From Pseudomonadota bacterium (lineage in GTDB: Bacteria; Bdellovibrionota; UBA1018; CAIMNF01), in NCBI GenBank assembly GCA_027486675.1, contig JAIXOQ010000006.1, positions 9,125 to 73,124 on the forward strand: a stretch of 64,000 nucleotides of DNA. The letters are read 5' to 3'. Below, piece after piece: positions 1-64,000 of this stretch. Position numbers and translations under genes: made by a program. Position 1 is the first letter of the stretch, and each line of letters begins with the position of its first letter. The notes beneath the pieces were generated by a model that made no database searches, had not been told where the DNA came from, and saw nothing but the letters and a program-made list of their open reading frames with translations.

Positions 1-25
1 TAAGTGTTCGACTGTCATTTCAAGT

Positions 26-430
26 ATGACCCAAGGTCGACCAGTACCAGCAAGTGACTGGGTATTTGAATTGCGTGTCCATAGCGGCAACTCAGGAACG
101 CCAACGCCGATAAATTTTAATCTGATTAACCTATTTGCGGATCTAGGCACAAATCCACCGGGCACCATACAGCGGACATATATGGTGTATGAGAAATCCA
201 ATCTATGGGATGATTGGAATTGTTTTGAAAACTTCGGCAACGGAAACCAAAAATATTTCAACGGCTTCTGGCGCCACACAAGCTCGATACCATCACCTTC
301 GGTCGCACATCAGTGTATCTCCGCAGCACCGCTTCCAATCCAAGTTCCATTTTTCCCTCCGGCTGGCTTTAAATATTGGATTCGCACAATCCCTACCGGA
401 CAATGTTATCCGAATAGCAGTCCGATTTGA
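26..430 (+). CDS. hypothetical protein; the reading frame is open to the window start, so the gene may be 5'-truncated
   Basis: ORF track; no stop codon in frame between position 2 and the ATG at 26; no recognisable motif. Confidence 0.3.
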   Translation: MTQGRPVPASDWVFELRVHSGNSGTPTPINFNLINLFADLGTNPPGTIQRTYMVYEKSNLWDDWNCFENFGNGNQKYFNGFWRHTSSIPSPSVAHQCISAAPLPIQVPFFPPAGFKYWIRTIPTGQCYPNSSPI

Positions 431-525
431 TCCCTGTCTGTCTGGACTCGCTCGACAGTAGTTGTGAAAAGGGAGGGGCTGTGGGGGTGTGCCTTTTTGG
501 CCGTTTACCGTACAGTTAAGGACTC

Positions 526-1440
526 ATGCCTTCCCCAACCGTTCTCATGCTTGGAAACTTTGACGGCGTTCACCGTGGACATCAAAAGCTCTACGGCCTT
601 GCTCGTGCTGCTGCAGCCGATCGCAATCTTCCCGTTACAGCGCTGACTTTTCGCCCCCATCCGACTGAGCATTTTAAGCCTGAAAGTAATCTGAAGTTGC
701 TGATGACTTACGACGAAAAAATAGAGTGTTTGGGAAAAATTGGCGTCGATCGGGTTATCGAAATCCCTTTTAACCAAGATTTGGCTTCAGTCAGCGCTCA
801 AGAATTCTATGAGCGCATCCTCAAAAAGGAACTCCGTGCGGAAGTGATTGTGGTGGGGACCGACTTTCGTTTTGGTACGGGTCGGCAAGGCACATCGCAG
901 TTACTGCAAGAGTGGTGTCAGCGCGATGGTTTGCAGCTCATTGTAGCTCCTGAACTCATGGACGGCGGGGCAGCGATTTCAAGTTCCCGCATTCGGTCAT
1001 TACTATTGGCCCACAATGTTGAAGAAGCAGGACGGTTGCTCGGGCGGCCCTTTTTCTACCGGGGGGAAGTGATCCATGGCGATAAGCGTGGCCGCACGAT
1101 TGGATTTCCTACTGCGAATATGCGCTGCGCTGAAAAATTCCCGCTCGCCAATGGTGTGTATGTCACGACCACGCTTTGGCAGGGTGCGTCTTTTCTATCG
1201 GTCACGAACATCGGGACGCGCCCAACATTTGTCGCGGCGAGCGCAGGATCGGGTGAAATTCCAATCCGTGTTGAAACTCATGTGCTCGACCACACAGAAT
1301 TAGAACTTTACGGCGAGCATCTTGAAGTGCAGTTTATAGCCCACCTTCGGGAAGAAAAACGATTCACAGGGGTGAACGAACTCGTGGATCAGATCAGGGC
1401 CGATGTCGCAGCAGCGCGCGGGTTTGTGGGGCAAGGGTAG
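526..1440 (+). CDS. ribF: bifunctional riboflavin kinase / FMN adenylyltransferase
   Basis: N-terminal MLGNFDGVHRGHQ (FAD synthetase HxGH motif) plus a C-terminal riboflavin-kinase region (GDKRGRTIGFPTANM); length 304 aa. Confidence 0.9.
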   Translation: MPSPTVLMLGNFDGVHRGHQKLYGLARAAAADRNLPVTALTFRPHPTEHFKPESNLKLLMTYDEKIECLGKIGVDRVIEIPFNQDLASVSAQEFYERILKKELRAEVIVVGTDFRFGTGRQGTSQLLQEWCQRDGLQLIVAPELMDGGAAISSSRIRSLLLAHNVEEAGRLLGRPFFYRGEVIHGDKRGRTIGFPTANMRCAEKFPLANGVYVTTTLWQGASFLSVTNIGTRPTFVAASAGSGEIPIRVETHVLDHTELELYGEHLEVQFIAHLREEKRFTGVNELVDQIRADVAAARGFVGQG

Positions 1441-1477
1441 ATTTGACCGTAGACTGAGTGCTAATGGATTGGAGTTG

Positions 1478-1507
1478 ACTCCATTTTACTCATGAGTAAA
1501 ATGGAGT
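1478..1507. promoter_or_regulatory. 30-bp perfect palindrome (ACTCCATTTTACTCA|TGAGTAAAATGGAGT) directly upstream of the AAA+ ATPase start; candidate operator or ribF terminator hairpin
   Basis: read directly: the right arm is the exact reverse complement of the left; the imperfect outer extension GGAGTTGACTCC...GGAGTTGTGTCC adds further symmetry. Confidence 0.4.
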
Positions 1508-1508
1508 T

Positions 1509-2645
1509 GTGTCCAAAATGCTCATGCGTTATCTCTCGGCGCCCATTCAGGCAGACCTTCAGAAAAAAATGGTCTTTTTAGGTGGGCCTAGGCAAGTGGG
1601 GAAGACTACGCTCGCACAAGGGTTGATTCATGATTTCTACGACGGCCATCCGGCTTACCTGAATTGGGACAGTGGCCCTGACCGAAAAAAGATCAAAAAC
1701 AGGGAGTGGCCAAACGCAGAACAGCTGATTGTCTTAGATGAAGTCCATAAGGCAAAGACTTGGCGAAACATGGTCAAGGGGTTCTACGATACCTTAAAAA
1801 ATACGCATTCATTTCTGATTACGGGGTCAGCCCGATTGGATCATTTTCGCAAAGGAGGCGATTCCCTTCTTGGGCGCTACCACTACTATCGGCTGCATCC
1901 TTACTCGGTAGCTGAGCTGGGTTACAAGAAGGATTGCTTAAAAAACCTCATGAACTTTGGTGGTTTTCCGGAGCCATATACCGAGGCAGATCCACGGAAT
2001 TTACGACGTTGGCACAATCAGAGGTTAGATCGGCTGATTCGGACGGATCTGAGAGATTGGGAAGATGTAAAGGACATGGAAAAAATTTTCGCTCTTGCGG
2101 AGGAACTGCCCAATCGCGTGGGATCACCTCTGTCTATTGCATCTCTTGCGCGCGATATCGAAGCAGATTTTAAGACGATCAAACGGTGGCTTGGGATCTT
2201 GTCCTCACTTTATTACTCCTTTTCAATCCCGCCTTTTGGGTCAGCGAAGATTCGAGCTGTAAAAAAAGAGCAGAAGCTCTATTTGTGGGACTGGAGCCAG
2301 GTTGAAAGCCCTGGAATTCGATTTGAAAACCTAGTTGCATCCCACCTGCTGAAGTACTGTCACTACCAGGAAGATGTGGAAGGACATCGCATGGAGCTTC
2401 GTTACTTGCGGGACACAGACAAGCGGGAGATTGACTTTGTGGTTCTTAAGAATAAAAAACCGGTCTTTGCGGTTGAATGTAAACACGGTGGGTCATCCGT
2501 ATCCCCTCATTTGTTTTACTTTCGGGATCGAACCGCGATACCTCGGTTTTACCAAGTGCATCTAGGTACTCAGTCTAGGCAAGTAGACGATCAGATATCA
2601 GTGATGCCATTTGAGGCCTTTTCCAAGGAGGTCGGCCTGCAGTAG
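1509..2645 (+). CDS. AAA+ ATPase with a C-terminal PD-(D/E)XK-like domain (DUF4143/COG1373-type)
   Basis: Walker A GGPRQVGKTT; DEVH Walker B; C-terminal REIDFVV...AVECK matches the D...ExK nuclease-fold signature. Confidence 0.75.
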   Translation: MSKMLMRYLSAPIQADLQKKMVFLGGPRQVGKTTLAQGLIHDFYDGHPAYLNWDSGPDRKKIKNREWPNAEQLIVLDEVHKAKTWRNMVKGFYDTLKNTHSFLITGSARLDHFRKGGDSLLGRYHYYRLHPYSVAELGYKKDCLKNLMNFGGFPEPYTEADPRNLRRWHNQRLDRLIRTDLRDWEDVKDMEKIFALAEELPNRVGSPLSIASLARDIEADFKTIKRWLGILSSLYYSFSIPPFGSAKIRAVKKEQKLYLWDWSQVESPGIRFENLVASHLLKYCHYQEDVEGHRMELRYLRDTDKREIDFVVLKNKKPVFAVECKHGGSSVSPHLFYFRDRTAIPRFYQVHLGTQSRQVDDQISVMPFEAFSKEVGLQ

Positions 2646-2679
2646 ACAACACTCCGGAAATGGCGTACAATATCGGAGT

Positions 2680-3864
2680 ATGCTCCGAAGACACTTTAAC
2701 CCCTCAAAAACACAGAGCTTTTTCCTCTTTGGCCCCCGGGGTACTGGTAAGTCAACCCTACTGAGGTCGCTCTTTTTAGATGCGCCAGCCACTCTCTGGA
2801 TCGACCTACTGACCGAAGCAGATGAAGACCGGTATGGGCGGCATCCGGATCAGCTCTCAGAGGTGCTTGCCACCGATCGCTACCGGACTGTTGTCATTGA
2901 TGAGATTCAAAAGGCGCCCAAGTTGCTCGATATCGTTCATCTGGAAATTGAAAAGAGAAAAACACGATTTGCCCTCACGGGTTCGAGTGCGAGGAAGCTT
3001 CGCCGCGCAGGGGCAAACCTGCTTGCCGGACGAGCGATCTCTTACAGTCTGGCGCCTTTGACGCACTTGGAACTCGGGAATCAGTTTGACTTAGATACTG
3101 CGCTTCGGTTTGGCACCTTACCTTCATGTGTTTCATTTTCAAACGAAGAGGAGGTCGGACTCTATCTTCGCTCTTATGTGAAGTCCTATTTGAAAGAAGA
3201 GATCGTGGCAGAGCAGATCGTTCGAAATGTGCGGCCCTTTCAAGATTTCTTAGAAGTTGCCGCCCAAACAAATGGTCAGATCGTAAGCTACGCTAAGATC
3301 GCACGTGATGTAGGAGTGGACGATAAGACCATCGCAAACTACTTCGAGATTCTAGTGGATACTTTAGTTGGATTTCAGCTGCCCCCTTTTCATAGGTCCA
3401 TCCGAAAGCGTCAAAAAATGCAGAGCAAATTCTATTTTTTTGATCCGGGGGTAAAGCGCGCACTGGATCGCACGCTTTCGATTCCTCTTCAGCCAAAAAC
3501 CTTTGCTTTTGGAAAGGCTTTTGAGCACTGGGTCATCTTAGAAGTCCATAGGCTGAATGAATACTCCGGCGTTGATTTCCGCTTCAGCTACATGATGACC
3601 AAAGACGATGCTGAAATTGACCTGATCATTGAGCGCCCCGGACAGCCGGACCTTCTCATCGAGATTAAATCCTCTGATTCACCGCAAGAGACAGAAGTGC
3701 GCGGATTGCAGACCTTTCAAAGTGACTGGGACCGACCCTGCGAGGCCCAGATGTGGTCCAATGACCCTGTGGCAAAAAAAATTGGGGATGTCCTTTGTTT
3801 GCATTGGGTGGAGGGGTTACAGAATCTGTTTCCTACTCTCCCCGCCAAATTCCTAACGCCATGA
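2680..3864 (+). CDS. AAA+ ATPase with a C-terminal PD-(D/E)XK-like domain (DUF4143/COG1373-type), paralog of 16466..17599
   Basis: Walker A FGPRGTGKST; IDEIQ Walker B; C-terminal AEIDLII...LIEIK. The start was moved to the internal Met (MLRRHF) so the gene does not overlap the upstream one. Confidence 0.75.
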   Translation: MLRRHFNPSKTQSFFLFGPRGTGKSTLLRSLFLDAPATLWIDLLTEADEDRYGRHPDQLSEVLATDRYRTVVIDEIQKAPKLLDIVHLEIEKRKTRFALTGSSARKLRRAGANLLAGRAISYSLAPLTHLELGNQFDLDTALRFGTLPSCVSFSNEEEVGLYLRSYVKSYLKEEIVAEQIVRNVRPFQDFLEVAAQTNGQIVSYAKIARDVGVDDKTIANYFEILVDTLVGFQLPPFHRSIRKRQKMQSKFYFFDPGVKRALDRTLSIPLQPKTFAFGKAFEHWVILEVHRLNEYSGVDFRFSYMMTKDDAEIDLIIERPGQPDLLIEIKSSDSPQETEVRGLQTFQSDWDRPCEAQMWSNDPVAKKIGDVLCLHWVEGLQNLFPTLPAKFLTP

Positions 3865-3910
3865 TCCCCACGCTGCAAAGATTCGTTAAAGAGCTTTAAC
3901 ATATAAGGTA

Positions 3911-5608
3911 ATGTCCCGAAAGTTAGTCGATCTCTTACAGAAGGAACGTTTGATCACAGATGCGCAAGCTGTGGAAGCAGGTGCGTTGATCAAGGCCGGT
4001 CAAGATCCGATCCGAAATTTTGTCGATAGAAAAATTATCTCAGAATCAAAGCTCGTATACTTCCTATCGCAGAGATTCTCTTTGCCGAGCATTAATTTAT
4101 CTAAATATGAAATTAAGCCGGAGGTGATCGGACTTGTGAACGGGGATTTGGCCCGTAAATTGAACGCCATTCCGATTCAAACTAACAAGGGCATTTTGGT
4201 TGTCGCGATCACTGATCCAACGCACATGGAAGCCTTAGACGACATTCGCTTTGCAACCAAGATGAACGTCGAAGCAGTCCTGATCACCTACAGTGCCTAT
4301 GACCAGGCCATGATGCGGTATTACGGTGGTACCAGCAGCATCACGAAGGCAGTCGAACAATTTCGAAAAGAGAGCAATACCACAGTTGAAATGGTCGTGG
4401 ATCAATCTCTATCCACCATGCATGAGATCGACACGGGCGGTAATAGTGCTGACGAAGCGCCTGTGATTTCAACCGTGAACGGAATTTTAACGGAGTCTTT
4501 ACGTCGCGGTGCCTCAGATATCCACGTTGAACCCTATGAAAAAGACTTCCGTGTGCGCATGCGTATTGATGGAACCTTGCTGGATGTCTTACACATCCCT
4601 ATGGAAATGCGCCGGGCCGTGATTGCGCGTTTTAAAATTATGTCCCGCATGGATATTTCTGAATCCCGTGTGCCGCAAGACGGACGGATAAAAATCAAGG
4701 TAAGCGGACGTGAAGTGGACTTCCGTGTGAATAGTCTGCCGACATTATTTGGCGAAAAAGTCGTGCTTCGGATTTTATCTAAAGGAAACCTTCAGCTTGA
4801 TCTTCAGAAACTAGGATTTGAACCCAAACAGCTCGAACTCTTTCGTAAGGGTGTCACGCAACCGAGCGGCATGGTCTTAGTCACCGGCCCAACGGGTAGC
4901 GGAAAGACCACCACACTCTATTCGGCGCTCATGGAACTGAATCAAATTGGCGACAACTTAAGTACCGTTGAGGACCCAGTCGAATACAACCTAGAAGGCA
5001 TTAATCAGGTGCAGATCAACAAAGACGTGGGGCTTACATTCGCAAGTGCTCTGAGAGCGCTATTGCGGCAAGATCCGGATTCGATCTTGGTCGGGGAAAT
5101 TCGGGATTATGAAACAGGCGAAGTGGCAGTGCAGGCGGCGCTCACCGGACACTTAGTGTTATCGACACTTCACACCAACGATACAGTTGCAACAATCACA
5201 CGTCTTGTGAACATGGGGATCGAACCGTTTCTAGTCACTGCCTCTGTGAACTCCATCATTGCTCAAAGGTTACTCAGGACCTTATGTAAGAAATGTAAAG
5301 TACCTTCAAGTATTCCTACGGAATTCGCAAAGAAGCTTGCTGCCTTAGATTCAAACGGCAAAGTCTTTAGCCCGAAAGGTTGCAGCGAATGTGCTAACAC
5401 GGGCTACAAGGGCCGGGTTGCGGTCTATGAAGTCTTAGATTTTTCGCAGAACCTAAAAGAAATGGTGCTCGCCAATCGCACAGCAATTGAAATCAAGCGA
5501 ACTGCCATTGAAGAAGGAATGCAGACCCTTCGTACTTCAGCTCTTAAAAAAGCATTGGAAGGTCGTGTCAGCGTTGAAGAGGCAGTCTCAATGACTGCGG
5601 AGGATTAG
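3911..5608 (+). CDS. pilB: type IV pilus assembly ATPase PilB (GspE family)
   Basis: N-terminal GspII_E N-domain; Walker A GPTGSGKTTTLYSAL; C-terminal tetracysteine motif (CKKC...CSEC); 565 aa. Confidence 0.9.
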   Translation: MSRKLVDLLQKERLITDAQAVEAGALIKAGQDPIRNFVDRKIISESKLVYFLSQRFSLPSINLSKYEIKPEVIGLVNGDLARKLNAIPIQTNKGILVVAITDPTHMEALDDIRFATKMNVEAVLITYSAYDQAMMRYYGGTSSITKAVEQFRKESNTTVEMVVDQSLSTMHEIDTGGNSADEAPVISTVNGILTESLRRGASDIHVEPYEKDFRVRMRIDGTLLDVLHIPMEMRRAVIARFKIMSRMDISESRVPQDGRIKIKVSGREVDFRVNSLPTLFGEKVVLRILSKGNLQLDLQKLGFEPKQLELFRKGVTQPSGMVLVTGPTGSGKTTTLYSALMELNQIGDNLSTVEDPVEYNLEGINQVQINKDVGLTFASALRALLRQDPDSILVGEIRDYETGEVAVQAALTGHLVLSTLHTNDTVATITRLVNMGIEPFLVTASVNSIIAQRLLRTLCKKCKVPSSIPTEFAKKLAALDSNGKVFSPKGCSECANTGYKGRVAVYEVLDFSQNLKEMVLANRTAIEIKRTAIEEGMQTLRTSALKKALEGRVSVEEAVSMTAED

Positions 5609-5611
5609 GGT

Positions 5612-6697
5612 ATGAGCAGCACACAAGCCACAGTCAGTAAGCTCACCATGGCGCAGCTTTTGCGCGGGATGCTGGATCAAGATGCCTCAGACTTACACCT
5701 TTCTGTGGATAGCCCGCCACAGTACCGGATCCACGGAAAATTACACCGTACGAAGCTCGGTGGTTTAACCGGAGACGCGATCAAGGAGTTGGTGTACGCG
5801 ATATTAACGGACGCTCAGAAGAAGAACTTCGAAGAGGCGCGGGAACTCGATTTTTCCTTTGGTGTGAAAGATACGGCCCGTTTTCGGGGAAACCTCATGT
5901 TTCAAAAGGGGCATATCTCCGCTGTATTTCGTAAGATCCCAAACAAAATTCCAGATCTTGATTTCTTAGGACTTCCCGACGTCTTAAGAAAAGTTGTGAA
6001 AAATCCAAGCGGGTTATTTTTAGTCACTGGACCCACGGGGAGTGGGAAGTCTACTTCTCTTGCCGCCGTCGTTGATTACGTGAATACGAATGAGAACGGC
6101 CATATTCTAACAGTCGAAGACCCAATCGAATTTGTGCACCCGCATAAAAACTGTGTAGTGAACCAACGGGAGGTGGGGTCAGACTCGCTCACGTTCCAAG
6201 ATGCGTTAAAACACGCATTACGTCAGGACCCGGACTACATTCTGGTCGGGGAACTTAGGGACCTTGAAACCATCGAAATGGCGCTCACTGCTGCTGAAAC
6301 TGGACACTTGGTTTTTGCTACACTGCACACCAACGGTGCCGTTGCTACCATCGCCCGTATAGTGAACGTATTTCCGTCCCACCAACAGCCTCAGGTGAGG
6401 CAGCTTCTTGCTTCCGTGTTGCAATGCGTCTTGACCCAGCAGCTGGTTCCAAACAGTGAAGGTGGCGGTCGAGCGCTTGCGCTTGAACTCATGATCCCTA
6501 ATATGGCGATTCGTAACCTGATCCGTGAAGACAAGTTACACCAGATCTACAGTGTTCTTCAAAGCGGACAAGGTGGAAGTGGAATGACCACCATGAATCA
6601 AAGTCTCTTTGCCCACGTGAAGTCAGGTAAGCTAACGAAGGGCGATGCGTTGGGATATTCCACCATCCCTGAAGAACTTCAAAAAATGTTAGGCTAA
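5612..6697 (+). CDS. pilT: twitching-motility retraction ATPase PilT
   Basis: Walker A GPTGSGKSTSLAAVVDY; the HTNGAVATIARIVN-type His box of PilT/PilU; 361 aa; follows pilB with a 3-nt gap. Confidence 0.9.
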   Translation: MSSTQATVSKLTMAQLLRGMLDQDASDLHLSVDSPPQYRIHGKLHRTKLGGLTGDAIKELVYAILTDAQKKNFEEARELDFSFGVKDTARFRGNLMFQKGHISAVFRKIPNKIPDLDFLGLPDVLRKVVKNPSGLFLVTGPTGSGKSTSLAAVVDYVNTNENGHILTVEDPIEFVHPHKNCVVNQREVGSDSLTFQDALKHALRQDPDYILVGELRDLETIEMALTAAETGHLVFATLHTNGAVATIARIVNVFPSHQQPQVRQLLASVLQCVLTQQLVPNSEGGGRALALELMIPNMAIRNLIREDKLHQIYSVLQSGQGGSGMTTMNQSLFAHVKSGKLTKGDALGYSTIPEELQKMLG

Positions 6698-6711
6698 GGC
6701 AGAACTAAAAG

Positions 6712-7938
6712 ATGGCTGACTTTCGTTACATCGCAGCCGACAGAAGCGGCAAAAAAGTGGAAGGCAAGCTCAGCGTCACGAACGAAGGCGAGCTGCGTAT
6801 GGTGCTGCGCGGCCAAGGGCTTAGGCCGCTTAAGATTCAAAAAGCCGGAATCGCAGAGCAAGACATAGGCGCTATGATTTCAGGCGCGCTCGGGATGGGT
6901 AAGGGTGTACCGGCGGATCGTCTGCTTAACTTTTTTAGACAGCTTCAAACGATGATCAATGCCGGCGTGCCGATTCTTCAGGCACTTGAAATTCAGTCGG
7001 AACAAGAGGCTCATCCGCAGCTTAAGAAAATCCTGATCAATTCCAGGGAACGCGTCAAAGAGGGAAAATTCTTGTGGGAGAGTTTCCTCAACTATCCCGA
7101 AGCTTTTGAACGGGTTGTTGTGGCGATGATTCAAGCCGGTGAAACCACCGGGACCTTAGACATCATGTTAAAACGTATCGGTAAATACATGGAAAACTCG
7201 TATCGCCTCAAGCGGCTGATTAAGACTTCCATGTACTATCCGATCGGTGTGCTGTCTCTTTCTTTTGTGATTGTTGCGGGCTTGCTGACTTGGGTTATTC
7301 CTCAGTTTGCATCGATGTTAACGCAGAATGGTCAGGCGCTGCCATGGATCACTTGGTTCATGATGAAGTTGTCCGAGGAGTTTCGGAAAAACTGGTACCT
7401 CATCTTCGCAGGCATGATTGGCGTGGCACTTTTGATCCGCGCCTATGTCAAAACCGAAGGTGGCAGAATTGCAGTTCAGCGTCTGGCGTTAAAGCTTCCA
7501 CTCTTTGGTAGCCTCATTCAAAAAACGGGTGTCGCACGTTTTTGTCGCACGATTTCAACACTGCTCAGTTCAGGGGTGCCGGTCTTAGACGCGCTTGATA
7601 TTACCCGTCGCGCTGCGGGATCGATTGTGTTTGAAGAGGCGATCCGGGACATGCGAAAGAGAGTAGAGATGGGGCAGACCTTTGGGACGGCCATTTCGTC
7701 GCATCCGATTTTCCCACGCATGGTGACCCAGATGATTGTGGTGGGTGAAAGTACCGGAAATTTGGATAAAATGACTGAAAAAGTAGCGGACTTTTACGAA
7801 GAAGAAGTGGAAACCACAGTGACGGGTATGACTAAACTCATCGAACCCTTTTTGATTGTCTTTATCGGTGGAATGATCGCAACCGTGATGATCGCTATGT
7901 ATCTTCCAATCTTCATGGCAGCCGGCGGTGCAACCTGA
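6712..7938 (+). CDS. pilC: type IV pilus inner-membrane platform protein PilC (GspF family)
   Basis: two repeated GspF domains with predicted TM segments; 408 aa; immediately downstream of pilB and pilT. Confidence 0.9.
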   Translation: MADFRYIAADRSGKKVEGKLSVTNEGELRMVLRGQGLRPLKIQKAGIAEQDIGAMISGALGMGKGVPADRLLNFFRQLQTMINAGVPILQALEIQSEQEAHPQLKKILINSRERVKEGKFLWESFLNYPEAFERVVVAMIQAGETTGTLDIMLKRIGKYMENSYRLKRLIKTSMYYPIGVLSLSFVIVAGLLTWVIPQFASMLTQNGQALPWITWFMMKLSEEFRKNWYLIFAGMIGVALLIRAYVKTEGGRIAVQRLALKLPLFGSLIQKTGVARFCRTISTLLSSGVPVLDALDITRRAAGSIVFEEAIRDMRKRVEMGQTFGTAISSHPIFPRMVTQMIVVGESTGNLDKMTEKVADFYEEEVETTVTGMTKLIEPFLIVFIGGMIATVMIAMYLPIFMAAGGAT

Positions 7939-7991
7939 GCCAGCCAAAACTTTCTCGTCCCATCTTAGGGGATTCTGAACCGGTCACGACC

Positions 7992-8879
7992 ATGGTGAAA
8001 CTCATAGAACGGGTCGCGCCTTCACTCACCAATGTCCTGGTCTTAGGTGAAAGTGGAACGGGCAAAGAGTTAGTCGCCCGAGCATTGCATGAACTGAGTC
8101 CCGCTTCTTCCCACGCTTTTATCGCGGTCAACTGTGGGGCCATCCCAGAAACCCTCATTGAGAGCGAGCTTTTCGGACACAAGAAGGGATCATTCACAGG
8201 TGCTGTTGCTGATAAGCCAGGGCTCTTTGAAGCAGCAGACGGTGGCACGCTTTTCTTAGATGAAATTGGGGAGCTTCCGCTTTCCATGCAGGTGAAGTTG
8301 CTCCGTGCACTTCAGGATCGATCGGTGAGGCGCGTTGGGGAGAACCGCGACGTCAAAGTGACTGCTCGCATTGTTGCTGCTACAAACAGAGATTTAGAAG
8401 AAGGTGTGCGGCGCGGTACATTCCGCGAAGATCTGTATTTTAGGTTGAATGTTATTCAAATTGAGACCCCCCCACTTCGGGCACGCGGCACTGATATTGA
8501 GGCGCTTGCGCAGATCTTTTTAGATCGCATGGGAAAAAAGTTATCGCGGAAGTTTGAAGGATTTACCGCAGAGGCTCTCAATGTTTTGCGCACTCATCGC
8601 TGGCCCGGAAACATCCGTGAATTAGAAAACGTGGTGGAGCGCGCCGCAACTTTAGAAACTGAGGCTTGGATCACGCCTCTCACGTTCCCGCCCGAGGTGG
8701 TGAAGGCTGCGGCCCAGTCGGGAAAAGAAGTGGGCGTGCTGACTTTGAAGGCAGACTTTTCTTTAGGGCAGGTGGATCTCTCGGCCGTGATGAAGAACGT
8801 GCGTGCGTTCTATGAACGTGAGGCGCTGATCGTGACTTTAGGGGATGAAGTGAAGGCGAAGGTCCTGATTCGGGAGTGA
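7992..8879 (+). CDS. sigma-54-dependent transcriptional activator lacking a receiver domain; the C-terminal HTH looks truncated or degenerate
   Basis: Walker A GESGTGKE 19 aa after the Met; GSFTGA (GAFTGA-type) loop; WPGNIRELEN; an in-frame stop at 7833-7835 inside pilC excludes an N-terminal REC domain; the protein ends ...EREALIVTLGDEVKAKVLIRE without a Fis-type recognition helix. Confidence 0.75.
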   Translation: MVKLIERVAPSLTNVLVLGESGTGKELVARALHELSPASSHAFIAVNCGAIPETLIESELFGHKKGSFTGAVADKPGLFEAADGGTLFLDEIGELPLSMQVKLLRALQDRSVRRVGENRDVKVTARIVAATNRDLEEGVRRGTFREDLYFRLNVIQIETPPLRARGTDIEALAQIFLDRMGKKLSRKFEGFTAEALNVLRTHRWPGNIRELENVVERAATLETEAWITPLTFPPEVVKAAAQSGKEVGVLTLKADFSLGQVDLSAVMKNVRAFYEREALIVTLGDEVKAKVLIRE

Positions 8880-8895
8880 GGTTTCATAGGGATGG

Positions 8896-9405
8896 TTATG
8901 CCTCCATCAGCTCTTCAAGAAAAAACTGAGTTTTTGCCGGAATCTTTGCCTTTGGAAAGTACCCTTCGATCAATTTAAAAACAACTGAAGCATCCTTGAT
9001 CTGAAGGTGTCGAATGAGAAATTGCACGTCATCCTTGTCGTGGCTATCCCAACGAGCGCTGAGGCACTTCATGGCCAGCATGTATCTGGGTTCCGGCGCC
9101 CAAACTCTAAGATGCGAGAGCTCGAGAACGGATTCTTTTTGGAACTCACCTTGGATGAACACCTTTGCAGCATCATTCAGCCAGTCGGGTGCAAGCTGAT
9201 GCGCTTCTCCTATTTCTGCAACAAACTTTCTGATCAATGCAGTGGGCGCAAAAATCGCATCCACATCTTTGGTCGCGTCCCTGGCTTGGTAGACTAAACA
9301 CATCACGGCACCGCCTACGATGCCGACCTCGCCTCGATCCTGATTTTGCCGGAGTTTTTCGTTGAGCTCAAAAAACAGATCTTTGATTTGCGTCGCTTTT
9401 AGCAT
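8896..9405 (-). CDS. nucleotidyltransferase of the AbiEii / DUF1814-like fold (short form); putative toxin
   Basis: GIVGGAVMCLVYQARDATKDVDAIF matches the GG[TA]A..L.Y...R.[ST].D[LV]D NTase motif of AbiEii-family toxins; 169 aa. Confidence 0.5.
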   Translation of the reverse strand: MLKATQIKDLFFELNEKLRQNQDRGEVGIVGGAVMCLVYQARDATKDVDAIFAPTALIRKFVAEIGEAHQLAPDWLNDAAKVFIQGEFQKESVLELSHLRVWAPEPRYMLAMKCLSARWDSHDKDDVQFLIRHLQIKDASVVFKLIEGYFPKAKIPAKTQFFLEELMEA

Positions 9406-9417
9406 GGGTCTCCATTG

Positions 9418-10005
9418 TTAAGCACGATTTAGGAAGTTTTCTTGCACGAAGATATTATTTCTTCGGTACGCCAATGGCGATTCTAGGATTGCGGTCGCTT
9501 TGAGGGACTCCATTCCGGAAACAAACCAGGGCTTGTCTAAGTAATAACTTTTCCCAGCCCAAGTGGGGGGGTCGATCCCTGCCTCATCACTCAATGAGCA
9601 TGCGATCGAGGCAAGCAATGCCCGAAGTGAATGAGGGAGTTCGGTAGGTGGAGGGAGCAGAAGAAGGAGCGGATTTACGGTTCGTCTAAATTCATCCACA
9701 AGTTCCATGAAGTGAAGTTTCCAACTGTGCTCCCCATCATGGATGGTTTTCGTGGCCACAGCATAAGTGCAGAAGTCCGGATTCAGCTCTTCCTCAGGCA
9801 GAGTTAAAATTGCCACCCTGCGGTCTACTGCCCCAGCAGTTGCGGCCAGACTTTGGATGGAAATGGAGGGAAGGTGTGCCTCGACATGGCGCACAGTCAG
9901 GCGCGAAATCTGGCCGTGGCCGGCCACGGCGGATTCCGTGAGGCGTCTATCGTTCCTCACTCTCTTGAGTGCGTCCCACCACAAGGGCGTTATAATAGAC
10001 TTCAT
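9418..10005 (-). CDS. hypothetical protein encoded 12 nt upstream of the NTase gene; candidate cognate partner or antitoxin (AbiEi-sized); the start is uncertain
   Basis: same strand as the NTase and tightly spaced; 195 aa; the N-terminal coding region contains the GTGGCCGGCCAC palindrome (encoding AVAGHG), so the true start may be the internal Met at about 9708. Confidence 0.35.
   Translation of the reverse strand: MKSIITPLWWDALKRVRNDRRLTESAVAGHGQISRLTVRHVEAHLPSISIQSLAATAGAVDRRVAILTLPEEELNPDFCTYAVATKTIHDGEHSWKLHFMELVDEFRRTVNPLLLLLPPPTELPHSLRALLASIACSLSDEAGIDPPTWAGKSYYLDKPWFVSGMESLKATAILESPLAYRRNNIFVQENFLNRA
9914..9932. repeat. REP-like palindromic element CCGTGGCCGGCCACGGCGG (core GTGGCCGGCCAC)
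   Basis: read directly: the 12-bp core is a perfect palindrome; two more copies are at 10157-10178 and 11496-11510. Confidence 0.5.
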
Positions 10006-10156
10006 ATGTATATTATAACATGCAATTATAGCTTAGCAATAGAAGTGGGCTCAGGCCCCCCGGGATGCTTTTTGATGCGCATACGCTCATTTCACCGCGA
10101 AAAACGGGCACTAGTGCAGCAGAAGTCATGGTTGGCCGGGAGGCAGGAAATCCGTG

Positions 10157-10178
10157 CCGCCGTGGCCGGCCGCGGCGG
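10157..10178. repeat. REP-like element, imperfect copy (CCGCCGTGGCCGGCCGCGGCGG)
   Basis: direct repeat of the 9914 element (GCCGTGGCCGGCC[A/G]CGGCGG[A/C]TTC), 243 bp downstream, in the intergenic AT-rich fic leader. Confidence 0.5.
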
Positions 10179-10270
10179 CTTCATTTGCAGACTTTTTTCC
10201 GGACATAAATTGCCCATTCATGCACCATTTTTATCTTAAAATATTGATAATGAAGGCATAAAATCTAACT

Positions 10271-11491
10271 GTGCAGGACAAGTTGCCGGACATTTTAGAG
10301 CCCATAGACAGGTCAGAATTTGTCTCACTCATGGAGCCTATGCTCATCGCAGAGGGCTCTCATCACCGCCATGAACTCACGGAACTCGCCCTGGAGTTAG
10401 TGGCTCGGTCGAGTGGGTTCTCGCGCTCCCTCCCTGAGGGGTTGTGCGCCAGTCTCGCAGACTTGGTGAGGTCGATGAATTGTTACTACAGCAATCTGAT
10501 CGAAGGACACAATACGCATCCGGTCGATATCGATCGGGCTCTGAAGCAGCAGTATGACAGCGATCCTGGCCGTCGGAGCTTGCAGAAAGAGGCCTTGGCC
10601 CACATCTCAGTCCAAAAGTGGATTGATGAGGGGGGACTTAAGGGACGGGTCTTCTTTGTTGAAAGTATTCAGGAAGTGCATCGCCGATTTTGCGACTTAT
10701 TACCCGAAGAGCTGCTGCAAGTAGAAAAGAAAATGACGGGCGAGCGTTTGCAGGTCATCGGTGGGGAGTTTCGACAGCAAGATGTGCAGGTTGGCCTGCA
10801 CGTGCCGGTGAGTCCTGGATCCGTACCGCGATTCCTGGCTCGGTATCAGGAGGTCTATTCTGGGCTTGGAAAGGCTGCATCCATTGTGGCGGCCGCAGCA
10901 GCGCACCATCGGCTGCTTTGGATACATCCATTCCTAGATGGAAATGGGCGTGTCGCTAGGTTGATTTCGCACGCAGGTTTACTGGAATGCTTAGACACCC
11001 GTGGTCTTTGGTCAGTAGCGCGTGGGCTGGCCAGGAATGTAACCGAGTATAAAAATCATTTGGCACTCTGTGATTTGGTGAGGCGAAATGACCTGGATGG
11101 CCGGGGAAATTTAAGCGAAGAGGAGTTAGCAGCATTCACACGTTTTTTCCTAAAAACGTGCCTCGATCAGGTGAATTTTATGGCTGAGCTCATGAAGCCA
11201 GAGCGCTTGCGTGCCAGGATTCAGCTTTGGACTGAAGAGGAAATCAGGCTTAAGAATCTGCCCCATCACGCAGGTCGGGTCATGGATGCGCTGCTGTACC
11301 GTGGTGAGGTGCCTCGAAACGAAGTGGCTGAAATCTTAGGCGTAGGCGAGCGCCATGCCCGGCGTACAATGCAGACCCTGATCGAGCGGGATATTGTTCA
11401 AGTGTCTGGCGCCCGTGATCCTTATCGCCTTGTTTTTTCGGCTGCCCATGCTGCTCGTTGGCTGCCCGGGCTTTTTCCAGATGTGGGATAG
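10271..11491 (+). CDS. fic: Fic/Doc family protein (class II: intramolecular inhibitory helix; C-terminal wHTH-like region)
   Basis: canonical Fic motif HPFLDGNGRVAR; N-terminal inhibitory motif S-N-L-I-E-G fits (S/T)xxxE(G/N); GTG start (an alternative ATG lies 60 nt downstream); 406 aa. Confidence 0.85.
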   Translation: MQDKLPDILEPIDRSEFVSLMEPMLIAEGSHHRHELTELALELVARSSGFSRSLPEGLCASLADLVRSMNCYYSNLIEGHNTHPVDIDRALKQQYDSDPGRRSLQKEALAHISVQKWIDEGGLKGRVFFVESIQEVHRRFCDLLPEELLQVEKKMTGERLQVIGGEFRQQDVQVGLHVPVSPGSVPRFLARYQEVYSGLGKAASIVAAAAAHHRLLWIHPFLDGNGRVARLISHAGLLECLDTRGLWSVARGLARNVTEYKNHLALCDLVRRNDLDGRGNLSEEELAAFTRFFLKTCLDQVNFMAELMKPERLRARIQLWTEEEIRLKNLPHHAGRVMDALLYRGEVPRNEVAEILGVGERHARRTMQTLIERDIVQVSGARDPYRLVFSAAHAARWLPGLFPDVG

Positions 11492-11495
11492 GGTT

Positions 11496-11510
11496 CGTGG
11501 CCGGCCACGG
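11496..11510. repeat. REP-like palindromic element TCGTGGCCGGCCACGG, third copy, just 3' of fic
   Basis: read directly. Confidence 0.5.
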
Positions 11511-11514
11511 GAAA

Positions 11515-11550
11515 TAAAAAACCCCCGGCAAGGAGACCCTGCCGGGGGTT
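11515..11550. terminator. bidirectional Rho-independent terminator between fic (+) and pilA (-)
   Basis: 9-bp stem CCCCCGGCA/TGCCGGGGG with a 9-nt loop, flanked by an A6 run on the plus strand (a T-run for pilA) and TT on the other side. Confidence 0.6.
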
Positions 11551-11571
11551 ATGAAGATTTTAAGTAGTCTG

Positions 11572-12180
11572 TTATTGCGTATTGCAGGCTGTCCCGATCA
11601 ACGTTCCTGCACTCACTGAACCGACAACGTAGTTCTGGTTGGCACCAGCGGCCCCGGCGGCGACAGCACCTGATACTAGACACATGAACTGACCAGCTCC
11701 AACAGTGCCCGCGGCGAAGTAACCAACTGATGCAACGGGCGCGGCGGTGGGTGCTGCTGCTGCCTGCCAGTTGTTAGCCGGGGTTGACGCAGTAACAGTG
11801 CCGACAGCTGTTCCCCTTGCTACCGCTGCTGTAGCAACAGGATTTATGCTATTTGCAAAGTAGTCGGTGCAGCCCGCGACTGCAGCGGCGTTATAGTTTG
11901 ATCCTACAGAGAAAAATCTCTGTCCTTCAGCAGCCGAGTAGCCCATCTCGCCCAAGCACATGCTGTATGTGCCTCCAGATGTAGCGGAAAAGGCCTGGGA
12001 GACGGCCCCAATCGCACCCAGTGCTGATCTTCCTTCTGCGCCCCGCGCACGCGCCTGAAAGTTTCTATATTGCGGAATTGCAATAGCAGCCAAAATTCCG
12101 ATGATAGCAACGACCACCATCAATTCGACCAGTGTAAAACCCCGTTCGTTTCTCAATGCTTTCAAATTCCCCATAGTCAT
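11572..12180 (-). CDS. pilA: type IVa major pilin PilA
   Basis: class III signal peptide [14 protein letters not shown]|[24 protein letters not shown] (Gly-1, Phe+1, Glu+5); Gly/Ala-rich C-terminal domain; 202 aa. Confidence 0.9.
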
Positions 12181-12256
12181 AAATCCCCTCTCCTCTCAAG
12201 ATCAGGTTGTTATACAGTTAAAATTAACACGCATATTTCACAAAAAAAGGACCAAA

Positions 12257-13003
12257 ATGCGGTCGGTTTTTAACAGTCTACGGCAACAGTTGTTTTTAGC
12301 CACGCTTATATTGCTCCTTTTTGGAGCACAGTACCGGATTTCCTTGGTCAATCAAATCAATAGATCAACTGCACAATTGAGCGAGTCTTTGCTGCACCAA
12401 AGAGCTGACTTTAAACCTGACCCTCACTTCATTCAGGCCACCGTTTTTGGTCATTGGGCACTCTGGGCGAATTGGTCTTGGATACAGTCCCTGCAGCTTC
12501 TTGGTGCTCGCGACGGTGAAGTAGAAAAACGAACGGAGCTTGAGCTCGATTTTGCGGAAACGACGTGGCGAAATGCAGTCGCACTCGATTCTGATTTTCT
12601 ACCTTGGTACTTAGATGCAGGTCTGTTTTTCTCAATCTTTTCGAATCGGCCGCAACCCTCTTACGATTTACTCACTCTTGCTGTGAAGCGTGTTCAAGCG
12701 CCGATGACTGAAAGACAAAAAGACTATGGCGATTGGCAACGCGCACCCATGGTCGCTATTCTTCGCGGCTACACAGCCGGCTTTAAGCTGCACGACTGGG
12801 GCCTCGCACGAGACGCGTTTTTAGATGCGGAAAAAATTCCAGGCGCGCCCGCTTACTTAGAAAACATGTCGGCATGGTTACTCAAGCCAGGCGGGGAAAA
12901 AGAACTCGGGAAGCGGATTCTGGAATCTTTGATCAAACAAACCTCAGATGAGCGTCAAAAATCTGCATACGAAGCTGAGCTAAAAGAACTGATGGAGTCT
13001 TAA
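12257..13003 (+). CDS. hypothetical membrane-anchored or secreted protein; first gene of an ABC-transporter operon
   Basis: start trimmed to the ATG preceded by AAAAAAAGGACC (SD); N-terminal hydrophobic segment LFLATLILLLFGA; 4-nt gap to the ABC ATPase. Confidence 0.45.
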   Translation: MRSVFNSLRQQLFLATLILLLFGAQYRISLVNQINRSTAQLSESLLHQRADFKPDPHFIQATVFGHWALWANWSWIQSLQLLGARDGEVEKRTELELDFAETTWRNAVALDSDFLPWYLDAGLFFSIFSNRPQPSYDLLTLAVKRVQAPMTERQKDYGDWQRAPMVAILRGYTAGFKLHDWGLARDAFLDAEKIPGAPAYLENMSAWLLKPGGEKELGKRILESLIKQTSDERQKSAYEAELKELMES

Positions 13004-13007
13004 AGCG

Positions 13008-13895
13008 ATGGGGAAGCAAGAAAACGAAGTTCAAAATTCAGGCACCGGCATCAACACACCTGCCGTGATCGGGCAGAAAGTAACTTTTGATGTCTTGGTT
13101 GGATTCCTCCAAAGAAAGAAAACCGTCCTGCACGGCATTGACTTCACAGTCGCACCCCATCGCATCACAGCACTGGTGGGCCCCAACGGTGCGGGTAAGA
13201 CAACGCTGTTTCATCAGATCTTAGGTTTTAAAATTCCAACATCAGGTTCTGTCCATGTCTATGGCGTGCCAGCAAGTGATCCATCCTCACGTCTTGCCAT
13301 AGGTTTTGTGCCGGAACGGCCGTATCTCCCAGCGAAAGAAACTCCCCGTGGATTTTTGTCGCTCTGCATGCGCCTCAGCGGAATGCCGGCTAGGATCGAG
13401 CGCATTGAAGAACTCCTTTTACGTGTGGGTCTAAGTGGCGCGATCGACCAACGCACGGAGAGTTTTTCTAAAGGAATGCTTCAGCGTCTGTTGATTGCGC
13501 AGGCACTGGTGCATGACCCAAAACTTCTTTTGCTCGATGAACCCATGAGCGGTCTTGATCCCGATGGACGCATCGAAGTGCGCAACATCATCCGAGAGCT
13601 AAAAAATGCAGGCAAAACGATCCTCTTCACCACGCACGTCGTGGAGGACATTGAATGGCTTGCTGATGATTTGCTTCTCATTCAAGAAGGCCGTTTGACT
13701 TTCAGTGGTCCCGCACTTGATTTCTTAGCCAAACACCCTGCCTCTTATGAAGTGATGTTTGAGGATCAAGAACTTCTTCAGTATCCAGGCATAGCAGATC
13801 TATCGGGCGCCTTAGCCAAACAATCAGAACACCAAAAGAAACCGCTCTTGATCAAGCAGCGCCGCAAAGGAATAGAGGAGATGTACCGCAAATGA
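13008..13895 (+). CDS. ABC transporter ATP-binding protein (ABC-2 type)
   Basis: Walker A GPNGAGKTT; signature SKGMLQRL; Walker B LLLLDEP; 295 aa. Confidence 0.85.
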   Translation: MGKQENEVQNSGTGINTPAVIGQKVTFDVLVGFLQRKKTVLHGIDFTVAPHRITALVGPNGAGKTTLFHQILGFKIPTSGSVHVYGVPASDPSSRLAIGFVPERPYLPAKETPRGFLSLCMRLSGMPARIERIEELLLRVGLSGAIDQRTESFSKGMLQRLLIAQALVHDPKLLLLDEPMSGLDPDGRIEVRNIIRELKNAGKTILFTTHVVEDIEWLADDLLLIQEGRLTFSGPALDFLAKHPASYEVMFEDQELLQYPGIADLSGALAKQSEHQKKPLLIKQRRKGIEEMYRK

Positions 13896-14656
13896 TCCGC
13901 ACATTCCGGCAGGGTTTTGCAATCTTAGGATTCACGCTGCACGGCCTTGTCCGCGAACGCATCCTGTACAACGTCTTTTTCGTAGCCCTTGGACTTCTTG
14001 CGATCGGTTATTTAGCTTCAAAACTTGTTTATGGCCGCCAGGACCGCGTGATCTTGGACATCGGTGCTGCGGCGATTGAGTTGTGTTTAGTTTTTGTTGC
14101 AAGCGTCTTAGGTTCCCGCCTGATCCCAGCAGAAGTAGAATCCCGCTTAGCCTATTTGATTTTGGCGCGCCCCGTGCACCGGGCGACTTATTTGTTTGGC
14201 CGCACTTTAGGCCTTTGCGCACTGCTTACGCTTAACGCGTTTTTGCTATTTGCGGTTCTTGTGGCTTCTGTCGCGGTGATCGGTCGGTTACCTGAATGGG
14301 TTTTCTTAGAAGGCGCAATTTTAGTCTCTGTTCATGTCGCCTGGATTGCGGCGTTTACGATTTGGTTGTCCACGATGGTCTCTTCTGCGGTGGCAGTCAT
14401 GTCCACATGGGGACTGTACTTCATTAGCCAGAACATCCACCTTCTGCGGGGACTGAAAGATGGTCCGCCGCCGGTTGTTGCAGAAACCCTGACCCGCATC
14501 CTTCCTCAAGGGGCACCCTTCGCTTTGGAGTCCAGGCTTTCTTATGGCGTGGCGCTGCCGCTCCCCGAATTCCTAACTACGATTGCCTACGGGCTTTTGT
14601 GGGTCGGTGTGTTCTCATTGCTTGCGCTGTGGCGCTTTGAACGGAAGAGTTTGTAG
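13892..14656 (+). CDS. ABC-2 type transporter permease
   Basis: overlaps the ATPase stop by 4 nt; about 6 hydrophobic helices. Confidence 0.6.
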   Translation: MIRTFRQGFAILGFTLHGLVRERILYNVFFVALGLLAIGYLASKLVYGRQDRVILDIGAAAIELCLVFVASVLGSRLIPAEVESRLAYLILARPVHRATYLFGRTLGLCALLTLNAFLLFAVLVASVAVIGRLPEWVFLEGAILVSVHVAWIAAFTIWLSTMVSSAVAVMSTWGLYFISQNIHLLRGLKDGPPPVVAETLTRILPQGAPFALESRLSYGVALPLPEFLTTIAYGLLWVGVFSLLALWRFERKSL

Positions 14657-15697
14657 CTGTTGTTTTGGAGATAGTCCCAGGTCTAATGCTGCTTTTAAAT
14701 TGTGCGTCTGACAGAGGTGGCGGAGGTTTTTGAGGGTTGTCGTTCCACCGCAGGCAAGTGGAGTGATGTGATCGACTTGCAAGTGTGCCCGCGAAGGGCA
14801 ACGGGCCTTTGTCAGTGGCGAAATGTATTCACATTGACCGTTCGATCTTGCAAAAATCTTACGTTTAAATTGGAGGGGGATGAATCGTGAGGTGGAGGAT
14901 GCTTGTGGCTGTGGGGAACTCTTCGCTGTGGGCATCACCCCGTCCTGACGGGATTTTTGGGACTGCCCCGGATTCTGGTTATCTTCTGCCGTCCGAACCA
15001 ACTCCGAAATAGCCCGCTGCGACTCCACCTTTCCGAGGCTTCGCTCTTTTTTTTCGATCAGTGTTTTTAGGGCTTCCGTGAAAATATCTGCATTGGAATC
15101 TGCCCAGATCAATTCCCTGGCACGGTTGAGTAGCTTCATCCCATCTTCATCTAAGAAAAGTTTCACTTCCGTATGTGTGGCTGTCGCAACCCGGGTAGTT
15201 TCTTTCAGGCGTGGCGCTTCCGGTGCGGAGGATCGAGATAACAGGATTTTTTCTGTTTCTCTTTTGGACTTTCCTGCCACTGCAGTGAGGAGGTCGTTCT
15301 GTTGGCTACCACTCAGCTCATTTCCTAAAGCTTTTTCTTCCTTTATGAATCTCTGAACCTGGGTGGCACCTGTCAGAGTTAGGTCACCTGTTTCAATCAT
15401 GTGTTTTGCTATTTCATTCCGCCTTGCAAGTCGCATGGCAGCGATGCGTTCGTAGGCGGAGGATTCAGAATACCCAAGTTCCTTCCGCACATACTCAAAC
15501 AGACTTGGGTAAGAAAGTAATGCATAGGCTTTTCTTCGATCGATCTCCTCAAGGTGCGCGACTAATGTCGCTGTTGCGCGCTGCTCGACTCGGGAGATTG
15601 CAAATGTCATATGCAAGAGTTCAAGGTCATTGAGTGGAAACGATGCTGTTTCATTGGGAATTCTGGATGTTCTCTGATTCATCATTTTAGAAATCAT
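14615..15697 (-). CDS. HNH endonuclease domain protein with a DUF222-like N-terminal region (13E12-repeat-like family)
   Basis: C-terminal CEYISPLTKARCPSRAHLQVDHITPLACGGTTTLKNLRHLCQTHN (HNH: D-H...N...H with a Cys pair); homologous along its full length to 59910..60926; start trimmed to an internal Met by alignment with the paralog (the track ORF extends to 15799). Confidence 0.7.
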   Translation of the reverse strand: MISKMMNQRTSRIPNETASFPLNDLELLHMTFAISRVEQRATATLVAHLEEIDRRKAYALLSYPSLFEYVRKELGYSESSAYERIAAMRLARRNEIAKHMIETGDLTLTGATQVQRFIKEEKALGNELSGSQQNDLLTAVAGKSKRETEKILLSRSSAPEAPRLKETTRVATATHTEVKLFLDEDGMKLLNRARELIWADSNADIFTEALKTLIEKKERSLGKVESQRAISELVRTAEDNQNPGQSQKSRQDGVMPTAKSSPQPQASSTSRFIPLQFKRKIFARSNGQCEYISPLTKARCPSRAHLQVDHITPLACGGTTTLKNLRHLCQTHNLKAALDLGLSPKQQLQTLPFKAPQRKQ

Positions 15698-15924
15698 AAC
15701 CCCATGTTTTTGAGGCACCTCGCTGCCCGTGAGAGCACGCCAAACGTCATTTTCGATTTGATATGACCCTTGAAGCGAGATCGTGATTCCTGCGCCCAAT
15801 GCGTTTGTTCAGAAGAGGGTTTTGTTAGACATCTCAACTTCAAAACGGAATGAACTCCGAGACTCGTCAATAGAGAAATTTAAAGGTCATAAAAAAGACT
15901 CACTGAGGGATCCCGATCCAGGCC

Positions 15925-16353
15925 TCAAAAATTCCTGCCGGCCGTGTTCCTCAGTTCCCCCTTCAGAACTCTCTTTAAGTTCCATGTCATCCAGAACAAG
16001 ACAGCGTAAGCAATGGGCGAAGTGTGCGCTCCCCACAAGACAAAAGTCCCAATGAGGCCAGGAATGCAAAGTAATGCAACCACGAAGCGTAATGCCCCTT
16101 GGATACGAAGTAGACTTAACCCAAGGCCAAGGTGTGCCACCGTAGTCCAAAACAAACCTTTTACGATGCGTACTCGCCAAGGGAGGTATTCATCTTCCTT
16201 GAATACGCTGAGAAACCCGTATGAAGTCGAGACGGCGGCAAAGAGTGAGAGCGCCCAAGTTGATTTAAAAATGCTAATCGACTTAGCGAAGAAGAAGGAT
16301 GTTCTCCGCAAAGTCATAAAAGGCGCAATTGGCGAATTTTGAGTCCGCGGCAT
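15925..16353 (-). CDS. hypothetical small membrane protein
   Basis: 3-4 hydrophobic helices (for example VVALLCIPGLIGTFVLWGA); a plus-strand ORF overlaps it, so the strand choice is uncertain. Confidence 0.3.
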   Translation of the reverse strand: MPRTQNSPIAPFMTLRRTSFFFAKSISIFKSTWALSLFAAVSTSYGFLSVFKEDEYLPWRVRIVKGLFWTTVAHLGLGLSLLRIQGALRFVVALLCIPGLIGTFVLWGAHTSPIAYAVLFWMTWNLKRVLKGELRNTAGRNF

Positions 16354-16465
16354 TCTGATTTCAGGATGTCATTGGCACGTCTGGTTTGCAAAACCGTCGT
16401 TTTGCATTCGACGAGCAATTCCAATTTGGCACACCAAAGTTACAAAAAGATGATAATATGGACCT

Positions 16466-17599
16466 ATGTATGCCAGGTCCTTTGTGCAGCCGAATAGCAG
16501 CTTCTTTCTTTTTGGTCCCCGCGGGACCGGGAAAAGCTCGCTCATGCGAAGTCTCTTTCCCGGTGCGCTCCACTTTGACCTTTTGGAGTCGGACTACTAT
16601 CACCAGCTCCTTGCTCGACCCCAGCTTCTCGATGATCTGATCCCAACTACCTATCGGGACTGGGTAGTCTTAGATGAGATTCAAAAGGTGCCGGAGCTTC
16701 TCAATGAGGTGCATCGCCTCATCGAGAGACGAAAACTTAAGTTCGCTTTGACCGGGTCCAGTGCGCGCAGTCTCAGGAAGAAAGGCGTTAATTTACTGGC
16801 TGGCCGCGCTGTCACAAAACATCTATTTCCGCTCACGGTTCAAGAATCCAAGAAAGATTTCGATCTCGCTCATGCTCTAAAATTTGGAATGCTTCCCAGT
16901 GTTTTTGGTAACTCCCATTCTTCCTCTTACCTTGCCTCATACGTCAGAACCTATTTGAAAGAGGAAGTGCAGCAGGAAGGCTTAGTGAGGAACTTGCCAG
17001 CTTTTGCAAGGTTTCTTGAGTCTGCAACTTTTTCTCAAGGCTCTGTGCTCAATATGAGTGAAGTGGCGAGGGATTGTGGCATCCACAGGAAGGTTGTCGC
17101 GGACTACTTTGTTATCCTTGAGGACCTGCTTCTTGCCTGCCGAGTTCCGGTATTCACGAAAAAAGCAAAGCGGGATCTTCTGACTAGCGAGAAATTCTTC
17201 TTTTTTGACAATGGTGTCTATCGAGAGTTGCGACCGCGCGGCCCCTTAGATTCGACGGAGGGGCTCGAAGGGGTCTCGCTCGAGACCTTGCTGTTTCAGG
17301 AAATTCGAGCGTTGAATGAATACCTAGGACTAGGGTACGGGATTTATTACTGGCGCACGAAGCAGAAGCAGGAAATCGACTTCGTGCTTTACGGAAAGGC
17401 CGGACTGATTGCAATCGAAGTGAAGCGTTCCAACAAACCGCGTGGCGATGACCTAGATGCATTGCGGCTTTTTAAGAGTGATTATCCTATGGCCCGATGT
17501 TTTTTGGCATACGGCGGGACGAAGAGGTTTATCCAAAGCGATATAGAGTGTGTTCCTTATGAGGATTTTTTAAGGAAGCTTCCAGAATTCCTCAGATAG
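16466..17599 (+). CDS. AAA+ ATPase with a C-terminal PD-(D/E)XK-like domain (DUF4143/COG1373-type), third copy
   Basis: FFLFGPRGTGKSSLMRSLF; LDEIQK; ALTGSSARSL; C-terminal QEIDFVL...IAIEVK; clearly paralogous to 2680..3864. Confidence 0.75.
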   Translation: MYARSFVQPNSSFFLFGPRGTGKSSLMRSLFPGALHFDLLESDYYHQLLARPQLLDDLIPTTYRDWVVLDEIQKVPELLNEVHRLIERRKLKFALTGSSARSLRKKGVNLLAGRAVTKHLFPLTVQESKKDFDLAHALKFGMLPSVFGNSHSSSYLASYVRTYLKEEVQQEGLVRNLPAFARFLESATFSQGSVLNMSEVARDCGIHRKVVADYFVILEDLLLACRVPVFTKKAKRDLLTSEKFFFFDNGVYRELRPRGPLDSTEGLEGVSLETLLFQEIRALNEYLGLGYGIYYWRTKQKQEIDFVLYGKAGLIAIEVKRSNKPRGDDLDALRLFKSDYPMARCFLAYGGTKRFIQSDIECVPYEDFLRKLPEFLR

Positions 17600-17618
17600 C
17601 CATGGTATTTTCTGTACT

Positions 17619-18404
17619 GTGCATCCCATCTACACACAGATCCTGATCACACTGCTGGGCCTCATCGTGGGCAGCTTCTTAAATGTTGTGATTCATCGCT
17701 TGCCTCGCGACGAATCCGTCGTGAAACCTGCATCCCGTTGCCCGAACTGCGCGCGCTCGATCCGTTGGTACGAAAACATCCCGCTCCTCAGTTTCGCAGC
17801 CCTTCGCGCAAAGTGCCCCGGATGCAAAACCAAGATCTCTTACCGCTACCCCCTTGTAGAGGCACTCACTGGCGTCCTCTTCTTCGCTTGTTTTCGCGGC
17901 ACCATCGACATCGAGCTCTTCCGCAATCTCTTCTTCATCGCTTCGGGTGTTGCGATCACCTTCATCGATCTGGACCACCGCATCATCCCCGACGAACTGT
18001 CCTTAGGCGGCTGGGCGATTGGCCTGATCAGCGCCCCGTGGGCTGCAGATCACAGCTTTACCGAGCTTCTGATCGCTTCCGTCGTCGGATTTGGAGTGTT
18101 CTTAGGTTTCGCCATGCTTTATGAAAAACTCACGGGCCGGGTAGGCATCGGCGGTGGGGACATCAAATACATGGGTACGCTCGGCGCGTTCCTAGGCTTA
18201 AGCGGGCTTTGGGCTGCAATCTTGGTCGCGTCCGTTGTGGGGAGCGTGATTGGCATTCTTTACGCGACTCTGTCTAAGCCTGCCGAAGGCGCGCAAAATG
18301 AAGGAGTGATGAAAGCCTCTTTGCCCTTTGGTCCTTTTTTAGTCTTAGGTGGTTTTTCAGAAATCTTCTTTGAGGTGTCACAGTGGCTGATTTTGAAACC
18401 GTAG
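17619..18404 (+). CDS. pilD: prepilin peptidase / N-methyltransferase PilD (A24 family)
   Basis: N-terminal LIVGSFLNVVIHRLP plus the tetracysteine CPNC...CPGC; the catalytic Asp-containing IDLDHRIIPDEL; multiple TM helices. Confidence 0.85.
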   Translation: MHPIYTQILITLLGLIVGSFLNVVIHRLPRDESVVKPASRCPNCARSIRWYENIPLLSFAALRAKCPGCKTKISYRYPLVEALTGVLFFACFRGTIDIELFRNLFFIASGVAITFIDLDHRIIPDELSLGGWAIGLISAPWAADHSFTELLIASVVGFGVFLGFAMLYEKLTGRVGIGGGDIKYMGTLGAFLGLSGLWAAILVASVVGSVIGILYATLSKPAEGAQNEGVMKASLPFGPFLVLGGFSEIFFEVSQWLILKP

Positions 18405-18928
18405 ATACTTGGGAAGATATTGAGCTTTATGAGAAGACCCGGATCAGAGAGATCAGAAAGCGGATTTTCCTCTTTGGCTCCGTGCTTCTCTTTGTTTTTG
18501 GTGTGACGGCCTACCCGCTTGCAGAAAAAAGACTGCCCTATTGGCGAATCTTGTTCGCGCTCAGGTCCGTGAATGACACCTTGGAGGCAGGCAAGGTGAT
18601 GGCATTTCAAAAGAAACAAGCCTTTCGCCTGGATATCATGCAAAAAGACGCAGAGTGGTGGGTGAGTTTCGGTGTGACCGAGCAGTGTGAAAAGCCTGTT
18701 GAATCCCCGGTAGAAAGGAGTCTGCATCTTCCCATTGCAGAATTTAGTGCGCTTCAGCATGAAGGCGTGACGCAAATGCTTTGTTTTGATTCCCAAATCC
18801 CGGTCGAATCTGACCGCCCAGCGCAAGCCTTGGCCTTTGTTCCATTCTCTGATGTGGCTTCAAAAGCCTTGGATCGAGCTGGATTTCTGATTTTTCAGCC
18901 CGCCACTGGGCAGCTCGAACTCAAGTAG
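18383..18928 (+). CDS. hypothetical membrane-anchored protein between pilD and pilM
   Basis: overlaps the pilD stop by 22 nt; single TM helix (IFLFGSVLLFVFGVTAYPL); no recognisable motif. Confidence 0.4.
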   Translation: MADFETVDTWEDIELYEKTRIREIRKRIFLFGSVLLFVFGVTAYPLAEKRLPYWRILFALRSVNDTLEAGKVMAFQKKQAFRLDIMQKDAEWWVSFGVTEQCEKPVESPVERSLHLPIAEFSALQHEGVTQMLCFDSQIPVESDRPAQALAFVPFSDVASKALDRAGFLIFQPATGQLELK

Positions 18929-19012
18929 GGCGCCAACTCCGTGACGCAATCTGCACGACCGCCAAGGACTGCCGCATTGAGCTAGGTAGTTCTGTCCGAT
19001 AACCTAGGCAAG

Positions 19013-20074
19013 ATGGGGTTCTTTGATCGGTTAACTTCCGGCGTTAGCCTAGGTGGTTCGTCTTTAGTAGGTCTCAGTATCGGCGCGTCCAGCGTGAAGA
19101 TCATTGAGCTTAAAAGACGCAAAAACACCTATGAAGTCATTCGTTACGGTGCAATTCCTTTACCGGAAGCAACCGTGGTCAACCGCGACCTTGTGAATCC
19201 AATGCAAATTTCTGAAAGCATTCAGATGCTTTGGAATCAGGTAAAGCCCGGCTCTAAAGATGTGTGCATTGGTCTTTGTGGAAACAGTTTGATTGTAAAA
19301 CCCATTACGCTCGCAGTCGCGAATCCAAAAGAGCTTCAGGACCAAGTGTTCTGGGAAGCTGAGCAACACATTCCTTTTGATGTCTCCGAAGTCACAGTGG
19401 ATTACCAAGTCATCGGAAAAGATCGTGGAGATAACGTCACGGTGCTGCTCGTTGCAGCAAAGCGCGCTTTGGTAGAGCAGTATATGGAAACCACGCGGTC
19501 TTCTAAGTTAAGACCCCGAATTGTAGATGCGGAAGTATTCGCGATTCAAAATGTCTATGAGGCGAATTACGGAGTGAGGCCTGAGGCAACAGTGCTTGTT
19601 GATGTCGGCGCGCACAGCACAAAAATTGTGATCGTCGCTAATGGTCTCCCACTTTTTACGAAAGACGCCCCTTTTGGTGGTGCATCCGTAACCCAAGAAA
19701 TTCAGCGCACCTTAAATTTAACCTACAACGATGCAGAAGCACTCAAAGTGGCCGATGCCAGGCCACAAGAAGTGGTAGAAATCATTCAGCGTAGCCTTCA
19801 AAACTTAGGTTCAGATGTGCGTAAGGCCATTGATTACTATTCAGCTTCCTCGATCGGGCCCCCAATCGGATCAGTGCTTCTCAGTGGTGGAGCCATCAAG
19901 GGTTTGGGCACCTCAGGAATCGTCGAAGAGATTTGCGCTGTGCCTACTCAAATTCTAAATCCGTTTCAGAACGTCATCGCTGGCCCGGATCTTCAGCCGG
20001 ACTTTTTACAGATGAATGCATCTTTTATGGTGGTCCCTATGGGGCTCGCCATCCGCGCGGGTGAATCTGCATGA
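19013..20074 (+). CDS. pilM: type IV pilus assembly protein PilM (actin-like ATPase fold)
   Basis: 353 aa; GLSIGASSVKIIEL N-terminal region typical of PilM; first gene of the pilMNOPQ array. Confidence 0.85.
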   Translation: MGFFDRLTSGVSLGGSSLVGLSIGASSVKIIELKRRKNTYEVIRYGAIPLPEATVVNRDLVNPMQISESIQMLWNQVKPGSKDVCIGLCGNSLIVKPITLAVANPKELQDQVFWEAEQHIPFDVSEVTVDYQVIGKDRGDNVTVLLVAAKRALVEQYMETTRSSKLRPRIVDAEVFAIQNVYEANYGVRPEATVLVDVGAHSTKIVIVANGLPLFTKDAPFGGASVTQEIQRTLNLTYNDAEALKVADARPQEVVEIIQRSLQNLGSDVRKAIDYYSASSIGPPIGSVLLSGGAIKGLGTSGIVEEICAVPTQILNPFQNVIAGPDLQPDFLQMNASFMVVPMGLAIRAGESA

Positions 20075-20667
20075 TCAAGATCAACCTGGCTAAAATGCGA
20101 AGGCTGGATGCAGCTGATGCGGGCGGAAAGCCCGCGCGCATCGGAAGTGCAATGGCGGGCGACGATGTACGAGCACTCCTGCTGAATGTTCTTGCTCCGC
20201 TTGCGGTCGGGATTGGGATCTTCTTTGCTGATCTTTGGTATGAGGAAATGCGGAAAGAAGAGTTTGCGGCGGAAATTGCAGCAATAACTCAAGAAAAGAC
20301 CAAGAAAGAGCTCGAGCTCAAAAAGCTTGAAGGGTACGAAGCGCAGAAGCTTGAGATCGAGCGGACTGAGCTGGTTCTTAAAACCAAGATCGATGCGATT
20401 GAAACTTTGATGAAGCGCAGGGACTACCCCTCCCGGTCGCTGGTTTCACTCTCCCGGATCATGGTGGAAGATATTTGGCTCAATAAAATCAGTCTTCAGG
20501 GCGAGACGATGTCCTTGAGTGGAGTGATGCTTGACGTAGGGTTGATTAGTCCAATGATGAGCCGTCTTGAAGAATCCAATTATTTTAAAGAAGTTCTTCT
20601 TAAAAATTCGAAACTGGATGCGGACAGCATCAAAAACACTTTTGAGCTTGAGGCAAAGCGCGAATGA
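20071..20667 (+). CDS. pilN: type IV pilus assembly protein PilN
   Basis: MIKINLAK N-terminus; single TM helix followed by a coiled coil; overlaps the pilM stop by 4 nt. Confidence 0.75.
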   Translation: MIKINLAKMRRLDAADAGGKPARIGSAMAGDDVRALLLNVLAPLAVGIGIFFADLWYEEMRKEEFAAEIAAITQEKTKKELELKKLEGYEAQKLEIERTELVLKTKIDAIETLMKRRDYPSRSLVSLSRIMVEDIWLNKISLQGETMSLSGVMLDVGLISPMMSRLEESNYFKEVLLKNSKLDADSIKNTFELEAKRE

Positions 20668-21269
20668 TCCAGGCCATCACTAAAATCCCATTCTGGTTGT
20701 TCGTAGCCATGTTCGCAACCTGGATGGGCTATGGTCTATACCAGTTTGAATTCGCTGCAGACGGTGCTCATGCTCAACACACGACCCAGATCGCCGCTAT
20801 TCAAACTGAAATCAACACCATTAAAGAAAAGATCGTTCAAGCAGAGGAGTTCTTTAAGAAGCTTGAAGCGAAGAAACAAGATCTCAAGCTTTTGATGTCG
20901 CGTCTGACTGAATTGCAGGTGACACTCTCCGAAACTCTGGAAGTTCCGGCACTGGTGAACCTGCTTGTGAATGAGTCAAACGCCGTAGGAATTCGAATTG
21001 AAAAGATCGAGCCGGGAGAGGTCAGCAAAAAAGACTTCACAATCGAGCGTGAATTTAAACTCACTGTACGCGGGACCTATTCACAGATCGTCTATTTCCT
21101 AGAAAAGCTGGCTACAGTGAAAAGGATCATCCGTGTAGAGGGTTTTGACTTAAAGCCTCGCAATCCCTCTACTTCGAAGTACATCATCACGGAAGCGAAC
21201 CTTTCTGTGCGTGCCTACCAGTACGCGTTAGATAAAGCGGATGATATTTTAAAAGGAGCAAAGCCATGA
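20664..21269 (+). CDS. pilO: type IV pilus assembly protein PilO
   Basis: position in the array; N-terminal TM helix plus coiled coil; 201 aa. Confidence 0.7.
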   Translation: MIQAITKIPFWLFVAMFATWMGYGLYQFEFAADGAHAQHTTQIAAIQTEINTIKEKIVQAEEFFKKLEAKKQDLKLLMSRLTELQVTLSETLEVPALVNLLVNESNAVGIRIEKIEPGEVSKKDFTIEREFKLTVRGTYSQIVYFLEKLATVKRIIRVEGFDLKPRNPSTSKYIITEANLSVRAYQYALDKADDILKGAKP

Positions 21270-21715
21270 TGCCTCTCCTTTTTATCCTGGTTAAGGCTCA
21301 CGCTGCTGCACCGATCGATACGGTAGAAAGCCTCAGCAGCGCTTTGACTATAGAAGTCATTCAGGGACTAAGAGACCCATTTCGTATTTCGCCCAATGCA
21401 GAAAAGAAGGTGACCCCAAAGACAGAGCTTGAGTCCTTCAACTTAAGTGAAATGAAACTTACGGGAGTGATCACTGGGCCAAACCATATGATTGCGATCG
21501 TTGTGGCTCCGACTGGAAAAACCTTCTTTGTAAAACGGTATGAACGTTTAGGTCAGAATGGCGGACGGGTAACCGCAATCCGTCCTGATGCAATTGTCAT
21601 CGAAGAGCAGGGCATGAACGCAATAGGGAAACCGGAGATCGAAAGATTCGAACTTCAGGTCGATGGGCGCTTAACGCCGCAATCGGAATTGACCACGGAT
21701 GGGAGACGAGGATGA
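21266..21715 (+). CDS. pilP: type IV pilus assembly lipoprotein PilP
   Basis: position; C-terminal beta-domain pattern (LGQNGGRVTAIRPDAIVIEE); 149 aa. Confidence 0.6.
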   Translation: MMPLLFILVKAHAAAPIDTVESLSSALTIEVIQGLRDPFRISPNAEKKVTPKTELESFNLSEMKLTGVITGPNHMIAIVVAPTGKTFFVKRYERLGQNGGRVTAIRPDAIVIEEQGMNAIGKPEIERFELQVDGRLTPQSELTTDGRRG

Positions 21716-23193
21716 GTTCGCAAGCACGGAAATTTCTATTGCCAAGATTATTGGGTGCAACCCTTGCATTGGTTCTGCTGACAATCGCGCAGAAAGTGCG
21801 TGCCGAAGAGCCTGTTGCGCAGTTTGCAAAGGCCCTTGAGGAAAAGAAATTCACAGGTAAGCCCATCACGCTGAATGTCAAGGACGCAGACGTGACTGAT
21901 GTCCTGCGCGTCATTGGAGATGCAAGCGGGTTTAACATCATCATTCACCCAGGTGTGACCGGGAAAATCACGATCACCCTCATTCAGGTTCCTTGGGATC
22001 AGGCATTAGATGTCGTTTTACAAACCTTACGTCTGAGCGCGGAGCGGAATCAGTCGGTCCTAAGAGTGGTGCCCTCCGACCTCATGATCGCGGAAAAGAA
22101 GGCAGAGCTAGACACCAAGCTCGCAGCGCAAGCGTCTGAGCCTCGAGTCACTCGCATCTTTCCGATCTCCTTCGCAGACCCGTCTGAATTGGTAAAAATT
22201 TTAGATACTTACGGTGTAGCAGAAACCGGGAACAATCCTAACGTCATCAAGCCGGTGATCACAGTGGATAAAACGACAAGTTCAATCGTGATTCGCGATA
22301 TCGCGCAGAACGTAGAGCGTATGAAACGTCTTATTGAACTTTTAGATGTGCAGATCCCACAGGTTTTGGTGGAAGCGAAGATCGTCGAAGCTTCTGAGGA
22401 TTTTGGAAAAACCTTTGGCGGAAACGCCGGTCTATTTAATTCGCAAGATTCAACTATCGGTAATGGACGATTCTTGAGCTCATTTTCTGGCGCAAATCCC
22501 GTAGACCGCCTGATCGGGGATCCAGCTGCAGTGGGCGGAATCGCGGCAACGACGATTCCGACGCCCGGGGTCTTTCAAGGGGGTCCTGCCCTTTCAGCCG
22601 CATCTGCCAATGGTGGGACGATCGCGGCTTCTCCGGTGCTAGCGATCTTTGGATCAACTCGTGTAGCTGCTGCTCTTCAGATGGGTGAAAGCGAAAGTAA
22701 AGTGAATGTAATTTCTTCGCCCCGCACGGTCGTCTTAAGCGGGAAGTCAGCCACGGTGAACCAAGTCACCGCTCGGACCATTCCTAATACAGTCGTAACG
22801 GTAGGGGTAGCCCAAACAACATTCACGTCCGTAACAGCCAACTTGAAACTCAATGTCACGCCCCGTGTCACAAACGAAGGTAGCGTCATGATGCAGCTCA
22901 GTATTCAAAAGGACGTTTTAGAAGGCGGGAACGGTAGCAGTCTTCCGCCATCGGTAGCACCACGGACCATGAATACCGAAGTCTTGGTCGATAGCGGTTA
23001 TACCTTAGTGATCGGCGGCATTCTGTCTTCTGACAGCTTAGATGCAGAAGGGGGATTTCCTTTCTTAAGAAAGATCCCTATTTTAGGAACCTTTTTTGGC
23101 AATACCTCTCAATCTAAATCCCGCAAAGAACTCATGTTCTTTGTCACGCCTCGTATCCTAAACTCTAAACGTGCAGGTGTGGGGACGGGCTGA
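21712..23193 (+). CDS. pilQ: type IV pilus secretin PilQ
   Basis: signal peptide; C-terminal secretin domain ...VLVDSGYTLVIGGILSSDS...PFLRKIPILGTFFG...ELMFFVTPRIL. Confidence 0.85.
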   Translation: MSSQARKFLLPRLLGATLALVLLTIAQKVRAEEPVAQFAKALEEKKFTGKPITLNVKDADVTDVLRVIGDASGFNIIIHPGVTGKITITLIQVPWDQALDVVLQTLRLSAERNQSVLRVVPSDLMIAEKKAELDTKLAAQASEPRVTRIFPISFADPSELVKILDTYGVAETGNNPNVIKPVITVDKTTSSIVIRDIAQNVERMKRLIELLDVQIPQVLVEAKIVEASEDFGKTFGGNAGLFNSQDSTIGNGRFLSSFSGANPVDRLIGDPAAVGGIAATTIPTPGVFQGGPALSAASANGGTIAASPVLAIFGSTRVAAALQMGESESKVNVISSPRTVVLSGKSATVNQVTARTIPNTVVTVGVAQTTFTSVTANLKLNVTPRVTNEGSVMMQLSIQKDVLEGGNGSSLPPSVAPRTMNTEVLVDSGYTLVIGGILSSDSLDAEGGFPFLRKIPILGTFFGNTSQSKSRKELMFFVTPRILNSKRAGVGTG

Positions 23194-23789
23194 TGTTTAA
23201 GCGTCCGACAGTAGTCGGCAATCCACAGATTTATCATTTTCTGAAACGCTATCAGGACGACCCTGAGTCCCGCGTGTTTGCGCCCCTTGCTGAGGCCTAC
23301 CGTAAGGCTGGCCTCCCCCGTGAAGCCTTGGACATCGCCCGTGATGGTGTCCGTATGCATCCGCATTTTATGGGCGGGCGGGTAGCATTGGCCCGCGCGC
23401 TTTTTGACCTTGGAAAATATGAAGAAGTGATCCGTGAACTCGAATTTGTTGTCCGGGATGCCCCAGATAACATCATTGCTCAAAGGGTCCTTGCTGAGAG
23501 TTATCTGATCACTCACCGCAGTGTGGCGGCGCTCAATTGCTATAAAATGCTGCTGTATTTTGCGCCCCAGGATGAAGAAGTGGCCCGCATGGTCACTGAA
23601 CTTGAAACCAAGGCCTACGAAGACGGAGCCTTGGTGCTTGAGGATAAAGTGCATCTGGCACCGGCTCCAGGCGCAGGTCGCAGATCAACCGACGGGGTCA
23701 GTAAGACCGCCTGGATCTGGAAGGTCGAGCAGCTCCAGACCATGCTGCTTAAATTATCGCAATTGAAGTCAGCTCGCCTCTCAAGTTGA
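23193..23789 (+). CDS. tetratricopeptide-repeat protein encoded directly after pilQ
   Basis: TPR-like helical repeats (AEAYRKAGLPREALDIARDGV..., ALARALFDLGKYEEVI...); no signal peptide; start overlaps the pilQ stop. Confidence 0.5.
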   Translation: MFKRPTVVGNPQIYHFLKRYQDDPESRVFAPLAEAYRKAGLPREALDIARDGVRMHPHFMGGRVALARALFDLGKYEEVIRELEFVVRDAPDNIIAQRVLAESYLITHRSVAALNCYKMLLYFAPQDEEVARMVTELETKAYEDGALVLEDKVHLAPAPGAGRRSTDGVSKTAWIWKVEQLQTMLLKLSQLKSARLSS

Positions 23790-23823
23790 CGGACTGATGC
23801 TTCGGGCCTGAAGCTAATCCGAT

Positions 23824-24396
23824 ATGTCCTCGGTATACGCGACTAATCAATTTAAGAAGAACGTTAAACTTGAGATCGACGGGATTCCCTACCAGATCGT
23901 GGACTTCCAGCATGTCAGTCCAGGCAAGGGCAGTGCGTTTACACGCACAAAGTTAAAAAACCTCCTGAACCAGAACGTCATCGAGATGACTTTTAAGTCA
24001 GGTGAAAAAATTGCTGCCGCAAATACCGAGATGAAGCAGATGCAGTATCTATACAAAGATAACGACGGGTACACCTTTATGGACACAACCAGCTACGAGC
24101 AAGTGGCGCTCAGTGAGGCCCAGCTGGGCGACAATGTGGGCTTCCTCCAAGAGAACCTTCAGATTCAGGTTCTCTATTATAACGACCGCCCGATCACGGT
24201 CGAACTGCCTACGTTCGTTGATTTAAAAATTGTTCAAACTGACCCCGTATTTCGCGGGGATACAGTCACGGGTGGAACTAAACCCGCGAAACTTGAAACT
24301 GGAGCAACGGTTAGCGTTCCTTTCCATATTTTGGAAGGCGATGTCATCAAAGTAGATACACGGGATTCTTCATATGTCGAAAAAGTCAGCCGCTAA
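23824..24396 (+). CDS. efp: translation elongation factor P
   Basis: the KPGKGSAF-type loop (SPGKGSAFTRTKLKN); 190 aa. Confidence 0.9.
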   Translation: MSSVYATNQFKKNVKLEIDGIPYQIVDFQHVSPGKGSAFTRTKLKNLLNQNVIEMTFKSGEKIAAANTEMKQMQYLYKDNDGYTFMDTTSYEQVALSEAQLGDNVGFLQENLQIQVLYYNDRPITVELPTFVDLKIVQTDPVFRGDTVTGGTKPAKLETGATVSVPFHILEGDVIKVDTRDSSYVEKVSR

Positions 24397-24910
24397 ATCT
24401 AAGTCTAGTCAAAAAGCCACAACCTCCACTCCGGCCAGGAAGTTGGGCATCGGCCCAAGTGAACTCTCGGATCTTGTCGATTTCTTAAAAGAAAAAGGCG
24501 TCGTCGAATTCGAGTGGAGCCGCGGGGATGAACGGGTGGTTCTTAAAACCGGCCACACCCACACAGCCCAGCACATGCATGCGCCCATGAACCTGATGCA
24601 TCAGCAACCAGGGGCTCTTCAGGCTCCTGCGACGGCAGAAGTGACTGCTCCTGCCGAAAATCCTGCACACAAAAAGGTCTTATCTCCTTTTGTGGGAACC
24701 TTTTATCGCTCACCTTCTCCAACCAGTCCTTCTTATGCGGATCCGGGAAAGCGCATCAAAGTAGGAGATACATTGTGCATTGTTGAAGCGATGAAACTGA
24801 TGAATGAGATTGAAGCTGAATTTGCTGGAACAGTTCTACAAGTGCTTGTCGAAAATGGGCAGGCTGTCGAATTCGGCGAGCCCCTCTTTATCCTCGATAC
24901 ATCCAATTAA
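24374..24910 (+). CDS. accB: acetyl-CoA carboxylase biotin carboxyl carrier protein
   Basis: biotinylation motif [14 protein letters not shown]; Pro/Ala-rich linker. Confidence 0.85.
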
Positions 24911-24924
24911 GGCGGTCAAAAGCG

Positions 24925-26280
24925 GTGTTCAAAAAGATTCTAATCGCAAATCGAGGCGAGATTGCACTGCGGGTGATCAGAGCTTGTCGTGAGCTGGGTG
25001 TGAAGACCGTAGCAGTCTATTCAACAGCTGATGAATCTTCCTTGCATGTGAAGCTTGCAGATGAAGCAGTTTGTATTGGGCCTCCTTCTTCTAAACTCAG
25101 CTACCTGAACATGATGAGTGTGCTCTCCGCCGCACAAGTGACAGGTGCAGACGCAGTCCACCCCGGGTACGGGTTTCTTTCTGAGAACTACGAATTCGCA
25201 CGCTTAGTGCGCGAATGCGGGCTGACCTTCATCGGACCAACCCCTGAGAACATCGAAGCGATGGGTGAAAAAACGCGGGCGCGCGCTTGGGCACGGCAGG
25301 CGGGTGTGCCCATGTTACCGGGTACTTTAAGTGCCGTCGCAGATGTCGAGGAAGCAGTCGCAGCTTCGGAGAAAATTGGATTCCCGGTGATCCTTAAGGC
25401 AGCCGCAGGAGGTGGAGGTCGAGGGATCTTTATCATCCGGAGTGCCAAAGATCTTAAAGATTCTTTTCAGCGATGCAGCGAGGAAGCAAAAGCTGCATTC
25501 AATGATGGATCCCTGTACGTAGAAAAATTTTGTACCCAGCCAAGACACGTTGAAATTCAGGTCGCTTGCGACAACTTTGGGAATCGGATCCATCTGGGCG
25601 AACGGGATTGCACCGTGCAGCGCCGCCATCAAAAGTTGATCGAAGAATCACCTTCGCCTGTTTTAACCGCGAAAATCCGAGACCAAATGGGCAAGGCCGC
25701 GATTGCGCTTTGCAAACAGGTGGATTACCGCAATGTAGGGACTGTTGAATTCTTGGTCGACGAAGACTTGCAGTTTTACTTCATGGAGATGAATACACGC
25801 ATTCAGGTGGAGCATCCAGTGACTGAGGAGGTCACAGGTGTTGATCTCATGAAGGAACAGATTCGCATCGCTGCGGGACACAAGCTTTCAAGAACGCAGG
25901 AAGAGATCAAGCTTACGGGCCATAGCATCGAGGTTCGAATCAATGCTGAAGATCCAACGACGTTTGCCCCGTCCCCTGGGAAGATTCAGGCCCTTCACCT
26001 ACCGGGTGGGAACGGCGTACGTATTGACTCATTTATCTACAATCAGTACAAAATCGTTCCGTTCTACGACTCACTGATCTCAAAACTGATCGTTCATGCC
26101 GCGACGCGTGAAGAAGCTGTGCTGAAGATGCGCCAAGCTTTAGACGAATATCGAGTTGAAGGTGTGAAGACGACCATTCCCCTCTTCCGTCAGATTTTTG
26201 ATGACCCAGTTTTTCGGTCCGGTCACTACTCCACACGCTTTATTGAGGAGTTTTTAGCACGTACGCCTCCACAACAGTAA
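24925..26280 (+). CDS. accC: acetyl-CoA carboxylase biotin carboxylase subunit
   Basis: MFKKILIANRGEIALRVIRAC; ATP-grasp motifs; 451 aa. Confidence 0.9.
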   Translation: MFKKILIANRGEIALRVIRACRELGVKTVAVYSTADESSLHVKLADEAVCIGPPSSKLSYLNMMSVLSAAQVTGADAVHPGYGFLSENYEFARLVRECGLTFIGPTPENIEAMGEKTRARAWARQAGVPMLPGTLSAVADVEEAVAASEKIGFPVILKAAAGGGGRGIFIIRSAKDLKDSFQRCSEEAKAAFNDGSLYVEKFCTQPRHVEIQVACDNFGNRIHLGERDCTVQRRHQKLIEESPSPVLTAKIRDQMGKAAIALCKQVDYRNVGTVEFLVDEDLQFYFMEMNTRIQVEHPVTEEVTGVDLMKEQIRIAAGHKLSRTQEEIKLTGHSIEVRINAEDPTTFAPSPGKIQALHLPGGNGVRIDSFIYNQYKIVPFYDSLISKLIVHAATREEAVLKMRQALDEYRVEGVKTTIPLFRQIFDDPVFRSGHYSTRFIEEFLARTPPQQ

Positions 26281-26307
26281 ACTGTTAGGAGGAGCAACTG
26301 ACCCCAC

Positions 26308-27213
26308 GTGGAAGATCAAAATAAATCCGGAACATTCGTCGACCTCGGTGAGGACCTTCTTGGGAATTCGTCGGTCACAGTTCAGGTAGAACTTCCAAAG
26401 ATTGAAGCGCCGCCACCATCGCCTCCGCCTCCTGCGAATACAGTTACTGAGTTGAAGACTGAAGTTGAATTTTCTATTCAGCCGGAACCCGAGACCCCAG
26501 ACCGCATCGTCGAAGATGCTCGAATTCTGGTCGAAGAATTCCTTATTGATGAAGCAAAGAAGAAACTTTTTCAGGTCCTTCGCGTGGACCCCACACACTT
26601 AGGTGCAGTCGCTCTGCTGTCCGAAATTCGCATGCGTGAGTTAGATGAATTGCAGCATGAAGGAGCGGTCCCAGATCGGCGAAAGAATGCGCGTCCGCTC
26701 GAATCGAGTGTTGCAGTGATTCGGAAGCTCGAGAAAGATTTTGGTTTTTCTGCAGAACCACATCATTCTCCTCGTGAAGTCTTTCGAGTCTCTACAGACC
26801 AGACGATGCAAGGGCTAGATCGTTTTGACCTGATGATCGCGTTCTTTGAAATGGACTGCTTGGCTGATGCTTTAAGGGAGGCTAGAAGGATTGAGCGAGA
26901 CTTACTCATGGTTCAGGGTGACCTCGGTATTCACGGTCTAGTGATCAAAGAAATCGAAGGTCGCTCCCTCCTTTCGCTGAATCAACCTTTTGAGGCGCAG
27001 CTTGTGGTTTTAGAGGCTTTGCAAGCCACTGAATATGACTTGGAACAAAAGTTGAGTCTCATGGTGCTTGCCGCAGAGATTGAAGAGGCCCTTGAGAACT
27101 GGTCCGGCGCTTTAGGCTGGTACACTCGTATCCTTCAAAAAGACGTAAACTACCGGGACATAGCCCAGAGGTATAAAGTTCTACGGAAGAGTGATGCTTC
27201 GAAGAAGAATTAA
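26308..27213 (+). CDS. hypothetical protein (Pro-rich N-terminus, helical C-terminus), GTG start
   Basis: ORF track; AGGAGG 15 nt upstream; no motif. Confidence 0.4.
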   Translation: MEDQNKSGTFVDLGEDLLGNSSVTVQVELPKIEAPPPSPPPPANTVTELKTEVEFSIQPEPETPDRIVEDARILVEEFLIDEAKKKLFQVLRVDPTHLGAVALLSEIRMRELDELQHEGAVPDRRKNARPLESSVAVIRKLEKDFGFSAEPHHSPREVFRVSTDQTMQGLDRFDLMIAFFEMDCLADALREARRIERDLLMVQGDLGIHGLVIKEIEGRSLLSLNQPFEAQLVVLEALQATEYDLEQKLSLMVLAAEIEEALENWSGALGWYTRILQKDVNYRDIAQRYKVLRKSDASKKN

Positions 27214-30200
27214 AATTGCAGGCGCTGTCTTCTTCTTTTCAGTTACGGCACTTGTGCTCGGTGCACTCGCGTATCTTCAAGGTGAACATTTTGCTTCCAT
27301 AGTGAAACAGTTGATTTCAGATCGTGCCCCGACGCAACTCGGTGTTAATGGCGATTTCTCTACGATCAAGCTGCACTACTTTCCGCCAGGGATTGGTATT
27401 CTCAACCCAAAGGTTCGCGTGAGTCCCGACAACGTGGCGTCTATTCCAGTGGAAGCCACCATTGATGCGGAAGAAGTGTGGCTGACCTTTGCCCCGCTGC
27501 AGATGCTCAGTGGTACCCTGACCATCGATAACATCGTGATTCGAGAGGGTGGAGTTGTAGCGCGGCTCAATAAAGATGCGCTTCAACCCAAGCGTTCAAA
27601 AAGAAAGAAACCAAGCACCTTTAGTTTTCGTGAACTCTTTGATGTGGAGGTTGAACGGGTCACTTTGCTGAATACCTCGTTAAGTCTCAGCACACTAGAA
27701 AGAGAGTCAAAATCAATTGCAAGTGGTGTCGTTGGAAGACTTGAGATCGCAAAACGCAACTCGAGTGTGCCAGCATTCCTACTTGAAGCAGAAATTCAAG
27801 CAGTGCAGCTCCCACTCAGTCAGTGGTTCACAAAGTTTCGCGACCTGATAGTTTATCGTACTTCCTTCAGTGCAGAATTTAGTGAAGAAGGACTAACCTC
27901 CAGAGAGTTTGAGCTTGTTCTACAAGGAGCCACTGTTGGTGGAGCGGCAAAAATCACTGGGAATCTTTTAGACTCTGCTGCATCACCAGAGCTAGATTTT
28001 CAGATCAAAGGCAGCGCTGATTTGGGGCTTGCATCAGGGTACTTTGGGCTATCGGATGTTTCGGGGAAGGTGTCGGCAGCTGTCGAGGGAAGGTCGAAGC
28101 TTTATTCGGTTGATTCAACTCTGATAGCAAAAGCGATGTTGAATGGTGCGTCGCTAGAGTACCAAGGGATCAAGGCCGACCATTTTGAGGCCTCTGCTCT
28201 ATTGGATTTAGTTCGACAGGAGTTAAGGGAAGTTCAGTTTTCCGCCGCAGATGTTGAGAACCCTAAAGTTCAAAACGGGGTGAGGCTGCGAGCCGGACGA
28301 TTGCCGCTTTCGTTTTCTGGTGATCTTGAGGCTCAGGTGGAACTGGATCAGGCTCGACTTCATTGGCTCCTTGGGCCACTCGCCCAGGAAGTAACAAAGT
28401 TTACAACTGACCTCACTGGAAAAATTTTACTTTCTGGAAATGGCGTCAGCAAAAACTCAGTTGGTTATTGGCAGATCAGGCCCGATCTCACATTGACCAA
28501 TCTCAAGCTCGGTTCTGTACTGAATGTCCCTGATGCAATCAAACTGAAAGGTCCAGTTCAGTTCAGTAAAGCAGGTGTGACTCTTCAGGATGTTTCAGTG
28601 AGTCGTGGTGCGATCGGACTCGTAGTGAATGGGGCGGTTGGAAAAGAAGGCTTCGATTTAAATTCTCTAGGTAATGTAGACCTTCGTGACCTTGGGCCGT
28701 TGATTGGAACACCATTGCTCGGTACGGGTAAGCTCAATCTTTCAGTCCGTGGTCCGAGTTCCCGAGTCGTACTTGATTTCGATGCAAACCTAAAAGCGGC
28801 AAACTATCTTGGCTTGAATCTTGGAGACCTTGAAGGGAACGTCAAAGTAGACCTTGGCTTAGATGAGGTCAGCTTTCACAACTTACGTTCCAAGTTCGGA
28901 CGCACTTTTTACACGGTGAAAGAAGGAAAAATCGACATTAGTGGTGGCGATGATCTGAATATTCCGATTCGTATTCAGGACGGTCGAGCAGAAGAAGTTG
29001 CTGTCATTCTAGATCGCCTGGTCTCAAAGCTTGAATGGTACCCGCGTACTCTTAAGGGCCAAATTTCGGGTGATGTATTAATTCATGGGAAGATAGATCT
29101 CCCTCAGTTAAAGGTGGACGCGGATCTCCAGGGAACAGATTGGAGCTGGAAGAGCGAAAAATTTAGAAGAGTGCAGGGGCGGTTTTCTTTAGAAAATCGA
29201 ATCTACTCCCTTAAAAATCTAGTCGCGACGAAAACGACTGGGGAATTCAGTGGAAACGTATCTTTCGACTCTAAGTCCGACGAGATCAGCTGGTCGCTAG
29301 ATACAAAGGGGTTAAGCTTAAAGGATGTCGATGCGGTCGATCGCCTCGATGTTCCGGCCCGGGCGCAGATCTCCGTGAACAGTTGGGGAAAAGGCCGAAT
29401 TTCAAATGTTGAATCCAAGACTGATATTCGCGTGAGTTCCACTCTGTTCCGTGGGGAGGACCTTGCTGACTCTGGCTTAAGAATTGAAACGAGTGACTAC
29501 TTGATTAGGTCGCAGCTCAGAATATTTGGGGATCAGGTGGAAGGAAGCCTCAGATATGCCACCCTCGACCAACAGCCGAGTCAGTTCAATTTAGCGTTTC
29601 GTCAGTTTGATTTTTCCCCCTTAATTCTGATTTTGAATCCGAAGCTTGTCGATGATTCTGAACTTCGGGGGACAATGAGTGGAGGACTCAATCTAGAATT
29701 TCTTACCAATCGTGGTGAGTTTGCACGGGGTAAGGTCGAGCTAGATCAGTATTTGATAGCAAAAAAGGGTTTCAAACTTGAACTGGCAACTCCTGTCAAA
29801 GTCCCGGTCCAGCTCGGTTTCTTTAATATTCCCCCGACTACATTTCGGTCAGAGGGCAACACACTCACTTTGACCGGCACTGGGAATCGTGGGCAAATCG
29901 ACGCTCGGCTTTCAGGCGCAGTCGATCTCCGCCTTCTGGAATTTGTTTCAGGCGCAATCGCTGAATCAAGCGGCAAAGCATTAGTTCAGCTGAGGGGGAC
30001 TGGAACAATCAAGGCTCCTGATGTTTCCGGTGTCGTTGATATCAAGTCTGAACGGTTTCTTCTCGGATTCATCCAAAGTCCAGTAGAGTCACTGAGCGGT
30101 GAGGTGAAGATTCAAGGAAATAAGATCCTAGCTGATCGGCTACGCGGTGATTTTGGTGGTGCAGCTGTTTATGTTCAAAGCAAGATCACAACGCACGCAG

Positions 30201-31249
30201 ATGCATGGCCCGAAATCATGTTGCGAGTGATGCTCGGTGAAAATCGCATTCAGATGAAGCCGTTAGAATCGATTCAACCTAAAGGTTATATCCTTATCGA
30301 GGGCACAGAGCCGCCTTACAAGGTTGGAGGCTCAATTCGCTTGGATGGCGCAGTGTTCACGAAGAGCTTCGGCGGCAACGATACATCTGGTGCCGACGGG
30401 GATAGGTTTTCCCCCGATTCAAACGAGCGCGGTACAGGCACGACTTCGACATTTGTCTTAGATCTTCCAGTATCTTTTGAAAAAGGATTTTGGGTACGGA
30501 ATGAAATTCTTGATGCAGAGTTCCGAGGTCAGGTCACGGTCAAGGGTGAGCCAGGAAATCCTGGTCTCATCGGTGATATGGAACTGATTCAGGGGAAAAT
30601 CCTTTTTAAAGATCGTCCATTTAAGCTTGAAGCAACTCGGGTAGACTTCACGTCCCCTTATGCAATTGAACCTGCTTTCAGTGCGTCAGCTGTTACAGAG
30701 ATTAGTAATCATAAACTCCGCCTTCTTGCGCAAGGAGTTGGAGCAAAGTTTAAAGCAGAGCTATCTTCAGTTCCCTTTCTTCCAGAGCCTGAAATCTATT
30801 CGCTGCTCAGTTCTGGTTTCACTACGAAAGATGTCGGCCGGTTTAGGGGTGGAGATCGTACATACGTGAATCAGGGTGAAGCGGCTTCATTAGTATTGCA
30901 TCAACTTGAATTCAGTCGCGACGTTGAGAAACGCACAGGTTTTGCTTTCGAGTTTGGTGAGGCCTTTGACAATCAAAAGGCAGTGAGTGCATTCAACCCA
31001 CGCGCCGCGCAGCAAAATGTTGCTGCCCCGAAGGTGACTGTGCGGCGCCGTCTGGGTCGCAATCTAGATCTTTCCTTTGGGAGTACCGTAGGAGTTGGAA
31101 CGCAGACCGCTCGCGAAGTGAATGCGGCCTATCGATTGAACAGTGCAGTTTCCGTCTTGGGCGTTTGGACAGCTTTTGAAGGGGTCAATAACCGGGATGC
31201 AAGAACCTCGTATGGGATAGACTTTCGGGTCGATAAGCGATTCAAGTGA
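27191..31249 (+). CDS. tamB: TamB-like translocation and assembly module protein (AsmA/DUF490 family), inner-membrane anchored
   Basis: N-terminal TM anchor; about 1350 aa beta-rich repetitive body; C-terminal DUF490-like end ...TSYGIDFRVDKRFK; translationally coupled to the downstream Omp85 gene. Confidence 0.7.
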   Translation: MMLRRRIKIAGAVFFFSVTALVLGALAYLQGEHFASIVKQLISDRAPTQLGVNGDFSTIKLHYFPPGIGILNPKVRVSPDNVASIPVEATIDAEEVWLTFAPLQMLSGTLTIDNIVIREGGVVARLNKDALQPKRSKRKKPSTFSFRELFDVEVERVTLLNTSLSLSTLERESKSIASGVVGRLEIAKRNSSVPAFLLEAEIQAVQLPLSQWFTKFRDLIVYRTSFSAEFSEEGLTSREFELVLQGATVGGAAKITGNLLDSAASPELDFQIKGSADLGLASGYFGLSDVSGKVSAAVEGRSKLYSVDSTLIAKAMLNGASLEYQGIKADHFEASALLDLVRQELREVQFSAADVENPKVQNGVRLRAGRLPLSFSGDLEAQVELDQARLHWLLGPLAQEVTKFTTDLTGKILLSGNGVSKNSVGYWQIRPDLTLTNLKLGSVLNVPDAIKLKGPVQFSKAGVTLQDVSVSRGAIGLVVNGAVGKEGFDLNSLGNVDLRDLGPLIGTPLLGTGKLNLSVRGPSSRVVLDFDANLKAANYLGLNLGDLEGNVKVDLGLDEVSFHNLRSKFGRTFYTVKEGKIDISGGDDLNIPIRIQDGRAEEVAVILDRLVSKLEWYPRTLKGQISGDVLIHGKIDLPQLKVDADLQGTDWSWKSEKFRRVQGRFSLENRIYSLKNLVATKTTGEFSGNVSFDSKSDEISWSLDTKGLSLKDVDAVDRLDVPARAQISVNSWGKGRISNVESKTDIRVSSTLFRGEDLADSGLRIETSDYLIRSQLRIFGDQVEGSLRYATLDQQPSQFNLAFRQFDFSPLILILNPKLVDDSELRGTMSGGLNLEFLTNRGEFARGKVELDQYLIAKKGFKLELATPVKVPVQLGFFNIPPTTFRSEGNTLTLTGTGNRGQIDARLSGAVDLRLLEFVSGAIAESSGKALVQLRGTGTIKAPDVSGVVDIKSERFLLGFIQSPVESLSGEVKIQGNKILADRLRGDFGGAAVYVQSKITTHADAWPEIMLRVMLGENRIQMKPLESIQPKGYILIEGTEPPYKVGGSIRLDGAVFTKSFGGNDTSGADGDRFSPDSNERGTGTTSTFVLDLPVSFEKGFWVRNEILDAEFRGQVTVKGEPGNPGLIGDMELIQGKILFKDRPFKLEATRVDFTSPYAIEPAFSASAVTEISNHKLRLLAQGVGAKFKAELSSVPFLPEPEIYSLLSSGFTTKDVGRFRGGDRTYVNQGEAASLVLHQLEFSRDVEKRTGFAFEFGEAFDNQKAVSAFNPRAAQQNVAAPKVTVRRRLGRNLDLSFGSTVGVGTQTAREVNAAYRLNSAVSVLGVWTAFEGVNNRDARTSYGIDFRVDKRFK

Positions 31250-33837
31250 TTAGAACACTGAATAAATTATGCGTTTTCTTGAACTTCCTACTCCTGATTG
31301 CCTTCTCGCATGTGAGGCCAGTCTGCGCCCAAGAAGTTCGTATTGACCGTATTGAATGGAGCGGAGTTTCCGAAGAATTTAGGGACACCGTTCAGACGGT
31401 GGTTGGAATTTTTCCAGGTGACCCGCTGGAGCAGCCACGTATTACTCGCGCAGTTGAATCGTTGAAGGATTTTTACGTCAGCAACGGTTTTGTTTCCACC
31501 GCAATCTCTAGCGTTTTCGAACGAGTCCCGAAAGCGAGTCGTGCCACAGGAATGGAGAATGTGCTCAGGTTTGATGTCGAGGAGCGAGAACCTTTGCATC
31601 TGGCCAACATTGTGTACGACTATGTCGGGGACACGGGTGAATTGAAACGCCTAGCAGCCCCGCCCACAATTGAATTTGAGCCCTTAGAGCGTTTGAGTGA
31701 AGACCGGGTTCGATCGTTTAAACGATCGCTCGAACAAAAACTCACTGCACTTGATTTTATCGACAACAAGATTACAAAAATCGACTCACAGGTGAAGGTT
31801 GAAGAGGGCAGCACGAAAGTCACTCTTACGTTTCATGTTGATCTTGGTTCAAGGGTTCGTCTGACATTTCGAGGGAATGAATTTTTCACCCGCGCTGAAC
31901 TGCTTAGTACGATCAATGAGCAAAGGGATCGTGGTTTAGGTCGGGACTACGAAAAAACGATCCCCGAAGTGATTCGCCAGGTTTACAAGGACTATGGGTT
32001 CACGCAAACCCTGGTGGAGCCTTACTCATTTGAACGTCAGGGCTTTGATCCAAAACGCCTTCTTTTTAGCATTCAGGAAGGACCGCGTGTAAAGGTCGAT
32101 CGATTCATTTTCGATGGGAATGAGTCATTCACTTCGGACGAATTGGAAGAGATTCTCCTAGCGAGTGGCTCTGATCGAGTCCGGAGTGGGTACTTTAATC
32201 TTCCACAGCTCGAGGCAGCTGCGAATGGGATGATTCAAGAAATCAGAAGACGCGGTTTCTTAGCTGCACGTCTGCTTGGCGTGAAGACAGAGGCAGGTCC
32301 GACGAATGCTAGCGTGAAGATTAAAATCTTTGTTTATGAGGGACTCAGGACCCTCATAGAACATTTAGTAATCTTGGGTAATCAGACAATTAGCTCCTTT
32401 GAGATCGAACAGCAACTAGGATTGCATCCGGGTGATGCACTCAATCTCACTGCGCTTGAAAAGGGATTAGCGACCATCAAGCAGGCCTACAAGGACCAAG
32501 GTAATCTCCAAGTCAAAATTAAGAGTGAAGAGGACAAGACGCTCGTTGAGTATTCCGAAAAAAATCTTGTCGCTGATCTTAAGATCGAAATCGAAGAGGG
32601 CCCGGTCCTTAAGTTAGGAGCCATTCGCATTGATGGGAACCGCCGCACAAAGATTGAAGTCATCGAGCGAGAATTGCAGCTCTCGATCGGTGAGCCCATT
32701 CGGGAATATAAAGTCACTGAGTCCGCCGAACATTTGCGCAGGCTTGGGATCTTCAGCACGGTGAATGTCGATATTCTAGATGAAGGTCTAGGAGAGAATC
32801 GGCGGACTTTGAGAGTCGTTGTTGCGGAAGTGGGTCGAGGGAACATCGGCGGTGGTGTCGGATTTAGAAATGATCTTGGTCTTCGTATTTTTTCCGAGTT
32901 AACGCTCAGCAATCTTTGGGGACGTAACCACAGTTGGATTCTCAACGTGAACGCGAACTACCGTTTGCAGAACTATCGGTTCATCGAGTCCCAGGCGCTC
33001 ATGACATATACATGGCCTTTTGTTTTTTTGGGAGAAACCACGTTTCGACCTTCCATCAATTATGAGCGCAGGCAGTACATTCAGTTCGATGCAGAAATTA
33101 TAGGATTCAGTGCCTCCTTTGATCGAAGTCTCATCGAGGCTTTGCGAATGTTTGGAACCTTGACCTACACGCTCGAAGCAATTCGTCAGTTCAATGCGCG
33201 GCTCGCGAATGATGATCAGCAGATCCGGATTGGTTCGATCACTCCTGCGTTACGTTTTGATTTTCGCGACAACCCGTACAATCCGAGACGCGGATTTTTC
33301 ATTCAGTCGGCCTATGAATACGCCTCAACAAGTCTTGGGTCCGAGAGCTTGCCGAATCCTGTTGGATACAGCCGAGCAACTTTTCGAGCAGACGCTCATA
33401 CGGACATTATCCCTCGGATGGTGTGGAGTCTGAGCGGGCGAGGAGGGATAGCTAAAAACCATGAGCTTTCCGCCGACTCCGAATCCTCCCTTCCGTTGAT
33501 TAAGCAATTCGCTTTAGGTGGAATCAACAATTTGCGTGGGTATATTCTTCAAGAATTGAACGTTCAGGACCGCGTGGTGCGGGACTATATGACTTTCGTG
33601 AATTATCGCGCTCAGGCGGACTATTTCTTCAGTCAGAACCTCAGTGTGGGGCCCTTCTTAGACGCCGGTAACCTGAACGTGAGCAGTTTTTCCTTCGGGG
33701 GGCTCCGTTATGGTGCTGGACTCGGACTGCGCTACGCAACGCCCGTAGGGCCCGTCAACTTTGACTGGGGATTTAAACTATTTCCAAATTCAAATGAGCA
33801 GGCAAATGTCTTCTACTTTTCACTTGGGGTAATTTAA
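31246..33837 (+). CDS. Omp85-family outer-membrane protein (BamA/TamA-like) with POTRA repeats
   Basis: signal peptide; multiple POTRA-like repeats; C-terminal beta-barrel (...GLRYGAGLGLRYATPVGPVNFDWGFKL...); 863 aa, closer in size to BamA than to TamA. Confidence 0.8.
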   Translation: MIRTLNKLCVFLNFLLLIAFSHVRPVCAQEVRIDRIEWSGVSEEFRDTVQTVVGIFPGDPLEQPRITRAVESLKDFYVSNGFVSTAISSVFERVPKASRATGMENVLRFDVEEREPLHLANIVYDYVGDTGELKRLAAPPTIEFEPLERLSEDRVRSFKRSLEQKLTALDFIDNKITKIDSQVKVEEGSTKVTLTFHVDLGSRVRLTFRGNEFFTRAELLSTINEQRDRGLGRDYEKTIPEVIRQVYKDYGFTQTLVEPYSFERQGFDPKRLLFSIQEGPRVKVDRFIFDGNESFTSDELEEILLASGSDRVRSGYFNLPQLEAAANGMIQEIRRRGFLAARLLGVKTEAGPTNASVKIKIFVYEGLRTLIEHLVILGNQTISSFEIEQQLGLHPGDALNLTALEKGLATIKQAYKDQGNLQVKIKSEEDKTLVEYSEKNLVADLKIEIEEGPVLKLGAIRIDGNRRTKIEVIERELQLSIGEPIREYKVTESAEHLRRLGIFSTVNVDILDEGLGENRRTLRVVVAEVGRGNIGGGVGFRNDLGLRIFSELTLSNLWGRNHSWILNVNANYRLQNYRFIESQALMTYTWPFVFLGETTFRPSINYERRQYIQFDAEIIGFSASFDRSLIEALRMFGTLTYTLEAIRQFNARLANDDQQIRIGSITPALRFDFRDNPYNPRRGFFIQSAYEYASTSLGSESLPNPVGYSRATFRADAHTDIIPRMVWSLSGRGGIAKNHELSADSESSLPLIKQFALGGINNLRGYILQELNVQDRVVRDYMTFVNYRAQADYFFSQNLSVGPFLDAGNLNVSSFSFGGLRYGAGLGLRYATPVGPVNFDWGFKLFPNSNEQANVFYFSLGVI

Positions 33838-33880
33838 GAATTGACCCAAAAGGGTGTTCTCAGGTACTCCAGTAAGTTCT

Positions 33881-34393
33881 ATGTTTCAACAGAAATCCTA
33901 TTTGGCTCGCCGCACTGGCGCGCACTTTTTCGAGACTCAAGGTCCAAACGCTCCTAAGTGGTACATCGTAGATGCGAAGGGCCAAGTGCCTGGTCGTCTT
34001 GCTTCGATGATTGCAAAGGTCATCACGGGCAAACACAAGACCACTTATTCACCAAGTGTAGACACAGGTGACTTCGTGATTGTGATCAACGCAGAAAAAG
34101 TCGTGTTCACGCGCAACAAGCTCGAAACAAAACTTTACCGTGATTACACCGGTTACATCAGCGGCTTAAAAGTAAAGACCGCACGTCAAATGCTGGAAAC
34201 AAAACCAGAGCAAGTGATTGAGCGTGCTGTTTGGGGAATGACGAACAAGTCATCCTTGGCACGTCACCAAGTGAAGAAACTGAAAATTTATGCAGGTACG
34301 GAACATCCACATGCAGCGCAAGAGCCTCAAGCCCTTCCGCTTGCAGCGACACGCCGTTCAGCATTGACAGCAAAAAACAGAAAAAGGACCTAA
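33881..34393 (+). CDS. rplM: 50S ribosomal protein L13
   Basis: KWYIVDAKGQVPGRLAS and the rest of the L13 fold; start ambiguous (ATG at 33881 or GTG at 33854); C-terminal basic extension. Confidence 0.85.
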   Translation: MFQQKSYLARRTGAHFFETQGPNAPKWYIVDAKGQVPGRLASMIAKVITGKHKTTYSPSVDTGDFVIVINAEKVVFTRNKLETKLYRDYTGYISGLKVKTARQMLETKPEQVIERAVWGMTNKSSLARHQVKKLKIYAGTEHPHAAQEPQALPLAATRRSALTAKNRKRT

Positions 34394-34402
34394 GAAAGAT
34401 TC

Positions 34403-34816
34403 ATGGCAACAAACCAAGAAAAACCAGTTCATCAAGTAGGCAAACGTAAGTCGGCAGTGGCTCGGATTTATCTCCGTCCACGCGCGGGCGAGATCGGTCT
34501 GATTCGTATCAATGGCCGTAGCTTGGAAGACTACTTCCCACGCCCAACGCTTCAGAAGATTGCTCTTCAAAGCTTAGAGCTGACCAGCACACAAGGTCAG
34601 TACGACATCTCGGTAAACATGAAAGGCGGCGGAGTTTCTGCACAAGCTTCTGCACTGCGTCATGGAATCGCCAAAATCTTGAATGAAATTGACCGCACCG
34701 AGTACCGCCTCACCTTGAAAAAGGCTGGCTTCTTGACTCGTGATGCTCGTGAAGTGGAACGTAAAAAGTACGGTATGGCCGGTGCCCGCCGTCGCTTCCA
34801 GTTCTCGAAACGTTAA
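34403..34816 (+). CDS. rpsI: 30S ribosomal protein S9
   Basis: C-terminal ...ARRRFQFSKR; 137 aa; follows rplM. Confidence 0.9.
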   Translation: MATNQEKPVHQVGKRKSAVARIYLRPRAGEIGLIRINGRSLEDYFPRPTLQKIALQSLELTSTQGQYDISVNMKGGGVSAQASALRHGIAKILNEIDRTEYRLTLKKAGFLTRDAREVERKKYGMAGARRRFQFSKR

Positions 34817-34853
34817 TCTTTTGCGCCCCCTGTGGGCGATCTAGTCTTGACGG

Positions 34854-34888
34854 CCCTCAGGGAAATTTTCCCTGGGGGCTTTTTTTTG
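34854..34888 (+). terminator. Rho-independent terminator of the rplM-rpsI operon
   Basis: stem CCCTCAGGGAA/TTCCCTGGGGG followed by CTTTTTTTT. Confidence 0.65.
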
Positions 34889-34952
34889 ATCTCTTTCCGT
34901 TGAGGCTGGGTTTCTTTTGCCTACATACTAGAGTCTGGAGGCACTTGAATTC

Positions 34953-35747
34953 ATGGGATCACTTTTTAGGCCGTCGTGTGCAGTACTGATCGCTTTGGTT
35001 TCCGTCGCCCAGGCTGCGCAAGCAACGGGGGTGAGCGTGAATGGCAAAATGATCACGGATGCGGACTTGGAGGCGGTGGTGTCCCAGATGCCGGGCAAAG
35101 GGAAGACGGACATCTTAAAGGACCCCGTTTCAAAAGCTCAGCTCATTTCTACACTCGTGAATCAGGAGCTTTTATTTCAGGATGCAAATGCGAAAAAGGT
35201 TTCAGAATCAAAAGAGTACAAACAAGCTTTAGAGGCCTTTAAGAAGCAGCTCGCAGTGGAGTTGCTCGTGCGAAATCAGATCACGAGTAAAGTCACGACT
35301 GCGTCCGCGAAGGACTACTTTGAGAAACATAAGCTTCAGTACTCCAATGATGCTGTGCATGCTCTCCACGTACTGACTAAGACAGAGGCTGAGGCTAAGG
35401 CAATTATGGCTGAAGTAAAAAAGCCTGGGGCTGATTTTCAAATGATCGCTGAGAAAAAGTCGATTGATCCTTCAGCCAAGACCAATCGGGGTGATTTAGG
35501 TTTCTTCGGGCGCGGCATGTTAGATGCCGGATTCACGGAAGCTGCATTCGCGGGAAAAACGAATGAAGTCATCGGGCCAGTGAAGACCTTGTTCGGTTAT
35601 CACATCATCAAGGTGCTCGAGAAGAAAACCGGGAAGCCTGCCGATTTTGCCGAAGCGGAACCACGCGTGCGCGCAGACTTGCAACGTGACCTGATCGCTT
35701 CTCACTTAAATGAGCTTAAGAAGAAGTCGAAAGTTCAGGGTCTTTAA
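34953..35747 (+). CDS. periplasmic parvulin-type peptidyl-prolyl cis-trans isomerase (PpiC/SurA-like)
   Basis: signal peptide; rotamase domain DLGFFGRGML...GPVKTLFGYHIIKV. Confidence 0.75.
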   Translation: MGSLFRPSCAVLIALVSVAQAAQATGVSVNGKMITDADLEAVVSQMPGKGKTDILKDPVSKAQLISTLVNQELLFQDANAKKVSESKEYKQALEAFKKQLAVELLVRNQITSKVTTASAKDYFEKHKLQYSNDAVHALHVLTKTEAEAKAIMAEVKKPGADFQMIAEKKSIDPSAKTNRGDLGFFGRGMLDAGFTEAAFAGKTNEVIGPVKTLFGYHIIKVLEKKTGKPADFAEAEPRVRADLQRDLIASHLNELKKKSKVQGL

Positions 35748-35749
35748 GG

Positions 35750-37198
35750 TCAGTTTGTAAAATCCCTAGCTGTAATCCCGTATTTCTCAAGCTTTCGAAG
35801 CAAGGTTTTCTTCGGGATATTCGCATGGATCGCCGTTTGATTGATTTTGCCTTTGAATGCCTTAAGGGCGCTGATCAAAAACTGCTTTTCAAACTCTTCC
35901 TTGCTGGCCTGGAAGTCAAAACGTTCCATGGAGACGCTGACGCTTAAGCCGTCGCCCATTTCACTCGTGTCCTCAGATCCGTTTTCGTCTAGCACTACGG
36001 TTCCCGCACTTAAGACTGAGCCGGTGCTCACCCCAGATTGGAGTTTTTCCGGCAGGCTCTCTGGATGAATCAGGTCCATGTTTTCCAACACGAATGAGTG
36101 CTCGATCACGTTTTCCAATTCACGAATATTTCCTGGCCATTTGTGCGCCTTCATCAAAGTGACGGCTCCTTCCGTTAAGCCTTTGATATTCTTTTTGTAT
36201 CGGCTGTTGAAACGCTCAATGAAGTAGGCCGAAAGCGCTTCGATATCATTCTTACGTTCACGCAGTGGTGGAAGTGCGATCGGTAGGACATTCAGCCTGT
36301 AGAACAGATCTTCACGAAACTGTTCATTCTTTATCATTTGTTCCAGGTTTCTGTTTGTAGCAGCTACGATGCGTACATTCGCCTCGATTTCTCGATTGCT
36401 GCCCACAGGGGTGAATTTCTTCTCCTGCAGCACCCGGAGTAACTTCACTTGCATGGCAGGTGAAATCTCGCCGATCTCATCTAAAAACAGTGTTCCGCCT
36501 TCTGCGTATTGGAACTTTCCAATCTTTCTCGAGTCAGCACCGGTGAATGCTCCTTTTTCGTGACCAAAGAACTCGCTCTCAATGAGGGATTCAGGAATCG
36601 CAGAGCAATTGACGGCGACGAAACGATTGTCTTTCCTTGGACCGTAGAAGTGGAGCGCCTGTGCTACAAGTTCTTTACCCGTACCGCTTTCACCGCGTAT
36701 TAAGACTGGGGTGTCGGTTTGCGCAAGGCGATCAATGACCGTAAAGATTTTTTTCATCTCGCTGCTTTGGCCAACAAAGTCCGTACCGTTGGGTAGGCGG
36801 AAGATCGGCGCAGAAAGAGTCATCGCACGTACCATGCTTTGCGTCTTAAAGGCCTTGTCAATCATGTAGACCAAGTTGTCTGACTTCACAGGCTTTTCTA
36901 GGTAGTTGTATGCCCCAATTTTTGTTGCCTCCACTGCGTCTCTGATATTTGAAAATGCCGTAAGAATCATCACCATGATCGAAGCATCATGGGATTTGAT
37001 CTCCCGCAGCGCCTCTATGCCCGTCATGCGCGGCATATTTACGTCCATCAGGACCGCATCAAAAGAGCCCGCCTTCACCTTAGTCACGGCGTCTTCGCCG
37101 TCGGCTGCTTCATCTGTCGCATATCCAGCTTCTTTAAGAGCTGAAGTTACAGAGAGTCTTAGGTCCTTGTCGTCATCGACTACCAATATTTTAGGCAT
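35750..37198 (-). CDS. sigma-54-dependent response regulator (NtrC family)
   Basis: REC domain (ILVVDDD...D in DAVLMDVNMP); AAA+ sigma-54 domain (GESGTGKE, GAFTGA, WPGNIRELEN); C-terminal Fis-type HTH (QTAIHANIPKKTLLRKLEKYGI). Confidence 0.9.
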   Translation of the reverse strand: MPKILVVDDDKDLRLSVTSALKEAGYATDEAADGEDAVTKVKAGSFDAVLMDVNMPRMTGIEALREIKSHDASIMVMILTAFSNIRDAVEATKIGAYNYLEKPVKSDNLVYMIDKAFKTQSMVRAMTLSAPIFRLPNGTDFVGQSSEMKKIFTVIDRLAQTDTPVLIRGESGTGKELVAQALHFYGPRKDNRFVAVNCSAIPESLIESEFFGHEKGAFTGADSRKIGKFQYAEGGTLFLDEIGEISPAMQVKLLRVLQEKKFTPVGSNREIEANVRIVAATNRNLEQMIKNEQFREDLFYRLNVLPIALPPLRERKNDIEALSAYFIERFNSRYKKNIKGLTEGAVTLMKAHKWPGNIRELENVIEHSFVLENMDLIHPESLPEKLQSGVSTGSVLSAGTVVLDENGSEDTSEMGDGLSVSVSMERFDFQASKEEFEKQFLISALKAFKGKINQTAIHANIPKKTLLRKLEKYGITARDFTN

Positions 37199-39203
37199 AG
37201 TTTCGTTTCTCCTTCGATTTCTTGGATTGAGTTGTGAGTCCTGGAAATTTTTGTGTTTCTTTCAGATTCATCGGCAATCGCACAATGATTTTAGTGCCGG
37301 AACTGGGCGCGCTTTGAATGGAAACCGTGCCTCGGTGTGCTTCGATGAAATAGCGGGAGAGGTAGAGGCCGAGACCGGTTCCCTTCACTCTACGGGTAAC
37401 GTCATTTTTCACTCTGTGAAAGCGTTGGAAAAGGTGACGTTGCTCAGCCTCAGGGATCCCAATACCTTGGTCTAGGATCTCAATGACAGCAAAGTCTCCC
37501 TCTTCTTTCGAAGATATTTTTACGGTCGTATTTTCTGCCGAGTACTTGATTGCATTATCGATGAGGTTCGTCAGCACCTTTTGGATGAGGCCGGCGTCCA
37601 TGCGGAAAGGAAATAATGCTTCGAAGTCAGTTTTTATAAGAATCCCTTTTGCCTGAGCCGAGAAAGCCAGTTTTGCGATGGATTGCTCTAAAATTGCTTC
37701 AAGGTCGCGTGATTGAAGCTGCAGGTTGAGGCCTTGGGTGTCGAGGCGGCTCACTTCCAATAAGGAACTCACGAAATGATTGAGTTCATCTGAAGCACCA
37801 ACAATGCTGCCGAGTACCGAACGTTCGGTTTCGTCGAGTTTCCCTTGAAGCTCGCGGTTCAGGCGTTCTGCTAGACCCTGAATTTTCGCAATTGGGGTTT
37901 TTAAATCATGAGTCACGAGTTGGAGGAAGTTGGTCTTGAGTTCCTCTACCTCAAGGAGCAAACGATTTTGTTCTTCGAGTTGTCCACGCTTCCGATGCTC
38001 TAAATAAAGGCGGAAAGGGAGCATGAGATAGAAGCTGATAATAATCGCTGAAATTGGGTTTGCTAGAGGTAGCCAGAGACCATGGATGCGTCCGATGGGT
38101 TGAAACAGAATCCACGAAGAGATCAGCCACAGCGCCAGCACCCCTGTGGTAATCCACATGAGTCGAGATGGGCGTGCTCGGAATGATGCCTGTACGAGTA
38201 GAATCGCAGTTAGAAAGACCAGGAGTGCCACGATTGGCCTTGGAGTCGTTGAAATTCCGCCATGATTTAAGATCGAGTCTAAAATAAAGGCGTGAACTAG
38301 AAGTTTAGGTACGAGCAGCGGCTCGAGGCCGTTGGGTACTGTCGTATGGTCATTGGGATTTTCTTTTTGGAAGGCGCCAACTAGGACTAAGCGTCCCTGC
38401 AGTTCGGCACTGCCGACCTTCCCGTGAATCACATCTAGGGCACTGTATGTTGGGTAAGGGAAGCGGGCGTGCTCCGCATCGTAAATAAGTGAGTCCTTCG
38501 TGTGGGGCCGGAAGAGAAAATATTCCGCGTCGGATTCCTTTTCTCGGTAAAGGCCGGGCGGTGATGAAAGATCTTGATCCGTGTAGACGCGACTCGCGAG
38601 ATTCATTTCTAAGGTGCTACGGCCATACAGCGAGACCAGTGCACGGCGGGTCACTCTGTCTTTACCAAAGATCTTTCCGTCTCGATGGATCAGTGCGACA
38701 GCGCTCGGGAGTGACTGCAGATCCTGCGGGGGTAGGACTTCGCCATTGAGGTCAAAGGGGAGCCCAAGTACGAGCGGCGTGCCTCTAAGGTTCATGCGAA
38801 TGCCGGATTGAAGGAAGCGCTCCATCGTCTTTTGGCTATCCGCTGCATTTTTTGGAATCGCTTGATTCAAGTCGACGATGTAACCAATGCCTTTGGGGTG
38901 AGCTGCTTCCAGTTTTTCTGCAAGGTCGGCGTGGGTCTCCAAAGAGAGCGGTGTGACCTCATTCAGCTCGGCGCTGGTCACGTCGTCGATGGTGATCAGT
39001 GCGATGCGGGCGTCTGGGGTGGGGTTAAAGCTTAAGCGGTGCCTGAGGTCAAACAGTGTGGATTCTATGAAGTCTAGCGGGAGGATTAAAGACGAGGCAG
39101 TGACGACGGCTGCCAAAATGACACCAAGCAGGGCCGATCTAAGTGTGAATTCCCGCGCGCTCATCCCGGACCGGATGGTATCGTTTCGACACCAATAAGT
39201 CAA
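37191..39203 (-). CDS. sensor histidine kinase with a periplasmic CHASE2-like domain
   Basis: N-terminal TM helix, a large extracytoplasmic region, 3 TM helices, then H-box (LVTHDLKTPIAKIQG), N/G boxes (NLIDNAIKYS; GTGLGL); overlaps the regulator gene by 8 nt. Confidence 0.8.
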   Translation of the reverse strand: MTYWCRNDTIRSGMSAREFTLRSALLGVILAAVVTASSLILPLDFIESTLFDLRHRLSFNPTPDARIALITIDDVTSAELNEVTPLSLETHADLAEKLEAAHPKGIGYIVDLNQAIPKNAADSQKTMERFLQSGIRMNLRGTPLVLGLPFDLNGEVLPPQDLQSLPSAVALIHRDGKIFGKDRVTRRALVSLYGRSTLEMNLASRVYTDQDLSSPPGLYREKESDAEYFLFRPHTKDSLIYDAEHARFPYPTYSALDVIHGKVGSAELQGRLVLVGAFQKENPNDHTTVPNGLEPLLVPKLLVHAFILDSILNHGGISTTPRPIVALLVFLTAILLVQASFRARPSRLMWITTGVLALWLISSWILFQPIGRIHGLWLPLANPISAIIISFYLMLPFRLYLEHRKRGQLEEQNRLLLEVEELKTNFLQLVTHDLKTPIAKIQGLAERLNRELQGKLDETERSVLGSIVGASDELNHFVSSLLEVSRLDTQGLNLQLQSRDLEAILEQSIAKLAFSAQAKGILIKTDFEALFPFRMDAGLIQKVLTNLIDNAIKYSAENTTVKISSKEEGDFAVIEILDQGIGIPEAEQRHLFQRFHRVKNDVTRRVKGTGLGLYLSRYFIEAHRGTVSIQSAPSSGTKIIVRLPMNLKETQKFPGLTTQSKKSKEKRNYA

Positions 39204-39275
39204 CAGGATTAGTCGGGGACTAGGGCAAACGAATTGCCTCGTAATGAATTCGACCGAGCTGTGGTGCGTTAATAG

Positions 39276-40566
39276 TGAGGAAACGGCTCGTTACCTCATA
39301 ATCAGGTTTTGAACCCAATATGACCCGGACCATCCGGGCGAAAGGACCTGATTAAATGAAAAGCAACGAGCCTAGAGCTGAGAATATCAGGCGTCTGAGG
39401 GAAAGATATAGGGCTGCGGATAAGAGAACCAAGGGGTCGATCTTGAATGAGTTTTGCCTCACTTGGGGCATCAGTCGGAAGCGGGCAATTGCGCTTCTGA
39501 GGGGTCAGGGCTTAAGCCTAGTGGCAAGGTCTGGGCGCAAGGCAGTTTATGACGATCGTTTGGTGCATCACGTGGTCAAACTGTGGGACAGCATGGAGCG
39601 CATATGCGCAAAACGCATGAAGGCTGCAATTCCTGTGTGGTTAGAGTTTTATCATCCGGAAGATTTAGGGCCACATTTGCGGGCGCAGTTACTGAAGATG
39701 TCTGCAAGCACGATTGAGAGATTTTTAGTCCGTGGCCGAAAACGAATCAAAGGCATGTCGCTTACGCAACGGGATCGTTTCTTCCGCTATAAAATCCCAC
39801 TCACAAACAGTAGCGACAAGATCGTGAACGTGGGCCATGTTGCGGCCGATACGGTTGCGCACTGCGGGGACAATATGAGCGGGAGTTTTGCATGGAGCTT
39901 AACTGTCACTGAGCGCATCAGTGGATGGACAGAAAACCGTGCAATGCGAGAAAAGACAGGAAATGCAGTCAAATCATCGATTTCTAACTTGGAACAAACT
40001 CTTCCATTCGATCTAGCATCGATCCAGACGGACTGTGGGAGCGAGTTCTTAAACTACACAATGATGTGCTACTTCCAGCACAGAACAGTTCCTGTTCTGA
40101 TGAGTCGGTCAAGACCTTATCAGAAGAATGACAATGCCCATGTGGAGCAGAAGAATTTTACGCACGTCAGAGAGTGCTTCGGATACGAGCGCATAAGTGA
40201 CCTAGACCTAGTTCCTCTGATGAATGAGATCTACCGTGAGTACTGGAATCCACTTCATAACTTCTTCCTGCCGCAGATGCAGCTTCTTGAGAAGGAACGT
40301 GTGGGATCAAGAATCAAGAAGAAGCATGACTTCCCAAAGACGCCGTACGAAAGACTAAAGCTCGGACGGAATGTCACCGAAGAACAGAAGGAGATCCTCG
40401 ACCGAAGGATGAAGAGCCTAAATCCCTTCACCCTAAAGCGCGGACTCGAACAAAAGCTCGATCTCTTCTTTAAACTCTTAAAACAGGGAAAAAGCGGAAG
40501 GAAAGCGGCCTGATTTAACGCCCTGCAGCTCGGTATCACTCTTCAATGAGGTAATACGGCTCACAG
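39276..40566 (+). mobile_element. IS481-like insertion sequence (about 1.29 kb) with imperfect terminal inverted repeats
   Basis: left end ...GCTCGTTACCTCAT (39286-39299) and right end ATGAGGTAATACGGCTC (40546-40562) are inverted copies (about 12 of 15 match); a single DDE transposase ORF lies inside. Confidence 0.55.
39356..40513 (+). CDS. DDE transposase, integrase-core (rve) type, IS481-like
   Basis: N-terminal HTH region; catalytic region ADTVAHCGDN...IQTDCGSEF...SRPYQKNDNAHVEQKN (D, D, E triad context of rve); 385 aa. Confidence 0.8.
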   Translation: MKSNEPRAENIRRLRERYRAADKRTKGSILNEFCLTWGISRKRAIALLRGQGLSLVARSGRKAVYDDRLVHHVVKLWDSMERICAKRMKAAIPVWLEFYHPEDLGPHLRAQLLKMSASTIERFLVRGRKRIKGMSLTQRDRFFRYKIPLTNSSDKIVNVGHVAADTVAHCGDNMSGSFAWSLTVTERISGWTENRAMREKTGNAVKSSISNLEQTLPFDLASIQTDCGSEFLNYTMMCYFQHRTVPVLMSRSRPYQKNDNAHVEQKNFTHVRECFGYERISDLDLVPLMNEIYREYWNPLHNFFLPQMQLLEKERVGSRIKKKHDFPKTPYERLKLGRNVTEEQKEILDRRMKSLNPFTLKRGLEQKLDLFFKLLKQGKSGRKAA

Positions 40567-40993
40567 CTTTCCCTTTTTCGACAAAGCCGTTCTTGAAGCA
40601 GCCTACCGCGTAAATTCCGATTGGGGACTTCTCTGCAGAAAGCCGAGAAAAAGCCGTTGCTGCTTCGCTCTCGCGTGCGTACACAATCTCAATTCCTGCT
40701 TTGGACCCGCCAGCACCGCTTTTTGACGAAAAGTGGATGGAACCACCCTTGATACTTGCGGTAGCGATCTCAAGCGCCTTTCCTCTGACGGCTGGCTTTC
40801 CATTTTGTGATTTCTTGAAGCCCTCAAGCACAGCAAGTGTGCCTGCAGGTAGATTGATCACCGAGACTTCAGCACTCCGGTCGGAGGAAGGATTCTCCAT
40901 ATTTGACGTGCTAATACCTTGAGCGAAAGCAGCATTCCCGGTTTGAAGTGCAAGTGTAAGTACCAATAAAAAAGTCGTTTTTGTCGCGTTCAT
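40478..40993 (-). CDS. hypothetical secreted protein; its 3' end runs into the IS right end and the transposase 3' end
   Basis: signal peptide MNATKTTFLLVLTLALQTGNAAFA; the last roughly 29 codons (40478-40566) lie inside the IS, implying that the insertion re-wrote the C-terminus. Confidence 0.45.
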   Translation of the reverse strand: MNATKTTFLLVLTLALQTGNAAFAQGISTSNMENPSSDRSAEVSVINLPAGTLAVLEGFKKSQNGKPAVRGKALEIATASIKGGSIHFSSKSGAGGSKAGIEIVYARESEAATAFSRLSAEKSPIGIYAVGCFKNGFVEKGKAVSRITSLKSDTELQGVKSGRFPSAFSLF

Positions 40994-41091
40994 GGACCGG
41001 ATCGTAGGGCGACTGCAGGTTTAAAGCAATAGAAAAAATGATTCAGTCGCAGAATTTTTTCTACTGCGACCAGAAGTAAATCAGGCTCATT

Positions 41092-42657
41092 TCAAGACAT
41101 GACCGTCCGGGACTGTTCCCGCATGAATTGCGCCACATAATAGGGTCCGCAGCCCCCTTTTCCGCCCGCTCCCGACCCCTTCCAGCCGCAGAAGGACTGT
41201 ACTCCCGGCCATGCCCCGGTTGTGGCACCCGTTTTCCGGTTTGCGTAAGTGATGCCGCATTCGATGTGATCAAAGAAATATTCGAGCTCGCCTTCGTCAG
41301 CGCTAAAGATTCCGCTCGTGAGTCCGTATTGGCTTTTGTTTGCCTCAGCAATCGCAGCCTTCAGATCCGCGAACGTGGTCAGTGCTAAAAAGGGCGCGAA
41401 GAGTTCGTCTCGAAAGAGGCTGCTGCTGGTGGGCACTTCCACTAAGGTCGGTTCCACAAAAAGACCATGCGCGAAATCGCCTCCGGATTTTCTTAAGTCA
41501 CTTCCGCCACACAAAATCTTCCCGTCCTTCTTCGCAGTTTCCACTGCAGCAAGAAAACGATTCAAGGCCCGTTCATTGATGATTGGCCCCATGAAGGTTT
41601 CTTTTTTCTCAGGGTTTCCGATTTTGATTTCTTTCGCTCGTTTGATGAAGGCAGCGACGAATTGGTCCTTCTTTGAGGCATGCACAAATACGCGGGACAG
41701 CGCCGAGCATTTTTGCCCTGTGAGTCCGTATGCACTTCGCACGCAGCCCTCCACAGCTTTTTCAAGATCAGCGGTGGCACAAACAAATGCAGCATTTTTT
41801 CCGCCCAGTTCAAGGAGCACGGGTTTTGGAAAGTCAGTCACAGCATTACGTAAGACTTTCATTCCCACCTCTTTGCTGCCAGTGAATACAACTCCATCTG
41901 ACAGGGGATGCTTCACCATGAGTTCCCCGGTTTCAGCACCTTGGCCGAACAGGACATTAAATACTCCAGCAGGTAGGCCCGCGTCCCGCATGCATTCGTA
42001 AAGTTTGTACGCAGACCAAGGCGCGTCGTCTGAGGGTTTCAGTACAACAGTATTTCCTGCGGTCGATGCAGCTGCGGCCATTCCAGTGGAAAGAGCCATT
42101 GGAAAGTTAAAGGGCGCGATCACACTAAATACCCCGTAAGGACGCAGCACGCTGATCGCGTTTTCATTGTCGGACAGTTTTCCCATTTGGCGTTTGAAGC
42201 CTTGGGTATCTTCGATTTGCTGCACGTAGTAGCGGATCAAGTCTGCGGCTTCTTCAACATCACCCAAAGCTTCAAGTCTGCTTTTGCCGACCTCAAGAAT
42301 CATGATGGCTGCGATTTCTAAGCGGCGTTCACTGATTAAGTCAGCAGCCTTACGTAAAAGTTTTGCACGATCCTGCCAGGGAGTGTTGCCCCAAGAACTT
42401 TTGTAAGCCTCGTGTGCTGCTTGGTAGGCCTGATCCACCTGAGGTGCGCCTGCGACATGGAAACGTCCTAAGACTTGTTCGATGAGGCTTGGATTTCGGT
42501 TTTCAAGAAGTTTGCCCGTTCGGACCTCTTTTGCATTGATTTGGCAGGGATACTCCTGGCCTAGAGTTTTCTTCACTCCCACGATCGCTTGATCGAGCTC
42601 CAGGTGAAGTTCATCCATGTTTGCATTCAGTGCAGAATAGGTGATTCGAAATGCCAT
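41092..42657 (-). CDS. aldehyde dehydrogenase family protein, likely L-glutamate gamma-semialdehyde (P5C) dehydrogenase
   Basis: ALDH catalytic Cys context (LTGQKCSALSRVFV) and Glu (VLLELGGKN); 521 aa, RocA/PruA-like in size. Confidence 0.75.
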   Translation of the reverse strand: MAFRITYSALNANMDELHLELDQAIVGVKKTLGQEYPCQINAKEVRTGKLLENRNPSLIEQVLGRFHVAGAPQVDQAYQAAHEAYKSSWGNTPWQDRAKLLRKAADLISERRLEIAAIMILEVGKSRLEALGDVEEAADLIRYYVQQIEDTQGFKRQMGKLSDNENAISVLRPYGVFSVIAPFNFPMALSTGMAAAASTAGNTVVLKPSDDAPWSAYKLYECMRDAGLPAGVFNVLFGQGAETGELMVKHPLSDGVVFTGSKEVGMKVLRNAVTDFPKPVLLELGGKNAAFVCATADLEKAVEGCVRSAYGLTGQKCSALSRVFVHASKKDQFVAAFIKRAKEIKIGNPEKKETFMGPIINERALNRFLAAVETAKKDGKILCGGSDLRKSGGDFAHGLFVEPTLVEVPTSSSLFRDELFAPFLALTTFADLKAAIAEANKSQYGLTSGIFSADEGELEYFFDHIECGITYANRKTGATTGAWPGVQSFCGWKGSGAGGKGGCGPYYVAQFMREQSRTVMS

Positions 42658-42675
42658 GGAGGCACGGTAGCAAAT

Positions 42676-43515
42676 TCAAATTAAACTTGCCAGAACCCCA
42701 GCCACGACCGCCTTTGCGGACTTCCGACACATCTTGAGGATGCTTTCATGATCGAGCGTTTGCTGCGATAGTCCTGTGCCTAGATTACTAATCAAGGAGA
42801 TCCCCGCAACTGTCGCACCGGCGTGTCCAAGTGAAATTGCTTCCCACACTGTGGACATGCCGACAGCGTGGAGGCCAAGTTTTCCGAAGATCGATACTTC
42901 GATCGGTGTTTCAAAGCTTGGGCCTAAAACGCCACAATAGTTTCCGTCATGGACCTTCACACCTAGGCTTGCGATGTGTCTCTTTAATGTTTCCCCAAGC
43001 TCTAGGTTGTAGAGTTTGCTCATATCGGGGAATCGGGCCCCGATCAGCTTGCCATCAGGCCCCTTCGGATTTGGACCCATCAGTGGGTTATTACCGGTGA
43101 AGTTGAAGTGGTCCCTGATGATCATCGCGTCGCCCGGCGTGAAGTTAGTCGTTAAGCCGCCCGCTGCATTCGTCAGCACAAAAGTTTTCACACCGGCTAA
43201 ACAGGGGATCATAACCGTTCGAGTGACCTCTTCAGGTGTGTGACCCTCGTAGCCATGTAATCGTCCGAACTGAAGGGATACGACCGTGGACCCGTTTGAG
43301 ATCCAAACGTACTCACCCTTGTGATCCACGACCGTTGAAGGACAAAGACCATCGAGCTCGCCGAATTTTATACGCCCACGAATCGCCCAGCCCGCAGGAA
43401 GTGTTTCTAATGCCTCACCATAGCCGGAGCCTAAGACCACGTGCGCTGTAGGGACTGTGACTCCGCAGTCACGCCAAGCTTTTTGGATTTGATCAACAGC
43501 AAGTTGTGAAACCAT
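42676..43515 (-). CDS. purine nucleoside phosphorylase (PNP/MTAP family I)
   Basis: VLGSGYG phosphate loop; GHTPEEV; TNAAGGL; 279 aa. Confidence 0.8.
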   Translation of the reverse strand: MVSQLAVDQIQKAWRDCGVTVPTAHVVLGSGYGEALETLPAGWAIRGRIKFGELDGLCPSTVVDHKGEYVWISNGSTVVSLQFGRLHGYEGHTPEEVTRTVMIPCLAGVKTFVLTNAAGGLTTNFTPGDAMIIRDHFNFTGNNPLMGPNPKGPDGKLIGARFPDMSKLYNLELGETLKRHIASLGVKVHDGNYCGVLGPSFETPIEVSIFGKLGLHAVGMSTVWEAISLGHAGATVAGISLISNLGTGLSQQTLDHESILKMCRKSAKAVVAGVLASLI

Positions 43516-43540
43516 CGTTCAGTTGTGGCAGATTTGGGCG

Positions 43541-44881
43541 CTATACGGCAAACGAATCTAGCGCCTGAAGAGTTCTATGAGTGAGTTCTTCGACGACAGC
43601 CGTGGATGAATTAATAGGTGGTCCAATCATGAAGAGGTCCCCATCGGTTCCATTGGCTTGTCCCACATTGGGCCAAAAAATGATTCCTGTGTCTTGTGCA
43701 TGAGCGACGAATCTTTCTGCAACCTTCTCCGCACGTGCGAAGGGCGCTTTCGTCTCCTTGTTCTTCACAAGCTCAACTCCAGCAAGCCATCCCGTGCCGG
43801 TGACTGACCCGACGAGCGGATGCTCGGCGATTTTTCTTCTCAGCTGTTGTTGGAGAGCTGACGCGGCACTGGCACCCGAGGTGAGTGTATTGTTGCGGTC
43901 GATGTAGGTGAGGGCAGCAAGTGCTGCTGCAGCCATGCAAGGAGCTTGGAGGTAAGTCTGAGCGTGCATGAAGTAACCAGAGGATCGTTTCATCGTATCG
44001 AGATCCTTTTGTTGAACCAGCAATGCCGACACCGGCATATATCCGCTATTTAAGCCCTTACCTAAAACCAAAATATCGGGTTTCAGACCAAAGTGTTCGG
44101 ATGCAAAAAATTTTCCGCTTCTCCCTGATCCACACAGCACTTCGTCAGCGATCATGAGAATTCCATGCTTTTTGCACAGGTCCGAAACACGCTGAAAGTA
44201 GTCTTGGGGTGGAGCCCAAGCGCCGGTGCTTGATCCACTGATGGTTTCAAAAATGAAAGCGAAGATCGTGTCGCCACCTTCTTTTTGGAGGAGCTGTTCC
44301 AGCTCAGCAATGTAGTGGTCCGTGCCTTGAGATTCGTAATCTTTTACAGGATTTCGGTATCCATACGGGCAACTCACAGTGAGCACTTCTGAAAGAAGAG
44401 GACCGTAGAGTTTTTTGTAGTGGGGGCGACCTGAGGCCGAGAGTGCGTAGAGCGTATTGCCGTGGTAACCCGGGGTGCGTGTGATCAGCTTTGTTCTTTT
44501 GGGTTCCCCGCGATCGACACACAGCTGCCGCGCAAACTTGATTGCTGCTTCAACGGCCTCTGAGCCGGAAGATAACAGAGCGACACGATCTAAACCTAAG
44601 GGTGCCGCCTTTTTTGCTAAATTGTCGGCACACTCCTCCATGATCCGAGAGGTAAACTGCATCCCATTGACGTAGGCGACGCGCGAAAGCTGCTGCGCGA
44701 TGCCCTGCACCAGCTCTTCATTTCCATGGCCTAGGGTTACGACGAGTGCTCCACCGCACGCGTCTAAATAACGTTTTCCGTCTTGGTCAAAAAGTTCTAT
44801 CCCCTTTCCATGAGAAATCACGGGGTAGTTTTTTGTGAGGCTTCGGAGGAGGACATGGCCCGCAGGGTAGGTGATGGACAT
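43541..44881 (-). CDS. class-III (omega) aminotransferase, PLP-dependent
   Basis: 446 aa; DEV...G.GR.GK pattern (IADEVLCGSGRSGKFFA) typical of class-III aminotransferases. Confidence 0.8.
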   Translation of the reverse strand: MSITYPAGHVLLRSLTKNYPVISHGKGIELFDQDGKRYLDACGGALVVTLGHGNEELVQGIAQQLSRVAYVNGMQFTSRIMEECADNLAKKAAPLGLDRVALLSSGSEAVEAAIKFARQLCVDRGEPKRTKLITRTPGYHGNTLYALSASGRPHYKKLYGPLLSEVLTVSCPYGYRNPVKDYESQGTDHYIAELEQLLQKEGGDTIFAFIFETISGSSTGAWAPPQDYFQRVSDLCKKHGILMIADEVLCGSGRSGKFFASEHFGLKPDILVLGKGLNSGYMPVSALLVQQKDLDTMKRSSGYFMHAQTYLQAPCMAAAALAALTYIDRNNTLTSGASAASALQQQLRRKIAEHPLVGSVTGTGWLAGVELVKNKETKAPFARAEKVAERFVAHAQDTGIIFWPNVGQANGTDGDLFMIGPPINSSTAVVEELTHRTLQALDSFAV

Positions 44882-44926
44882 AGGGTCAAGCTTTAAGCGC
44901 GAGACTTACGTCTGTAAAGACTGGTT

Positions 44927-45979
44927 TTAGGGGTCGACTCCGCAAGTGTTCGTTGCTGCTGTTGAGCTAAAGGTGCTGGGATACGCTTTTGCGGAATAGG
45001 TTTCCGTCGTTGAGTCATATACAATGGTGGTGACTCGGATTCCGATCGAGTTCCTGCAACTTGATCCCTCAAACTGATCCTTGATTGGGACGATGATATT
45101 CGGATTTTCTAAACATGTTGGGTTGGTGTACGAGCAACCCAAAACGAAGAGTGTATTTTCTATTCCAGGGGAGAGAATGCGATTCCAGTTATAGGGTGGG
45201 CTTGTGTATGTGGAAGCCAATTGATTTGGATAATGCACTATGATCGGGCCATCGCTACTCGTGTTGACCTGGTAGCGCAGGCGCCAAATGTAGCTCGTGT
45301 GTACTGCAGCGGGTAACACCGCGATCGCCCAACGATCGAAGTCCTGATCGGAGTTTGTGCCGCTCACTTGGGCTTGAGTTAACCCATAAAGACCGCCTTC
45401 AGCCTCACTGACTGGAACGCTCGAGACCGTCGCCGTAGCCAGTGCTCTAATCGAAGGTCCAACGCGAAGTGGAAGGATAGCTTCTTCCTGGGTGCCTATC
45501 GTGAGTTCTGCGCCCACTGGAAAAAGATCGTCAGTATTACCTGACGATAATGCGCAGTTTGCACCGGATGTGGCGTTCAGGGGTTTATGCAGAAAGCCGG
45601 CTGCACCTATGGTGGCATCACCAGCGAATGATTTTTCGATTTCAACAATCGGAAAAACGGTTGAGGGGACTTCTGTGTTGGCCGCAGCCACCAGGGGCAT
45701 CCGTCCTTCCAGCCTTCGCGTCGTCCAATCTGAAAGGCTTCCTCCCTGGCCGGAATTTTTTTTCCCGGGCCTTAAGCCGAATATCATGCTGTTTTGAATG
45801 CAGTTCTGTGTTCCAACTGTCGGGGACTCAAGAAGGGCAAACCATTCCTGAGATAGATCTCTTGATTCTTGTCCTTGAAGAGCAGGCTGTAACTGAACGG
45901 TCGTTTTCCTCGACACATCGGCACATCCGATCACAGCAATCGGCAGTAAAATGAAATGGAAAATTGTGGGAAGTTTCAC
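44927..45979 (-). CDS. hypothetical lipoprotein
   Basis: start trimmed to a GTG giving MKLPTIFHFILLPIAVIGC (lipobox) so the gene does not overlap the MFS gene; Cys- and Thr-rich mature region. Confidence 0.4.
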   Translation of the reverse strand: MKLPTIFHFILLPIAVIGCADVSRKTTVQLQPALQGQESRDLSQEWFALLESPTVGTQNCIQNSMIFGLRPGKKNSGQGGSLSDWTTRRLEGRMPLVAAANTEVPSTVFPIVEIEKSFAGDATIGAAGFLHKPLNATSGANCALSSGNTDDLFPVGAELTIGTQEEAILPLRVGPSIRALATATVSSVPVSEAEGGLYGLTQAQVSGTNSDQDFDRWAIAVLPAAVHTSYIWRLRYQVNTSSDGPIIVHYPNQLASTYTSPPYNWNRILSPGIENTLFVLGCSYTNPTCLENPNIIVPIKDQFEGSSCRNSIGIRVTTIVYDSTTETYSAKAYPSTFSSTAATNTCGVDP

Positions 45980-46037
45980 CCCCTCAGAATCGCCGAAGGT
46001 GTGCCGAGTCGAATAGCCCGTGACAAATGTTTGAGCG

Positions 46038-47240
46038 TCAGGAAACAAACCTGATGCGGCGTCCCACAACGTACGCAAGAAGCCCGAAGAACGTTGCCAC
46101 ATAGGCGGTGAGTTGAAACCCCGTCAACGGTCCGCCGTCTAGAGGGGATGAGACCAGAAAACCACCCACGAGTGCTGCTGTTGCAGTGCCAAACTGTTGC
46201 ACCGCAGAATTAAGGCTCAAAAAGCTCCCGCGAGTGGCTTGCGGGACGCTTGAGGACACAATCGTCATCGATGGGATAAACCGAGAGTTCGAAAAAATGA
46301 AATAAAGCGTCGAGCTTAAAAGTACGACAAACACGGTCGAGATATGCACATGGGTGAGCGCGTAGACAGGGATCAGAAACAAAAGACCCGTGAATTTAAA
46401 GACCCGAGTCGGTCCAAAACGATCGCAAAGCTTTCCCACCAAAGGGCCACTGATCGTGGTGAATAGACCACCTAGGAAATAGAGGTAAGGAAGATTAGCT
46501 TCTTTAAAACCTAAATTCCGAGTGATGTAGGGCGCGATAAATGGAATCACACAAAACTGGCTTAGCATCATCGCAAAAGTCATTAATAGTGCGAGCCTGC
46601 TGTTGCCGTGCGAAGCGGCAGCCTTGATCCCAGTCAGAAGCTGCGGCCGTGGCATACCCTTCTTTTCAAGATGCCCTCGCACCGGTGGAATCCACGTGTA
46701 AGCCATCAGAAGAAGGATCGACCCGGCAAGCACGATGGCAAAGAACGGTGCGTGCCAGTCAAACGTGTTGGCAAGAAAGAGACCTAATGGAACGCCTACA
46801 ATCGCGGATAGGGAAAATGCACCCATGATGCGACCCATGGCATATCCGCGTTTTTCAGCTGGAAATGTGTCGGCGATGATTGCAAATGAAATTCCAGAAA
46901 GTACTCCGCCAAAACACCCGGCGAGCGCACGCATCACCAGCAACATGGAGTAGTCAAATGCAAACGCACAACCGATGGTGCCGACTAAGAATCCCAAGTA
47001 AGCGCAGAGTAATGCGACCTTACGGTCGATCCGATCGAAAATCATCGATCCTAAAAGTCCACAGACGCCAGCTGCAAGCGTGTAGGCGCTCACTAGCACG
47101 CCAAATTGGCGAGCGGAGATCGAAAAAACACGCATGAGATGCGGTCCGAGTGGCATGAGAACCATAAAGTCCATGATGTTCGTGAACTGGATGAGTGCTA
47201 AAAGGACAAGCACTCGCAGTTGTTGGGACTCAGACAGCAT
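46038..47240 (-). CDS. MFS transporter
   Basis: 12 predicted TM helices; MFS signature-like GxLxDRxGR (GSMIFDRIDRK). Confidence 0.8.
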   Translation of the reverse strand: MLSESQQLRVLVLLALIQFTNIMDFMVLMPLGPHLMRVFSISARQFGVLVSAYTLAAGVCGLLGSMIFDRIDRKVALLCAYLGFLVGTIGCAFAFDYSMLLVMRALAGCFGGVLSGISFAIIADTFPAEKRGYAMGRIMGAFSLSAIVGVPLGLFLANTFDWHAPFFAIVLAGSILLLMAYTWIPPVRGHLEKKGMPRPQLLTGIKAAASHGNSRLALLMTFAMMLSQFCVIPFIAPYITRNLGFKEANLPYLYFLGGLFTTISGPLVGKLCDRFGPTRVFKFTGLLFLIPVYALTHVHISTVFVVLLSSTLYFIFSNSRFIPSMTIVSSSVPQATRGSFLSLNSAVQQFGTATAALVGGFLVSSPLDGGPLTGFQLTAYVATFFGLLAYVVGRRIRFVS

Positions 47241-47254
47241 GAAACGATCGTAAC

Positions 47255-48439
47255 ATGTCCCAAGTGAGGTCGATTTTTCCTAAGCCAATATTTTTAGGCA
47301 GCGCAACCCGGTCTCCCATTGGAAAATTTGGTGGATCCTTAAAGCGGTTCTCTGCTAGTGAGCTCGCGGCACTTTGTTTAAAGGAAGCCCACAAACGATC
47401 TGCGTCAGATGCGCCAGTTGACCTTGTTGTGCTCGGGCACGCCCGTCAGGCCGGTGCTCGGCCAAATCCTGCACGTCAGGCCACACTCTTCTCGGGTCTT
47501 TCTGAATCGGTACCCGCCATTACAGTGAATCAGGCTTGCGCCTCGGGACTCGCATCCGTGCTGCTGGCTTCGGATCAGATCGCCCTCGGTCGCGCGAAGC
47601 GCATCTTTGCGGGCGGCGTAGAAAGCATGTCGAATACTCCTTATCTGCTGATGCCGGGACGATTTGGGCTACGGATGGGGAATACAGAGATCCTAGATGG
47701 CATGACTCAAGATGGATTTTTCTGTCCGATGGCTGGAATGCTGATGGGGGCCACTGTAGAAGAATTCATCGCCAAAGAGCTTCAAATCAGCAGATCTGAG
47801 CAAGATGAGTATGCAGTGCTTTCCCAAACCAGAGCTGAAAGATCTTGGAACGAGGGCTTGTTTCTCCCTGAGACTTTTGTCATTCCAGGCGATGGCAAGA
47901 GTCCGGACTTTCGGGAGGATGAACATCGAAGGGCGGGCACAACTTCTGCAAGTTTGGTGAAACTTGCGCCAGTTTTTGATCCAAAAAGTGGTTCGGTTAC
48001 GGCTGGAAACTCAAGTGGGATCACCGATGGTTCCGCCTTCTTGGAAGTCACTGCAGATCGCACTGCGGCCTCTCAGGTGGAGCTGCTCGATTCTGAAACC
48101 ATTGCGCTCGATCCTAAGCGCATGGGGCTCGGTCCCATTGAGGCAACGTTGCGGCTGCTTCGGCGCCAGGGGATCTCCATAAGCGACTTAGACTTCATTG
48201 AACTCAACGAGGCATTTGCGGCACAGGTGATTGCATGTTTGAGGGGCCTTAAGACTTCAGAGGGAAAAGTCAATCTAAGAGGCGGCGCGATCGCGATCGG
48301 TCATCCGATTGGCGCAACGGGTACCCGAATCTTAGTGACACTGATTCACCAAATGCTTGGAAAGCCAGGCTCGCTTGGACTTGCGACATTATGCGTAAGC
48401 GGAGGTCAGGGGGTTTCCGTTCTGCTCCGTTCGCTTTAG
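47255..48439 (+). CDS. acetyl-CoA C-acetyltransferase (thiolase II)
   Basis: active-site NQACASG; C-terminal GGQG...; 394 aa. Confidence 0.9.
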   Translation: MSQVRSIFPKPIFLGSATRSPIGKFGGSLKRFSASELAALCLKEAHKRSASDAPVDLVVLGHARQAGARPNPARQATLFSGLSESVPAITVNQACASGLASVLLASDQIALGRAKRIFAGGVESMSNTPYLLMPGRFGLRMGNTEILDGMTQDGFFCPMAGMLMGATVEEFIAKELQISRSEQDEYAVLSQTRAERSWNEGLFLPETFVIPGDGKSPDFREDEHRRAGTTSASLVKLAPVFDPKSGSVTAGNSSGITDGSAFLEVTADRTAASQVELLDSETIALDPKRMGLGPIEATLRLLRRQGISISDLDFIELNEAFAAQVIACLRGLKTSEGKVNLRGGAIAIGHPIGATGTRILVTLIHQMLGKPGSLGLATLCVSGGQGVSVLLRSL

Positions 48440-48450
48440 AATAGGGTTCT

Positions 48451-48693
48451 ATGAGAAAGCTACTATTTGTTGTTTGTGGAGTTTTAGCTTTAGGGGCAGT
48501 TTCTACTTTTGCGGAAGAAGCCAAAAAGGCGACCAAGCACGAGTGCAAATGTAAAGGCAAAGAGCATGCGAAGTGTGACAAATGTCACAAAGGACAGAAG
48601 GAATGCACCTGTGATCAAGCGAAAAGCGATCACAAAGGTCATCACCACGAGGAGGCTGCACCGGCCGAAGCCACCGAAGAAAAACATTCTTAA
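48451..48693 (+). CDS. small secreted Cys/His-rich protein; putative periplasmic metal-binding protein
   Basis: signal peptide MRKLLFVVCGVLALGAVSTFA; mature roughly 59 aa with CKC...CDKC...CTC plus HKGHHHEE; 6 Cys and 8 His. Confidence 0.5.
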   Translation: MRKLLFVVCGVLALGAVSTFAEEAKKATKHECKCKGKEHAKCDKCHKGQKECTCDQAKSDHKGHHHEEAAPAEATEEKHS

Positions 48694-48711
48694 TTTCGCA
48701 GGAGATCAAAG

Positions 48712-49470
48712 ATGCACTTTCTACTTTTAGTTCTCACTACGGGTGTGGCACAGGCTTCTGTGCCCGAGCGCATTTTTGAAATGACCGGGAAGATCTATAT
48801 CAAAAAAGATCTTCCCGGCTCCTGTGAAAACGTGAATTTAGGTTTCGCTTGTGATGCCCCAAACTTCGGCTCGTTTCATGCTGAATCCTTTCGTACCGGG
48901 ACTGAGGTTTACTCCAAGTCAAAGTTTTCAAATGCGAGCGGCGAGCAGGTGCTCGAGGAATCCTGGCGAGAGGGCGCGAAGCTTTTACGGGCTAAGATTG
49001 TGAACCGCCAGCTCAAGATTGCATCTACAGTCGACATCAAGGACGGCTATGCGTTTTTCAAGGTTGTGCACGATGATGGCCGCGTGGAAGATGCAAAAGA
49101 GTCAGTCGATGATTCTATTGTCGTTCCATCCACTTTGATGGCCTATCTGAAGCCGCGCATGAAAACGATCGAAGACGGCGGCGAGGTCACGGTGAAAATG
49201 GCCGTTCTTGACCGAAAAGCTGCTTACACTTTTGATATTAAAAAAATGGGTACCGCCGCGGCAAACGGGGGTGGCCAGCTTTTGGTGCTTCGGATGAAGC
49301 CTGCAAATTGGATTATTTCTAAGATTGTGGATCCTCTTTATTTTTATCTAGACCAGAAAACCGATCGTTTGATTGGTTTTGATGGCCGCAGTGCGCTTCG
49401 TCGTCAAGACGGGGAAAAACTGAGGGACATCGATGCGAAGGTCGCATACAATGTGCTTCTTAATTTATGA
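48712..49470 (+). CDS. hypothetical secreted protein
   Basis: signal peptide; no motif; 252 aa. Confidence 0.45.
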   Translation: MHFLLLVLTTGVAQASVPERIFEMTGKIYIKKDLPGSCENVNLGFACDAPNFGSFHAESFRTGTEVYSKSKFSNASGEQVLEESWREGAKLLRAKIVNRQLKIASTVDIKDGYAFFKVVHDDGRVEDAKESVDDSIVVPSTLMAYLKPRMKTIEDGGEVTVKMAVLDRKAAYTFDIKKMGTAAANGGGQLLVLRMKPANWIISKIVDPLYFYLDQKTDRLIGFDGRSALRRQDGEKLRDIDAKVAYNVLLNL

Positions 49471-50177
49471 AAAAATTCTCGATCAAAATCTATTCCGACG
49501 GTGCTGAAAAAGACCAACTTCTTGCGATGAATGAGAACCCGCTGATTAGCGGAATGACCACCAATCCATCTCTCATGAAGAAGGCGGGCGTCAGTGATTA
49601 CCGCAAGTTCGCACTCGATATTTTAGGCAGCATCAAAGAAAAGCCTATTTCGTTTGAAGTGTTCGCGGATGACTTTCCTGAGATGGAGCGCCAAGCCCGC
49701 GACATCATGACTTGGGGGAAGAACGTTTACGTGAAGATCCCGATTCAGAATTCGAAGGGTCAGTCCTCGGTGCCTTTGGTTCGCACACTGACGAAGGCCG
49801 GTGCAAAACTCAACGTGACTGCGATCTACACAGTCCGTCAGGTCGTCGATGCGTGTGCGGCTCTGGAAGGTGGGGCTCCATCTATTGTTTCGGTGTTTGC
49901 GGGCAGGGCGGCAGACCTCGGCCACGATCCTGTCCCAACCCTGACTGCAGCCTCTGAAATTTGTAAGAGTTTTGGTTCACAAATTGAGAGTCTCTGGGCA
50001 TCAACACGGGAGGTTTACAATATCCTTCAGGCGCAACAATGCGGTTGTGGAATCATCACCGTGCCCTTTGATGTCGTGGCGAAACTGAAATCCCCGTGGA
50101 AGACCCTCGACGAACTCAGTCTTGAGACAGTGCAGACCTTTAAGAAAGACTCTGAAGCTGCAGGCTTCCACCTATAA
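49467..50177 (+). CDS. transaldolase, short form (fructose-6-phosphate aldolase/TalC family)
   Basis: KIYSDGAEKD, MTTNPSL, catalytic Lys region; 236 aa. Confidence 0.85.
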   Translation: MKKFSIKIYSDGAEKDQLLAMNENPLISGMTTNPSLMKKAGVSDYRKFALDILGSIKEKPISFEVFADDFPEMERQARDIMTWGKNVYVKIPIQNSKGQSSVPLVRTLTKAGAKLNVTAIYTVRQVVDACAALEGGAPSIVSVFAGRAADLGHDPVPTLTAASEICKSFGSQIESLWASTREVYNILQAQQCGCGIITVPFDVVAKLKSPWKTLDELSLETVQTFKKDSEAAGFHL

Positions 50178-50208
50178 GCGACATGCTTGTTTGTGATAAA
50201 ACCAATCC

Positions 50209-51672
50209 ATGCGTTCAGAGCAGGAATTGGTACGTTGTGACAAATTAGAGCGATTAAAAAGTGCGGGCATTGATCCCTATCCAGAAGGGTTCAAACAGAC
50301 TCATTCTTTAAAGGAAGCAATGGTTTTAGCCGATGGTGCTGAGCCTGTGCGCATTGCAGGACGGATCACGTCCATCAGAAAGCTTGGAAAACTATCCTTC
50401 GTACATCTGCAAGACCTGGAAGGAAAAGTGCAGCTCTGCATCAAGATCGATGATTTGGGCGCTGATCGGTATGCGCAATTCTCTGAACTTACGGACATCG
50501 GCGATTTCATCGGCGCATCTGGTGTGATGTTCACGACCCGGGTCGGGGAAAAAACTCTTCAAGTCCATGACTATCAATTTTTGGGGAAGTGTCTGCGACC
50601 CCTCCCAGAAAAATGGCATGGGTTAACTGATGTGGAATTACGGTATCGGCAGCGCTACTTAGACCTTGTGATGAATGAGGAGACCAGAAAACGGTTTCTC
50701 CTGCGAACGACACTGCTTCGGGAATTGCGCAGATTTTTAGAAGACCAGAATTTTCTTGAGGTGGAGACCACAACGCTGCAGCCGAATCCCTCCGGCGCTT
50801 TAGCGAAGCCCTTTAAGACGCATCACAATGCGCTTGGTATTGATTTGTTCTTGAGAATTGCACCTGAAACGTATCTGAAGCGACTGATCGTCGGAGGCTT
50901 TCATCATATTTTTGAAGTTGCCCGATGTTTTAGAAACGAAGGCATTTCGCCCTACCACCTGCAAGAATTCACTATGGTGGAGGGATATTCAGCCTACTGG
51001 AGTTATCGCGACAATATGGATCTGATGCGGAAGCTCTTTCAGCATCTCATCCAGAAGACCCTAGGCACCTTAGAGGTCACGATCGAAGGTAAGCTCGTGA
51101 ATTTTGCAGGCGATTGGGGGCATATCTCGTTTCGTGATCTACTGCTTAAGGATTGTGGAATCGACATTGATCAGCACATGACAGCGAAATCACTTCTTGC
51201 GGCCATAGAAGGGAAGGGCATTGAGCTGGAGGACGCGGCATCTTTAGGGCGTGGGAATCTCATCGATACCCTTTATAAGAAAGTATCGCGTCCAAAAATC
51301 TCGGGGCCTGTGTTTCTGGTAGAACATCCGATCGATCTATCTCCGCTTGCGCGTGCCAACTCGAAGAATCCGCTTCTCACCGATCGTTTTCAATTGGTGG
51401 TGAACGGCGTCGAACTTGTAAACGCTTACTCAGAGCTTGTGGACCCAGTTGAACAGCAGAAGCGCCTTGAAGAACAAGCGAGTCTCAACGCTGCCGGTGA
51501 TCAAGAGGCGATGGTGACGGATGAAGACTACGTCATAGCTATGGAATTTGGCATGCCGCCGATCTCTGGGTGGGGCATAGGTATTGATCGATTGGTGCAG
51601 TTACTCACCGGGGTAGATAACATCAAGGACTGTGTGTTGTTTCCGCTCGCGCGAAAGGTAAGTGCAACATGA
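50209..51672 (+). CDS. lysS: lysyl-tRNA synthetase, class II
   Basis: OB-fold N-terminus; class-II motifs 2/3 (FEVARCFRNEGISPYHLQEFTMVE; GGWGIGIDRL). Confidence 0.9.
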   Translation: MRSEQELVRCDKLERLKSAGIDPYPEGFKQTHSLKEAMVLADGAEPVRIAGRITSIRKLGKLSFVHLQDLEGKVQLCIKIDDLGADRYAQFSELTDIGDFIGASGVMFTTRVGEKTLQVHDYQFLGKCLRPLPEKWHGLTDVELRYRQRYLDLVMNEETRKRFLLRTTLLRELRRFLEDQNFLEVETTTLQPNPSGALAKPFKTHHNALGIDLFLRIAPETYLKRLIVGGFHHIFEVARCFRNEGISPYHLQEFTMVEGYSAYWSYRDNMDLMRKLFQHLIQKTLGTLEVTIEGKLVNFAGDWGHISFRDLLLKDCGIDIDQHMTAKSLLAAIEGKGIELEDAASLGRGNLIDTLYKKVSRPKISGPVFLVEHPIDLSPLARANSKNPLLTDRFQLVVNGVELVNAYSELVDPVEQQKRLEEQASLNAAGDQEAMVTDEDYVIAMEFGMPPISGWGIGIDRLVQLLTGVDNIKDCVLFPLARKVSAT

Positions 51673-53033
51673 TGAACGTATCGATCATTGGTACGGGTTA
51701 TGTGGGTCTCACAACGGGTGCCGCTTTGGCCTTTTTAGGGCATCGGGTGACCTGCATTGATATCGACCCAAAAAAAGTAGAGCAGCTCAAGCGTGGCGAG
51801 TGTCCAATCTATGAGCCTGAGCTTGAGAACATTCTGAAAGGCTGTAGAGATCGACTCACTTTTACGACGGATTACGAACCTGCAATCTCTGGCTCGCAAG
51901 TGGTCTTTATCGCAGTGGGCACGCCGTCTCAGGCCGATGGGCAGCCGGACCTTTCTTACTTAAAGAGTGCGGCACAGGCAGTGGGTCGCAACTTGGGACC
52001 AAAATTTACGGTGGTGGTGAACAAGAGCACCGTGCCGATTGGGAGTGGAAATTGGGTGGAATCGATTGTTCGTGACGCCATGAGGGAGGCAAAGAAGGAG
52101 GCTTCTTTTAGCGTGGTTTCTAACCCAGAGTTCTTGCGTGAAGGTTCGGCCTTGTCTGACATGCTGTACCCAGACCGTATCGTCGTGGGTTCGGAGGATC
52201 CCTCTGCAACCACAGTGATGCAGGACTTGTATTTACCGCTTTTAAAACAAAGTTTTGATTCGCCCAAGAACCTTCCCCGTCCGAAAGGATTTGTTCAGTC
52301 GCCGTTTGTCGCCACCGATCTGCAGAGTGCTGAGCTGATCAAATATGCAGCCAATGCGTTTTTAGCACTGAAGATTAGCTTCATTAACGAAGTGGCAGAA
52401 CTTGCAGAGCGTGTCGGAGCCAATGCAGGACATATCGCTCGCGGGATTGGGCTAGATGCAAGGATCGGAGAGCGCTTTCTTCAAGCAGGCATAGGTTGGG
52501 GCGGGTCCTGTTTTGCAAAAGACACCAGTGCCCTGATTTCAACCGCACGCGAATACGGTCTGCCCATGTCGATCACGCAAGCTGCACGCGATGTGAACTC
52601 CAGGCAGCGTGCAAGGGTCATTGAGATTTTGCTCAGTGAGCTTCGCATTTTGAAAGGGAAGAAGATTGGTATTTTAGGTTTGGCTTTCAAGCCGTTTACC
52701 GATGATCTTCGGGACGCACCTGCTTTTGAGATCTCATCCCGACTGAAGGAACGTGGGGCCAAGGTTGTAGGTTATGATCCGATCGCAAATTCCAGAGTGC
52801 GTCAGGAATGGGCCGATCGTGGCCCAATCGTGGCAGATTCTGTCGCAGAGGTTTTCGCAGAGTCAGACGCTGTGGTTTTAGTCACGGAGTGGCCAGAGCT
52901 TGTGAACTCCGATTGGAAGGCCCTGTTGCCCTCTATGAAGAATAAACTCGTGGTGGATGGTCGCAGCGCTTTAGACCGGCCAACCCTGACTGGTCTGGGT
53001 GCAAAGCTGATTATCATGGGGTACGGCGCATGA
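51669..53033 (+). CDS. ugd: UDP-glucose 6-dehydrogenase
   Basis: GTGYVGL Rossmann motif; catalytic GGSCFAKD; 454 aa. Confidence 0.9.
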   Translation: MMNVSIIGTGYVGLTTGAALAFLGHRVTCIDIDPKKVEQLKRGECPIYEPELENILKGCRDRLTFTTDYEPAISGSQVVFIAVGTPSQADGQPDLSYLKSAAQAVGRNLGPKFTVVVNKSTVPIGSGNWVESIVRDAMREAKKEASFSVVSNPEFLREGSALSDMLYPDRIVVGSEDPSATTVMQDLYLPLLKQSFDSPKNLPRPKGFVQSPFVATDLQSAELIKYAANAFLALKISFINEVAELAERVGANAGHIARGIGLDARIGERFLQAGIGWGGSCFAKDTSALISTAREYGLPMSITQAARDVNSRQRARVIEILLSELRILKGKKIGILGLAFKPFTDDLRDAPAFEISSRLKERGAKVVGYDPIANSRVRQEWADRGPIVADSVAEVFAESDAVVLVTEWPELVNSDWKALLPSMKNKLVVDGRSALDRPTLTGLGAKLIIMGYGA

Positions 53034-53956
53034 GGAAGCTTGCGATTGTCACAGGGGCTGCTGGGTTTGTTGGCAGCCATCTTTGTGAGCGGCTCTTAAA
53101 GGATGGATTTCGGGTTTTAGGGATAGACAACCTGTGCACCGGTGCAGAGAGAAATCTGAGGTCTTTTGGACACGACCCGCACTTTGAGTTTTTACGGGCC
53201 GATTGTTCTGAAGCTTTGTCTCTGCCAACATGCGATTGGGTTTTTCATTTTGCATCCCCAGCGTCCCCTCCGAAGTACGTGAAACTTGCGCTTGAGACCT
53301 TGCGGGTCAATGCGGAAGGAACGCGTCAACTCCTTCAGCACTGCGAGCGTGTGGGTTCAAAGTTCTTCTTAGCCAGCACGAGCGAAGTCTACGGGGATCC
53401 CATTGTTCATCCACAGCCTGAGTCTTACTTTGGAAATGTCAATTCTTATGGTGAACGCGCGATGTACGACGAAAGTAAGCGTTATGCGGAAGCAATCACC
53501 TATGTGTTTACAAAACAAAAAGGGGTGGATGCAAGGATCATTCGTATCTTTAACACCTACGGTCCGCGCATGGATCCTAAGGATGGGCGTGTCGTCACGA
53601 ACCTCATGCATCAGGCCCTAGAGGGGCGTCCGCTCACGATTTATGGGGATGGTTCTCAGACCAGAAGCTTTCAGTACATTTCTGATTTGATCGAAGGAAT
53701 TTCACGTTTGATGAAGGCCGATTATCAGGCACCCGTGAATTTAGGAAATCCAGTCGAGTTCACGATGCTAGAACTTGCAGAAGTGGTGAAGAAGGTAACG
53801 GGAACGGACGCGAAGATTGTATTTGAGCCGCTCCCTCAGGATGACCCAAAACAACGTAAGCCTGACATTGCGCTAGCGAAACGCATCTTAGACTGGGCAC
53901 CCCAGATTAAGCTTGAAGCGGGCTTAACGCAGATGCTCGCTTCGCTGAGGAGTTAG
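53030..53956 (+). CDS. UDP-glucuronate decarboxylase (UDP-xylose synthase), SDR family
   Basis: VTGAAGFVGSHL; YxxxK (YDESKRYAE); UXS-like length of 308 aa; coupled to ugd. Confidence 0.8.
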   Translation: MRKLAIVTGAAGFVGSHLCERLLKDGFRVLGIDNLCTGAERNLRSFGHDPHFEFLRADCSEALSLPTCDWVFHFASPASPPKYVKLALETLRVNAEGTRQLLQHCERVGSKFFLASTSEVYGDPIVHPQPESYFGNVNSYGERAMYDESKRYAEAITYVFTKQKGVDARIIRIFNTYGPRMDPKDGRVVTNLMHQALEGRPLTIYGDGSQTRSFQYISDLIEGISRLMKADYQAPVNLGNPVEFTMLELAEVVKKVTGTDAKIVFEPLPQDDPKQRKPDIALAKRILDWAPQIKLEAGLTQMLASLRS

Positions 53957-53962
53957 TCAGTC

Positions 53963-55213
53963 TTAGTCAACCAGCCCAGAAATAGTGCAAATCGACGACG
54001 ACTCTGCAAGGGCGTCGGATTGGTTTTGACTCAGCTTCTCGAACTCTTTTTTACGGTTCGCTTTCGCAAGCTTTTCAACACGAGGGAATCCGATCCAGCA
54101 GTAAATTTTGATTTTCCCGTCTGCAGATTTTGAGGTCACGATCGTTCGGCCGACCGATGGCTTCATCGTTGCAATCGCTTGTTCCCAGTCGCCCTTCTTA
54201 ATCAGGGTTTCGTTCGCAGATCCAGCAGTCTTCGCTTCGATGATCAGAACTTTGTTAGTCTTATCGGCTTCAATTTTTTCGCCACTTACCTTTGCGATAC
54301 GGTCTGCCTTAAATGGTGAAAGCGGAGTGTTTTTTCTGTCTGTGAGTGTTTGGTCTGATTGCAGGGTTGAAACAGGAATTGCAAGTTCGTACTTAAGCAC
54401 GTTCCCTGAAGCGCTGAGATCCTGTGTCGAAGAAAGCTGGTAGATATAGGCGTCAGCTCCAAGTTTTTTCACTTGGGTGAACCACTCTTTGGCAAGGGAA
54501 CTCTGTGCGTCATCGGCTAGGACGATATTGTCTGCGCTTGCGCTTGAACCATTGTAGAGGCCACGAAGGGCATCAAATGATTTTCCGCCGTCGCTTCTGA
54601 CATTGAGGTACGTGATCTTTGTGGCGCCGTCTTCTTTCGTCGAGGCTAATGCCCCGCCTGCAACGGACGGTACTGAACTGAGTGGAGTGGGTGATCCGAG
54701 GCTCTTAGGCGCAAGAGGATGCGCTTTCCCGCCGCCGCCTACGCTTCCATTTGCAGTGTATTCCAGGCTAGCTAGAGTTTCTAAGGACCGAACATTTTTT
54801 GGTTCTTCGGCCTTCGGAGCGGGTTTTTTTGTTTTGTGATTGAGATCAAATCCGCAGTCGGTTTTGTAATTGTCCGATGAACATGAAGTCCCACGGCGAT
54901 AGCGGTAGTAGGAGTGACTTTCATAAGAGTGTGAATACTGCACAACGCGACGATTGCCTTGATGACTCCCAGGTACTGATGGATATGTCGCTGGTCCACC
55001 GTTGCCTGAAGAACCGCCACCCGATTGACCTGGAGGTGGTGTGCCCAGATCTTGCCCCTTTTGAGCTTCAGCTCCTGCGAGTGCAGCGCCCGAAGACTTC
55101 GTTTGTTTTGCTTCCGGCTGCGGCGTCTGGGCGGCTGGCTTCGATCCGCTGCATCCGGCTAAGAGTGCAGTCATCAAAGAAACTGAGACGGTTTTAGATC
55201 TAAGCGTCAACAT
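53963..55213 (-). CDS. hypothetical lipoprotein with a C-terminal PD-(D/E)XK-like motif
   Basis: lipobox LLAGCSGS; Gly/Ser/Pro-rich linker; C-terminal ...EADKTNKVLIIEAKT... fits the D-x(n)-hhhExK pattern. Confidence 0.45.
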   Translation of the reverse strand: MLTLRSKTVSVSLMTALLAGCSGSKPAAQTPQPEAKQTKSSGAALAGAEAQKGQDLGTPPPGQSGGGSSGNGGPATYPSVPGSHQGNRRVVQYSHSYESHSYYRYRRGTSCSSDNYKTDCGFDLNHKTKKPAPKAEEPKNVRSLETLASLEYTANGSVGGGGKAHPLAPKSLGSPTPLSSVPSVAGGALASTKEDGATKITYLNVRSDGGKSFDALRGLYNGSSASADNIVLADDAQSSLAKEWFTQVKKLGADAYIYQLSSTQDLSASGNVLKYELAIPVSTLQSDQTLTDRKNTPLSPFKADRIAKVSGEKIEADKTNKVLIIEAKTAGSANETLIKKGDWEQAIATMKPSVGRTIVTSKSADGKIKIYCWIGFPRVEKLAKANRKKEFEKLSQNQSDALAESSSICTISGLVD

Positions 55214-55233
55214 AAGGGACCTTTCGTGCGTTA

Positions 55234-56826
55234 TTACTGGGTGATCAAGCTTGGTGTTCCGGTGATTGGGATCACTTTGCTATTTGGATCTATTTGGAAG
55301 AAGCAGGTCACGTCTCCCGCGATGAAGGCGTTTAAGAAGAACTGCTCGCGGTCGCTTCCTGAAAGAGTTGCGTCTTCTTTTTGGACTTTGTTGAGTTCAA
55401 TTCCTCTCTTGATATCCTTCGGCTTAAATCCGTTCAGGCCCTTATTCTCTTCTTTCGCGGCCATGTAGGCCCCGTACTCTGGCTTTATGGCGCGAAGAAT
55501 CTTTTCAGCCTCCGTGACCGGGATCGTCCATTTGCAAGCAATCATATCGTTACTCGAGCGAACGCTTAAGTCGCGGACATTTGATTTCTTTGCTGCATCG
55601 ATCTCAATTCTATTCCAGTTTCCTAACTTATCGGTTCGTCCAGCAAGAATCAGCAGCTCATACAAGGCCTGATCCTTGCTGTGCGTTTTAAAATAAGAAT
55701 CCTGTTCCTGCGTTAGATCTTTAAATTTCTTTGCCTTTTTTTCATAGACGACCTGCATCGTGGGAAGATTCGCGTTACTGGTGACCGACCCATTGCCTGT
55801 CTTGCTATTCACGTTTGCATAGACCGGTTTCTTCTGATCGTCGAAGGTGTAGATGGTCGCGGCTGTAGGGCCATTTGCGATCTGAGATTCCATTTCAGCC
55901 ATATAAGCATCAATCTGATCCGCGACTTCTTCAGCCTTCGAACCAACAACCACATTTGCATCTTTTAAAAGCCCAGGCGTTACTTTCAGGGCAACGGCGC
56001 TAGGGCGGCTGAAGCTGGTGAAGCAGGTGTAAGAACAGACGTCCTTCACTGTAAGAAGGATTACGTTTCCTTTCTTGTCTTTGCCCTTCGTTGGGTCCTC
56101 CTTGAAAAGAGTGTCAATCTTCGTTGGATCAGGGGCTCTAACGCAAATATTATTGATCCCCCAACGGCGAGTGATATCAAACGCGCCAGCATCTTTCAGA
56201 TCGGCGAACTGCGAAGCGATCCGTTGGCCACTACTTTTTGAAGCAAGCTCTTCCCAAACTGAGACATTGCTGTCCGGGTAGCTGGTTTCGTTTTTAATCG
56301 AGAGCTTTACATCAGCGCGAAGATTGAGGCGGCTAAAAATGTTCATCGCATTTTCTTTGTTGACCAGGATCGTGAGTGCTTCTTCGGCTACAGGAGTAGG
56401 CTTATTCTTCTTCTCTTTCTTATCGATTGAAGCATCTTCTTCTTTTTCATCTCGTTTACGGCTACCATCACGCTCAACTTCAATGGGACGGGATTTTTCT
56501 GAATAACGCTTGAGTCCGCTTGAATATCCGCCGCTCGAATCGCTTCCACCACCGCAGGTCATGTCATACGGAAAACAGAAAGCGCCAGTCATGCCGGTGT
56601 TGCTTGCCGTTTCAGTTGTTACTGGCGGTGTATTGATTCCAAGATTGCCGCCGACATTTCTGACCTGTTTTGATCCAGCTTGACTGATGCGACTTGGATC
56701 TACGCCCCGTTGATTCTGCGCGAACGCCTGGTACTGTTGCTGCGCCGTTGGTGTATTAGACGATGTGCACGCGCTGAGCGCGGTTAACAAACCGATTGCG
56801 GCGATAGGGCGCATAGGTCGAATCAT
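55234..56826 (-). CDS. hypothetical lipoprotein (530 aa)
   Basis: lipobox LTALSACTSS; Lys/Glu-rich low-complexity linker; no motif. Confidence 0.45.
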   Translation of the reverse strand: MIRPMRPIAAIGLLTALSACTSSNTPTAQQQYQAFAQNQRGVDPSRISQAGSKQVRNVGGNLGINTPPVTTETASNTGMTGAFCFPYDMTCGGGSDSSGGYSSGLKRYSEKSRPIEVERDGSRKRDEKEEDASIDKKEKKNKPTPVAEEALTILVNKENAMNIFSRLNLRADVKLSIKNETSYPDSNVSVWEELASKSSGQRIASQFADLKDAGAFDITRRWGINNICVRAPDPTKIDTLFKEDPTKGKDKKGNVILLTVKDVCSYTCFTSFSRPSAVALKVTPGLLKDANVVVGSKAEEVADQIDAYMAEMESQIANGPTAATIYTFDDQKKPVYANVNSKTGNGSVTSNANLPTMQVVYEKKAKKFKDLTQEQDSYFKTHSKDQALYELLILAGRTDKLGNWNRIEIDAAKKSNVRDLSVRSSNDMIACKWTIPVTEAEKILRAIKPEYGAYMAAKEENKGLNGFKPKDIKRGIELNKVQKEDATLSGSDREQFFLNAFIAGDVTCFFQIDPNSKVIPITGTPSLITQ

Positions 56827-56974
56827 AAAATCTGCCTCCTAGTAACAGTGCATGTTTTACACAAAGAGGGGATAGAATGCAAGATCAAAAAAGTCGGAGA
56901 TTGCTCTGTTAAAGATAATAAACAAAACATAACAATAAGGGCCGTGAGAGGACTAAGCCCAGAGCGTAGCCACC

Positions 56975-58345
56975 CTAAACCCGGCTATAGTCGTCTTGGT
57001 AGCGAGTAATGTCGTCTTCTCCAAAATAGGTGCCGACCTGCACCTCAACGAATTCAACTGTTTCTGTCGGGGAGGGATTTCTGATCCGATGTTTTGCGCC
57101 CACCGGAATATACACGTTTTCTCCGGGGCTTAATTTCAGGATCTGATCGTTCAAGACGACCTCCGGATGCCCTTGGATGATCACCCAGTGTTCAGCTCGT
57201 TTTTTATGGCTTTGATACGACAGCTGCTGACCTGGCAATACATGAATCACTTTTGATTTGAATGATTCTGTATCGCGCAAGATTTCGAAACTTCCCCAAG
57301 GTCTGATTTCAAATGTGCGTTGATCGAGTGTGTTGTTCTTTGTTTTCTTTAAAGTCGCAACCAGTTCTTTCGTTGCCTGTGATTCGCCTTTTTTTGCGAT
57401 CAAAATTGCATCCTCCGTATCGACCACGATGAGATCTGATACGCCCACCATGCCGATCGTCTTTGCTCGAGTTGAGAATGCAAAGTTATTTTCGGCGCGC
57501 ACAGCCGTGATTGCAGAGCTAGGGATGGATTCTGCGATTTCATCCCAAGAACCCATGTCACTCCAGCCGCAGGCGCAGGGCACACATGCTTGTTTTTTTT
57601 CCCGTTCCATCACTGCGTAGTCGATGCTGATTTCGGGCGCGGATTTGTAGATTTCAGCAAGGTTATCTAAAGACGGACTAAGTGCTGCAAAAGCCTTCAT
57701 GACTTCGGGCGCATGCGTGGTGAGCGCCTTTTCCATAGCGTCGATGCGAAATACGAACATCCCAGCATTCCAAAAGAAGTGGCCAGAGTTGACAAATTCT
57801 TCTGCTGTAAGGACATCTGGTTTTTCACGGAAACGAACGGATGCACGTGCTCCGGTTGATCCAATGGCATCGCCGACTTCGATGTATCCGTAACCTGTTG
57901 CCGCAAATGTGGGTTCAATTCCAAGAGTGCAGATGTAGCCTTCGGCTGCAGCCTTCGCGGCTGCTTTCACTGCATCTTGAAATACTCCCGGCTTAGTGAC
58001 GCGGTGGTCGGCCGGGAAAACTCCGACAATCGTATCCCCAGTGTGGTCCTTCTTTAAGCGGTGCAACAAGAGCGCGATCGCAGGTGCTGTGTTGCGGGGG
58101 CCCGGTTCGTAGATAGCCGCTTTAGGGTCAAGTTTAAGATCCTTAAGCGTTCTTTCAGTCAGAACGCGCAGGGCCTCAGTGGTTAACACAATAGGTTGTC
58201 CCAGAGGGAGGACACGCTTTAAGGTTTGAGCCAGCAGATTTTCGTCGAAGAGCTCGCAAAATTGCTTAGGAAACTGCGTGCGAGAGATGGGCCAAAGGCG
58301 GGTGCCGGATCCACCGGAAAGGACGACTGGAATAAGTGTGTTCAC
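56975..58345 (-). CDS. manC: mannose-1-phosphate guanylyltransferase / mannose-6-phosphate isomerase (bifunctional ManC family)
   Basis: LSGGSGTRLWP NTP-transferase motif; C-terminal cupin (PGENVYIPVGAKHRIRN). Confidence 0.85.
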   Translation of the reverse strand: MNTLIPVVLSGGSGTRLWPISRTQFPKQFCELFDENLLAQTLKRVLPLGQPIVLTTEALRVLTERTLKDLKLDPKAAIYEPGPRNTAPAIALLLHRLKKDHTGDTIVGVFPADHRVTKPGVFQDAVKAAAKAAAEGYICTLGIEPTFAATGYGYIEVGDAIGSTGARASVRFREKPDVLTAEEFVNSGHFFWNAGMFVFRIDAMEKALTTHAPEVMKAFAALSPSLDNLAEIYKSAPEISIDYAVMEREKKQACVPCACGWSDMGSWDEIAESIPSSAITAVRAENNFAFSTRAKTIGMVGVSDLIVVDTEDAILIAKKGESQATKELVATLKKTKNNTLDQRTFEIRPWGSFEILRDTESFKSKVIHVLPGQQLSYQSHKKRAEHWVIIQGHPEVVLNDQILKLSPGENVYIPVGAKHRIRNPSPTETVEFVEVQVGTYFGEDDITRYQDDYSRV

Positions 58346-58414
58346 AGTATGGAAGACTAACGAAAGTCAGCCCTTGATTCAAATCTATACATTTATGTAT
58401 CCTTTGAGATCTCC

Positions 58415-58978
58415 ATGGAAACATCAGCCGTTTACGTCAGTCTTGAGTTCACCCCCAACCCAAATACCTTAAAATACTCCGTGAATCGGAAGCTTTTAGA
58501 CCAAGGGGCTGCGAATTTCACGTCTTTGGAAGCGACTAAGGACAAGAGTCCTTTAGCGGAAAAATTGTTATCGGTTGATGGAATTTCGGCCGTGATGATC
58601 GGGCGCGACTTCGTGACGATCACGAAATCCGAAGCCGGAGACTGGGATCATGTGCATAAAAGTGCAGCAAGCACGATTGAAACGCATCTGACAGAAGGCG
58701 GCGCAGTCCTGATCGGTGAGGCCTTAAATCGTGCAGCAGCAGTGGGCAGCACTGATGTTGAAAAGCGCATTCAAGCGATTTTGGATTCTGATATCCGTCC
58801 AGCCGTTGCCCAAGATGGCGGAGATGTCACGATGGATCGCTATGAAGACGGGATTGTGTATCTGTTTATGCAAGGCGCATGTGCCGGCTGCCCAAGCTCT
58901 GCTATGACGCTCAAGATGGGCATTGAAACGAAGCTGAAAGAAGCGATTCCAGAGATCATTGAAGTCGTGAGTGTTTAG
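58415..58978 (+). CDS. Nfu/NifU-type Fe-S cluster assembly protein (Nfu_N plus NifU C-terminal domain)
   Basis: C-terminal MQGACAGCPSS CxxC motif; N-terminal LEFTPNPNTLKY (Nfu_N). Confidence 0.8.
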   Translation: METSAVYVSLEFTPNPNTLKYSVNRKLLDQGAANFTSLEATKDKSPLAEKLLSVDGISAVMIGRDFVTITKSEAGDWDHVHKSAASTIETHLTEGGAVLIGEALNRAAAVGSTDVEKRIQAILDSDIRPAVAQDGGDVTMDRYEDGIVYLFMQGACAGCPSSAMTLKMGIETKLKEAIPEIIEVVSV

Positions 58979-59273
58979 GGGGTTGCGCGTGGTGAAGTGC
59001 CGCCAAGCGAGTTGGTTGCATTGTTGACAGCATTGATAAGTCGGCTGTAGTTAAGTCCATCGGAAAGATGAGACCTAAGAGATGAATTTAAAAGCGATTA
59101 CTTTCTTGTTTTCTGTTCTTGCGACGTCGAGTTTAAGCGCTTCGGCCGCGCCAGGGCAGATGTTCTTGCGTGAGTATTATAGTGGCAAGATCTTTTATGA
59201 GCCAATCGCATCCGCTCAGTTTGATCCGAGCGGTTATGGTTGATTATTAGTCGTTCGATCTGAAAGTGGTTTT

Positions 59274-59642
59274 GTGGCGAGCGACCTCTATAAGAGTGAA
59301 ACAAATGGGTATCGTGACGTTAATTCTATAAACAGTGGGGGTTCGGTTGACATCTCGGCATGCGCTTACCCAGATGATGTTCACCCTGAAAATGTGCTGA
59401 ACCTTTTGTCTTACGGAAAACTGAAAGTGATCCCAGGGGATAAAAAATATCAGGTGCTGAAGCTTAAGTCTGACAAGTGCGGAATCGGTGAGCTCAAGCT
59501 CAGGGCGGGCCTTTCCAAGACAGAGCTGAAGAACGCGGTTCTGCAGCCGTTTTTTGGCCAAAACATGATAGATCTACCCGATCAGTTTTTCAGGGTAGTA
59601 CCAGCCGACGAATCCACCTGGGGCGCGCAGGTCTGGAAATGA
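59274..59642 (+). CDS. hypothetical protein (GTG start)
   Basis: ORF track only; a 54-codon signal-peptide ORF (ATG at about 59082) lies just upstream in another frame. Confidence 0.3.
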   Translation: MASDLYKSETNGYRDVNSINSGGSVDISACAYPDDVHPENVLNLLSYGKLKVIPGDKKYQVLKLKSDKCGIGELKLRAGLSKTELKNAVLQPFFGQNMIDLPDQFFRVVPADESTWGAQVWK

Positions 59643-59909
59643 AGAGAAATTTAGAGTGGTATGAAAAAGCCACGGTTGTAGAAGTTCCAAGAGCGGTCGC
59701 ACGGGAGTTTTGATTTTCGCGACTTCATGCTTGACGCTTCAGCGGCGACTCACATTTTTAAGTTCGACTTGGAAGAATCGGGTTTCTTTTAGACGAACCA
59801 GGACGGCTGCACGAAAGTTTCGTTCGCTGAAGTCAGGAGTTTTTTCGTCTTGGCTCATTCGAGGTGATCCTAAGCCGTTTTAGAGAGCAAAAATCATGGG
59901 GTTACACTT

Positions 59910-60926
59910 ATGGGTGCCATGAACAAAAGTGAATTTAGAAAACTGTCTGACTTAGAACTCTTAAATCTAACAAGCAAAGCCGCAAAGAATGAGAAGGCCG
60001 CAACACTGGTACTGCTGGAACATTTGTTAGAAGTAGATCTGCGCCGAGCGTTTGCGGCAGATGCATATTCTAGTCTCTTTGATTATATCGTGCGGGGACT
60101 GAAGTATTTTGAAAGCCAAGCCGCAGAACGGGTATCAGCTGTGCGCCTTATACGCGAAACACCTGCGGTGAAAATCCACATTGAAGCAGGTGCGCTGACG
60201 CTGACCTCTGCCGCGATGATCCAGCGCCACATCCGGGCTGAGAAGAGTTTGAGTACAGGATCAAAAGAAAAAGTCACAGAAGAAGCAAAGACAGCACTAA
60301 TCACAGAGTGTCTTGGACTATCCAAGCGGGAAGTAGAAAAGATTCTTTTTTCACATGCATCAGCGCCCGTACAGCTGGCATCACAAGAACGCGTTCGTCA
60401 GGTCACGGAAACGCATACTGAAATCAAAGTTCTGATCGATGAAGAGACCAGGGAACTCCTGAGGCGTGCGAAGGAACTGTCCCAGGCCAGCACTACGGCG
60501 GATCTCTTCAAGCAAACTCTGAAGGCTTTCATCGAAAAACGCGAAAGACAGATGGGAAAGGTTCAATCGACTGAAGTAAAGCATCATGAAAATCTGGCGC
60601 AACTTTCGACCCCGACTCCGCCGGAAGTGCAACCCACCAAGTCAAATAATCCCTACAGTCGATATATCCCCACACAATTCAAGCGCGCTATTTATACACG
60701 CTCAAACGGCCAGTGCGAATACCGGGCTCCGCACACAGGTGTGCGCTGTCGATCCAAGGCGCACTTGCAAGTGGATCATGTCATCCCTCTTGCGGTCGGT
60801 GGCAAAACTGAACTGAAAAATCTCCGCCACTTGTGTGTGGCGCACAATCAAAAGGCCGCGCGCGACGCAGGGATATCGCATAACCTCTTCGGTCGATCTT
60901 TGGATTTCAAAAGGATTCAGAGATAA
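59910..60926 (+). CDS. HNH endonuclease domain protein with a DUF222-like N-terminal region; paralog of 14615..15697
   Basis: C-terminal CEYRAPHTGVRCRSKAHLQVDHVIPLAVGGKTELKNLRHLCVAHN; the N-terminus aligns with the other copy (LSDLELL...SLFDY...). Confidence 0.75.
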   Translation: MGAMNKSEFRKLSDLELLNLTSKAAKNEKAATLVLLEHLLEVDLRRAFAADAYSSLFDYIVRGLKYFESQAAERVSAVRLIRETPAVKIHIEAGALTLTSAAMIQRHIRAEKSLSTGSKEKVTEEAKTALITECLGLSKREVEKILFSHASAPVQLASQERVRQVTETHTEIKVLIDEETRELLRRAKELSQASTTADLFKQTLKAFIEKRERQMGKVQSTEVKHHENLAQLSTPTPPEVQPTKSNNPYSRYIPTQFKRAIYTRSNGQCEYRAPHTGVRCRSKAHLQVDHVIPLAVGGKTELKNLRHLCVAHNQKAARDAGISHNLFGRSLDFKRIQR

Positions 60927-60947
60927 GATTAAGTTGAGGAGTCCAAA

Positions 60948-61478
60948 GTGAAAGAAGCTTTAAAAATTTTCCTGATCCTCGGTCTCACCGCCTGCGCGAG
61001 CCCTTCTCAGCTTTCGTTCAAGAATATTGCTTTCCCAGACATTGAAAACCTTGAGCCGGGAAGATCCACAAAAGATCAGGTGCTCACAATTTTCGGAAAA
61101 CCGAATCAAACGCGACCTCGCTCCGCTACCCAGGAGGCATGGATATACGACGCAGTTCTTAGTAACGGTGCGATAGGCCAGAAGGCTTCATTTTCTTTTG
61201 ATGGTGATATTTTGGTTGGAGCGCTTTGGATGCCGTACGAGTCAGACTCTCTTGAAAATGCACAAGCCGTTAAAGATCATTTTAAAGGCGCAAAGTTCAC
61301 CCGCAAAGTTAAGGGTTGGGACAAGAAGGGTCATTCTTACTCGGATCATGTTAATTATTATGATCCAGAGGGCGGAATTCTGTTCACAACGATGAGCGGA
61401 GATCGAGTCGTGAGTGCGATTGGCTTCAACCTACCTGATGCCAAGCGCGACATTTCTGCTGAGACGTCCAAGAAATAG
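60948..61478 (+). CDS. hypothetical lipoprotein
   Basis: lipobox ILGLTACAS; 176 aa. Confidence 0.5.
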   Translation: MKEALKIFLILGLTACASPSQLSFKNIAFPDIENLEPGRSTKDQVLTIFGKPNQTRPRSATQEAWIYDAVLSNGAIGQKASFSFDGDILVGALWMPYESDSLENAQAVKDHFKGAKFTRKVKGWDKKGHSYSDHVNYYDPEGGILFTTMSGDRVVSAIGFNLPDAKRDISAETSKK

Positions 61479-61606
61479 TACCCTTCACACAATCGAAAAG
61501 CCGCGACCACAGCATGCCTTTCATCCTTCCCACCGCTCCCACCGGAATAACCCAGTTTGACGCCTGAGATGCCACGGGGGCGGACTCACTCAGATCTGAT
61601 GTAGGG

Positions 61607-61681
61607 CAAGGGGGAGTATGATCAGGTTTTATGAACCCTAAGTTCTGACGGGTGAATAAAACCTGATCATACTCCCCCTTG
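61607..61681. repeat. large perfect hairpin: 26-bp inverted repeat (CAAGGGGGAGTATGATCAGGTTTTAT / ATAAAACCTGATCATACTCCCCCTTG) with a 23-nt loop, intergenic
   Basis: read directly; the arms are exact reverse complements; no T-run follows, so it is not a canonical terminator. Confidence 0.6.
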
Positions 61682-61838
61682 GCCTTAGGCAGGCAAATTG
61701 CAGGCCGCCCAAGGACCGCGTCAAATTAAAGTTATTTCGCAATCTCCCGATAGGATTCTTGAGGGACCATGCTGGTCCCCAAACTTTATAAACTCAACAA
61801 GACCCAGGGAACAGGGTGAGAGCTAGAGGGAGTCTCAC

Positions 61839-62429
61839 ATGTTTCGTTTTCGTGGATTGCTGAGCCTGTTTGCCATGACCGCCATGATTGCCGTGTCGGT
61901 TTCAGTATTTGCAGCCCCTAAGGATAACTTTGACCGCCTAGATGGCTTCGGACCGAGCAAAGCGAAAGTCGATGTCATCGAGTGGGAAGACAATCTTGAG
62001 ATTCATGCCGAACCCATGGGAAAGCTGCTTGGCCTTGGTGCCAAGATCGATGATCGCACTCCTGGTAAAAAGATTTTAGTCATAGGCTTCAGAATGCAAG
62101 GTGAGCCGAGCGTATTTGTGCGTCGAGCAGATCTTGCGATCCCGCTTTATAGCGGATTCAAATTATTTAAGAACCCTGCAGCCAAGGGCTATGAAAAATG
62201 GGCCTTCTCAAACCAAGACCTTAAGGCTCCGTGGGTTGCTGTGAAAATGGATAAAGCCCCAGCCGACTGGTACCCAGAAGGGCATGAGGGCAACCAAGGA
62301 TCGCCGCTTGTCAGTGCCGATGAACCTGCTCAGCCAGAAAAGCGTTTGCCAGCCGCAGTCAGTGGTGAAGAGCCAGTGCGTCCAGCGAATGCCCCTGAAG
62401 AAGGTCAGATCAAACCTTACACCTGGTAA
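61839..62429 (+). CDS. hypothetical secreted protein
   Basis: signal peptide MFRFRGLLSLFAMTAMIAVSVSVFA; 196 aa. Confidence 0.5.
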   Translation: MFRFRGLLSLFAMTAMIAVSVSVFAAPKDNFDRLDGFGPSKAKVDVIEWEDNLEIHAEPMGKLLGLGAKIDDRTPGKKILVIGFRMQGEPSVFVRRADLAIPLYSGFKLFKNPAAKGYEKWAFSNQDLKAPWVAVKMDKAPADWYPEGHEGNQGSPLVSADEPAQPEKRLPAAVSGEEPVRPANAPEEGQIKPYTW

Positions 62430-62465
62430 CAAGCAACGACGAATCGTGAGTTTTGAGCGGGAAAT

Positions 62466-62505
62466 AAAAAACCCCGTTCAACTGGAGAGCTGAACGGGGT
62501 TTTTG
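62466..62505. terminator. bidirectional Rho-independent terminator between convergent genes
   Basis: A6 run, then stem CCCCGTTCA/TGAACGGGG with a 10-nt loop, then T5. Confidence 0.65.
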
Positions 62506-62543
62506 ATGCTTGGTCTAGCGCAGATTTTTCTACGCCTTTCCTA

Positions 62544-63983
62544 TCATTGGGTTTTCTTTTCTTTGTGCAGCAACTTGTACCACCACTTATCTTTTTTCTT
62601 CGCTGCCTTCGCATCAGCCTGTTCGACTCCAGCCTTGACGCCATCGTTCAGCAAGCGATTGAGGAAGCGCAACATATTGAGGTTTGGATCAAAGATCTGA
62701 ATATTGCTTGGATCTAAGGCCGTAGCGTAAAGCTGATAGTCAGGATCAAACACTAGCTCATCTGTTTTTAAAGGATCAAACAATTTGAAGCTATCGCGCG
62801 CTAAGAATCGATCCATGAATTCTTCACCCGAGTAACTGTTTTCTCGGTCCATCGTTCGAGGCACAAACTTAAACACACAGGCTTTGAGTTTACGTTCAGC
62901 TTTCTCATCGTCATTCGCTTGGTTGACCTCAAGATCAACGCGTAGAACTCCGCGCATGCGATAAAAAGGGCCTTCAGTTTCGCCCTGCTTTTCTGTCGTA
63001 TCGATCCGAATCATCCAAGCAGTACCAGAAACGTTGTGCGAGTTTATAAGATGCCACTTTTCGGTTTCATCTTCACCACCTGGAACGGGGGGCGTCACCG
63101 AATAGCCACTCATACTCTTACAATCGGGCAGGGCTAAAGCCTTTTCAAACTCAGCATCAGCGCTTGCTCTCGTTAATCTGCTCACGGACAAGCTTGAGGC
63201 GGCGGAATGAGGTACAGTTTGAACGTAGGTGCCCACGTAGGTCTCAGCTTCCGATTCCGGTAGAGGCCAATACTTGGCGTCGAGCGGATCCGTGACTGTA
63301 CCGACGACTGCGCCATTCAAGCGCTTCTTCTCTTGGTCCGGGCGAGCTTTGTGTTCCCGTACTTCTGCAACGTGCCCGCGAAAGAAAACGCTATCATCGA
63401 TCAATCGCAACCAACCATTGCCAGCGTTGGTGAGATAAACGCCGTAGTCTGCGATGGTTTGGGTCTTCTGGTCTAGTCTTGATGGATCCGGCAGTTTGAA
63501 TCTTGTGCGTCCATAGAAAGCGCTATTGAAACTGGTCACCGAATATCGCTGCTCACGCATTAAATCATCGGGAACGAAATTAACAACGCACGCTTTGCCT
63601 CCCGTTTCATCGCTGAGCTTTAGGGCTACACGGACGACAAACATCCCAGCATCCTCGGCAGGCTTGCCATCGAAGGACTCCAGCTGACTTGGTAGGATAG
63701 CTACTGCCCATGTGAATCGTTTTGACTTTAAGAAATCTTCATCAGACCACAGTGGGGTTCCAGACTTAGGACATTCTGTTCCCTGAGTGAAATTTTCAAA
63801 CTCCTGGCTCACGAGCTTCCCTAACGGAGGTGCGTCCTCGTCCGCTTCCTCTTCCTCGTCGGTCACCTCTAAGGTCGGAAACACACGCTTCAGCGATGAG
63901 CTGAGCTTAAATCGCATATTTTTGCCCGATTTGGCCGCCTGCGACGGCAAATGCGACGGTACGTCTTGGATATAAAAACCCAC
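62544..63983 (-). CDS. hypothetical protein with an internal tandem domain duplication
   Basis: two similar segments (CVVNFVPDDLMREQRYSVTSFNSAFYGRTRFKLPDPSRLD... and CVFKFVPRTMDRENSYSGEEFMDRFLARDSFKLFDPLKTD...); acidic N-terminus and Lys-rich C-terminus; 479 aa. Confidence 0.5.
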   Translation of the reverse strand: MGFYIQDVPSHLPSQAAKSGKNMRFKLSSSLKRVFPTLEVTDEEEEADEDAPPLGKLVSQEFENFTQGTECPKSGTPLWSDEDFLKSKRFTWAVAILPSQLESFDGKPAEDAGMFVVRVALKLSDETGGKACVVNFVPDDLMREQRYSVTSFNSAFYGRTRFKLPDPSRLDQKTQTIADYGVYLTNAGNGWLRLIDDSVFFRGHVAEVREHKARPDQEKKRLNGAVVGTVTDPLDAKYWPLPESEAETYVGTYVQTVPHSAASSLSVSRLTRASADAEFEKALALPDCKSMSGYSVTPPVPGGEDETEKWHLINSHNVSGTAWMIRIDTTEKQGETEGPFYRMRGVLRVDLEVNQANDDEKAERKLKACVFKFVPRTMDRENSYSGEEFMDRFLARDSFKLFDPLKTDELVFDPDYQLYATALDPSNIQIFDPNLNMLRFLNRLLNDGVKAGVEQADAKAAKKKDKWWYKLLHKEKKTQ

Positions 63984-64000
63984 TAAACTCTCGGGGGACT

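Follow-up and report, generated by a model that had tools for sequence, protein, structure and literature searches.

What does a bacterium do with a sigma-54 activator, encoded among its pilus genes, that has neither an adjacent kinase to listen to nor a helix with which to read DNA? The question is raised by the pil locus of a 64,000-nucleotide stretch of DNA (hereafter the window, meaning the whole stretch analysed). In B. bacteriovorus HD100 the genes run pilB-pilT1-pilC-pilS-pilR (PMC4237445), and a cluster order of this type is common to Myxococcus and Geobacter (PMC6060248). The window's order is pilB-pilT-pilC-activator-pilA, a lone sigma-54 activator gene filling the slot after pilB-pilT-pilC and near pilA that corresponds to the pilS-pilR slot of HD100 and of related pil clusters of the deltaproteobacterial type. 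A sequence-only reading had proposed either a constitutive activator in the style of PspF and HrpS or a pilR remnant left behind by a neighbouring insertion. The gene is flanked as follows:

6712..7938, + strand: pilC, the gene upstream of the activator (Pfam T2SSF, 1.1e-64).
11572..12180, - strand: pilA, a type IV pilin gene convergent with the activator and the expected PilR target (N_methyl, 1.2e-10).

The order ribF-pilB-pilT-pilC directly precedes the activator in all 10 loci compared (the window and nine related ones), and no pilS or other kinase lies between pilC and pilA in any of them, which upholds the earlier remark that a pilS-like kinase is not adjacent and extends it to the relatives. 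Likewise, no conserved extra gene, antagonist or partner bEBP (sigma-54 activator) adjoins the activator in these 10 loci, no terminator-like site is predicted between pilC and the activator, and rpoN is not within the 64-kb window.

Judged by its domain score and motifs, the gene encodes a bEBP of AAA+ clade 6. The ORF at 7992-8879 (+), the gene after pilC, comprises 295 aa from the first canonical ATG to the stop; its Pfam match to Sigma54_activat (PF00158) covers profile positions 12-168 of 168 at E = 1.4e-69, with a score of 233.5 bits where the cut-off is 20.2. Residues 163-244 match AAA_lid_14, and there is no match to Response_reg. Its sequence matches in the PDB include NifA, ZraR, FleQ, NtrC1 and PspF (1e-60 to 1e-77), and Foldseek compares its AAA+ fold with LuxO, NtrC1, FleQ and PspF at a TMt (TM-score normalised to target length) of 0.89–0.92. 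An NCBIfam scan returned zero equivalogs at cut-off, the protein being a generic bEBP for all curated models. The catalytic and contact motifs are these:

8046..8069, + strand: Walker A, GESGTGKE; every residue but the first E invariant in alignment A2, and that E nearly so.
8187..8204, + strand: sigma-54 contact loop (L1), GSFTGA, a GAFTGA variant; invariant in alignments A1, A2 and A3.
8259..8264, + strand: Walker B Asp-Glu in LFLDEIGE; D90 and E91 invariant.
8601..8630, + strand: sensor II region, WPGNIRELEN; 8 of 10 residues invariant, all but I and the final N.

GSFTGA is a variant compatible with activity (PMC4641369). The AAA+ sigma-54 module is thus complete, as the sequence-only reading held, and its further claim that a REC domain is impossible is equally sound: the in-frame stop at 7833-7835 is real, pilC ends at 7938, and the residues ahead of Walker A number 37 even when counted from the farthest upstream start considered here, CTG 7935.

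That start bears directly on the length of the protein and draws on four features:

7935..8879, + strand: probable full CDS of the minimal activator (314 codons and stop) with a CTG start, from upstream homology, coding-type substitutions and family length.
7938..7991, + strand: codons 2-19, an N-terminal extension (SQPKLSRPILGDSEPVTT) that fills in the beginning of the AAA+ domain, from substitution pattern and dN/dS.
7935..7938, + strand: CTGA overlap read directly from the sequence, the putative start CTG sharing TG with the pilC stop TGA (7936-7938); kept in the close relatives L001 and L045.
7924..7930, + strand: putative Shine-Dalgarno-like, G-rich GGCGGTG, 5-11 nt upstream of the CTG and inside the pilC 3' end.

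Upstream of ATG 7992, the reading frame (LSQPKLSRPILGDSEPVTT) shows homology to the N-terminus of every relative and supplies positions 1-11 of the Sigma54_activat profile, which are absent from the 295-aa ORF. Across three genomes the extension also evolves as coding sequence, its differences falling at third positions in 8/10, 11/14 and 11/15 cases (binomial p = 0.0034, 0.0007 and 0.0018) and its dN/dS being 0.03–0.10. The start of the CDS is therefore most likely the CTG at 7935-7937, 19 codons before the called ATG, and the protein is probably 314 aa long, the family's usual length being 313–322 aa. At the family's other loci the start codon, ATG or GTG, overlaps the pilC stop or lies a few nt away (16–24 nt downstream in L046 and L047), and GGAGG, GGTGG or AGGCGGA stands at the place equivalent to the G-rich stretch in L001, L042, L043, L044 and L045. 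If translation began at ATG 7992, the product would have 295 aa and the 57 nt upstream would be an untranslated spacer. That ATG is the first canonical start codon past the in-frame stop and was chosen by gene callers in three assemblies (P0001, P0002 and P0121), yet it has no Shine-Dalgarno-like element ahead of it, and the 19 codons before it align and substitute as translated codons do; we consider this start unlikely. Fusion of PilC with the activator through a programmed -1 frameshift was rejected, as no conserved slippery heptamer is found at the junction in the three genomes.

At its other end the activator stops short of a DNA-reading domain:

8724..8876, + strand: C-terminal tail after the AAA+ lid, 51 aa, without a Pfam match at E <= 10 and with conserved F, G and A positions.
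8778..8867, + strand: vestigial Fis-type domain, two predicted helices corresponding to the first two of HTH_8, the recognition helix missing (AF2, hhalign).

The tail had been put at about 35 aa in the sequence-only reading, which falls short of the 51 aa measured, while the accompanying claim that a Fis-type recognition helix is missing stands. Specifically, the AF2 model places helices at H282-300 and H305-311 (314-aa numbering), with block-mean pLDDT of 78–87 over residues 271-314, and an hhalign comparison of alignment A2 with A3 ends at template column 344 of 370 ('...AAELLGiTF'), before the helix, so that RSIRYRLKKLG has no counterpart. The tail is collinear with that of HTH_8-bearing relatives; Pfam detects no HTH_8 in it, intact or otherwise, even at E <= 10, and the tail of one such relative (P0114) scores 8.9e-16.

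This architecture is the property of a family. About 80 cluster representatives from Bdellovibrionales MAGs and metagenomes, 58–89% identical, share one terminal alignment column, immediately ahead of the recognition helix, and a neighbour-joining tree unites 80 stub forms and 3 forms with short non-homologous extensions in one clade. Among the REC-less relatives, some still bear an HTH, some have a third helix that has degenerated, and some are two-helix stubs; assemblies with genes of this family include GCA_018266375.1 (a stub form), GCA_964432565.1 (an intermediate) and GCA_002722705.1 (an HTH form). The activator of the window is an intact member of this conserved Bdellovibrionales family of minimal bEBPs, which consist of an N-terminal lead of about 10 aa, a complete sigma-54 AAA+ module and a 50-aa two-helix tail. 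In a representative search at 50% clustering the family collapses to few entries and multi-domain bEBPs dominate the list; a scan of contigs with lineage-specific peptide patterns returned only ordinary REC-containing bEBPs, the best three of which (L002, L003 and L008) lie outside pil contexts and so carry no information on PilR orthology.

Whether the gene could nonetheless be a functionless pilR fragment, cut at its 3' end by an insertion and at its 5' end by a deletion, turns on one window-specific feature:

8880..11495, strand not assigned: 2.6-kb islet between the activator stop and the pilA terminator, encoding a DUF6036 nucleotidyltransferase, a 195-aa protein and a Fic/SoFic protein.

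The islet begins directly after the activator stop codon, the family's usual start position has no canonical start codon here, and a REC-less bEBP arising from a strain-specific frameshift is documented in Desulfovibrio (PMC4641369), all of which would suit a pseudogene. The activator itself, however, is uninterrupted, and its stop codon is identical in L001 and L045, from which the DUF6036/Fic islet is absent. The end point shared by some 80 representatives, the invariance of all catalytic motifs and a dN/dS of 0.03–0.10 across the whole gene, in every segment, tell against decay in the same way; the tail alone, at 0.07–0.08, is under purifying selection. We regard a pseudogene as extremely improbable. 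Orthologues with the same C-terminal end are conserved across the clade, which, by the criterion that the sequence-only reading itself had set, disposes of the remnant it proposed.

The expected target of this conserved activator lacks the corresponding promoter. With GG-N10-GC plus the sigma-54 consensus as the search pattern, no -24/-12 promoter was found upstream of pilA or close to the activator gene in any of the 10 loci, and none was found elsewhere in the window's pil cluster, including upstream of pilB and of pilM. A role in pilA transcription is therefore not supported, while the more general suggestion that pilA regulation here does not follow the PilS-PilR paradigm agrees with the data. 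TGGCAC-N5-TTGCW occurs 41 times across the window, where chance alone predicts 35.6, and none of the sigma-54 promoter matches is conserved in the pil cluster. Two individual candidates were set aside: TGGTCC-N5-TTGTG upstream of pilA carries GT at -12, where the consensus has GC, and L001 does not conserve it; a good sigma-54 match inside L001's own pilC (TGGCACCGCGATTGCG) has no conserved counterpart in the window. One relative's locus contains a perfect TGGCAC-N5-TTGCT, and canonical sigma-54 promoter sequences therefore occur in the clade. A sigma-70 scan of 7600-12500 yielded neither a convincing promoter for pilA nor an internal one for the activator. Reading by eye, we saw sigma-70-like hexamers upstream of pilA in L044, L047 and L049.

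Among known systems, PilR is the nearest by position. The slot in the cluster, the name PilR given to family members by JGI automatic annotation and the collinearity of the tail with HTH_8 relatives all point that way, and from gene position and automatic name we infer PilR orthology. Unlike PilR, the activator is without a receiver, a PilS, a recognition helix and a -24/-12 promoter at pilA. bEBPs lacking R and/or D domains have precedents (PMC7175178, PMC3162934). Of these models, the group 4 bEBPs PspF and HrpR/HrpS resemble the activator in having no N-terminal regulatory domain and an AAA+ module expected to be constitutively competent, and in its receiver-less direction the proposal of a PspF/HrpS-style activator was right. 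As models they are imperfect: both keep a functional HTH that binds enhancers and are restrained in trans, by PspA and HrpV, whereas the stub lacks HTH_8 and its gene is not flanked by a conserved antagonist gene. The true PspF-like architecture is that of the REC-less relatives with HTH_8 (P0114, P0115 and others). FlgR of Helicobacter and CtcC of Chlamydia, group 5 bEBPs, retain a receiver and are phosphorylation-controlled, in contrast to the activator.

FleT of Rhodobacter (Cereibacter) sphaeroides is the closer architecture, because the activator has no recognition helix and PspF and HrpS have a working HTH. Like the activator, FleT is essentially an AAA+ core that lacks an R domain and any functional D domain, and its gene lies within the operon of the surface machine with which it is associated. 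FleT differs in belonging to a flagellar cascade with FleQ, whereas the activator family is found among type IV pilus genes in another phylum and retains a two-helix D stub. Compared by architecture, the two probably originated independently; the pil context favors this, as does the existence of HTH-bearing sister forms.

We favor, with moderate confidence, an account in which the activator is a PilR descendant cut down to its AAA+ core and a two-helix stub, working either independently of enhancers or in mixed rings, its dose controlled through pilC. An ancestral PilR would have lost pilS and its receiver, after which one sub-clade would have lost the DNA-reading helix. Without the receiver, the AAA+ ring may assemble and hydrolyse ATP constitutively; without the recognition helix, the usual tethering to an enhancer would fall away, and the ring would contact the sigma-54 holoenzyme from solution, like FlgR, CtcC and an engineered AAA+-only DctD. 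The long helix retained in the tail may serve dimerisation, although a partner protein might just as well dock on the conserved tail. Activity would be set by dose, through cotranscription with pilB-pilT-pilC and a start abutting the pilC stop; in the window's lineage, the weak CTG overlapping that stop is consistent with low-level translational coupling. The targets would lie elsewhere in the genome, being neither pilA nor other pil promoters of the cluster.

Its most specific version is offered tentatively, as a possibility with the balance tilted against it: that a natural and widespread AAA+-only PilR derivative activates the sigma-54 holoenzyme without enhancers, at a dose that translational coupling to the pilus platform protein PilC sets, in this lineage through the CTG start overlapping the pilC stop, so that synthesis of the motor would license part or all of the sigma-54 regulon of these predatory-type bacteria with neither phosphorelay nor tethering. 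If true, the fact that the recognition helix has eroded repeatedly among REC-less relatives would show that a regulator without its receiver can dispense with DNA binding. For comparison, PMC3844500 describes a constitutively active, promiscuous bEBP that served to define the Salmonella sigma-54 regulon.

Two other functions would fit an intact gene. The activator could be a co-activator with no access to promoters of its own, active solely in mixed oligomers in which one of the cell's DNA-binding bEBPs supplies the tethering, much as FleT acts as a FleQ/FleT hetero-oligomer (PMC7175178, PMC7277832). The two-helix stub, as modelled, resembles the part of a Fis-type domain that may mediate subunit contacts, and the window does encode a full bEBP, a canonical two-component REC-AAA+-HTH_8 protein at 35750-37198 (-), accompanied by a CHASE2 kinase at 37191-39203 (-). 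That bEBP lies 27 kb away, outside the pil cluster, and over the AAA+ region it is 50% identical to the activator, within the 42–57% range of unrelated bEBPs; as a specific paralogous partner it was accordingly rejected. It is not a close paralogue of the kind seen in HrpR/HrpS or RedR1/RedR2, and a partner bEBP is conserved beside the gene in 0 of 10 loci, which together make such a co-activator doubtful. The gene might otherwise encode a modulator, acting by titration of sigma-54, by poisoning the rings that other bEBPs form, or in some role at the pilus machinery that has nothing to do with sigma-54. Its tight coupling to pilC, in a pil cluster where no sigma-54 promoter was found, would accord with this, but the family-wide invariance of Walker A and B, the GSFTGA loop and the sensor motifs is what a working activator would be expected to show, and we know of no precedent for a modulator of this type; it seems to us very unlikely. 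The reading we prefer, a PilR-derived activator whose activity follows its dose, leaves room for mixed rings as well as for action from solution.

In the 2020 review of bEBPs, FleT is the sole listed activator without both a regulatory and a DNA-binding domain (PMC7175178); the present family would be a second case, and a well-populated one. As its relatives include living intermediates (HTH forms, forms with a degenerate third helix, and stubs), the stepwise simplification of a two-component regulator can be traced. The family also raises the question of what keeps so minimal an activator specific and controlled, for which dose, coupling to pilC and a partner protein are candidates. The public names "response regulator PilR" and "Fis family transcriptional regulator" imply domains that the family's proteins are missing, and in the window's lineage the start of the activator is probably annotated 19 codons late.

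The reading frame that follows pilC has the makings of a bacterial enhancer-binding protein (bEBP) reduced to its catalytic core:

6712-7938, pilC (T2SSF), directly upstream of the activator
7992-8879, + strand, minimal activator, 295-aa ORF

The motifs GESGTGKE, GSFTGA and WPGNIRELEN are all present, and Pfam places the PF00158 sigma-54 interaction domain (profile positions 12-168 of 168) at E=1.4e-69, with the AAA+ lid at residues 163-244, which bears out the complete module claimed by the sequence-only reading. The module matches NifA, ZraR, FleQ, NtrC1 and PspF at 1e-60 to 1e-77, and its AF2 model (mean pLDDT 85.7) resembles LuxO, NtrC1, FleQ and PspF in Foldseek (TMt 0.89-0.92); by sequence and predicted fold it is a typical bEBP core, and the protein satisfies all the sequence tests of a bEBP. 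Pfam matched neither a receiver (REC) domain nor HTH_8. Because pilC lies directly upstream and the activator's frame is closed by a stop at 7833-7835, a receiver is physically impossible, as had been claimed. In the AF2 model (314-aa numbering) the tail forms a short helix (253-262), a long one (282-300) and a final short one (305-311). The last 59 residues gave zero Pfam matches even at E≤10, in contrast to 8.9e-16 for HTH_8 in the tail of an HTH-bearing relative; the suspected lack of a Fis-type recognition helix thus held up against profiles. So did the lack of a pilS-like kinase: no kinase gene adjoins the activator in the window, and pilS was found in 0 of 10 loci (the window, L001 and L042-L049, the related genomic loci compared).

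This architecture is conserved. A search of 5.8 billion proteins revealed a dense set of REC-less relatives among 124 retrieved sequences. In 80 of the 124 the tail is 91-96 residues long after WPGN, and all 80 stub forms end in one shared alignment column ('...EAL.Y.K.DE..A..LL'), 1-2 residues past the helix ahead of the recognition helix in Fis-type domains. In a profile-profile alignment, 63 stub proteins and 23 REC-less relatives with HTH_8 were collinear end to end until template column 344 of 370 ('AAELLGiTF'), leaving the recognition helix RSIRYRLKKLG without an equivalent in the stub proteins. In a neighbor-joining tree of the AAA+ core, which lacks bootstrap support and is approximate only, the 80 stub forms and three with short non-homologous extensions made up one clade of 83, with the window's lineage (the window, P0002 and P0121) as its earliest branch; HTH_8 forms fell outside, as did those with a degenerate third helix. 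Among related proteins, P0081-P0097 and P0110 (locus L048) keep a third C-terminal helix that is no longer HTH_8-like (e.g., ...AARLLQTTRARIAASA), and other REC-less relatives carry non-homologous C-terminal extensions, which suggests repeated degeneration of the recognition helix within the REC-less lineage. The family shows no variation in its catalytic residues or in the GSFTGA loop. GSFTGA is listed among variants compatible with activity, and the regulon table of the same paper assigns target genes to two Desulfovibrio EBPs with this loop (PMC4641369).

These data also decide whether the gene is, as had been suggested, a pilR remnant left by the neighboring insertion. In L001 and L045, two close relatives (L001 is 89% identical), the stop codon is the same and is followed directly by the pilA terminator and convergent pilA, and the DUF6036/Fic islet is absent; the islet (about 8880-11495) thus lies after the stop codon and truncated nothing. 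Orthologs with the same end are conserved in the clade, an outcome that the sequence-only reading had named as one that would refute its proposal. Pairwise dN/dS among the three genomes, 0.03 in the core and 0.07-0.08 in the tail, indicates purifying selection. The shared end point of the 80 forms, the islet-free relatives, dN/dS and the invariant motifs together rule out a remnant.

The gene probably starts earlier than its first ATG. Relatives are 313-322 aa long with the N-terminus M..ID.IKRPILG.SP..., and the frame upstream of ATG 7992, LSQPKLSRPILGDSEPVTT, matches them residue by residue and provides the first 11 PF00158 positions missing from the 295-aa ORF; it contains no ATG, GTG or TTG. 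When the 19 upstream codons were compared pairwise among the window, L001 and L045, 8/10, 11/14 and 11/15 differences fell at third positions (binomial p = 0.0034, 0.0007 and 0.0018), synonymous to non-synonymous codon changes were 7:2, 10:2 and 9:3, and dN/dS was 0.03-0.10; on this codon-level evidence the stretch is translated. At the position of the ATG of P0018, a related protein, all three genomes have a CTG that overlaps the pilC stop (cCTGAg), with a G-rich Shine-Dalgarno-like sequence, from codons of the Gly-rich PilC C-terminus, 5-11 nt upstream; L042, L043 and L044 have an equivalent stretch ahead of an ATG or GTG. Translation quite likely begins at CTG 7935, either by direct initiation or by coupled re-initiation, and yields a 314-aa protein. 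A -1 frameshift producing a PilC-activator fusion was ruled out, there being no conserved slippery site. Spacing to pilC is close: starts near the pilC stop overlap it or follow by 0-2 nt, and those of L046 and L047 follow by 24 and 16 nt.

The order ribF-pilB-pilT-pilC-activator holds in 10/10 loci. Next come pilA, in some loci separated from the activator by an extra gene or islet, then a pilG/H/I-like ABC module, pilD and pilMNOPQ. Bdellovibrio bacteriovorus HD100 has pilB-pilT1-pilC-pilS-pilR at the same place (PMC4237445), a cluster type common to Myxococcus and Geobacter (PMC6060248), and pilSR is wholly missing in other Bdellovibrio-like organisms (PMC13147790; PMC6060248). The simplest history we infer is that an ancestral PilS-PilR pair would have lost pilS and the REC domain, giving an AAA+ protein with HTH (the type of related proteins P0114 and P0115), from which one clade would have lost the recognition helix while it degenerated independently in others. 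Gene position and the JGI automatic name are what point to PilR ancestry.

Compared with known activators, the protein departs from PilR in three defining features (receiver, kinase and HTH). Of the proposed PspF/HrpS style, the lack of a regulatory (R) domain stood in Pfam and the DNA-binding (D) domain did not, with zero HTH_8. Its architecture, with neither R nor D, is that of FleT, the only known bEBP without both according to a 2020 review, which also lists FlgR and CtcC as lacking D (PMC7175178); a constitutively active, promiscuous bEBP has served to switch on the Salmonella sigma-54 regulon (PMC3844500). Each feature has a precedent. Without a receiver, phosphorylation would not gate the AAA+ ring, and without a recognition helix, Fis-type enhancer contact would be out of reach; we favor enhancer-independent action, with dose controlled through membership in the pilBTC operon and through weak, coupled initiation. 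The main rival is a FleT-like hetero-oligomer, as FleT, missing both domains, works with FleQ. The conserved, predicted long tail helix may keep dimerization or dock a partner. In public annotations the family appears under 'response regulator PilR' or 'Fis family regulator', and we found no description of this REC-less stub family in the literature. Every component of the idea is already known, but the family is large, has an apparently independent origin and includes evolutionary intermediates.

Where such an activator would act was sought in promoter sequences. A search for -24/-12 elements at pilA and pilM, genes named in the sequence-only reading, was negative: the window and nine related loci, some of them with HTH-bearing activators, have none ahead of pilA, and no sigma-54 site precedes pilB or pilM. 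Several pilA upstream regions have sigma-70-like hexamers, read by eye, and a role of the activator in pilA transcription is unsupported. Across the whole window, TGGCAC-N5-TTGCW with ≤2 mismatches gave 41 hits where 35.6 would be expected. The clade does have canonical sigma-54 promoter sequences: L042 carries a perfect one, TGGCACAGCTGTTGCT, at 1168-1183 (-), beside its ribF-pil cluster. It ends about 26 nt short of the start codon of a gene for a 446-aa secreted protein, and no homolog of that gene was found in the window or other loci searched. The window has one plausible intergenic candidate, AGGCAGGCAAATTGCA, its best sigma-54-like match between genes, which precedes an ORF by about 137 nt. 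The window also encodes a canonical two-component sigma-54 system; the AAA+ core of its bEBP shares 50% identity with that of the minimal activator.

61687-61702, + strand, candidate sigma-54 site
61839-62429, ORF, 196-aa protein with signal-peptide-like N-terminus, without Pfam match
35750-37198, - strand, canonical bEBP, REC-AAA+(GAFTGA)-HTH_8
37191-39203, - strand, CHASE2 histidine kinase gene, overlapping the bEBP gene

Relative to L001, the window's pil cluster holds three intergenic islets, and cargo at the activator|pilA site varies by genome (the window, L043 and L047), a pattern suggestive of a hotspot where defense or toxin-antitoxin modules integrate repeatedly. The Fic protein of islet 2 is a PADLOC SoFic match (8.6e-26).

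1509-3864, islet 1, between ribF and pilB: two AAA_14/DUF4143 ATPases, PADLOC candidate PDC-S01
8880-11495, islet 2, between activator and pilA: DUF6036 nucleotidyltransferase, 195-aa protein, Fic protein
14615-17599, islet 3, between ABC permease and pilD: HNH protein, 142-aa ORF, AAA_14/DUF4143 ATPase
L047 7055-11006, activator|pilA site: AAA_14/DUF4143, MazE/PemK pair, Schlafen/AlbA_2 protein
L043 6283-10271, activator|pilA site: two large genes without Pfam match

The palindrome (C)CGTGGCCGGCCACGG has three copies in the window, two within islet 2 (9913-9936 and 10159-10182) and one at its right junction beside the pilA terminator (11494-11517); L001 has a related sequence at the equivalent place. 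Possible identities are a REP-like element and a recombination site. On the other side of pilA, the mechanical 300-aa ORF at 12101-13003 (+) overlaps pilA. ATG 12257 is the probable start of this divergent gene, in agreement with L001 and L045, and would give a protein of about 248 aa (MRSVFNSL...). The gene fills the slot of pilG, before those for the ABC ATPase and permease, and Pfam assigns it no domain. An inverted repeat, GACC-N7-GGTC at 12250-12264 (GACCGCATTTTGGTC on the minus strand), overlaps its start codon, partly inside the 76-bp pilA/pilG-like intergenic region; it is kept in L001 and may be an operator or mRNA hairpin.

Follow-up and report, generated by a model that had tools for sequence, protein, structure and literature searches.

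The question raised by this locus is whether three accessory genes between a sigma-54 activator gene and the pilin gene pilA form one toxin or defence module that displaced or eroded the regulator genes pilS/pilR, or an ordinary set of accessory genes. The window (64,000 nt of DNA from a Pseudomonadota bacterium) was compared with related Bdellovibrionota/Oligoflexia genomes, and homologues of the three proteins were collected together with their gene neighbourhoods. Taken together, the results make it probable that the islet consists of two independent, self-contained modules in the spacer between the activator gene and pilA: a toxin-antitoxin-like gene pair and a solitary class II Fic gene. 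The features are the following:

7935-8879, plus strand: PilR-like sigma-54 activator gene (left flank), AAA+ domain only (Pfam Sigma54_activat, 1.4e-69; AAA_lid_14)
8880-8895: left junction, a 16-nt spacer from the sigma-54 activator stop to the nucleotidyltransferase (NTase) stop, with neither palindrome nor terminator in the repeat and terminator scans
8896-9405, minus strand: DUF6036 minimal NTase, 169 aa, AbiEii/MenT-like, putative toxin (Pfam DUF6036)
9418-10005, minus strand: partner protein, 195 aa, comprising an XRE-type HTH at the N-terminus (residues ~10-60) and, towards the C-terminus (~80-195), a conserved domain, putative autorepressor and antitoxin
9913-9936: GC-rich palindrome, copy 1 (GCCGTGGCCGGCCACGGCGGATTC), within the partner gene and translated there as V-A-G-H
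9989-10019: inverted repeat I18, GTTATAATATAC-N7-GTCTATTATAAC in minus-strand reading, spanning the -10 box and ATG of the partner gene, putative operator
10012-10039, minus strand: predicted sigma-70-like promoter of the partner-NTase operon (TTGCTA, 16 nt, TG, TATAAT), from a 10/12 consensus match only
10159-10182: palindrome copy 2, sharing 92% identity with copy 1, between the divergent partner and Fic genes and 109 nt before the start codon of Fic
10271-11491, plus strand: class II Fic protein of 406 aa, encoded by a stand-alone gene, with SoFic-like architecture and a winged-helix region at the C-terminus (Pfam Fic, 7.5e-16, 59.2 bits)
11494-11517: palindrome copy 3 (core CGTGGCCGGCCACG), between the end of the Fic gene and the terminator of pilA (right junction)
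11520-11550, minus strand: intrinsic terminator of pilA, a 14-bp stem followed by TTTTTTATTT
11572-12180, minus strand: type IV pilin gene pilA (right flank; Pfam N_methyl, 1.2e-10; NCBIfam typeIV_PilA_Myxo, 3.8e-18, under its cut-off)

The original prediction had placed the three open reading frames at these positions, the partner gene 12 nt ahead of that of the NTase, and the pilA terminator against the third palindrome; all of this was confirmed.

An accessory insertion beside pilA

The segment 8880-11571 comprises the 2,692 nt between the stop codons of the sigma-54 activator gene and pilA, a convergent spacer that is short in relatives. It measures 11-124 nt in six close relatives (L002, L005, L006, L008, L009, and L010), and 75 and 47 nt in the more distant L014 and L017, which complete the eight short-spacer genomes. 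Two other close relatives (L003 and L007) carry different cargo after the activator gene. Eight relatives (PilC 52-56% identical) share the synteny ribF-pilB-pilT-pilC-s54-pilA(-)-pilGHI-like, with the pilA/pilGHI-like block inverted in L007, and none of them contains a homologue of the NTase, the partner, or Fic. Because relatives show an empty site of 11-124 nt against 2,692 nt in the window, the segment is an accessory-gene insertion relative to the related genomes, as had been suspected. The same slot holds Phd/PIN, AAA_14-DUF4143, and HNH genes in other lineages. Composition did not independently point to a foreign origin: in GC, GC3, and codon-usage likelihood, all three genes lay within ~2 SD of the 54 open reading frames of the window, and the test is uninformative here.

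The flanking activator had been described as ending just before the NTase gene and as having lost its HTH in the course of the insertion. The first two points stand, with 16 nt between the two stop codons and neither a REC nor an HTH_8 domain detected by Pfam, so that the architecture of PilR (receiver, AAA+, and HTH_8) is not reproduced. The called start (ATG 7992) gives 295 aa; the frame is open upstream of it and includes the conserved RPILG, and a possible CTG start at 7935, overlapping the pilC stop codon, would give 314 aa. The link to the insertion, however, fails. Activators of 314-322 aa with the same truncated C-terminus and no receiver domain are found in the eight closest relatives, all free of the islet, and the full HTH_8 is kept in more distant relatives. 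Since islet-free relatives carry the same receiver-less and HTH-less protein, the short regulator is an ancestral clade trait, regardless of the islet, and a displacement or erosion of pilS/pilR by the insertion can be discarded. With the neighbouring pilus regulator undamaged, the insertion is therefore an ordinary accessory islet.

The Myxococcus-type pil cluster (pilB-T-C-S-R-A-G-H-I-D) has the order pilB-pilT-pilC-(sigma-54 activator)-pilA-(ABC transporter genes)-pilD in common with this locus, whereas the present clade lacks pilS, and its activator, with or without the islet, lacks the receiver domain as well as a complete HTH. No sigma-54 promoter was found upstream of pilA at ≤2 mismatches. 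The best candidate seen by eye was TGGTCC-N5-TTGT, with 3 mismatches.

The partner/NTase cassette

Judged by profile and motifs, the 169-aa protein belongs among the AbiEii/MenT-like nucleotidyltransferases, in line with the original prediction, with the difference that the profile matched is Pfam DUF6036 (31.3 bits, cut-off 23.6, E 2.2e-7) and not Pfam AbiEii. DUF6036 was matched by all 31 aligned homologues, and AbiEii/DUF1814 (PF08843) by none of these 31 family members at E ≤ 1. A distant relative on plasmid pTCL (277 aa) passes AbiEii (31.7 bits, cut-off 22.5) as well as DUF6036, and the same partner domain is encoded upstream of it. This protein disfavours the idea that the partner domain is the missing C-terminal half of a split AbiEii, as it possesses an extension of its own and yet is preceded by the partner domain.

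NTase motifs I/II (hG[GS]x(~15)DhD) are present, with G31, G32, and R42 invariant, D47 and D49 in at least 90% of the sequences, and a spacing of 14 residues. R42 is the arginine inside motif II, and it is conserved throughout the family; such an arginine is specific to AbiEii according to Dy et al., from whom the definitions of motifs I-IV were taken (PMC3985639). The candidates for motifs III/IV (K113-CLSA-R118, and D120-SH-D123 or D123-KD-D126) are conserved and differ in spacing from KLxAaxxR and +DxxD. Mean column identity was 67% for the NTase, across phyla, versus 45% for the partner. The closest structures aligning with most of the NTase were the toxins MenT1, MenT4, and TglT, and not MntA; a search of PDB sequences yielded no match, either with the single sequence or with the profile.

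The XRE-HTH partner and the DUF6036 NTase constitute a conserved two-gene cassette. The two genes adjoin in 84 of 87 loci, usually spaced by -4 to +7 nt and often overlapping. The partner gene lies upstream at 60 loci (58 with the HTH, 2 with the C-terminal domain only), and at 24 the NTase comes first, followed by a partner of ~115 aa that consists of the C-terminal domain only. On Mycobacterium plasmids this domain and the NTase are joined as a single 359-aa open reading frame. The family comprises at least 2,200 NTase homologues and 565 clusters of the partner domain, and its distribution is patchy and mobile: plasmid copies lie beside ParDE and relaxase genes, and HicB, AAA_14, and Fic genes are found among the neighbours. 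Neither protein had a match in PADLOC or PHROG. A phage origin of the pair was rejected, as the NTase also gave no tblastn match among 50,697 phage records. Full-text literature searches returned no paper on DUF6036 and, on NTase toxins, only work on AbiE, MenT, and HepT.

Based on these features, we propose that the first module, on the minus strand from 10039 to 8896, is an operon of two genes resembling a toxin-antitoxin pair. The partner would repress its own promoter via the TATAAT-centred inverted repeat, and its conserved C-terminal domain would restrain the NTase encoded downstream. Once freed, for instance when the partner is lost, the NTase would add nucleotides to a target in the cell, possibly tRNA 3' ends by analogy with MenT, and growth would stop, resulting in addiction or abortive infection. 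The arms of the putative operator match at 11 of 12 positions, and comparable TATAAT-type palindromes occur just upstream of the partner gene in ~12 of 32 homologous loci examined. The assignment of the NTase as the probable toxin of the pair is supported by its conserved motifs, including the arginine of motif II, by its being more conserved than the partner, and by an HTH that is closest to those of the antitoxins HigA2 and HipB; like the autoregulation, the target, and any role in phage defence, it is predicted from sequence. The absence of a direct AbiEii match in close family members counts against this model.

The roles of the two proteins may also be reversed. In MNT-HEPN systems, the NTase is the antitoxin, and in a type VII-like arrangement the DUF6036 protein would neutralise a C-terminal effector of the partner by nucleotidylylation, as MntA does HepT. 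The pair resembles HepT/MntA in combining a small NTase with a ~115-aa helical protein, and the 24 NTase-first loci with an HTH-less partner reproduce the MNT-HEPN gene order, which likewise speaks against our model. The fusions on Mycobacterium plasmids point in the same direction. In addition, the final ~45 residues of the partner hardly vary (W160, F161, K169, R181, N183, N184, N190, and R194), which is more typical of an enzyme or effector than of a rapidly evolving antitoxin. However, the partner domain contains neither the Rx4-6H motif of HEPN proteins nor an invariant histidine, and no HEPN, toxin family, or toxin structure was matched by Pfam, PDB sequence, or Foldseek. Pfam matches of six members of the domain family were at chance level, and its profile retrieved only GyrA (E ~1) from the PDB sequences. 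The HTH on the partner is usual for antitoxins, and the HTH-bearing partner comes first in the window; moreover, the NTase is the more conserved protein and structurally closer to MenT1, MenT4, and TglT than to MntA. We therefore regard reversed roles as unlikely.

A third reading places the pair outside toxin-antitoxin and defence systems altogether, as an XRE-regulated housekeeping or resistance NTase, such as an ANT-like enzyme acting on small molecules, beside an unrelated regulatory Fic. The very strong conservation of the NTase across phyla would suit such a role, and so would the lack of PADLOC and PHROG matches. Tight bicistronic coupling, a patchy and mobile distribution with plasmid copies next to ParDE and relaxase genes, the proximity of HicB, AAA_14, and Fic genes, the AbiEii-type motifs, and a conserved partner domain that is NTase-fused in some lineages all oppose it, and we consider this reading quite improbable.

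The Fic gene and the palindromes

The second module (10271-11491) would be a solitary class II Fic AMP-transferase, kept inactive by its own N-terminal SxxxEG helix. The active-site motif HPFx[D/E]GNGRxxR is represented by HPFLDGNGRVAR at residues 219-230, and the inhibitory motif [ST]xxxE[GN] by SNLIEG at residues 74-79, which precedes the Fic motif within one polypeptide. This combination places the protein in class II, as had been proposed. PDB sequence searches matched FICD and SoFic, and the SoFic profile of PADLOC covered residues 40-381 (8.6e-26, profile positions 32-343 of 361). Against the SoFic equivalog of NCBIfam, the protein scored 19.5 bits with a cut-off of 550, and it thus belongs to a different subfamily with the same architecture and is not an orthologue.

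The Fic gene is independent of the partner/NTase pair. Its homologues number >8,000, many of them ~410 aa long and 63-67% identical to the window protein; these close homologues are solitary and stand beside HipBA, transposases, another Fic, or an Mrr-nSTAND gene. A Fic of the window type was absent from all of the cassette loci. Any Fic within 5 kb was found at 4 of 82 non-redundant cassette loci; these proteins belong to other subfamilies and lie at varied distances up- or downstream of the pair. The closest NTase homologue (70% identity) is among the 78 loci that have none. Hence, the claim of a single three-gene module does not survive, as the pair alone is conserved.

The three genes had also been described as bracketed by palindromes. 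Three GC-rich copies do exist, but not as brackets around the three genes: copy 1 falls within the partner coding sequence, no copy is found at 8880-8895, and copies 2 and 3 flank the Fic gene only. GTGGCCGGCCAC occurs at 9916 and 11497, with a one-mismatch copy at 10162 and no other in the 64 kb; its expected number was 0.11, and at least three copies were seen in 0 of 100 shuffles. Copy 2 also scores as a terminator-like hairpin. Neither the 176 other loci nor the regions beside three Fic homologues contained the palindrome, and it was rejected as a part of Fic or partner cassettes elsewhere. As the 24-nt repeat recurs in the partner gene and on either side of Fic, some local coupling is possible.

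One integrated NTase-partner-Fic system, in which the palindromes would be sites shared for regulation or recombination, is favoured by this repeat and by an excess of Fic genes around the cassette (4 in 0.46 Mb versus 0 in 1.17 Mb of control loci). At two loci (L082 and L159) a Fic directly adjoins the cassette on the same strand; in L082, its match to the window Fic is confined to the active-site motif. Given a palindrome absent from the 176 other loci, mostly Fic-free cassettes, solitary close Fic homologues, and a class II Fic that has its own inhibitory helix, an integrated system is highly improbable.

Relation to known systems and significance

With AbiE (type IV toxin-antitoxin/abortive infection), the pair shares a bicistronic arrangement in which a two-domain DNA-binding protein precedes a pol-beta-superfamily NTase, the NTase motif hGG...R...DxD with candidates for the K...R and acidic DxxD motifs (as defined in PMC3985639), an inverted repeat in the promoter, and occurrence on plasmids. 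The differences are these: the NTase has 169 aa versus ~290 aa for AbiEii and falls into another Pfam family, and the partner joins an XRE HTH to an unrelated C-terminal domain, whereas AbiEi is a COG5340 winged-helix protein. The MenAT systems of Mycobacterium tuberculosis (MenT1, MenT3, and MenT4) also combine a minimal NTase toxin with an antitoxin gene upstream, both roles being putative here. Their antitoxin, however, is unrelated, the NTase matches no PDB chain at the sequence level, and tRNA nucleotidylation would be an analogy only.

The Fic protein, in turn, resembles SoFic, a class II, single-gene anti-phage protein, in its nearly full-length PADLOC match, canonical Fic motif, N-terminal SxxxEG helix, C-terminal winged helix, and stand-alone gene. 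It differs in subfamily, and with 80 nt between the stop codons of Fic and pilA, there is no room for a small AS1-like gene downstream (AS1: PMC12249575).

A novel three-gene system that destroys pilus regulators thus does not hold; the form of the regulator is a trait of the clade, and the islet consists of two unrelated accessory modules. The spacer between the activator gene and pilA, together with other junctions of the pilus cluster, serves as a repeated landing site for accessory genes in this lineage. A clade of predatory-type bacteria carries, adjoining pilA, a PilR-like activator that has neither a receiver nor a DNA-binding domain. Tentatively, and at not quite even odds, the pair may represent a new and widespread NTase-based toxin-antitoxin or abortive-infection family, plasmid-borne and sometimes fused, with a neutralising or effector domain that has no known relative and a tendency to share accessory islands with Fic. 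Common, conserved, and mobile, the partner/DUF6036 pair lends itself to study as a candidate new branch of AbiE/MenAT nucleotidyltransferase toxins with a new partner domain.

The islet and its genomic setting

The region between the stop codon of the PilR-like sigma-54 activator gene (s54) and that of pilA contains three open reading frames, at the positions originally predicted.

Genes of the islet and its flanks
7992-8879, + strand: sigma-54 activator gene; ORF with Pfam Sigma54_activat and AAA_lid_14
8896-9405, - strand: NTase gene, 169 aa; ORF with Pfam DUF6036
9418-10005, - strand: partner gene, 195 aa; ORF 12 nt upstream of the NTase ORF
10271-11491, + strand: Fic gene, 406 aa; ORF with Pfam Fic
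11572-12180, - strand: pilA; ORF

The assignment of the 169-aa protein to a nucleotidyltransferase family was confirmed by Pfam (DUF6036, 31.3 bits vs. a cut-off of 23.6). The Pfam search of the 195-aa partner gave zero matches.

Relatives were found by a PilC scan, with one genome per species. The closest were Oligoflexia/Bdellovibrionales MAGs with a PilC identity of 52-56%. Eight of their loci (L002, L003, and L005-L010) have the order ribF-pilB-pilT-pilC-s54-pilA(-) in common, followed by three pilG/H/I-like genes, with the pilA/pilGHI-like block inverted in L007. No homologues of the NTase, the partner, or Fic were found in these eight loci. The distance from the s54 stop to the pilA stop is 124 nt in L002, 75 nt in L005, 72 nt in L006, 55 nt in L008, 51 nt in L009, and 11 nt in L010, with similar values in the more distant L017 (47 nt) and L014 (75 nt), compared to 2,692 nt in the window. 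Judged by synteny, the islet is an insertion, as had been proposed. Base composition favours neither a foreign nor a native origin: for all three genes, GC, GC3, and codon usage lay within about 2 SD of the 54 ORFs of the window.

The same slot carries varied cargo across lineages, which marks the s54/pilA spacer as a recurrent landing site.

Cargo at the corresponding position in relatives
L007, 7928-8582, s54/pilA slot: Phd-like/PIN toxin-antitoxin pair
L012, 3182-4399, s54/pilA slot: AAA_14/DUF4143 ATPase
L003, 6283-10271, s54/pilA slot: two large ORFs (501 and 811 aa) without Pfam match
L015, slot after s54: HNH protein, homologue of window 14615-15799

Elsewhere in the pilus cluster, ribF and pilB adjoin directly in relatives (e.g., L003, L005, and L006), so the two tandem AAA_14/DUF4143 ATPase genes that separate them in the window (1509-2645 and 2611-3864) constitute a second accessory insertion. 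Directly upstream of the first of these genes lies the longest perfect palindrome of the window (1478-1507, 30 nt, ACTCCATTTTACTCATGAGTAAAATGGAGT). Furthermore, the genes for a pilI-like ABC-2 permease (13892-14656) and the prepilin peptidase PilD (17619-18404) abut in relatives and are separated in the window by an HNH-domain protein gene (14615-15799, - strand) and a third AAA_14/DUF4143 ATPase gene (16466-17599, + strand).

The insertion had also been thought to have displaced pilS/pilR and eroded the regulator. In the eight closest, islet-free relatives, the activator comprises 314-322 aa and begins just ahead of the RPILG segment, so that it lacks a receiver domain. Its tail (FY.REAL.YTKN.E.A.KLL.K-stop) is truncated as in the window protein (FYEREALIVTLGDEVKAKVLIRE-stop), in which Pfam found neither a receiver domain nor HTH_8. 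The more distant L012 and L014-L017 kept the complete HTH_8, with the receiver domain missing too; the second half of HTH_8 is also missing in the inner clade formed by the eight. As islet-free relatives have the same short activator, the DNA-binding helix was lost before the islet came in; the truncation is a clade trait, and the insertion neither eroded the regulator nor displaced pilS/pilR. In the window activator, the conserved RPILGDSEPVTT precedes the first canonical start (ATG 7992; no earlier ATG, GTG, or TTG). The sole in-frame upstream candidate, CTG 7935-7937, shares bases with the pilC stop codon TGA 7936-7938 (CTGA) and would yield 314 aa, matching the length in the relatives. Upstream of the window pilA, no sigma-54 promoter was found within 2 mismatches.

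Distribution of the partner/NTase pair and of Fic

NTase homologues numbered 2,206, many of them 59-72% identical, and many partner homologues were located on the same contig as an NTase homologue. Among 87 loci of the pair recovered via NTase homologues, the partner adjoins the NTase in 84, usually with a spacing of -4 to +7 nt. The partner lies upstream in 60 loci (58 with an HTH; L145 and L163 match by the C-terminal domain only). The order is reversed in 24 loci, where the NTase is followed by a ~115-aa protein that corresponds to the partner C-terminal domain only. Fic of the window type was found in 0 of the 87 loci, and next to the NTase homologue of highest identity (70%) lies a partner but no Fic. 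A motif scan detected any Fic gene within 5 kb in four of 82 non-redundant loci (L082, L140, L147, and L159). These genes belong to differing subfamilies, and both their distance from the pair and the side on which they lie (upstream or downstream) vary; the likeness of the L082 Fic to the window Fic is confined to the active-site motif. Fic is commoner near the pair than in PilC-anchored control loci (0 in 1.17 Mb), an excess better explained by two families that both reside in islands than by an operon. Proteins of ~410 aa, 63-67% identical across phyla, make up the very large family of the window Fic; its members stand alone, with HipBA pairs, a transposase, a further Fic, or an Mrr-nSTAND gene next to them. 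This distribution points to two systems, the pair and Fic, in place of the single three-gene system originally predicted. Overall, the observation largely holds, and the locus amounts to an ordinary accessory islet.

The Fic protein and the GC-rich palindromes

The Fic protein carries the canonical motif HPFLDGNGRVAR at residue 219 and the inhibitory motif SNLIEG at residue 74, and is thus class II, as had been claimed. The PADLOC SoFic profile matched nearly its whole length (8.6e-26); its score for the NCBIfam SoFic equivalog was far below the cut-off. In the simplest reading, it would be an enzyme of SoFic-like type that stands alone and inhibits itself. For E. coli Sofic, a downstream AS1-like gene has been reported (PMC12249575); downstream of the window Fic there is no space for such a gene. 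Three Fic homologues (L169, L173, and L174, each at 3975-4000) have an element (C/T)ATGATAT(A/T)(A/T)A in common 10-20 nt upstream of the start codon, and a looser form, ATTGATAAT, is present at window 10236-10270. The element may serve this Fic family as a conserved promoter or operator.

The three copies of the palindrome GTGGCCGGCCAC in the 64 kb all fall inside 1.6 kb (expected count 0.11; at least three copies in 0 of 100 shuffles).

Copies of the GC-rich palindrome
Copy 1, 9913-9936: within the partner coding sequence
Copy 2, 10159-10182: divergent intergenic region; 92% identical over 24 nt
Copy 3, 11494-11517: between the Fic stop codon and the pilA terminator

The copies do not bracket the three genes as originally described: copy 1 is intragenic, and no copy was found at the left junction (8880-8895). 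Because copies 1 and 2 have 22 of 24 nt and a GAAATC a few bases upstream in common, duplication rather than convergence is suggested. The palindrome was not found in 176 other fetched loci, in the flanks of three Fic homologues, or in partner homologues; by this comparison, the copies occur in this genome only. Possible explanations are binding sites (perhaps of the Fic winged-helix region), a scar left by recombination around the Fic gene, or a hairpin element of small size. In an independent assembly of this genome (L001, Logan SRR16126844 contig), which matches the window at about 1-10072, the sequence breaks off some 67 nt upstream of the partner, right before the GC-rich palindromic region.

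Proposed function of the partner/NTase pair

Alignment of NTase homologues revealed conserved G31-G32, R42, D47xD49, K113...R118, and D120/D123/D126. These residues give the pol-beta signature with an extra arginine, together with K/R and acidic motifs; Dy et al. (PMC3985639) defined such motifs for AbiEii and found them to be required for its toxicity. Sequence searches from the NTase reached no solved structure, and none of the close family members matched Pfam AbiEii. A 277-aa relative on the Curtobacterium plasmid pTCL scores above the cut-offs of both AbiEii and DUF6036 and, by these profile matches, bridges the two families. In two otherwise well conserved homologues (P0034 and P0089, alignment A1), Asn replaces the second catalytic Asp (DVD to EVN or DVN), and these members may be catalytically inactive.

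The partner structure was predicted with confidence (pLDDT 92.9). Its C-terminal domain (residues about 80-195) has a nearly invariant end, PWFVSGMESLKA..LLESP..FRRNNIFV..NFL.RA, and matched no Pfam family, PDB sequence, or PDB fold. The domain family comprises 565 representative clusters in two length classes (~190 and ~115 aa), with the domain always at the C-terminal end. On Mycobacterium plasmids, the domain and the NTase are fused in a single 359-aa ORF, and this fusion argues strongly for a physical cooperation of the two. One such ORF (L175 2434-3513, M. intracellulare plasmid pFLAC0070_2) lies 1.7 kb downstream of a ParD/ParE pair. DUF6036 homologues were present on 20 Mycobacterium plasmids.

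Ahead of the partner gene lies a sigma-70-like promoter (TTGCTA, 16 nt, TG, TATAAT), whose -10 box falls, like the partner ATG, within an AT-rich inverted repeat, GTTATAATATAC-N7-GTCTATTATAAC (9989-10019), and about a dozen of 32 homologous loci have similar palindromes with a TATAAT-like box (e.g., TGACATATTATAATGTGTCA) about 15-60 nt upstream of the partner. The natural inference from these repeats is that the HTH partner represses its own promoter. The pair is most likely an AbiE/MenAT-like toxin-antitoxin module, in which the partner would serve as autorepressor and antitoxin and the NTase as toxin. The main rival is a reversal of roles as in type VII HepT/MntA, in line with the NTase-first architecture and the extremely conserved partner tail. 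However, no HEPN signature was found in the partner, the partner is the protein that carries the HTH, and the structural neighbours of the NTase are toxin-like. The partner/NTase cassette is widespread, and a full-text literature search found no paper on it.

Follow-up and report, generated by a model that had tools for sequence, protein, structure and literature searches.

We propose that two adjacent genes in the window (the 64,000-nucleotide stretch of bacterial DNA that we analyzed) form a toxin–antitoxin module that regulates itself, with a nucleotidyltransferase that resembles MenT1 as the toxin and with a partner protein from a new antitoxin family (probability about 0.6). Most likely, the pair forms a new branch within a known kind of toxin–antitoxin system. 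The association of the two genes is far beyond chance. The data show the reciprocal linkage of the pair, the families to which its proteins belong, the conserved catalytic residues, the arrangement of operator and promoter, and the natural fusions; we infer the toxicity, which partner is the toxin, its target, and the chemistry of neutralization.

Both genes are on the minus strand, and the sequence-only reading of this region was exact in describing them as ORFs for proteins of 195 and 169 amino acids, 12 nt apart (ORF list and sequence). The upstream gene (9418-10005, minus strand) begins with ATG and encodes the partner, which has an XRE-type helix-turn-helix (HTH) and a novel C-terminal domain (CTD); we propose that it is the antitoxin and autorepressor. 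The co-directional gene downstream of it (8896-9405, minus strand) also begins with ATG, and it encodes the 169-aa proposed toxin, a minimal nucleotidyltransferase (NTase) of the DUF6036 family. The 12-nt spacer (9406-9417, minus strand) contains GGAG, a Shine-Dalgarno sequence or ribosome-binding site for the NTase. Across 50 homologous loci, partner and NTase mostly lie -1 to +3 nt apart, or the genes overlap by 4 nt; gaps this short suggest translational coupling. Base composition at the locus gives no mark of recent acquisition.

Co-occurrence of the pair elsewhere, which the sequence-only reading had proposed as a check, is near-obligate in other genomes and in plasmids. Starting from the NTase, the partner adjoins it in 82 of 84 loci, and both misses are at contig ends. 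Starting from the CTD, the NTase is directly downstream in 73 of 80 loci; five of the misses are at contig ends, so this is 73 of 75 testable loci. (The CTD scan used alignment A3; the broad CTD alignment, A5, is too diverse for scanning.) We did find partners without an NTase (L095 and L148/L150), and decayed remnants (L148 and P0418), but never an intact NTase without a partner among the loci examined. The linkage is also kept in eight of eight plasmid contexts: five with an adjacent CTD gene by HMM, two with gene fusions, and Brevibacillus. The CTD gene on the M. intracellulare plasmid is a marginal HMM match (E = 1.5e-4).

There are at least 497 loci in species-representative genomes from many phyla, and the distribution is patchy, with 50-65% identity across phyla. 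The pair is also present on 33 plasmids, of which 20 are from Mycobacterium (including M. intracellulare, M. avium, and M. kansasii); actinobacterial and Brevibacillus plasmids are among the carriers of the linked pair. Genomic neighborhoods vary. Some loci lie among housekeeping genes, which would fit a non-toxic enzyme: the pair might be a two-subunit or regulated NTase that acts on a small molecule or an antibiotic (as ANT(2'')-Ia does) or on a protein, with the partner as substrate adaptor and transcriptional regulator. We consider this unlikely. The patchy spread across phyla argues against it, as do the decayed remnants and the plasmid copies, some of which lie in toxin–antitoxin-rich islands next to further toxin–antitoxin pairs. 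The locus has the general features of type II/VII toxin–antitoxin modules: two small neighboring genes in one direction with little space between them, near-obligate linkage, patchy horizontal spread, and presence on plasmids.

The NTase scores 31.3 bits against Pfam's DUF6036 (PF19502), above the gathering cutoff of 23.6 bits (E = 2.2e-7). All 48 of 48 homologs match this family as well, and the plasmid homologs carry the annotation "DUF6036 family nucleotidyltransferase". The homologs form 2206 clusters. In contrast, the AbiEii family (PF08843) had no match to the window NTase at E ≤ 1, and no match to any of the 48 homologs at E ≤ 10. The description of this protein as an AbiEii-like NTase is partly supported: it is a minimal NTase whose nearest characterized relatives, by Foldseek and by a profile search of PDB, appear to be AbiEii/MenT-type (DUF1814-superfamily) toxins, but it is not in the AbiEii Pfam family.

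The sequence-only reading recognized the NTase by the string GGxA..L.Y...R.[ST].DVD, which it took as defining AbiEii/DUF1814-type toxins. The window NTase fits this string loosely, with G31-G-A-V-M-C-L-V-Y-Q-A-R42-D-A-T45-K-D47-V-D49. The length of the string was right and its G-G, L, Y, T, and DVD fall in register, whereas A and R each come one position earlier than it had them. The string is also less specific than claimed: the G-G...D-x-D core is common to all Pol-beta NTases, and what points to DUF1814 is just the additional Arg, together with the Ser/Thr that precedes the first Asp by two residues. These residues (G31-G32 ... R42 .. T45-K-D47-V-D49) are motifs I and II (9259-9315, minus strand), which correspond to the metal/NTP site, with Thr45 as a candidate phospho-acceptor. 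In the DUF1814 superfamily, motifs I and II take the form hG[GS]-x(~15)-DhD, in which the spacing exceeds the usual 9-13 and motif II has gained an Arg (PMC3985639). The spacing here (V30-G31-G32, then 14 residues, then D47-V-D49) fits this pattern, as does R42. Motif III of the superfamily is a Lys among hydrophobic residues, followed by an Arg, and motif IV is +DxxD (PMC3985639). The window NTase has K113 in LAMKCLSAR118, followed by D120..D123-K-D-D126 (DxxD; 9028-9069, minus strand), and motif IV in the actinobacterial homologs is RDGDD or RDLDD. All four motifs can be read in the DUF6036 family, with III and IV spaced more tightly than AbiEii or MenT have them. No variation is seen at G31, G32, D47, K113, R118, or D126, and hardly any at R42, T45, D49, or D123, even in plasmid homologs that are just 30% identical. 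In the broad family alignment, position 45 is Thr in all sequences but one, which has Ser.

Judged by sequence profile, the nearest relative of the NTase appears to be the COG4849-type toxin MenT1, rather than AbiEii proper or the COG2253 group. Neither single-sequence searches of PDB with the two proteins nor the narrow NTase profile (A1) gave any match; only the broadened profile (A4) reached MenT1, which was its first hit (E = 0.02 and 17 bits, which is marginal), with Pb27 second. The roles of the active-site residues of MenT and AbiEii proteins have been described (PMC10435456, PMC11375011, PMC3985639), and mutagenesis defined four such residues in MenT1: T39, D41, K137, and D152 (PMC10435456). 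In the HMMER alignment of A4 to MenT1 (whose aligned segment reads LVGG...RFTRDVD), these four superpose on T45, D47, K113, and D126, and GG aligns with GG and D123 with D149.

The predicted structure was compared independently of the profile. AlphaFold2 gave a pLDDT of 89 in one of five models of the NTase and 63-67 in the others. The top matches in PDB by Foldseek were Pb27 (5uvd), MenT1 (8an4/8an5/8rr5, probability 0.87-0.98), ANT(2'')-Ia, and JHP933, and exactly these proteins are listed in the DUF1814 superfamily by a recent preprint (10.64898/2026.01.19.700257). From the predicted fold and the weak profile match, the closest solved relatives of the NTase appear to be DUF1814-superfamily toxins. 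The TM-scores are low for MenT1 (0.35-0.42) and are highest for the resistance enzyme ANT(2'')-Ia (0.50-0.52), which is also of similar size (177 aa). This favors a non-toxic enzyme, but the validated residues of MenT1 are kept, including the regulatory Thr. Overall, sequence and model suggest a compact NTase with a Pol-beta fold that is distantly related to the MenT1/COG4849 branch of the DUF1814 (AbiEii/MenT) superfamily.

The comparison to MenAT1 from Mycobacterium tuberculosis (MenA1/MenT1, Rv0078B/Rv0078A; COG4849 branch) illustrates both the similarity and the distance. MenT1 is our best profile match in PDB and among the best by fold; both enzymes are small single-domain NTases (196 vs. 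169 aa); and both pairs are two-gene operons with the antitoxin first. However, Pfam places the window NTase in another family, DUF6036, and the protein has about 27 residues fewer, with a Lys-to-Asp spacing of 13 residues instead of 15 and a Thr-to-Lys spacing of 68 instead of 98. The antitoxins also differ. MenA1 is a 68-aa single helix without a DNA-binding domain, from a narrow family with 21 homologs (PMC10435456), whereas the 195-aa partner combines an XRE HTH with a new multi-helix domain of about 115 residues and is found in many phyla.

We also considered whether this could be a canonical AbiE (AbiEi/AbiEii) abortive-infection system that is merely shortened. Its antitoxin-first bicistronic layout, the inverted repeats at its promoter, and its readable DUF1814 motifs would fit, and the 195-aa partner fits the size of AbiEi as given by the sequence-only reading. 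Nevertheless, we think this is very improbable. PF08843 matched 0 of 48 homologs; the HTH of the partner is of the XRE type, not a winged helix; the CTD matches no AbiEi or MenA in PDB by profile or Foldseek; none of PADLOC's AbiE models match; and the NTase appears to be closest to MenT1 rather than to the COG2253 group, to which AbiEii belongs. This candidate was rejected, as the failed profile and partner tests already contradict it. The label "type IV" that was originally given to the pair is also dated, as AbiE has been reclassified as type VII in a 2026 preprint (10.64898/2026.01.19.700257).

The resemblance to AbiE, MenAT3, and MenAT4 (a COG5340 antitoxin with a COG2253/PF08843 toxin) is instead one of organization. 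In those systems, a two-domain antitoxin precedes an NTase toxin; the antitoxin has an N-terminal DNA-binding domain and a C-terminal neutralizing domain and represses its own promoter via inverted repeats, and we predict the same logic here. T65 of AbiEii and S78 of MenT3 are, like T45, two residues before the first catalytic Asp, and these toxins share the extra Arg in motif II. But the window NTase is about 120 residues shorter and lacks a match to PF08843, and the winged helix of AbiEi, MenA3, and MenA4 (COG5340) is replaced by an XRE HTH and an unrelated, mostly helical CTD.

The XRE/Cro-type HTH of the partner spans residues ~10-62 (9820-9978, minus strand) and is identified by both profile and Foldseek. 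By itself, the window partner has weak matches to HTH families (HTH_37, E = 0.11; PADLOC's HTH_VI, E = 1e-3), and searches of NCBIfam and PADLOC gave only generic weak HTH matches. A profile of the partner family matches SinR, CylR2, and HipB in PDB with E = 1e-4, and Foldseek finds HigA2, HipB, and C-proteins with probability 1.0 and target TM-scores of about 0.75. (The AlphaFold2 model of the partner has a pLDDT of 92.6.) Homologs of the partner form 72 clusters by single-sequence search and 1166 by profile search; those from the single-sequence search are about 186-200 aa long, and many of them contain PF01381 (HTH_3). The sequence-only reading was thus right that the partner lacks the winged HTH of AbiEi, but it overlooked the XRE-type HTH. 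Its suggestion that the partner is of a new type is borne out: the partner is not AbiEi and combines the XRE HTH with a CTD that has no match in Pfam or PDB.

The CTD (residues 79-195, about 115 residues; 9421-9771, minus strand) is mostly helical and was examined in alignments A2, A3, and A5. It is a previously undescribed domain. None of the 1166 homologs has a Pfam domain in this region, and neither profile searches nor Foldseek found a match for it in PDB; there were no matches in viral structures (BFVD) either. The antitoxin chain of 8an5 (MenA1) is absent from the partner's PDB matches. The best-conserved segments are PWFVSG and, at the extreme C-terminus, ESP..FRRNNIFV..NFL.RA. The CTD is always at the C-terminus of the protein (949 clusters at 50% identity), while the DNA-binding domain is modular: it may be HTH_3 or DUF433, or there may be none. 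Swapping or loss of this module between members is another argument against a non-toxic NTase. On average, columns are 47% identical in the partner and 67% identical in the NTase. We counted this lower conservation of the partner as an antitoxin trait, along with the modular DNA-binding domain, the palindrome at the promoter, and the lack of a catalytic constellation in the CTD.

Minimal NTases also occur with small helical proteins of about 110-140 aa in HepT/MntA (type VII HEPN/MNT) systems, in which the polarity is reversed. By analogy, the CTD protein would be toxic and the NTase would be the antitoxin that nucleotidylylates it. Several polar residues are strongly conserved in the CTD of the close family, and in more distant loci, the NTase comes first and is followed by a short CTD gene with a 4-nt overlap, which is the usual mntA-hepT order. 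(No conserved third gene turned up in these short-CTD loci.) Also, the HEPN partners of MNTs were at first mistaken for substrate-binding subunits. Both orders of toxin and antitoxin are known for DUF1814 systems as well (RlegTA and SanaTA). We find a reversed polarity to be improbable. In the wider alignment of the CTD family (A5), just W, P, and L are invariant, so that there is no invariant polar residue, no Rx4-6H motif, and no catalytic constellation that is kept. We found no match to HEPN or any other Pfam domain in the CTD, and the NTase does not match NTP_transf_2 (the MNT family); structurally, it neighbors DUF1814 toxins instead of MntA. It is the CTD protein, and not the NTase, that carries the DNA-binding domain, as antitoxins normally do, and there are orphan CTD genes. 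A HEPN reading of the CTD was rejected because of the lack of a conserved R...H or of any invariant polar residue in the wider family.

Two plasmids encode both proteins in one chain: pMK12478 from M. kansasii (HTH-CTD-NTase, WP_007172361.1) and pGZ01 from Rhodococcus (NTase-CTD). Fusions in both orders fit a classical toxin–antitoxin pair no better than they fit a two-subunit enzyme, and hence the non-toxic alternative, or an effector made of a single autoinhibited chain. With the putative neutralizing domain covalently joined to the enzyme, they can be likened to autoinhibited fusions of toxin and antitoxin such as CapRel(SJ46), although CapRel(SJ46) is from the RelA/SpoT family instead of the Pol-beta NTases and the window locus carries the two-gene form. 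It is conceivable, but we doubt it, that the CTD is no passive antitoxin but the part of a bipartite effector that senses a signal or serves as the substrate. As a sensor, it could keep the NTase inactive until it is triggered by a phage or by stress; alternatively, it could itself be the target of nucleotidylylation. The single-chain forms on mycobacterial and Rhodococcus plasmids, likened to CapRel-type fusions, relate to the first version, and the second version amounts to the reversed polarity of HepT/MntA. Either version, if true, would be a new type of toxin–antitoxin or defense system, with a protein fold that has not been described before. Neither protein has its own model in PADLOC, and tblastn against a phage collection gave no match for either of them, so a defense role is unsupported. 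NCBIfam gave no match for the NTase either.

Returning to the toxin–antitoxin module, the operon has a predicted sigma-70-like promoter at 10012-10039 (minus strand), with TTGCTA as the -35 box, a 16-nt spacer with TG, and TATAAT as the -10 box (10/12 matches in a promoter scan). A candidate operator, at 9989-10019, covers the -10 box and the start codon. It is a 12-nt inverted repeat, GTTATAATAGAC / GTATATTATAAC, of which 11 of 12 positions are complementary, with a 7-nt gap. Of 45 homologous loci, 27 also have palindromes upstream of the partner gene, as compared to 8-10% in controls. These have the consensus TTGAC[AG]TAnTATAnTA[CT]GTCAA (represented by TTGACGTAATATATTACGTCAA) and overlap the -35 box and the spacer. 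Type II/VII antitoxins typically carry a DNA-binding domain and have a palindromic operator at the operon's promoter, and the sequence here shows such a domain and a candidate operator. Tight gene coupling and a predicted self-repressed promoter are not what we would expect for a non-toxic NTase.

We propose the following mechanism. The NTase would be a growth-arresting enzyme. By analogy to MenT1, MenT3, and AbiEii, its likeliest activity would be to add nucleotides to the 3'-CCA ends of tRNAs, which would block aminoacylation. The partner, probably as a dimer, would bind the palindrome over the operon's promoter and start codon with its XRE HTH, and its CTD would bind the NTase directly and neutralize it. 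The partner might then induce the auto-phosphorylation of the conserved Thr45. This residue is the positional equivalent of T39 of MenT1, S78 of MenT3, and T65 of AbiEii, so if it is auto-phosphorylated, then the system would be type VII-like.

MenT and AbiEii toxins are a recently understood class: they extend the 3' ends of tRNAs and so block translation, and they are switched off by unrelated antitoxins that induce the toxin to phosphorylate itself. We did not find any paper on DUF6036, PF19502, or the pairing of this NTase with its partner, and the locus represents a large unstudied sister family, with over 2,000 clusters of NTase proteins. The pairing joins an enzyme that is smaller than any other of this class known to date with a fourth type of antitoxin, whose structure has not been described. 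If our proposal is correct, then the NTase would define the minimal catalytic core of the MenT/AbiEii class, and both DUF6036 and the unannotated CTD would gain a function. With its conserved acceptor Thr, the system would also test the universality of antitoxin-induced auto-phosphorylation. Experiments should be easy, given the natural fusions and the conserved architecture of promoter and operator.

The -10 box ends 6 nt ahead of the partner's ATG, so judging from the sequence, the partner's mRNA is probably leaderless. By eye, the distance from the -10 box to the ATG is similarly short in the upstream sequences of several homologous loci (for example, L029, L045, L050, and L052).

We propose that two adjacent genes on the minus strand encode a toxin–antitoxin system, in which a small nucleotidyltransferase (NTase) is the toxin and the product of the upstream gene (the partner) is both the antitoxin and an autorepressor. 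We put the probability of this overall reading at about 0.6. The genes for the partner (9418..10005, 195 aa) and the NTase (8896..9405, 169 aa) are co-directional and are separated by 12 nt, which include a GGAG ribosome-binding site that gives the NTase a normal Shine-Dalgarno sequence. Both families are large and well conserved, with 2206 homologous clusters for the NTase and, for the partner, 72 clusters from a single-sequence search or 1166 from a profile search.

That the two genes belong together, as the sequence-only reading suspected, was confirmed by their co-occurrence in other genomes. An NTase-seeded scan with one genome per species gave at least 497 loci, from Bdellovibrionota, Elusimicrobiota, Planctomycetota, Acidobacteriota, Verrucomicrobiota, Chloroflexota, Paenibacillus, and others. 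A homolog of the partner adjoins the NTase in 82 of the 84 loci that we examined, and both exceptions are at contig ends. If we instead began from the partner's C-terminal domain (CTD) in metagenomes, then the NTase was directly downstream on the same strand in 73 of 80 loci (five of the seven exceptions are at contig ends).

The NTase had been assigned to the AbiEii type because of a sequence signature. This signature is loosely present, as GGAVMCLVYQARDATKDVD, but its A and R are each one position earlier, and the family assignment does not hold. Pfam places the NTase in DUF6036 (PF19502; 31.3 bits versus a cutoff of 23.6 bits), with a weak match to DUF2204 and no match to AbiEii (PF08843). 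All 48 homologs that we tested match DUF6036, and none of them match AbiEii, even at E ≤ 10. Searches of NCBIfam and PADLOC found nothing for the NTase. A canonical AbiE system is excluded, as the PF08843 test for the NTase and the AbiEi test for the partner both failed.

The best AlphaFold2 model of the NTase (mean pLDDT 89; the four other models reached only 63-67) has a Pol-beta topology and then four helices. In the PDB, the top Foldseek matches for this model are Pb27 (5uvd), JHP933 (4ok0), MenT1 (8an4/8an5/8rr5; probability 0.87-0.98, TM 0.35-0.42), and ANT(2'')-Ia (TM 0.50-0.52). A 2026 preprint (10.64898/2026.01.19.700257) describes a DUF1814 superfamily of Pb27, MenT1-4, ANT(2'')-Ia, JHP933, and AbiEii, which is exactly our list of Foldseek matches plus AbiEii and MenT1-4. 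When we widened the NTase profile with plasmid homologs of 30-37% identity and compared it to the PDB, MenT1 ranked first (E = 0.02, which is statistically marginal alone) and Pb27 ranked second (E = 0.37); this profile result gives independent support for the relationship to MenT1. We conclude that the NTase, which lies outside the AbiEii Pfam family, is probably a distant and compact relative of MenT1's branch (COG4849).

All four DUF1814 motifs, as defined by Dy et al. (PMC3985639), can be read in the NTase. The first motifs are hGG-x14-DvD, with a family-specific arginine (R42); a lysine among hydrophobic residues and then an arginine follow in LAMK113CLSAR118; and the DxxD motif is D123..D126 (RDGDD in actinobacterial members). 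In a HMMER alignment to MenT1, G31-G32 align with G-G, and T45, D47, K113, D123, and D126 align with T39, D41, K137, D149, and D152; in MenT1, T39, D41, K137, and D152 were identified and mutated (PMC10435456). In the whole family, there is no variation at G31, G32, D47, K113, R118, and D126 and almost none at R42, T45, D49, and D123 (T45 is replaced by serine in one member).

The sequence-only reading saw no obvious AbiEi winged helix-turn-helix in the partner. The AbiEi test did fail, but that reading overlooked an XRE-type DNA-binding domain (about residues 10-62). Many partner homologs contain HTH_3 (PF01381), the family profile matches SinR, CylR2, and HipB in the PDB at about 1e-4, and a confident model (pLDDT 92.6, pTM 0.86) resembles the HTH domains of HigA2, HipB, and C-proteins (Foldseek). 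The CTD (residues 79-195) is mostly helical, and its terminal segments (PWFVSG and ESP..FRRNNIFV..NFL.RA) are strongly conserved. We found no Pfam assignment for it among the 1166 partner homologs, no match in the PDB by profile or Foldseek, and no match in a viral structure library. An exhaustive HMMER search gave 949 clusters at 50% identity, and in all of them the CTD is at the extreme C-terminus of the protein. These proteins are either about 186-200 aa (HTH and CTD) or about 105-145 aa (CTD alone), and one has DUF433 instead of the XRE domain. Just one Trp, one Pro, and one Leu are invariant in the widest alignment, which favors a role in binding over an enzymatic one and speaks against a HEPN-like RNase.

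The promoter region, with its putative operator, is arranged as is classic for toxin–antitoxin operons that repress themselves. A sigma-70-like promoter on the minus strand (-10 TATAAT at 10017-10012; -35 TTGCTA; 16-nt spacer with TG) ends 6 nt before the partner's ATG (10005), so the partner's mRNA is probably leaderless. By eye, several distant homologous loci (such as L029, L045, L050, and L052) likewise have a -10 box just about 6-7 nt upstream of the ATG. Both the -10 box and the start codon fall within the span of a 12-nt inverted repeat (9989-10000 / 10008-10019). Across homologous loci, 27 of 45 have a palindrome within -70..+12 of the partner's start, as compared to 8% of shuffled sequences and 10% of random genomic windows. 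The typical palindrome, TTGAC[AG]TAnTATAnTA[CT]GTCAA, extends over the spacer as well as the -35 box.

The pair has three architectures: HTH-CTD and then NTase (50 loci, mostly with a gap of -1 to +3 nt); NTase preceded by a short CTD gene; or, in more distant members, NTase followed by such a CTD gene, which often overlaps it by 4 nt. The NTase is also found on 33 plasmids, from Mycobacterium, Rhodococcus, Curtobacterium, Tessaracoccus, Brevibacillus, and others, and in every plasmid context that we examined, a CTD homolog adjoins it or is fused to it. M. kansasii pMK12478 encodes a 359-aa HTH-like-CTD-NTase fusion (L085 2434-3513, WP_007172361.1), and Rhodococcus pGZ01 encodes a 275-aa NTase-CTD fusion (L093 2486-3313, WP_064257179.1), so the domain order is opposite in these single chains. 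The C-terminus of the Rhodococcus fusion is 52% identical (E = 1e-38) to a free-standing CTD protein of M. intracellulare. (This fusion has lost the second catalytic Asp, as D-V-T.) ParDE, RES/Xre, or PIN modules adjoin some plasmid copies. Other CTDs are orphans or remnants: a DUF433-CTD protein (L095), a CTD remnant beside a HipA-like kinase (L148/L150), and a CTD that is fused to a degenerate half-NTase (P0418). At L148 (1192-2749), the 80-aa remnant directly follows the kinase gene, without an NTase; here, a different toxin module seems to have taken the place of the partner gene's front part, with loss of the NTase. The natural fusions, and the similarity to ANT(2'')-Ia, would suit a non-toxic NTase of a two-subunit or resistance type, but that explanation fits poorly with the pair's mobility, module shuffling, decayed remnants, and predicted self-repression.

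Several observations suggest that the NTase is the toxin. It is the more conserved protein (mean column identity of 67% versus 47%); its active site is invariant, whereas the CTD varies freely; and its nearest characterized relatives are toxins. The DNA-binding domain is on the CTD protein, as expected for the antitoxin, and orphans are always the CTD protein: among the loci examined, we saw no intact NTase without a partner. We disfavor the reversed, HepT/MntA-like polarity, with the CTD protein as toxin, because the CTD protein has no HEPN signature and the NTase's structural neighbors are DUF1814 toxins, not MntA. If the NTase is the toxin, then by analogy with MenT1, MenT3, and AbiEii, it would likely add nucleotides to the 3'-CCA ends of tRNAs. 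MenT1 T39A is still toxic, as MenT3 S78A is reported to be, and the equivalent Ser/Thr is the acceptor for antitoxin-induced auto-phosphorylation (PMC11375011; 10.64898/2026.01.19.700257). The conservation of T45 suggests a similar type VII-like switch, in which the partner would induce auto-phosphorylation of the NTase at T45. We are less confident in either of these steps than in the overall reading.

Among the papers searched, we found none on DUF6036, PF19502, or the NTase/partner pairing. We view the pair as a family that is widespread and experimentally unexplored, and one of its domains is undescribed. MenT antitoxins are known from three unrelated families, so the partner would add a fourth, paired with a toxin that is smaller still, within a category that already exists.

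Divergent from the partner is a plus-strand gene for a 406-aa Fic-domain protein (10271-11491) with a C-terminal winged-helix region. It matches PADLOC's SoFic model (8.6e-26), so the locus could represent a small islet of defence or toxin genes. At L088, another homologous locus, a different, 132-aa Fic gene is about 1.5 kb from the pair. AAA_14/DUF4143 ATPase genes lie no more than a few kb from the pair in the window (~1518-3864), at L001 (7026-8246), and at L148 (2756-4177); their recurrence in unrelated loci may be a coincidence or reflect a shared island type.

A type IV pilus cluster surrounds the pair (pilB-pilT-pilC ... pilin at 11572-12180). A sigma-54 activator gene (7992-8879, plus strand, 295 aa) has a stop codon 16 nt from the convergent stop codon of the NTase. 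It encodes AAA+ and lid domains only, with neither a receiver domain nor a Fis-type HTH, and its C-terminus (...EREALIVTLGDEVKAKVLIRE*) resembles a cut-off HTH_8. Insertion of the pair and the Fic gene into the pilus cluster may have truncated this activator gene. Finally, a GC-rich palindrome, GCCGTGGCCGGCCACGGC (core GTGGCCGGCCAC), has three copies within 1.6 kb and none elsewhere in the 64-kb window; three matches were seen in 0 of 100 shuffles. One perfect copy is within the partner gene (9913-9930) and codes for AVAGHG in the HTH; another is in the partner/Fic intergenic region (10159-10176) and resembles a terminator hairpin; and the third is 3 nt past the Fic stop codon (11494-11511), so that the Fic gene is flanked by two copies. 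The palindrome might serve as a terminator, as an operator, or as a site of recombination.
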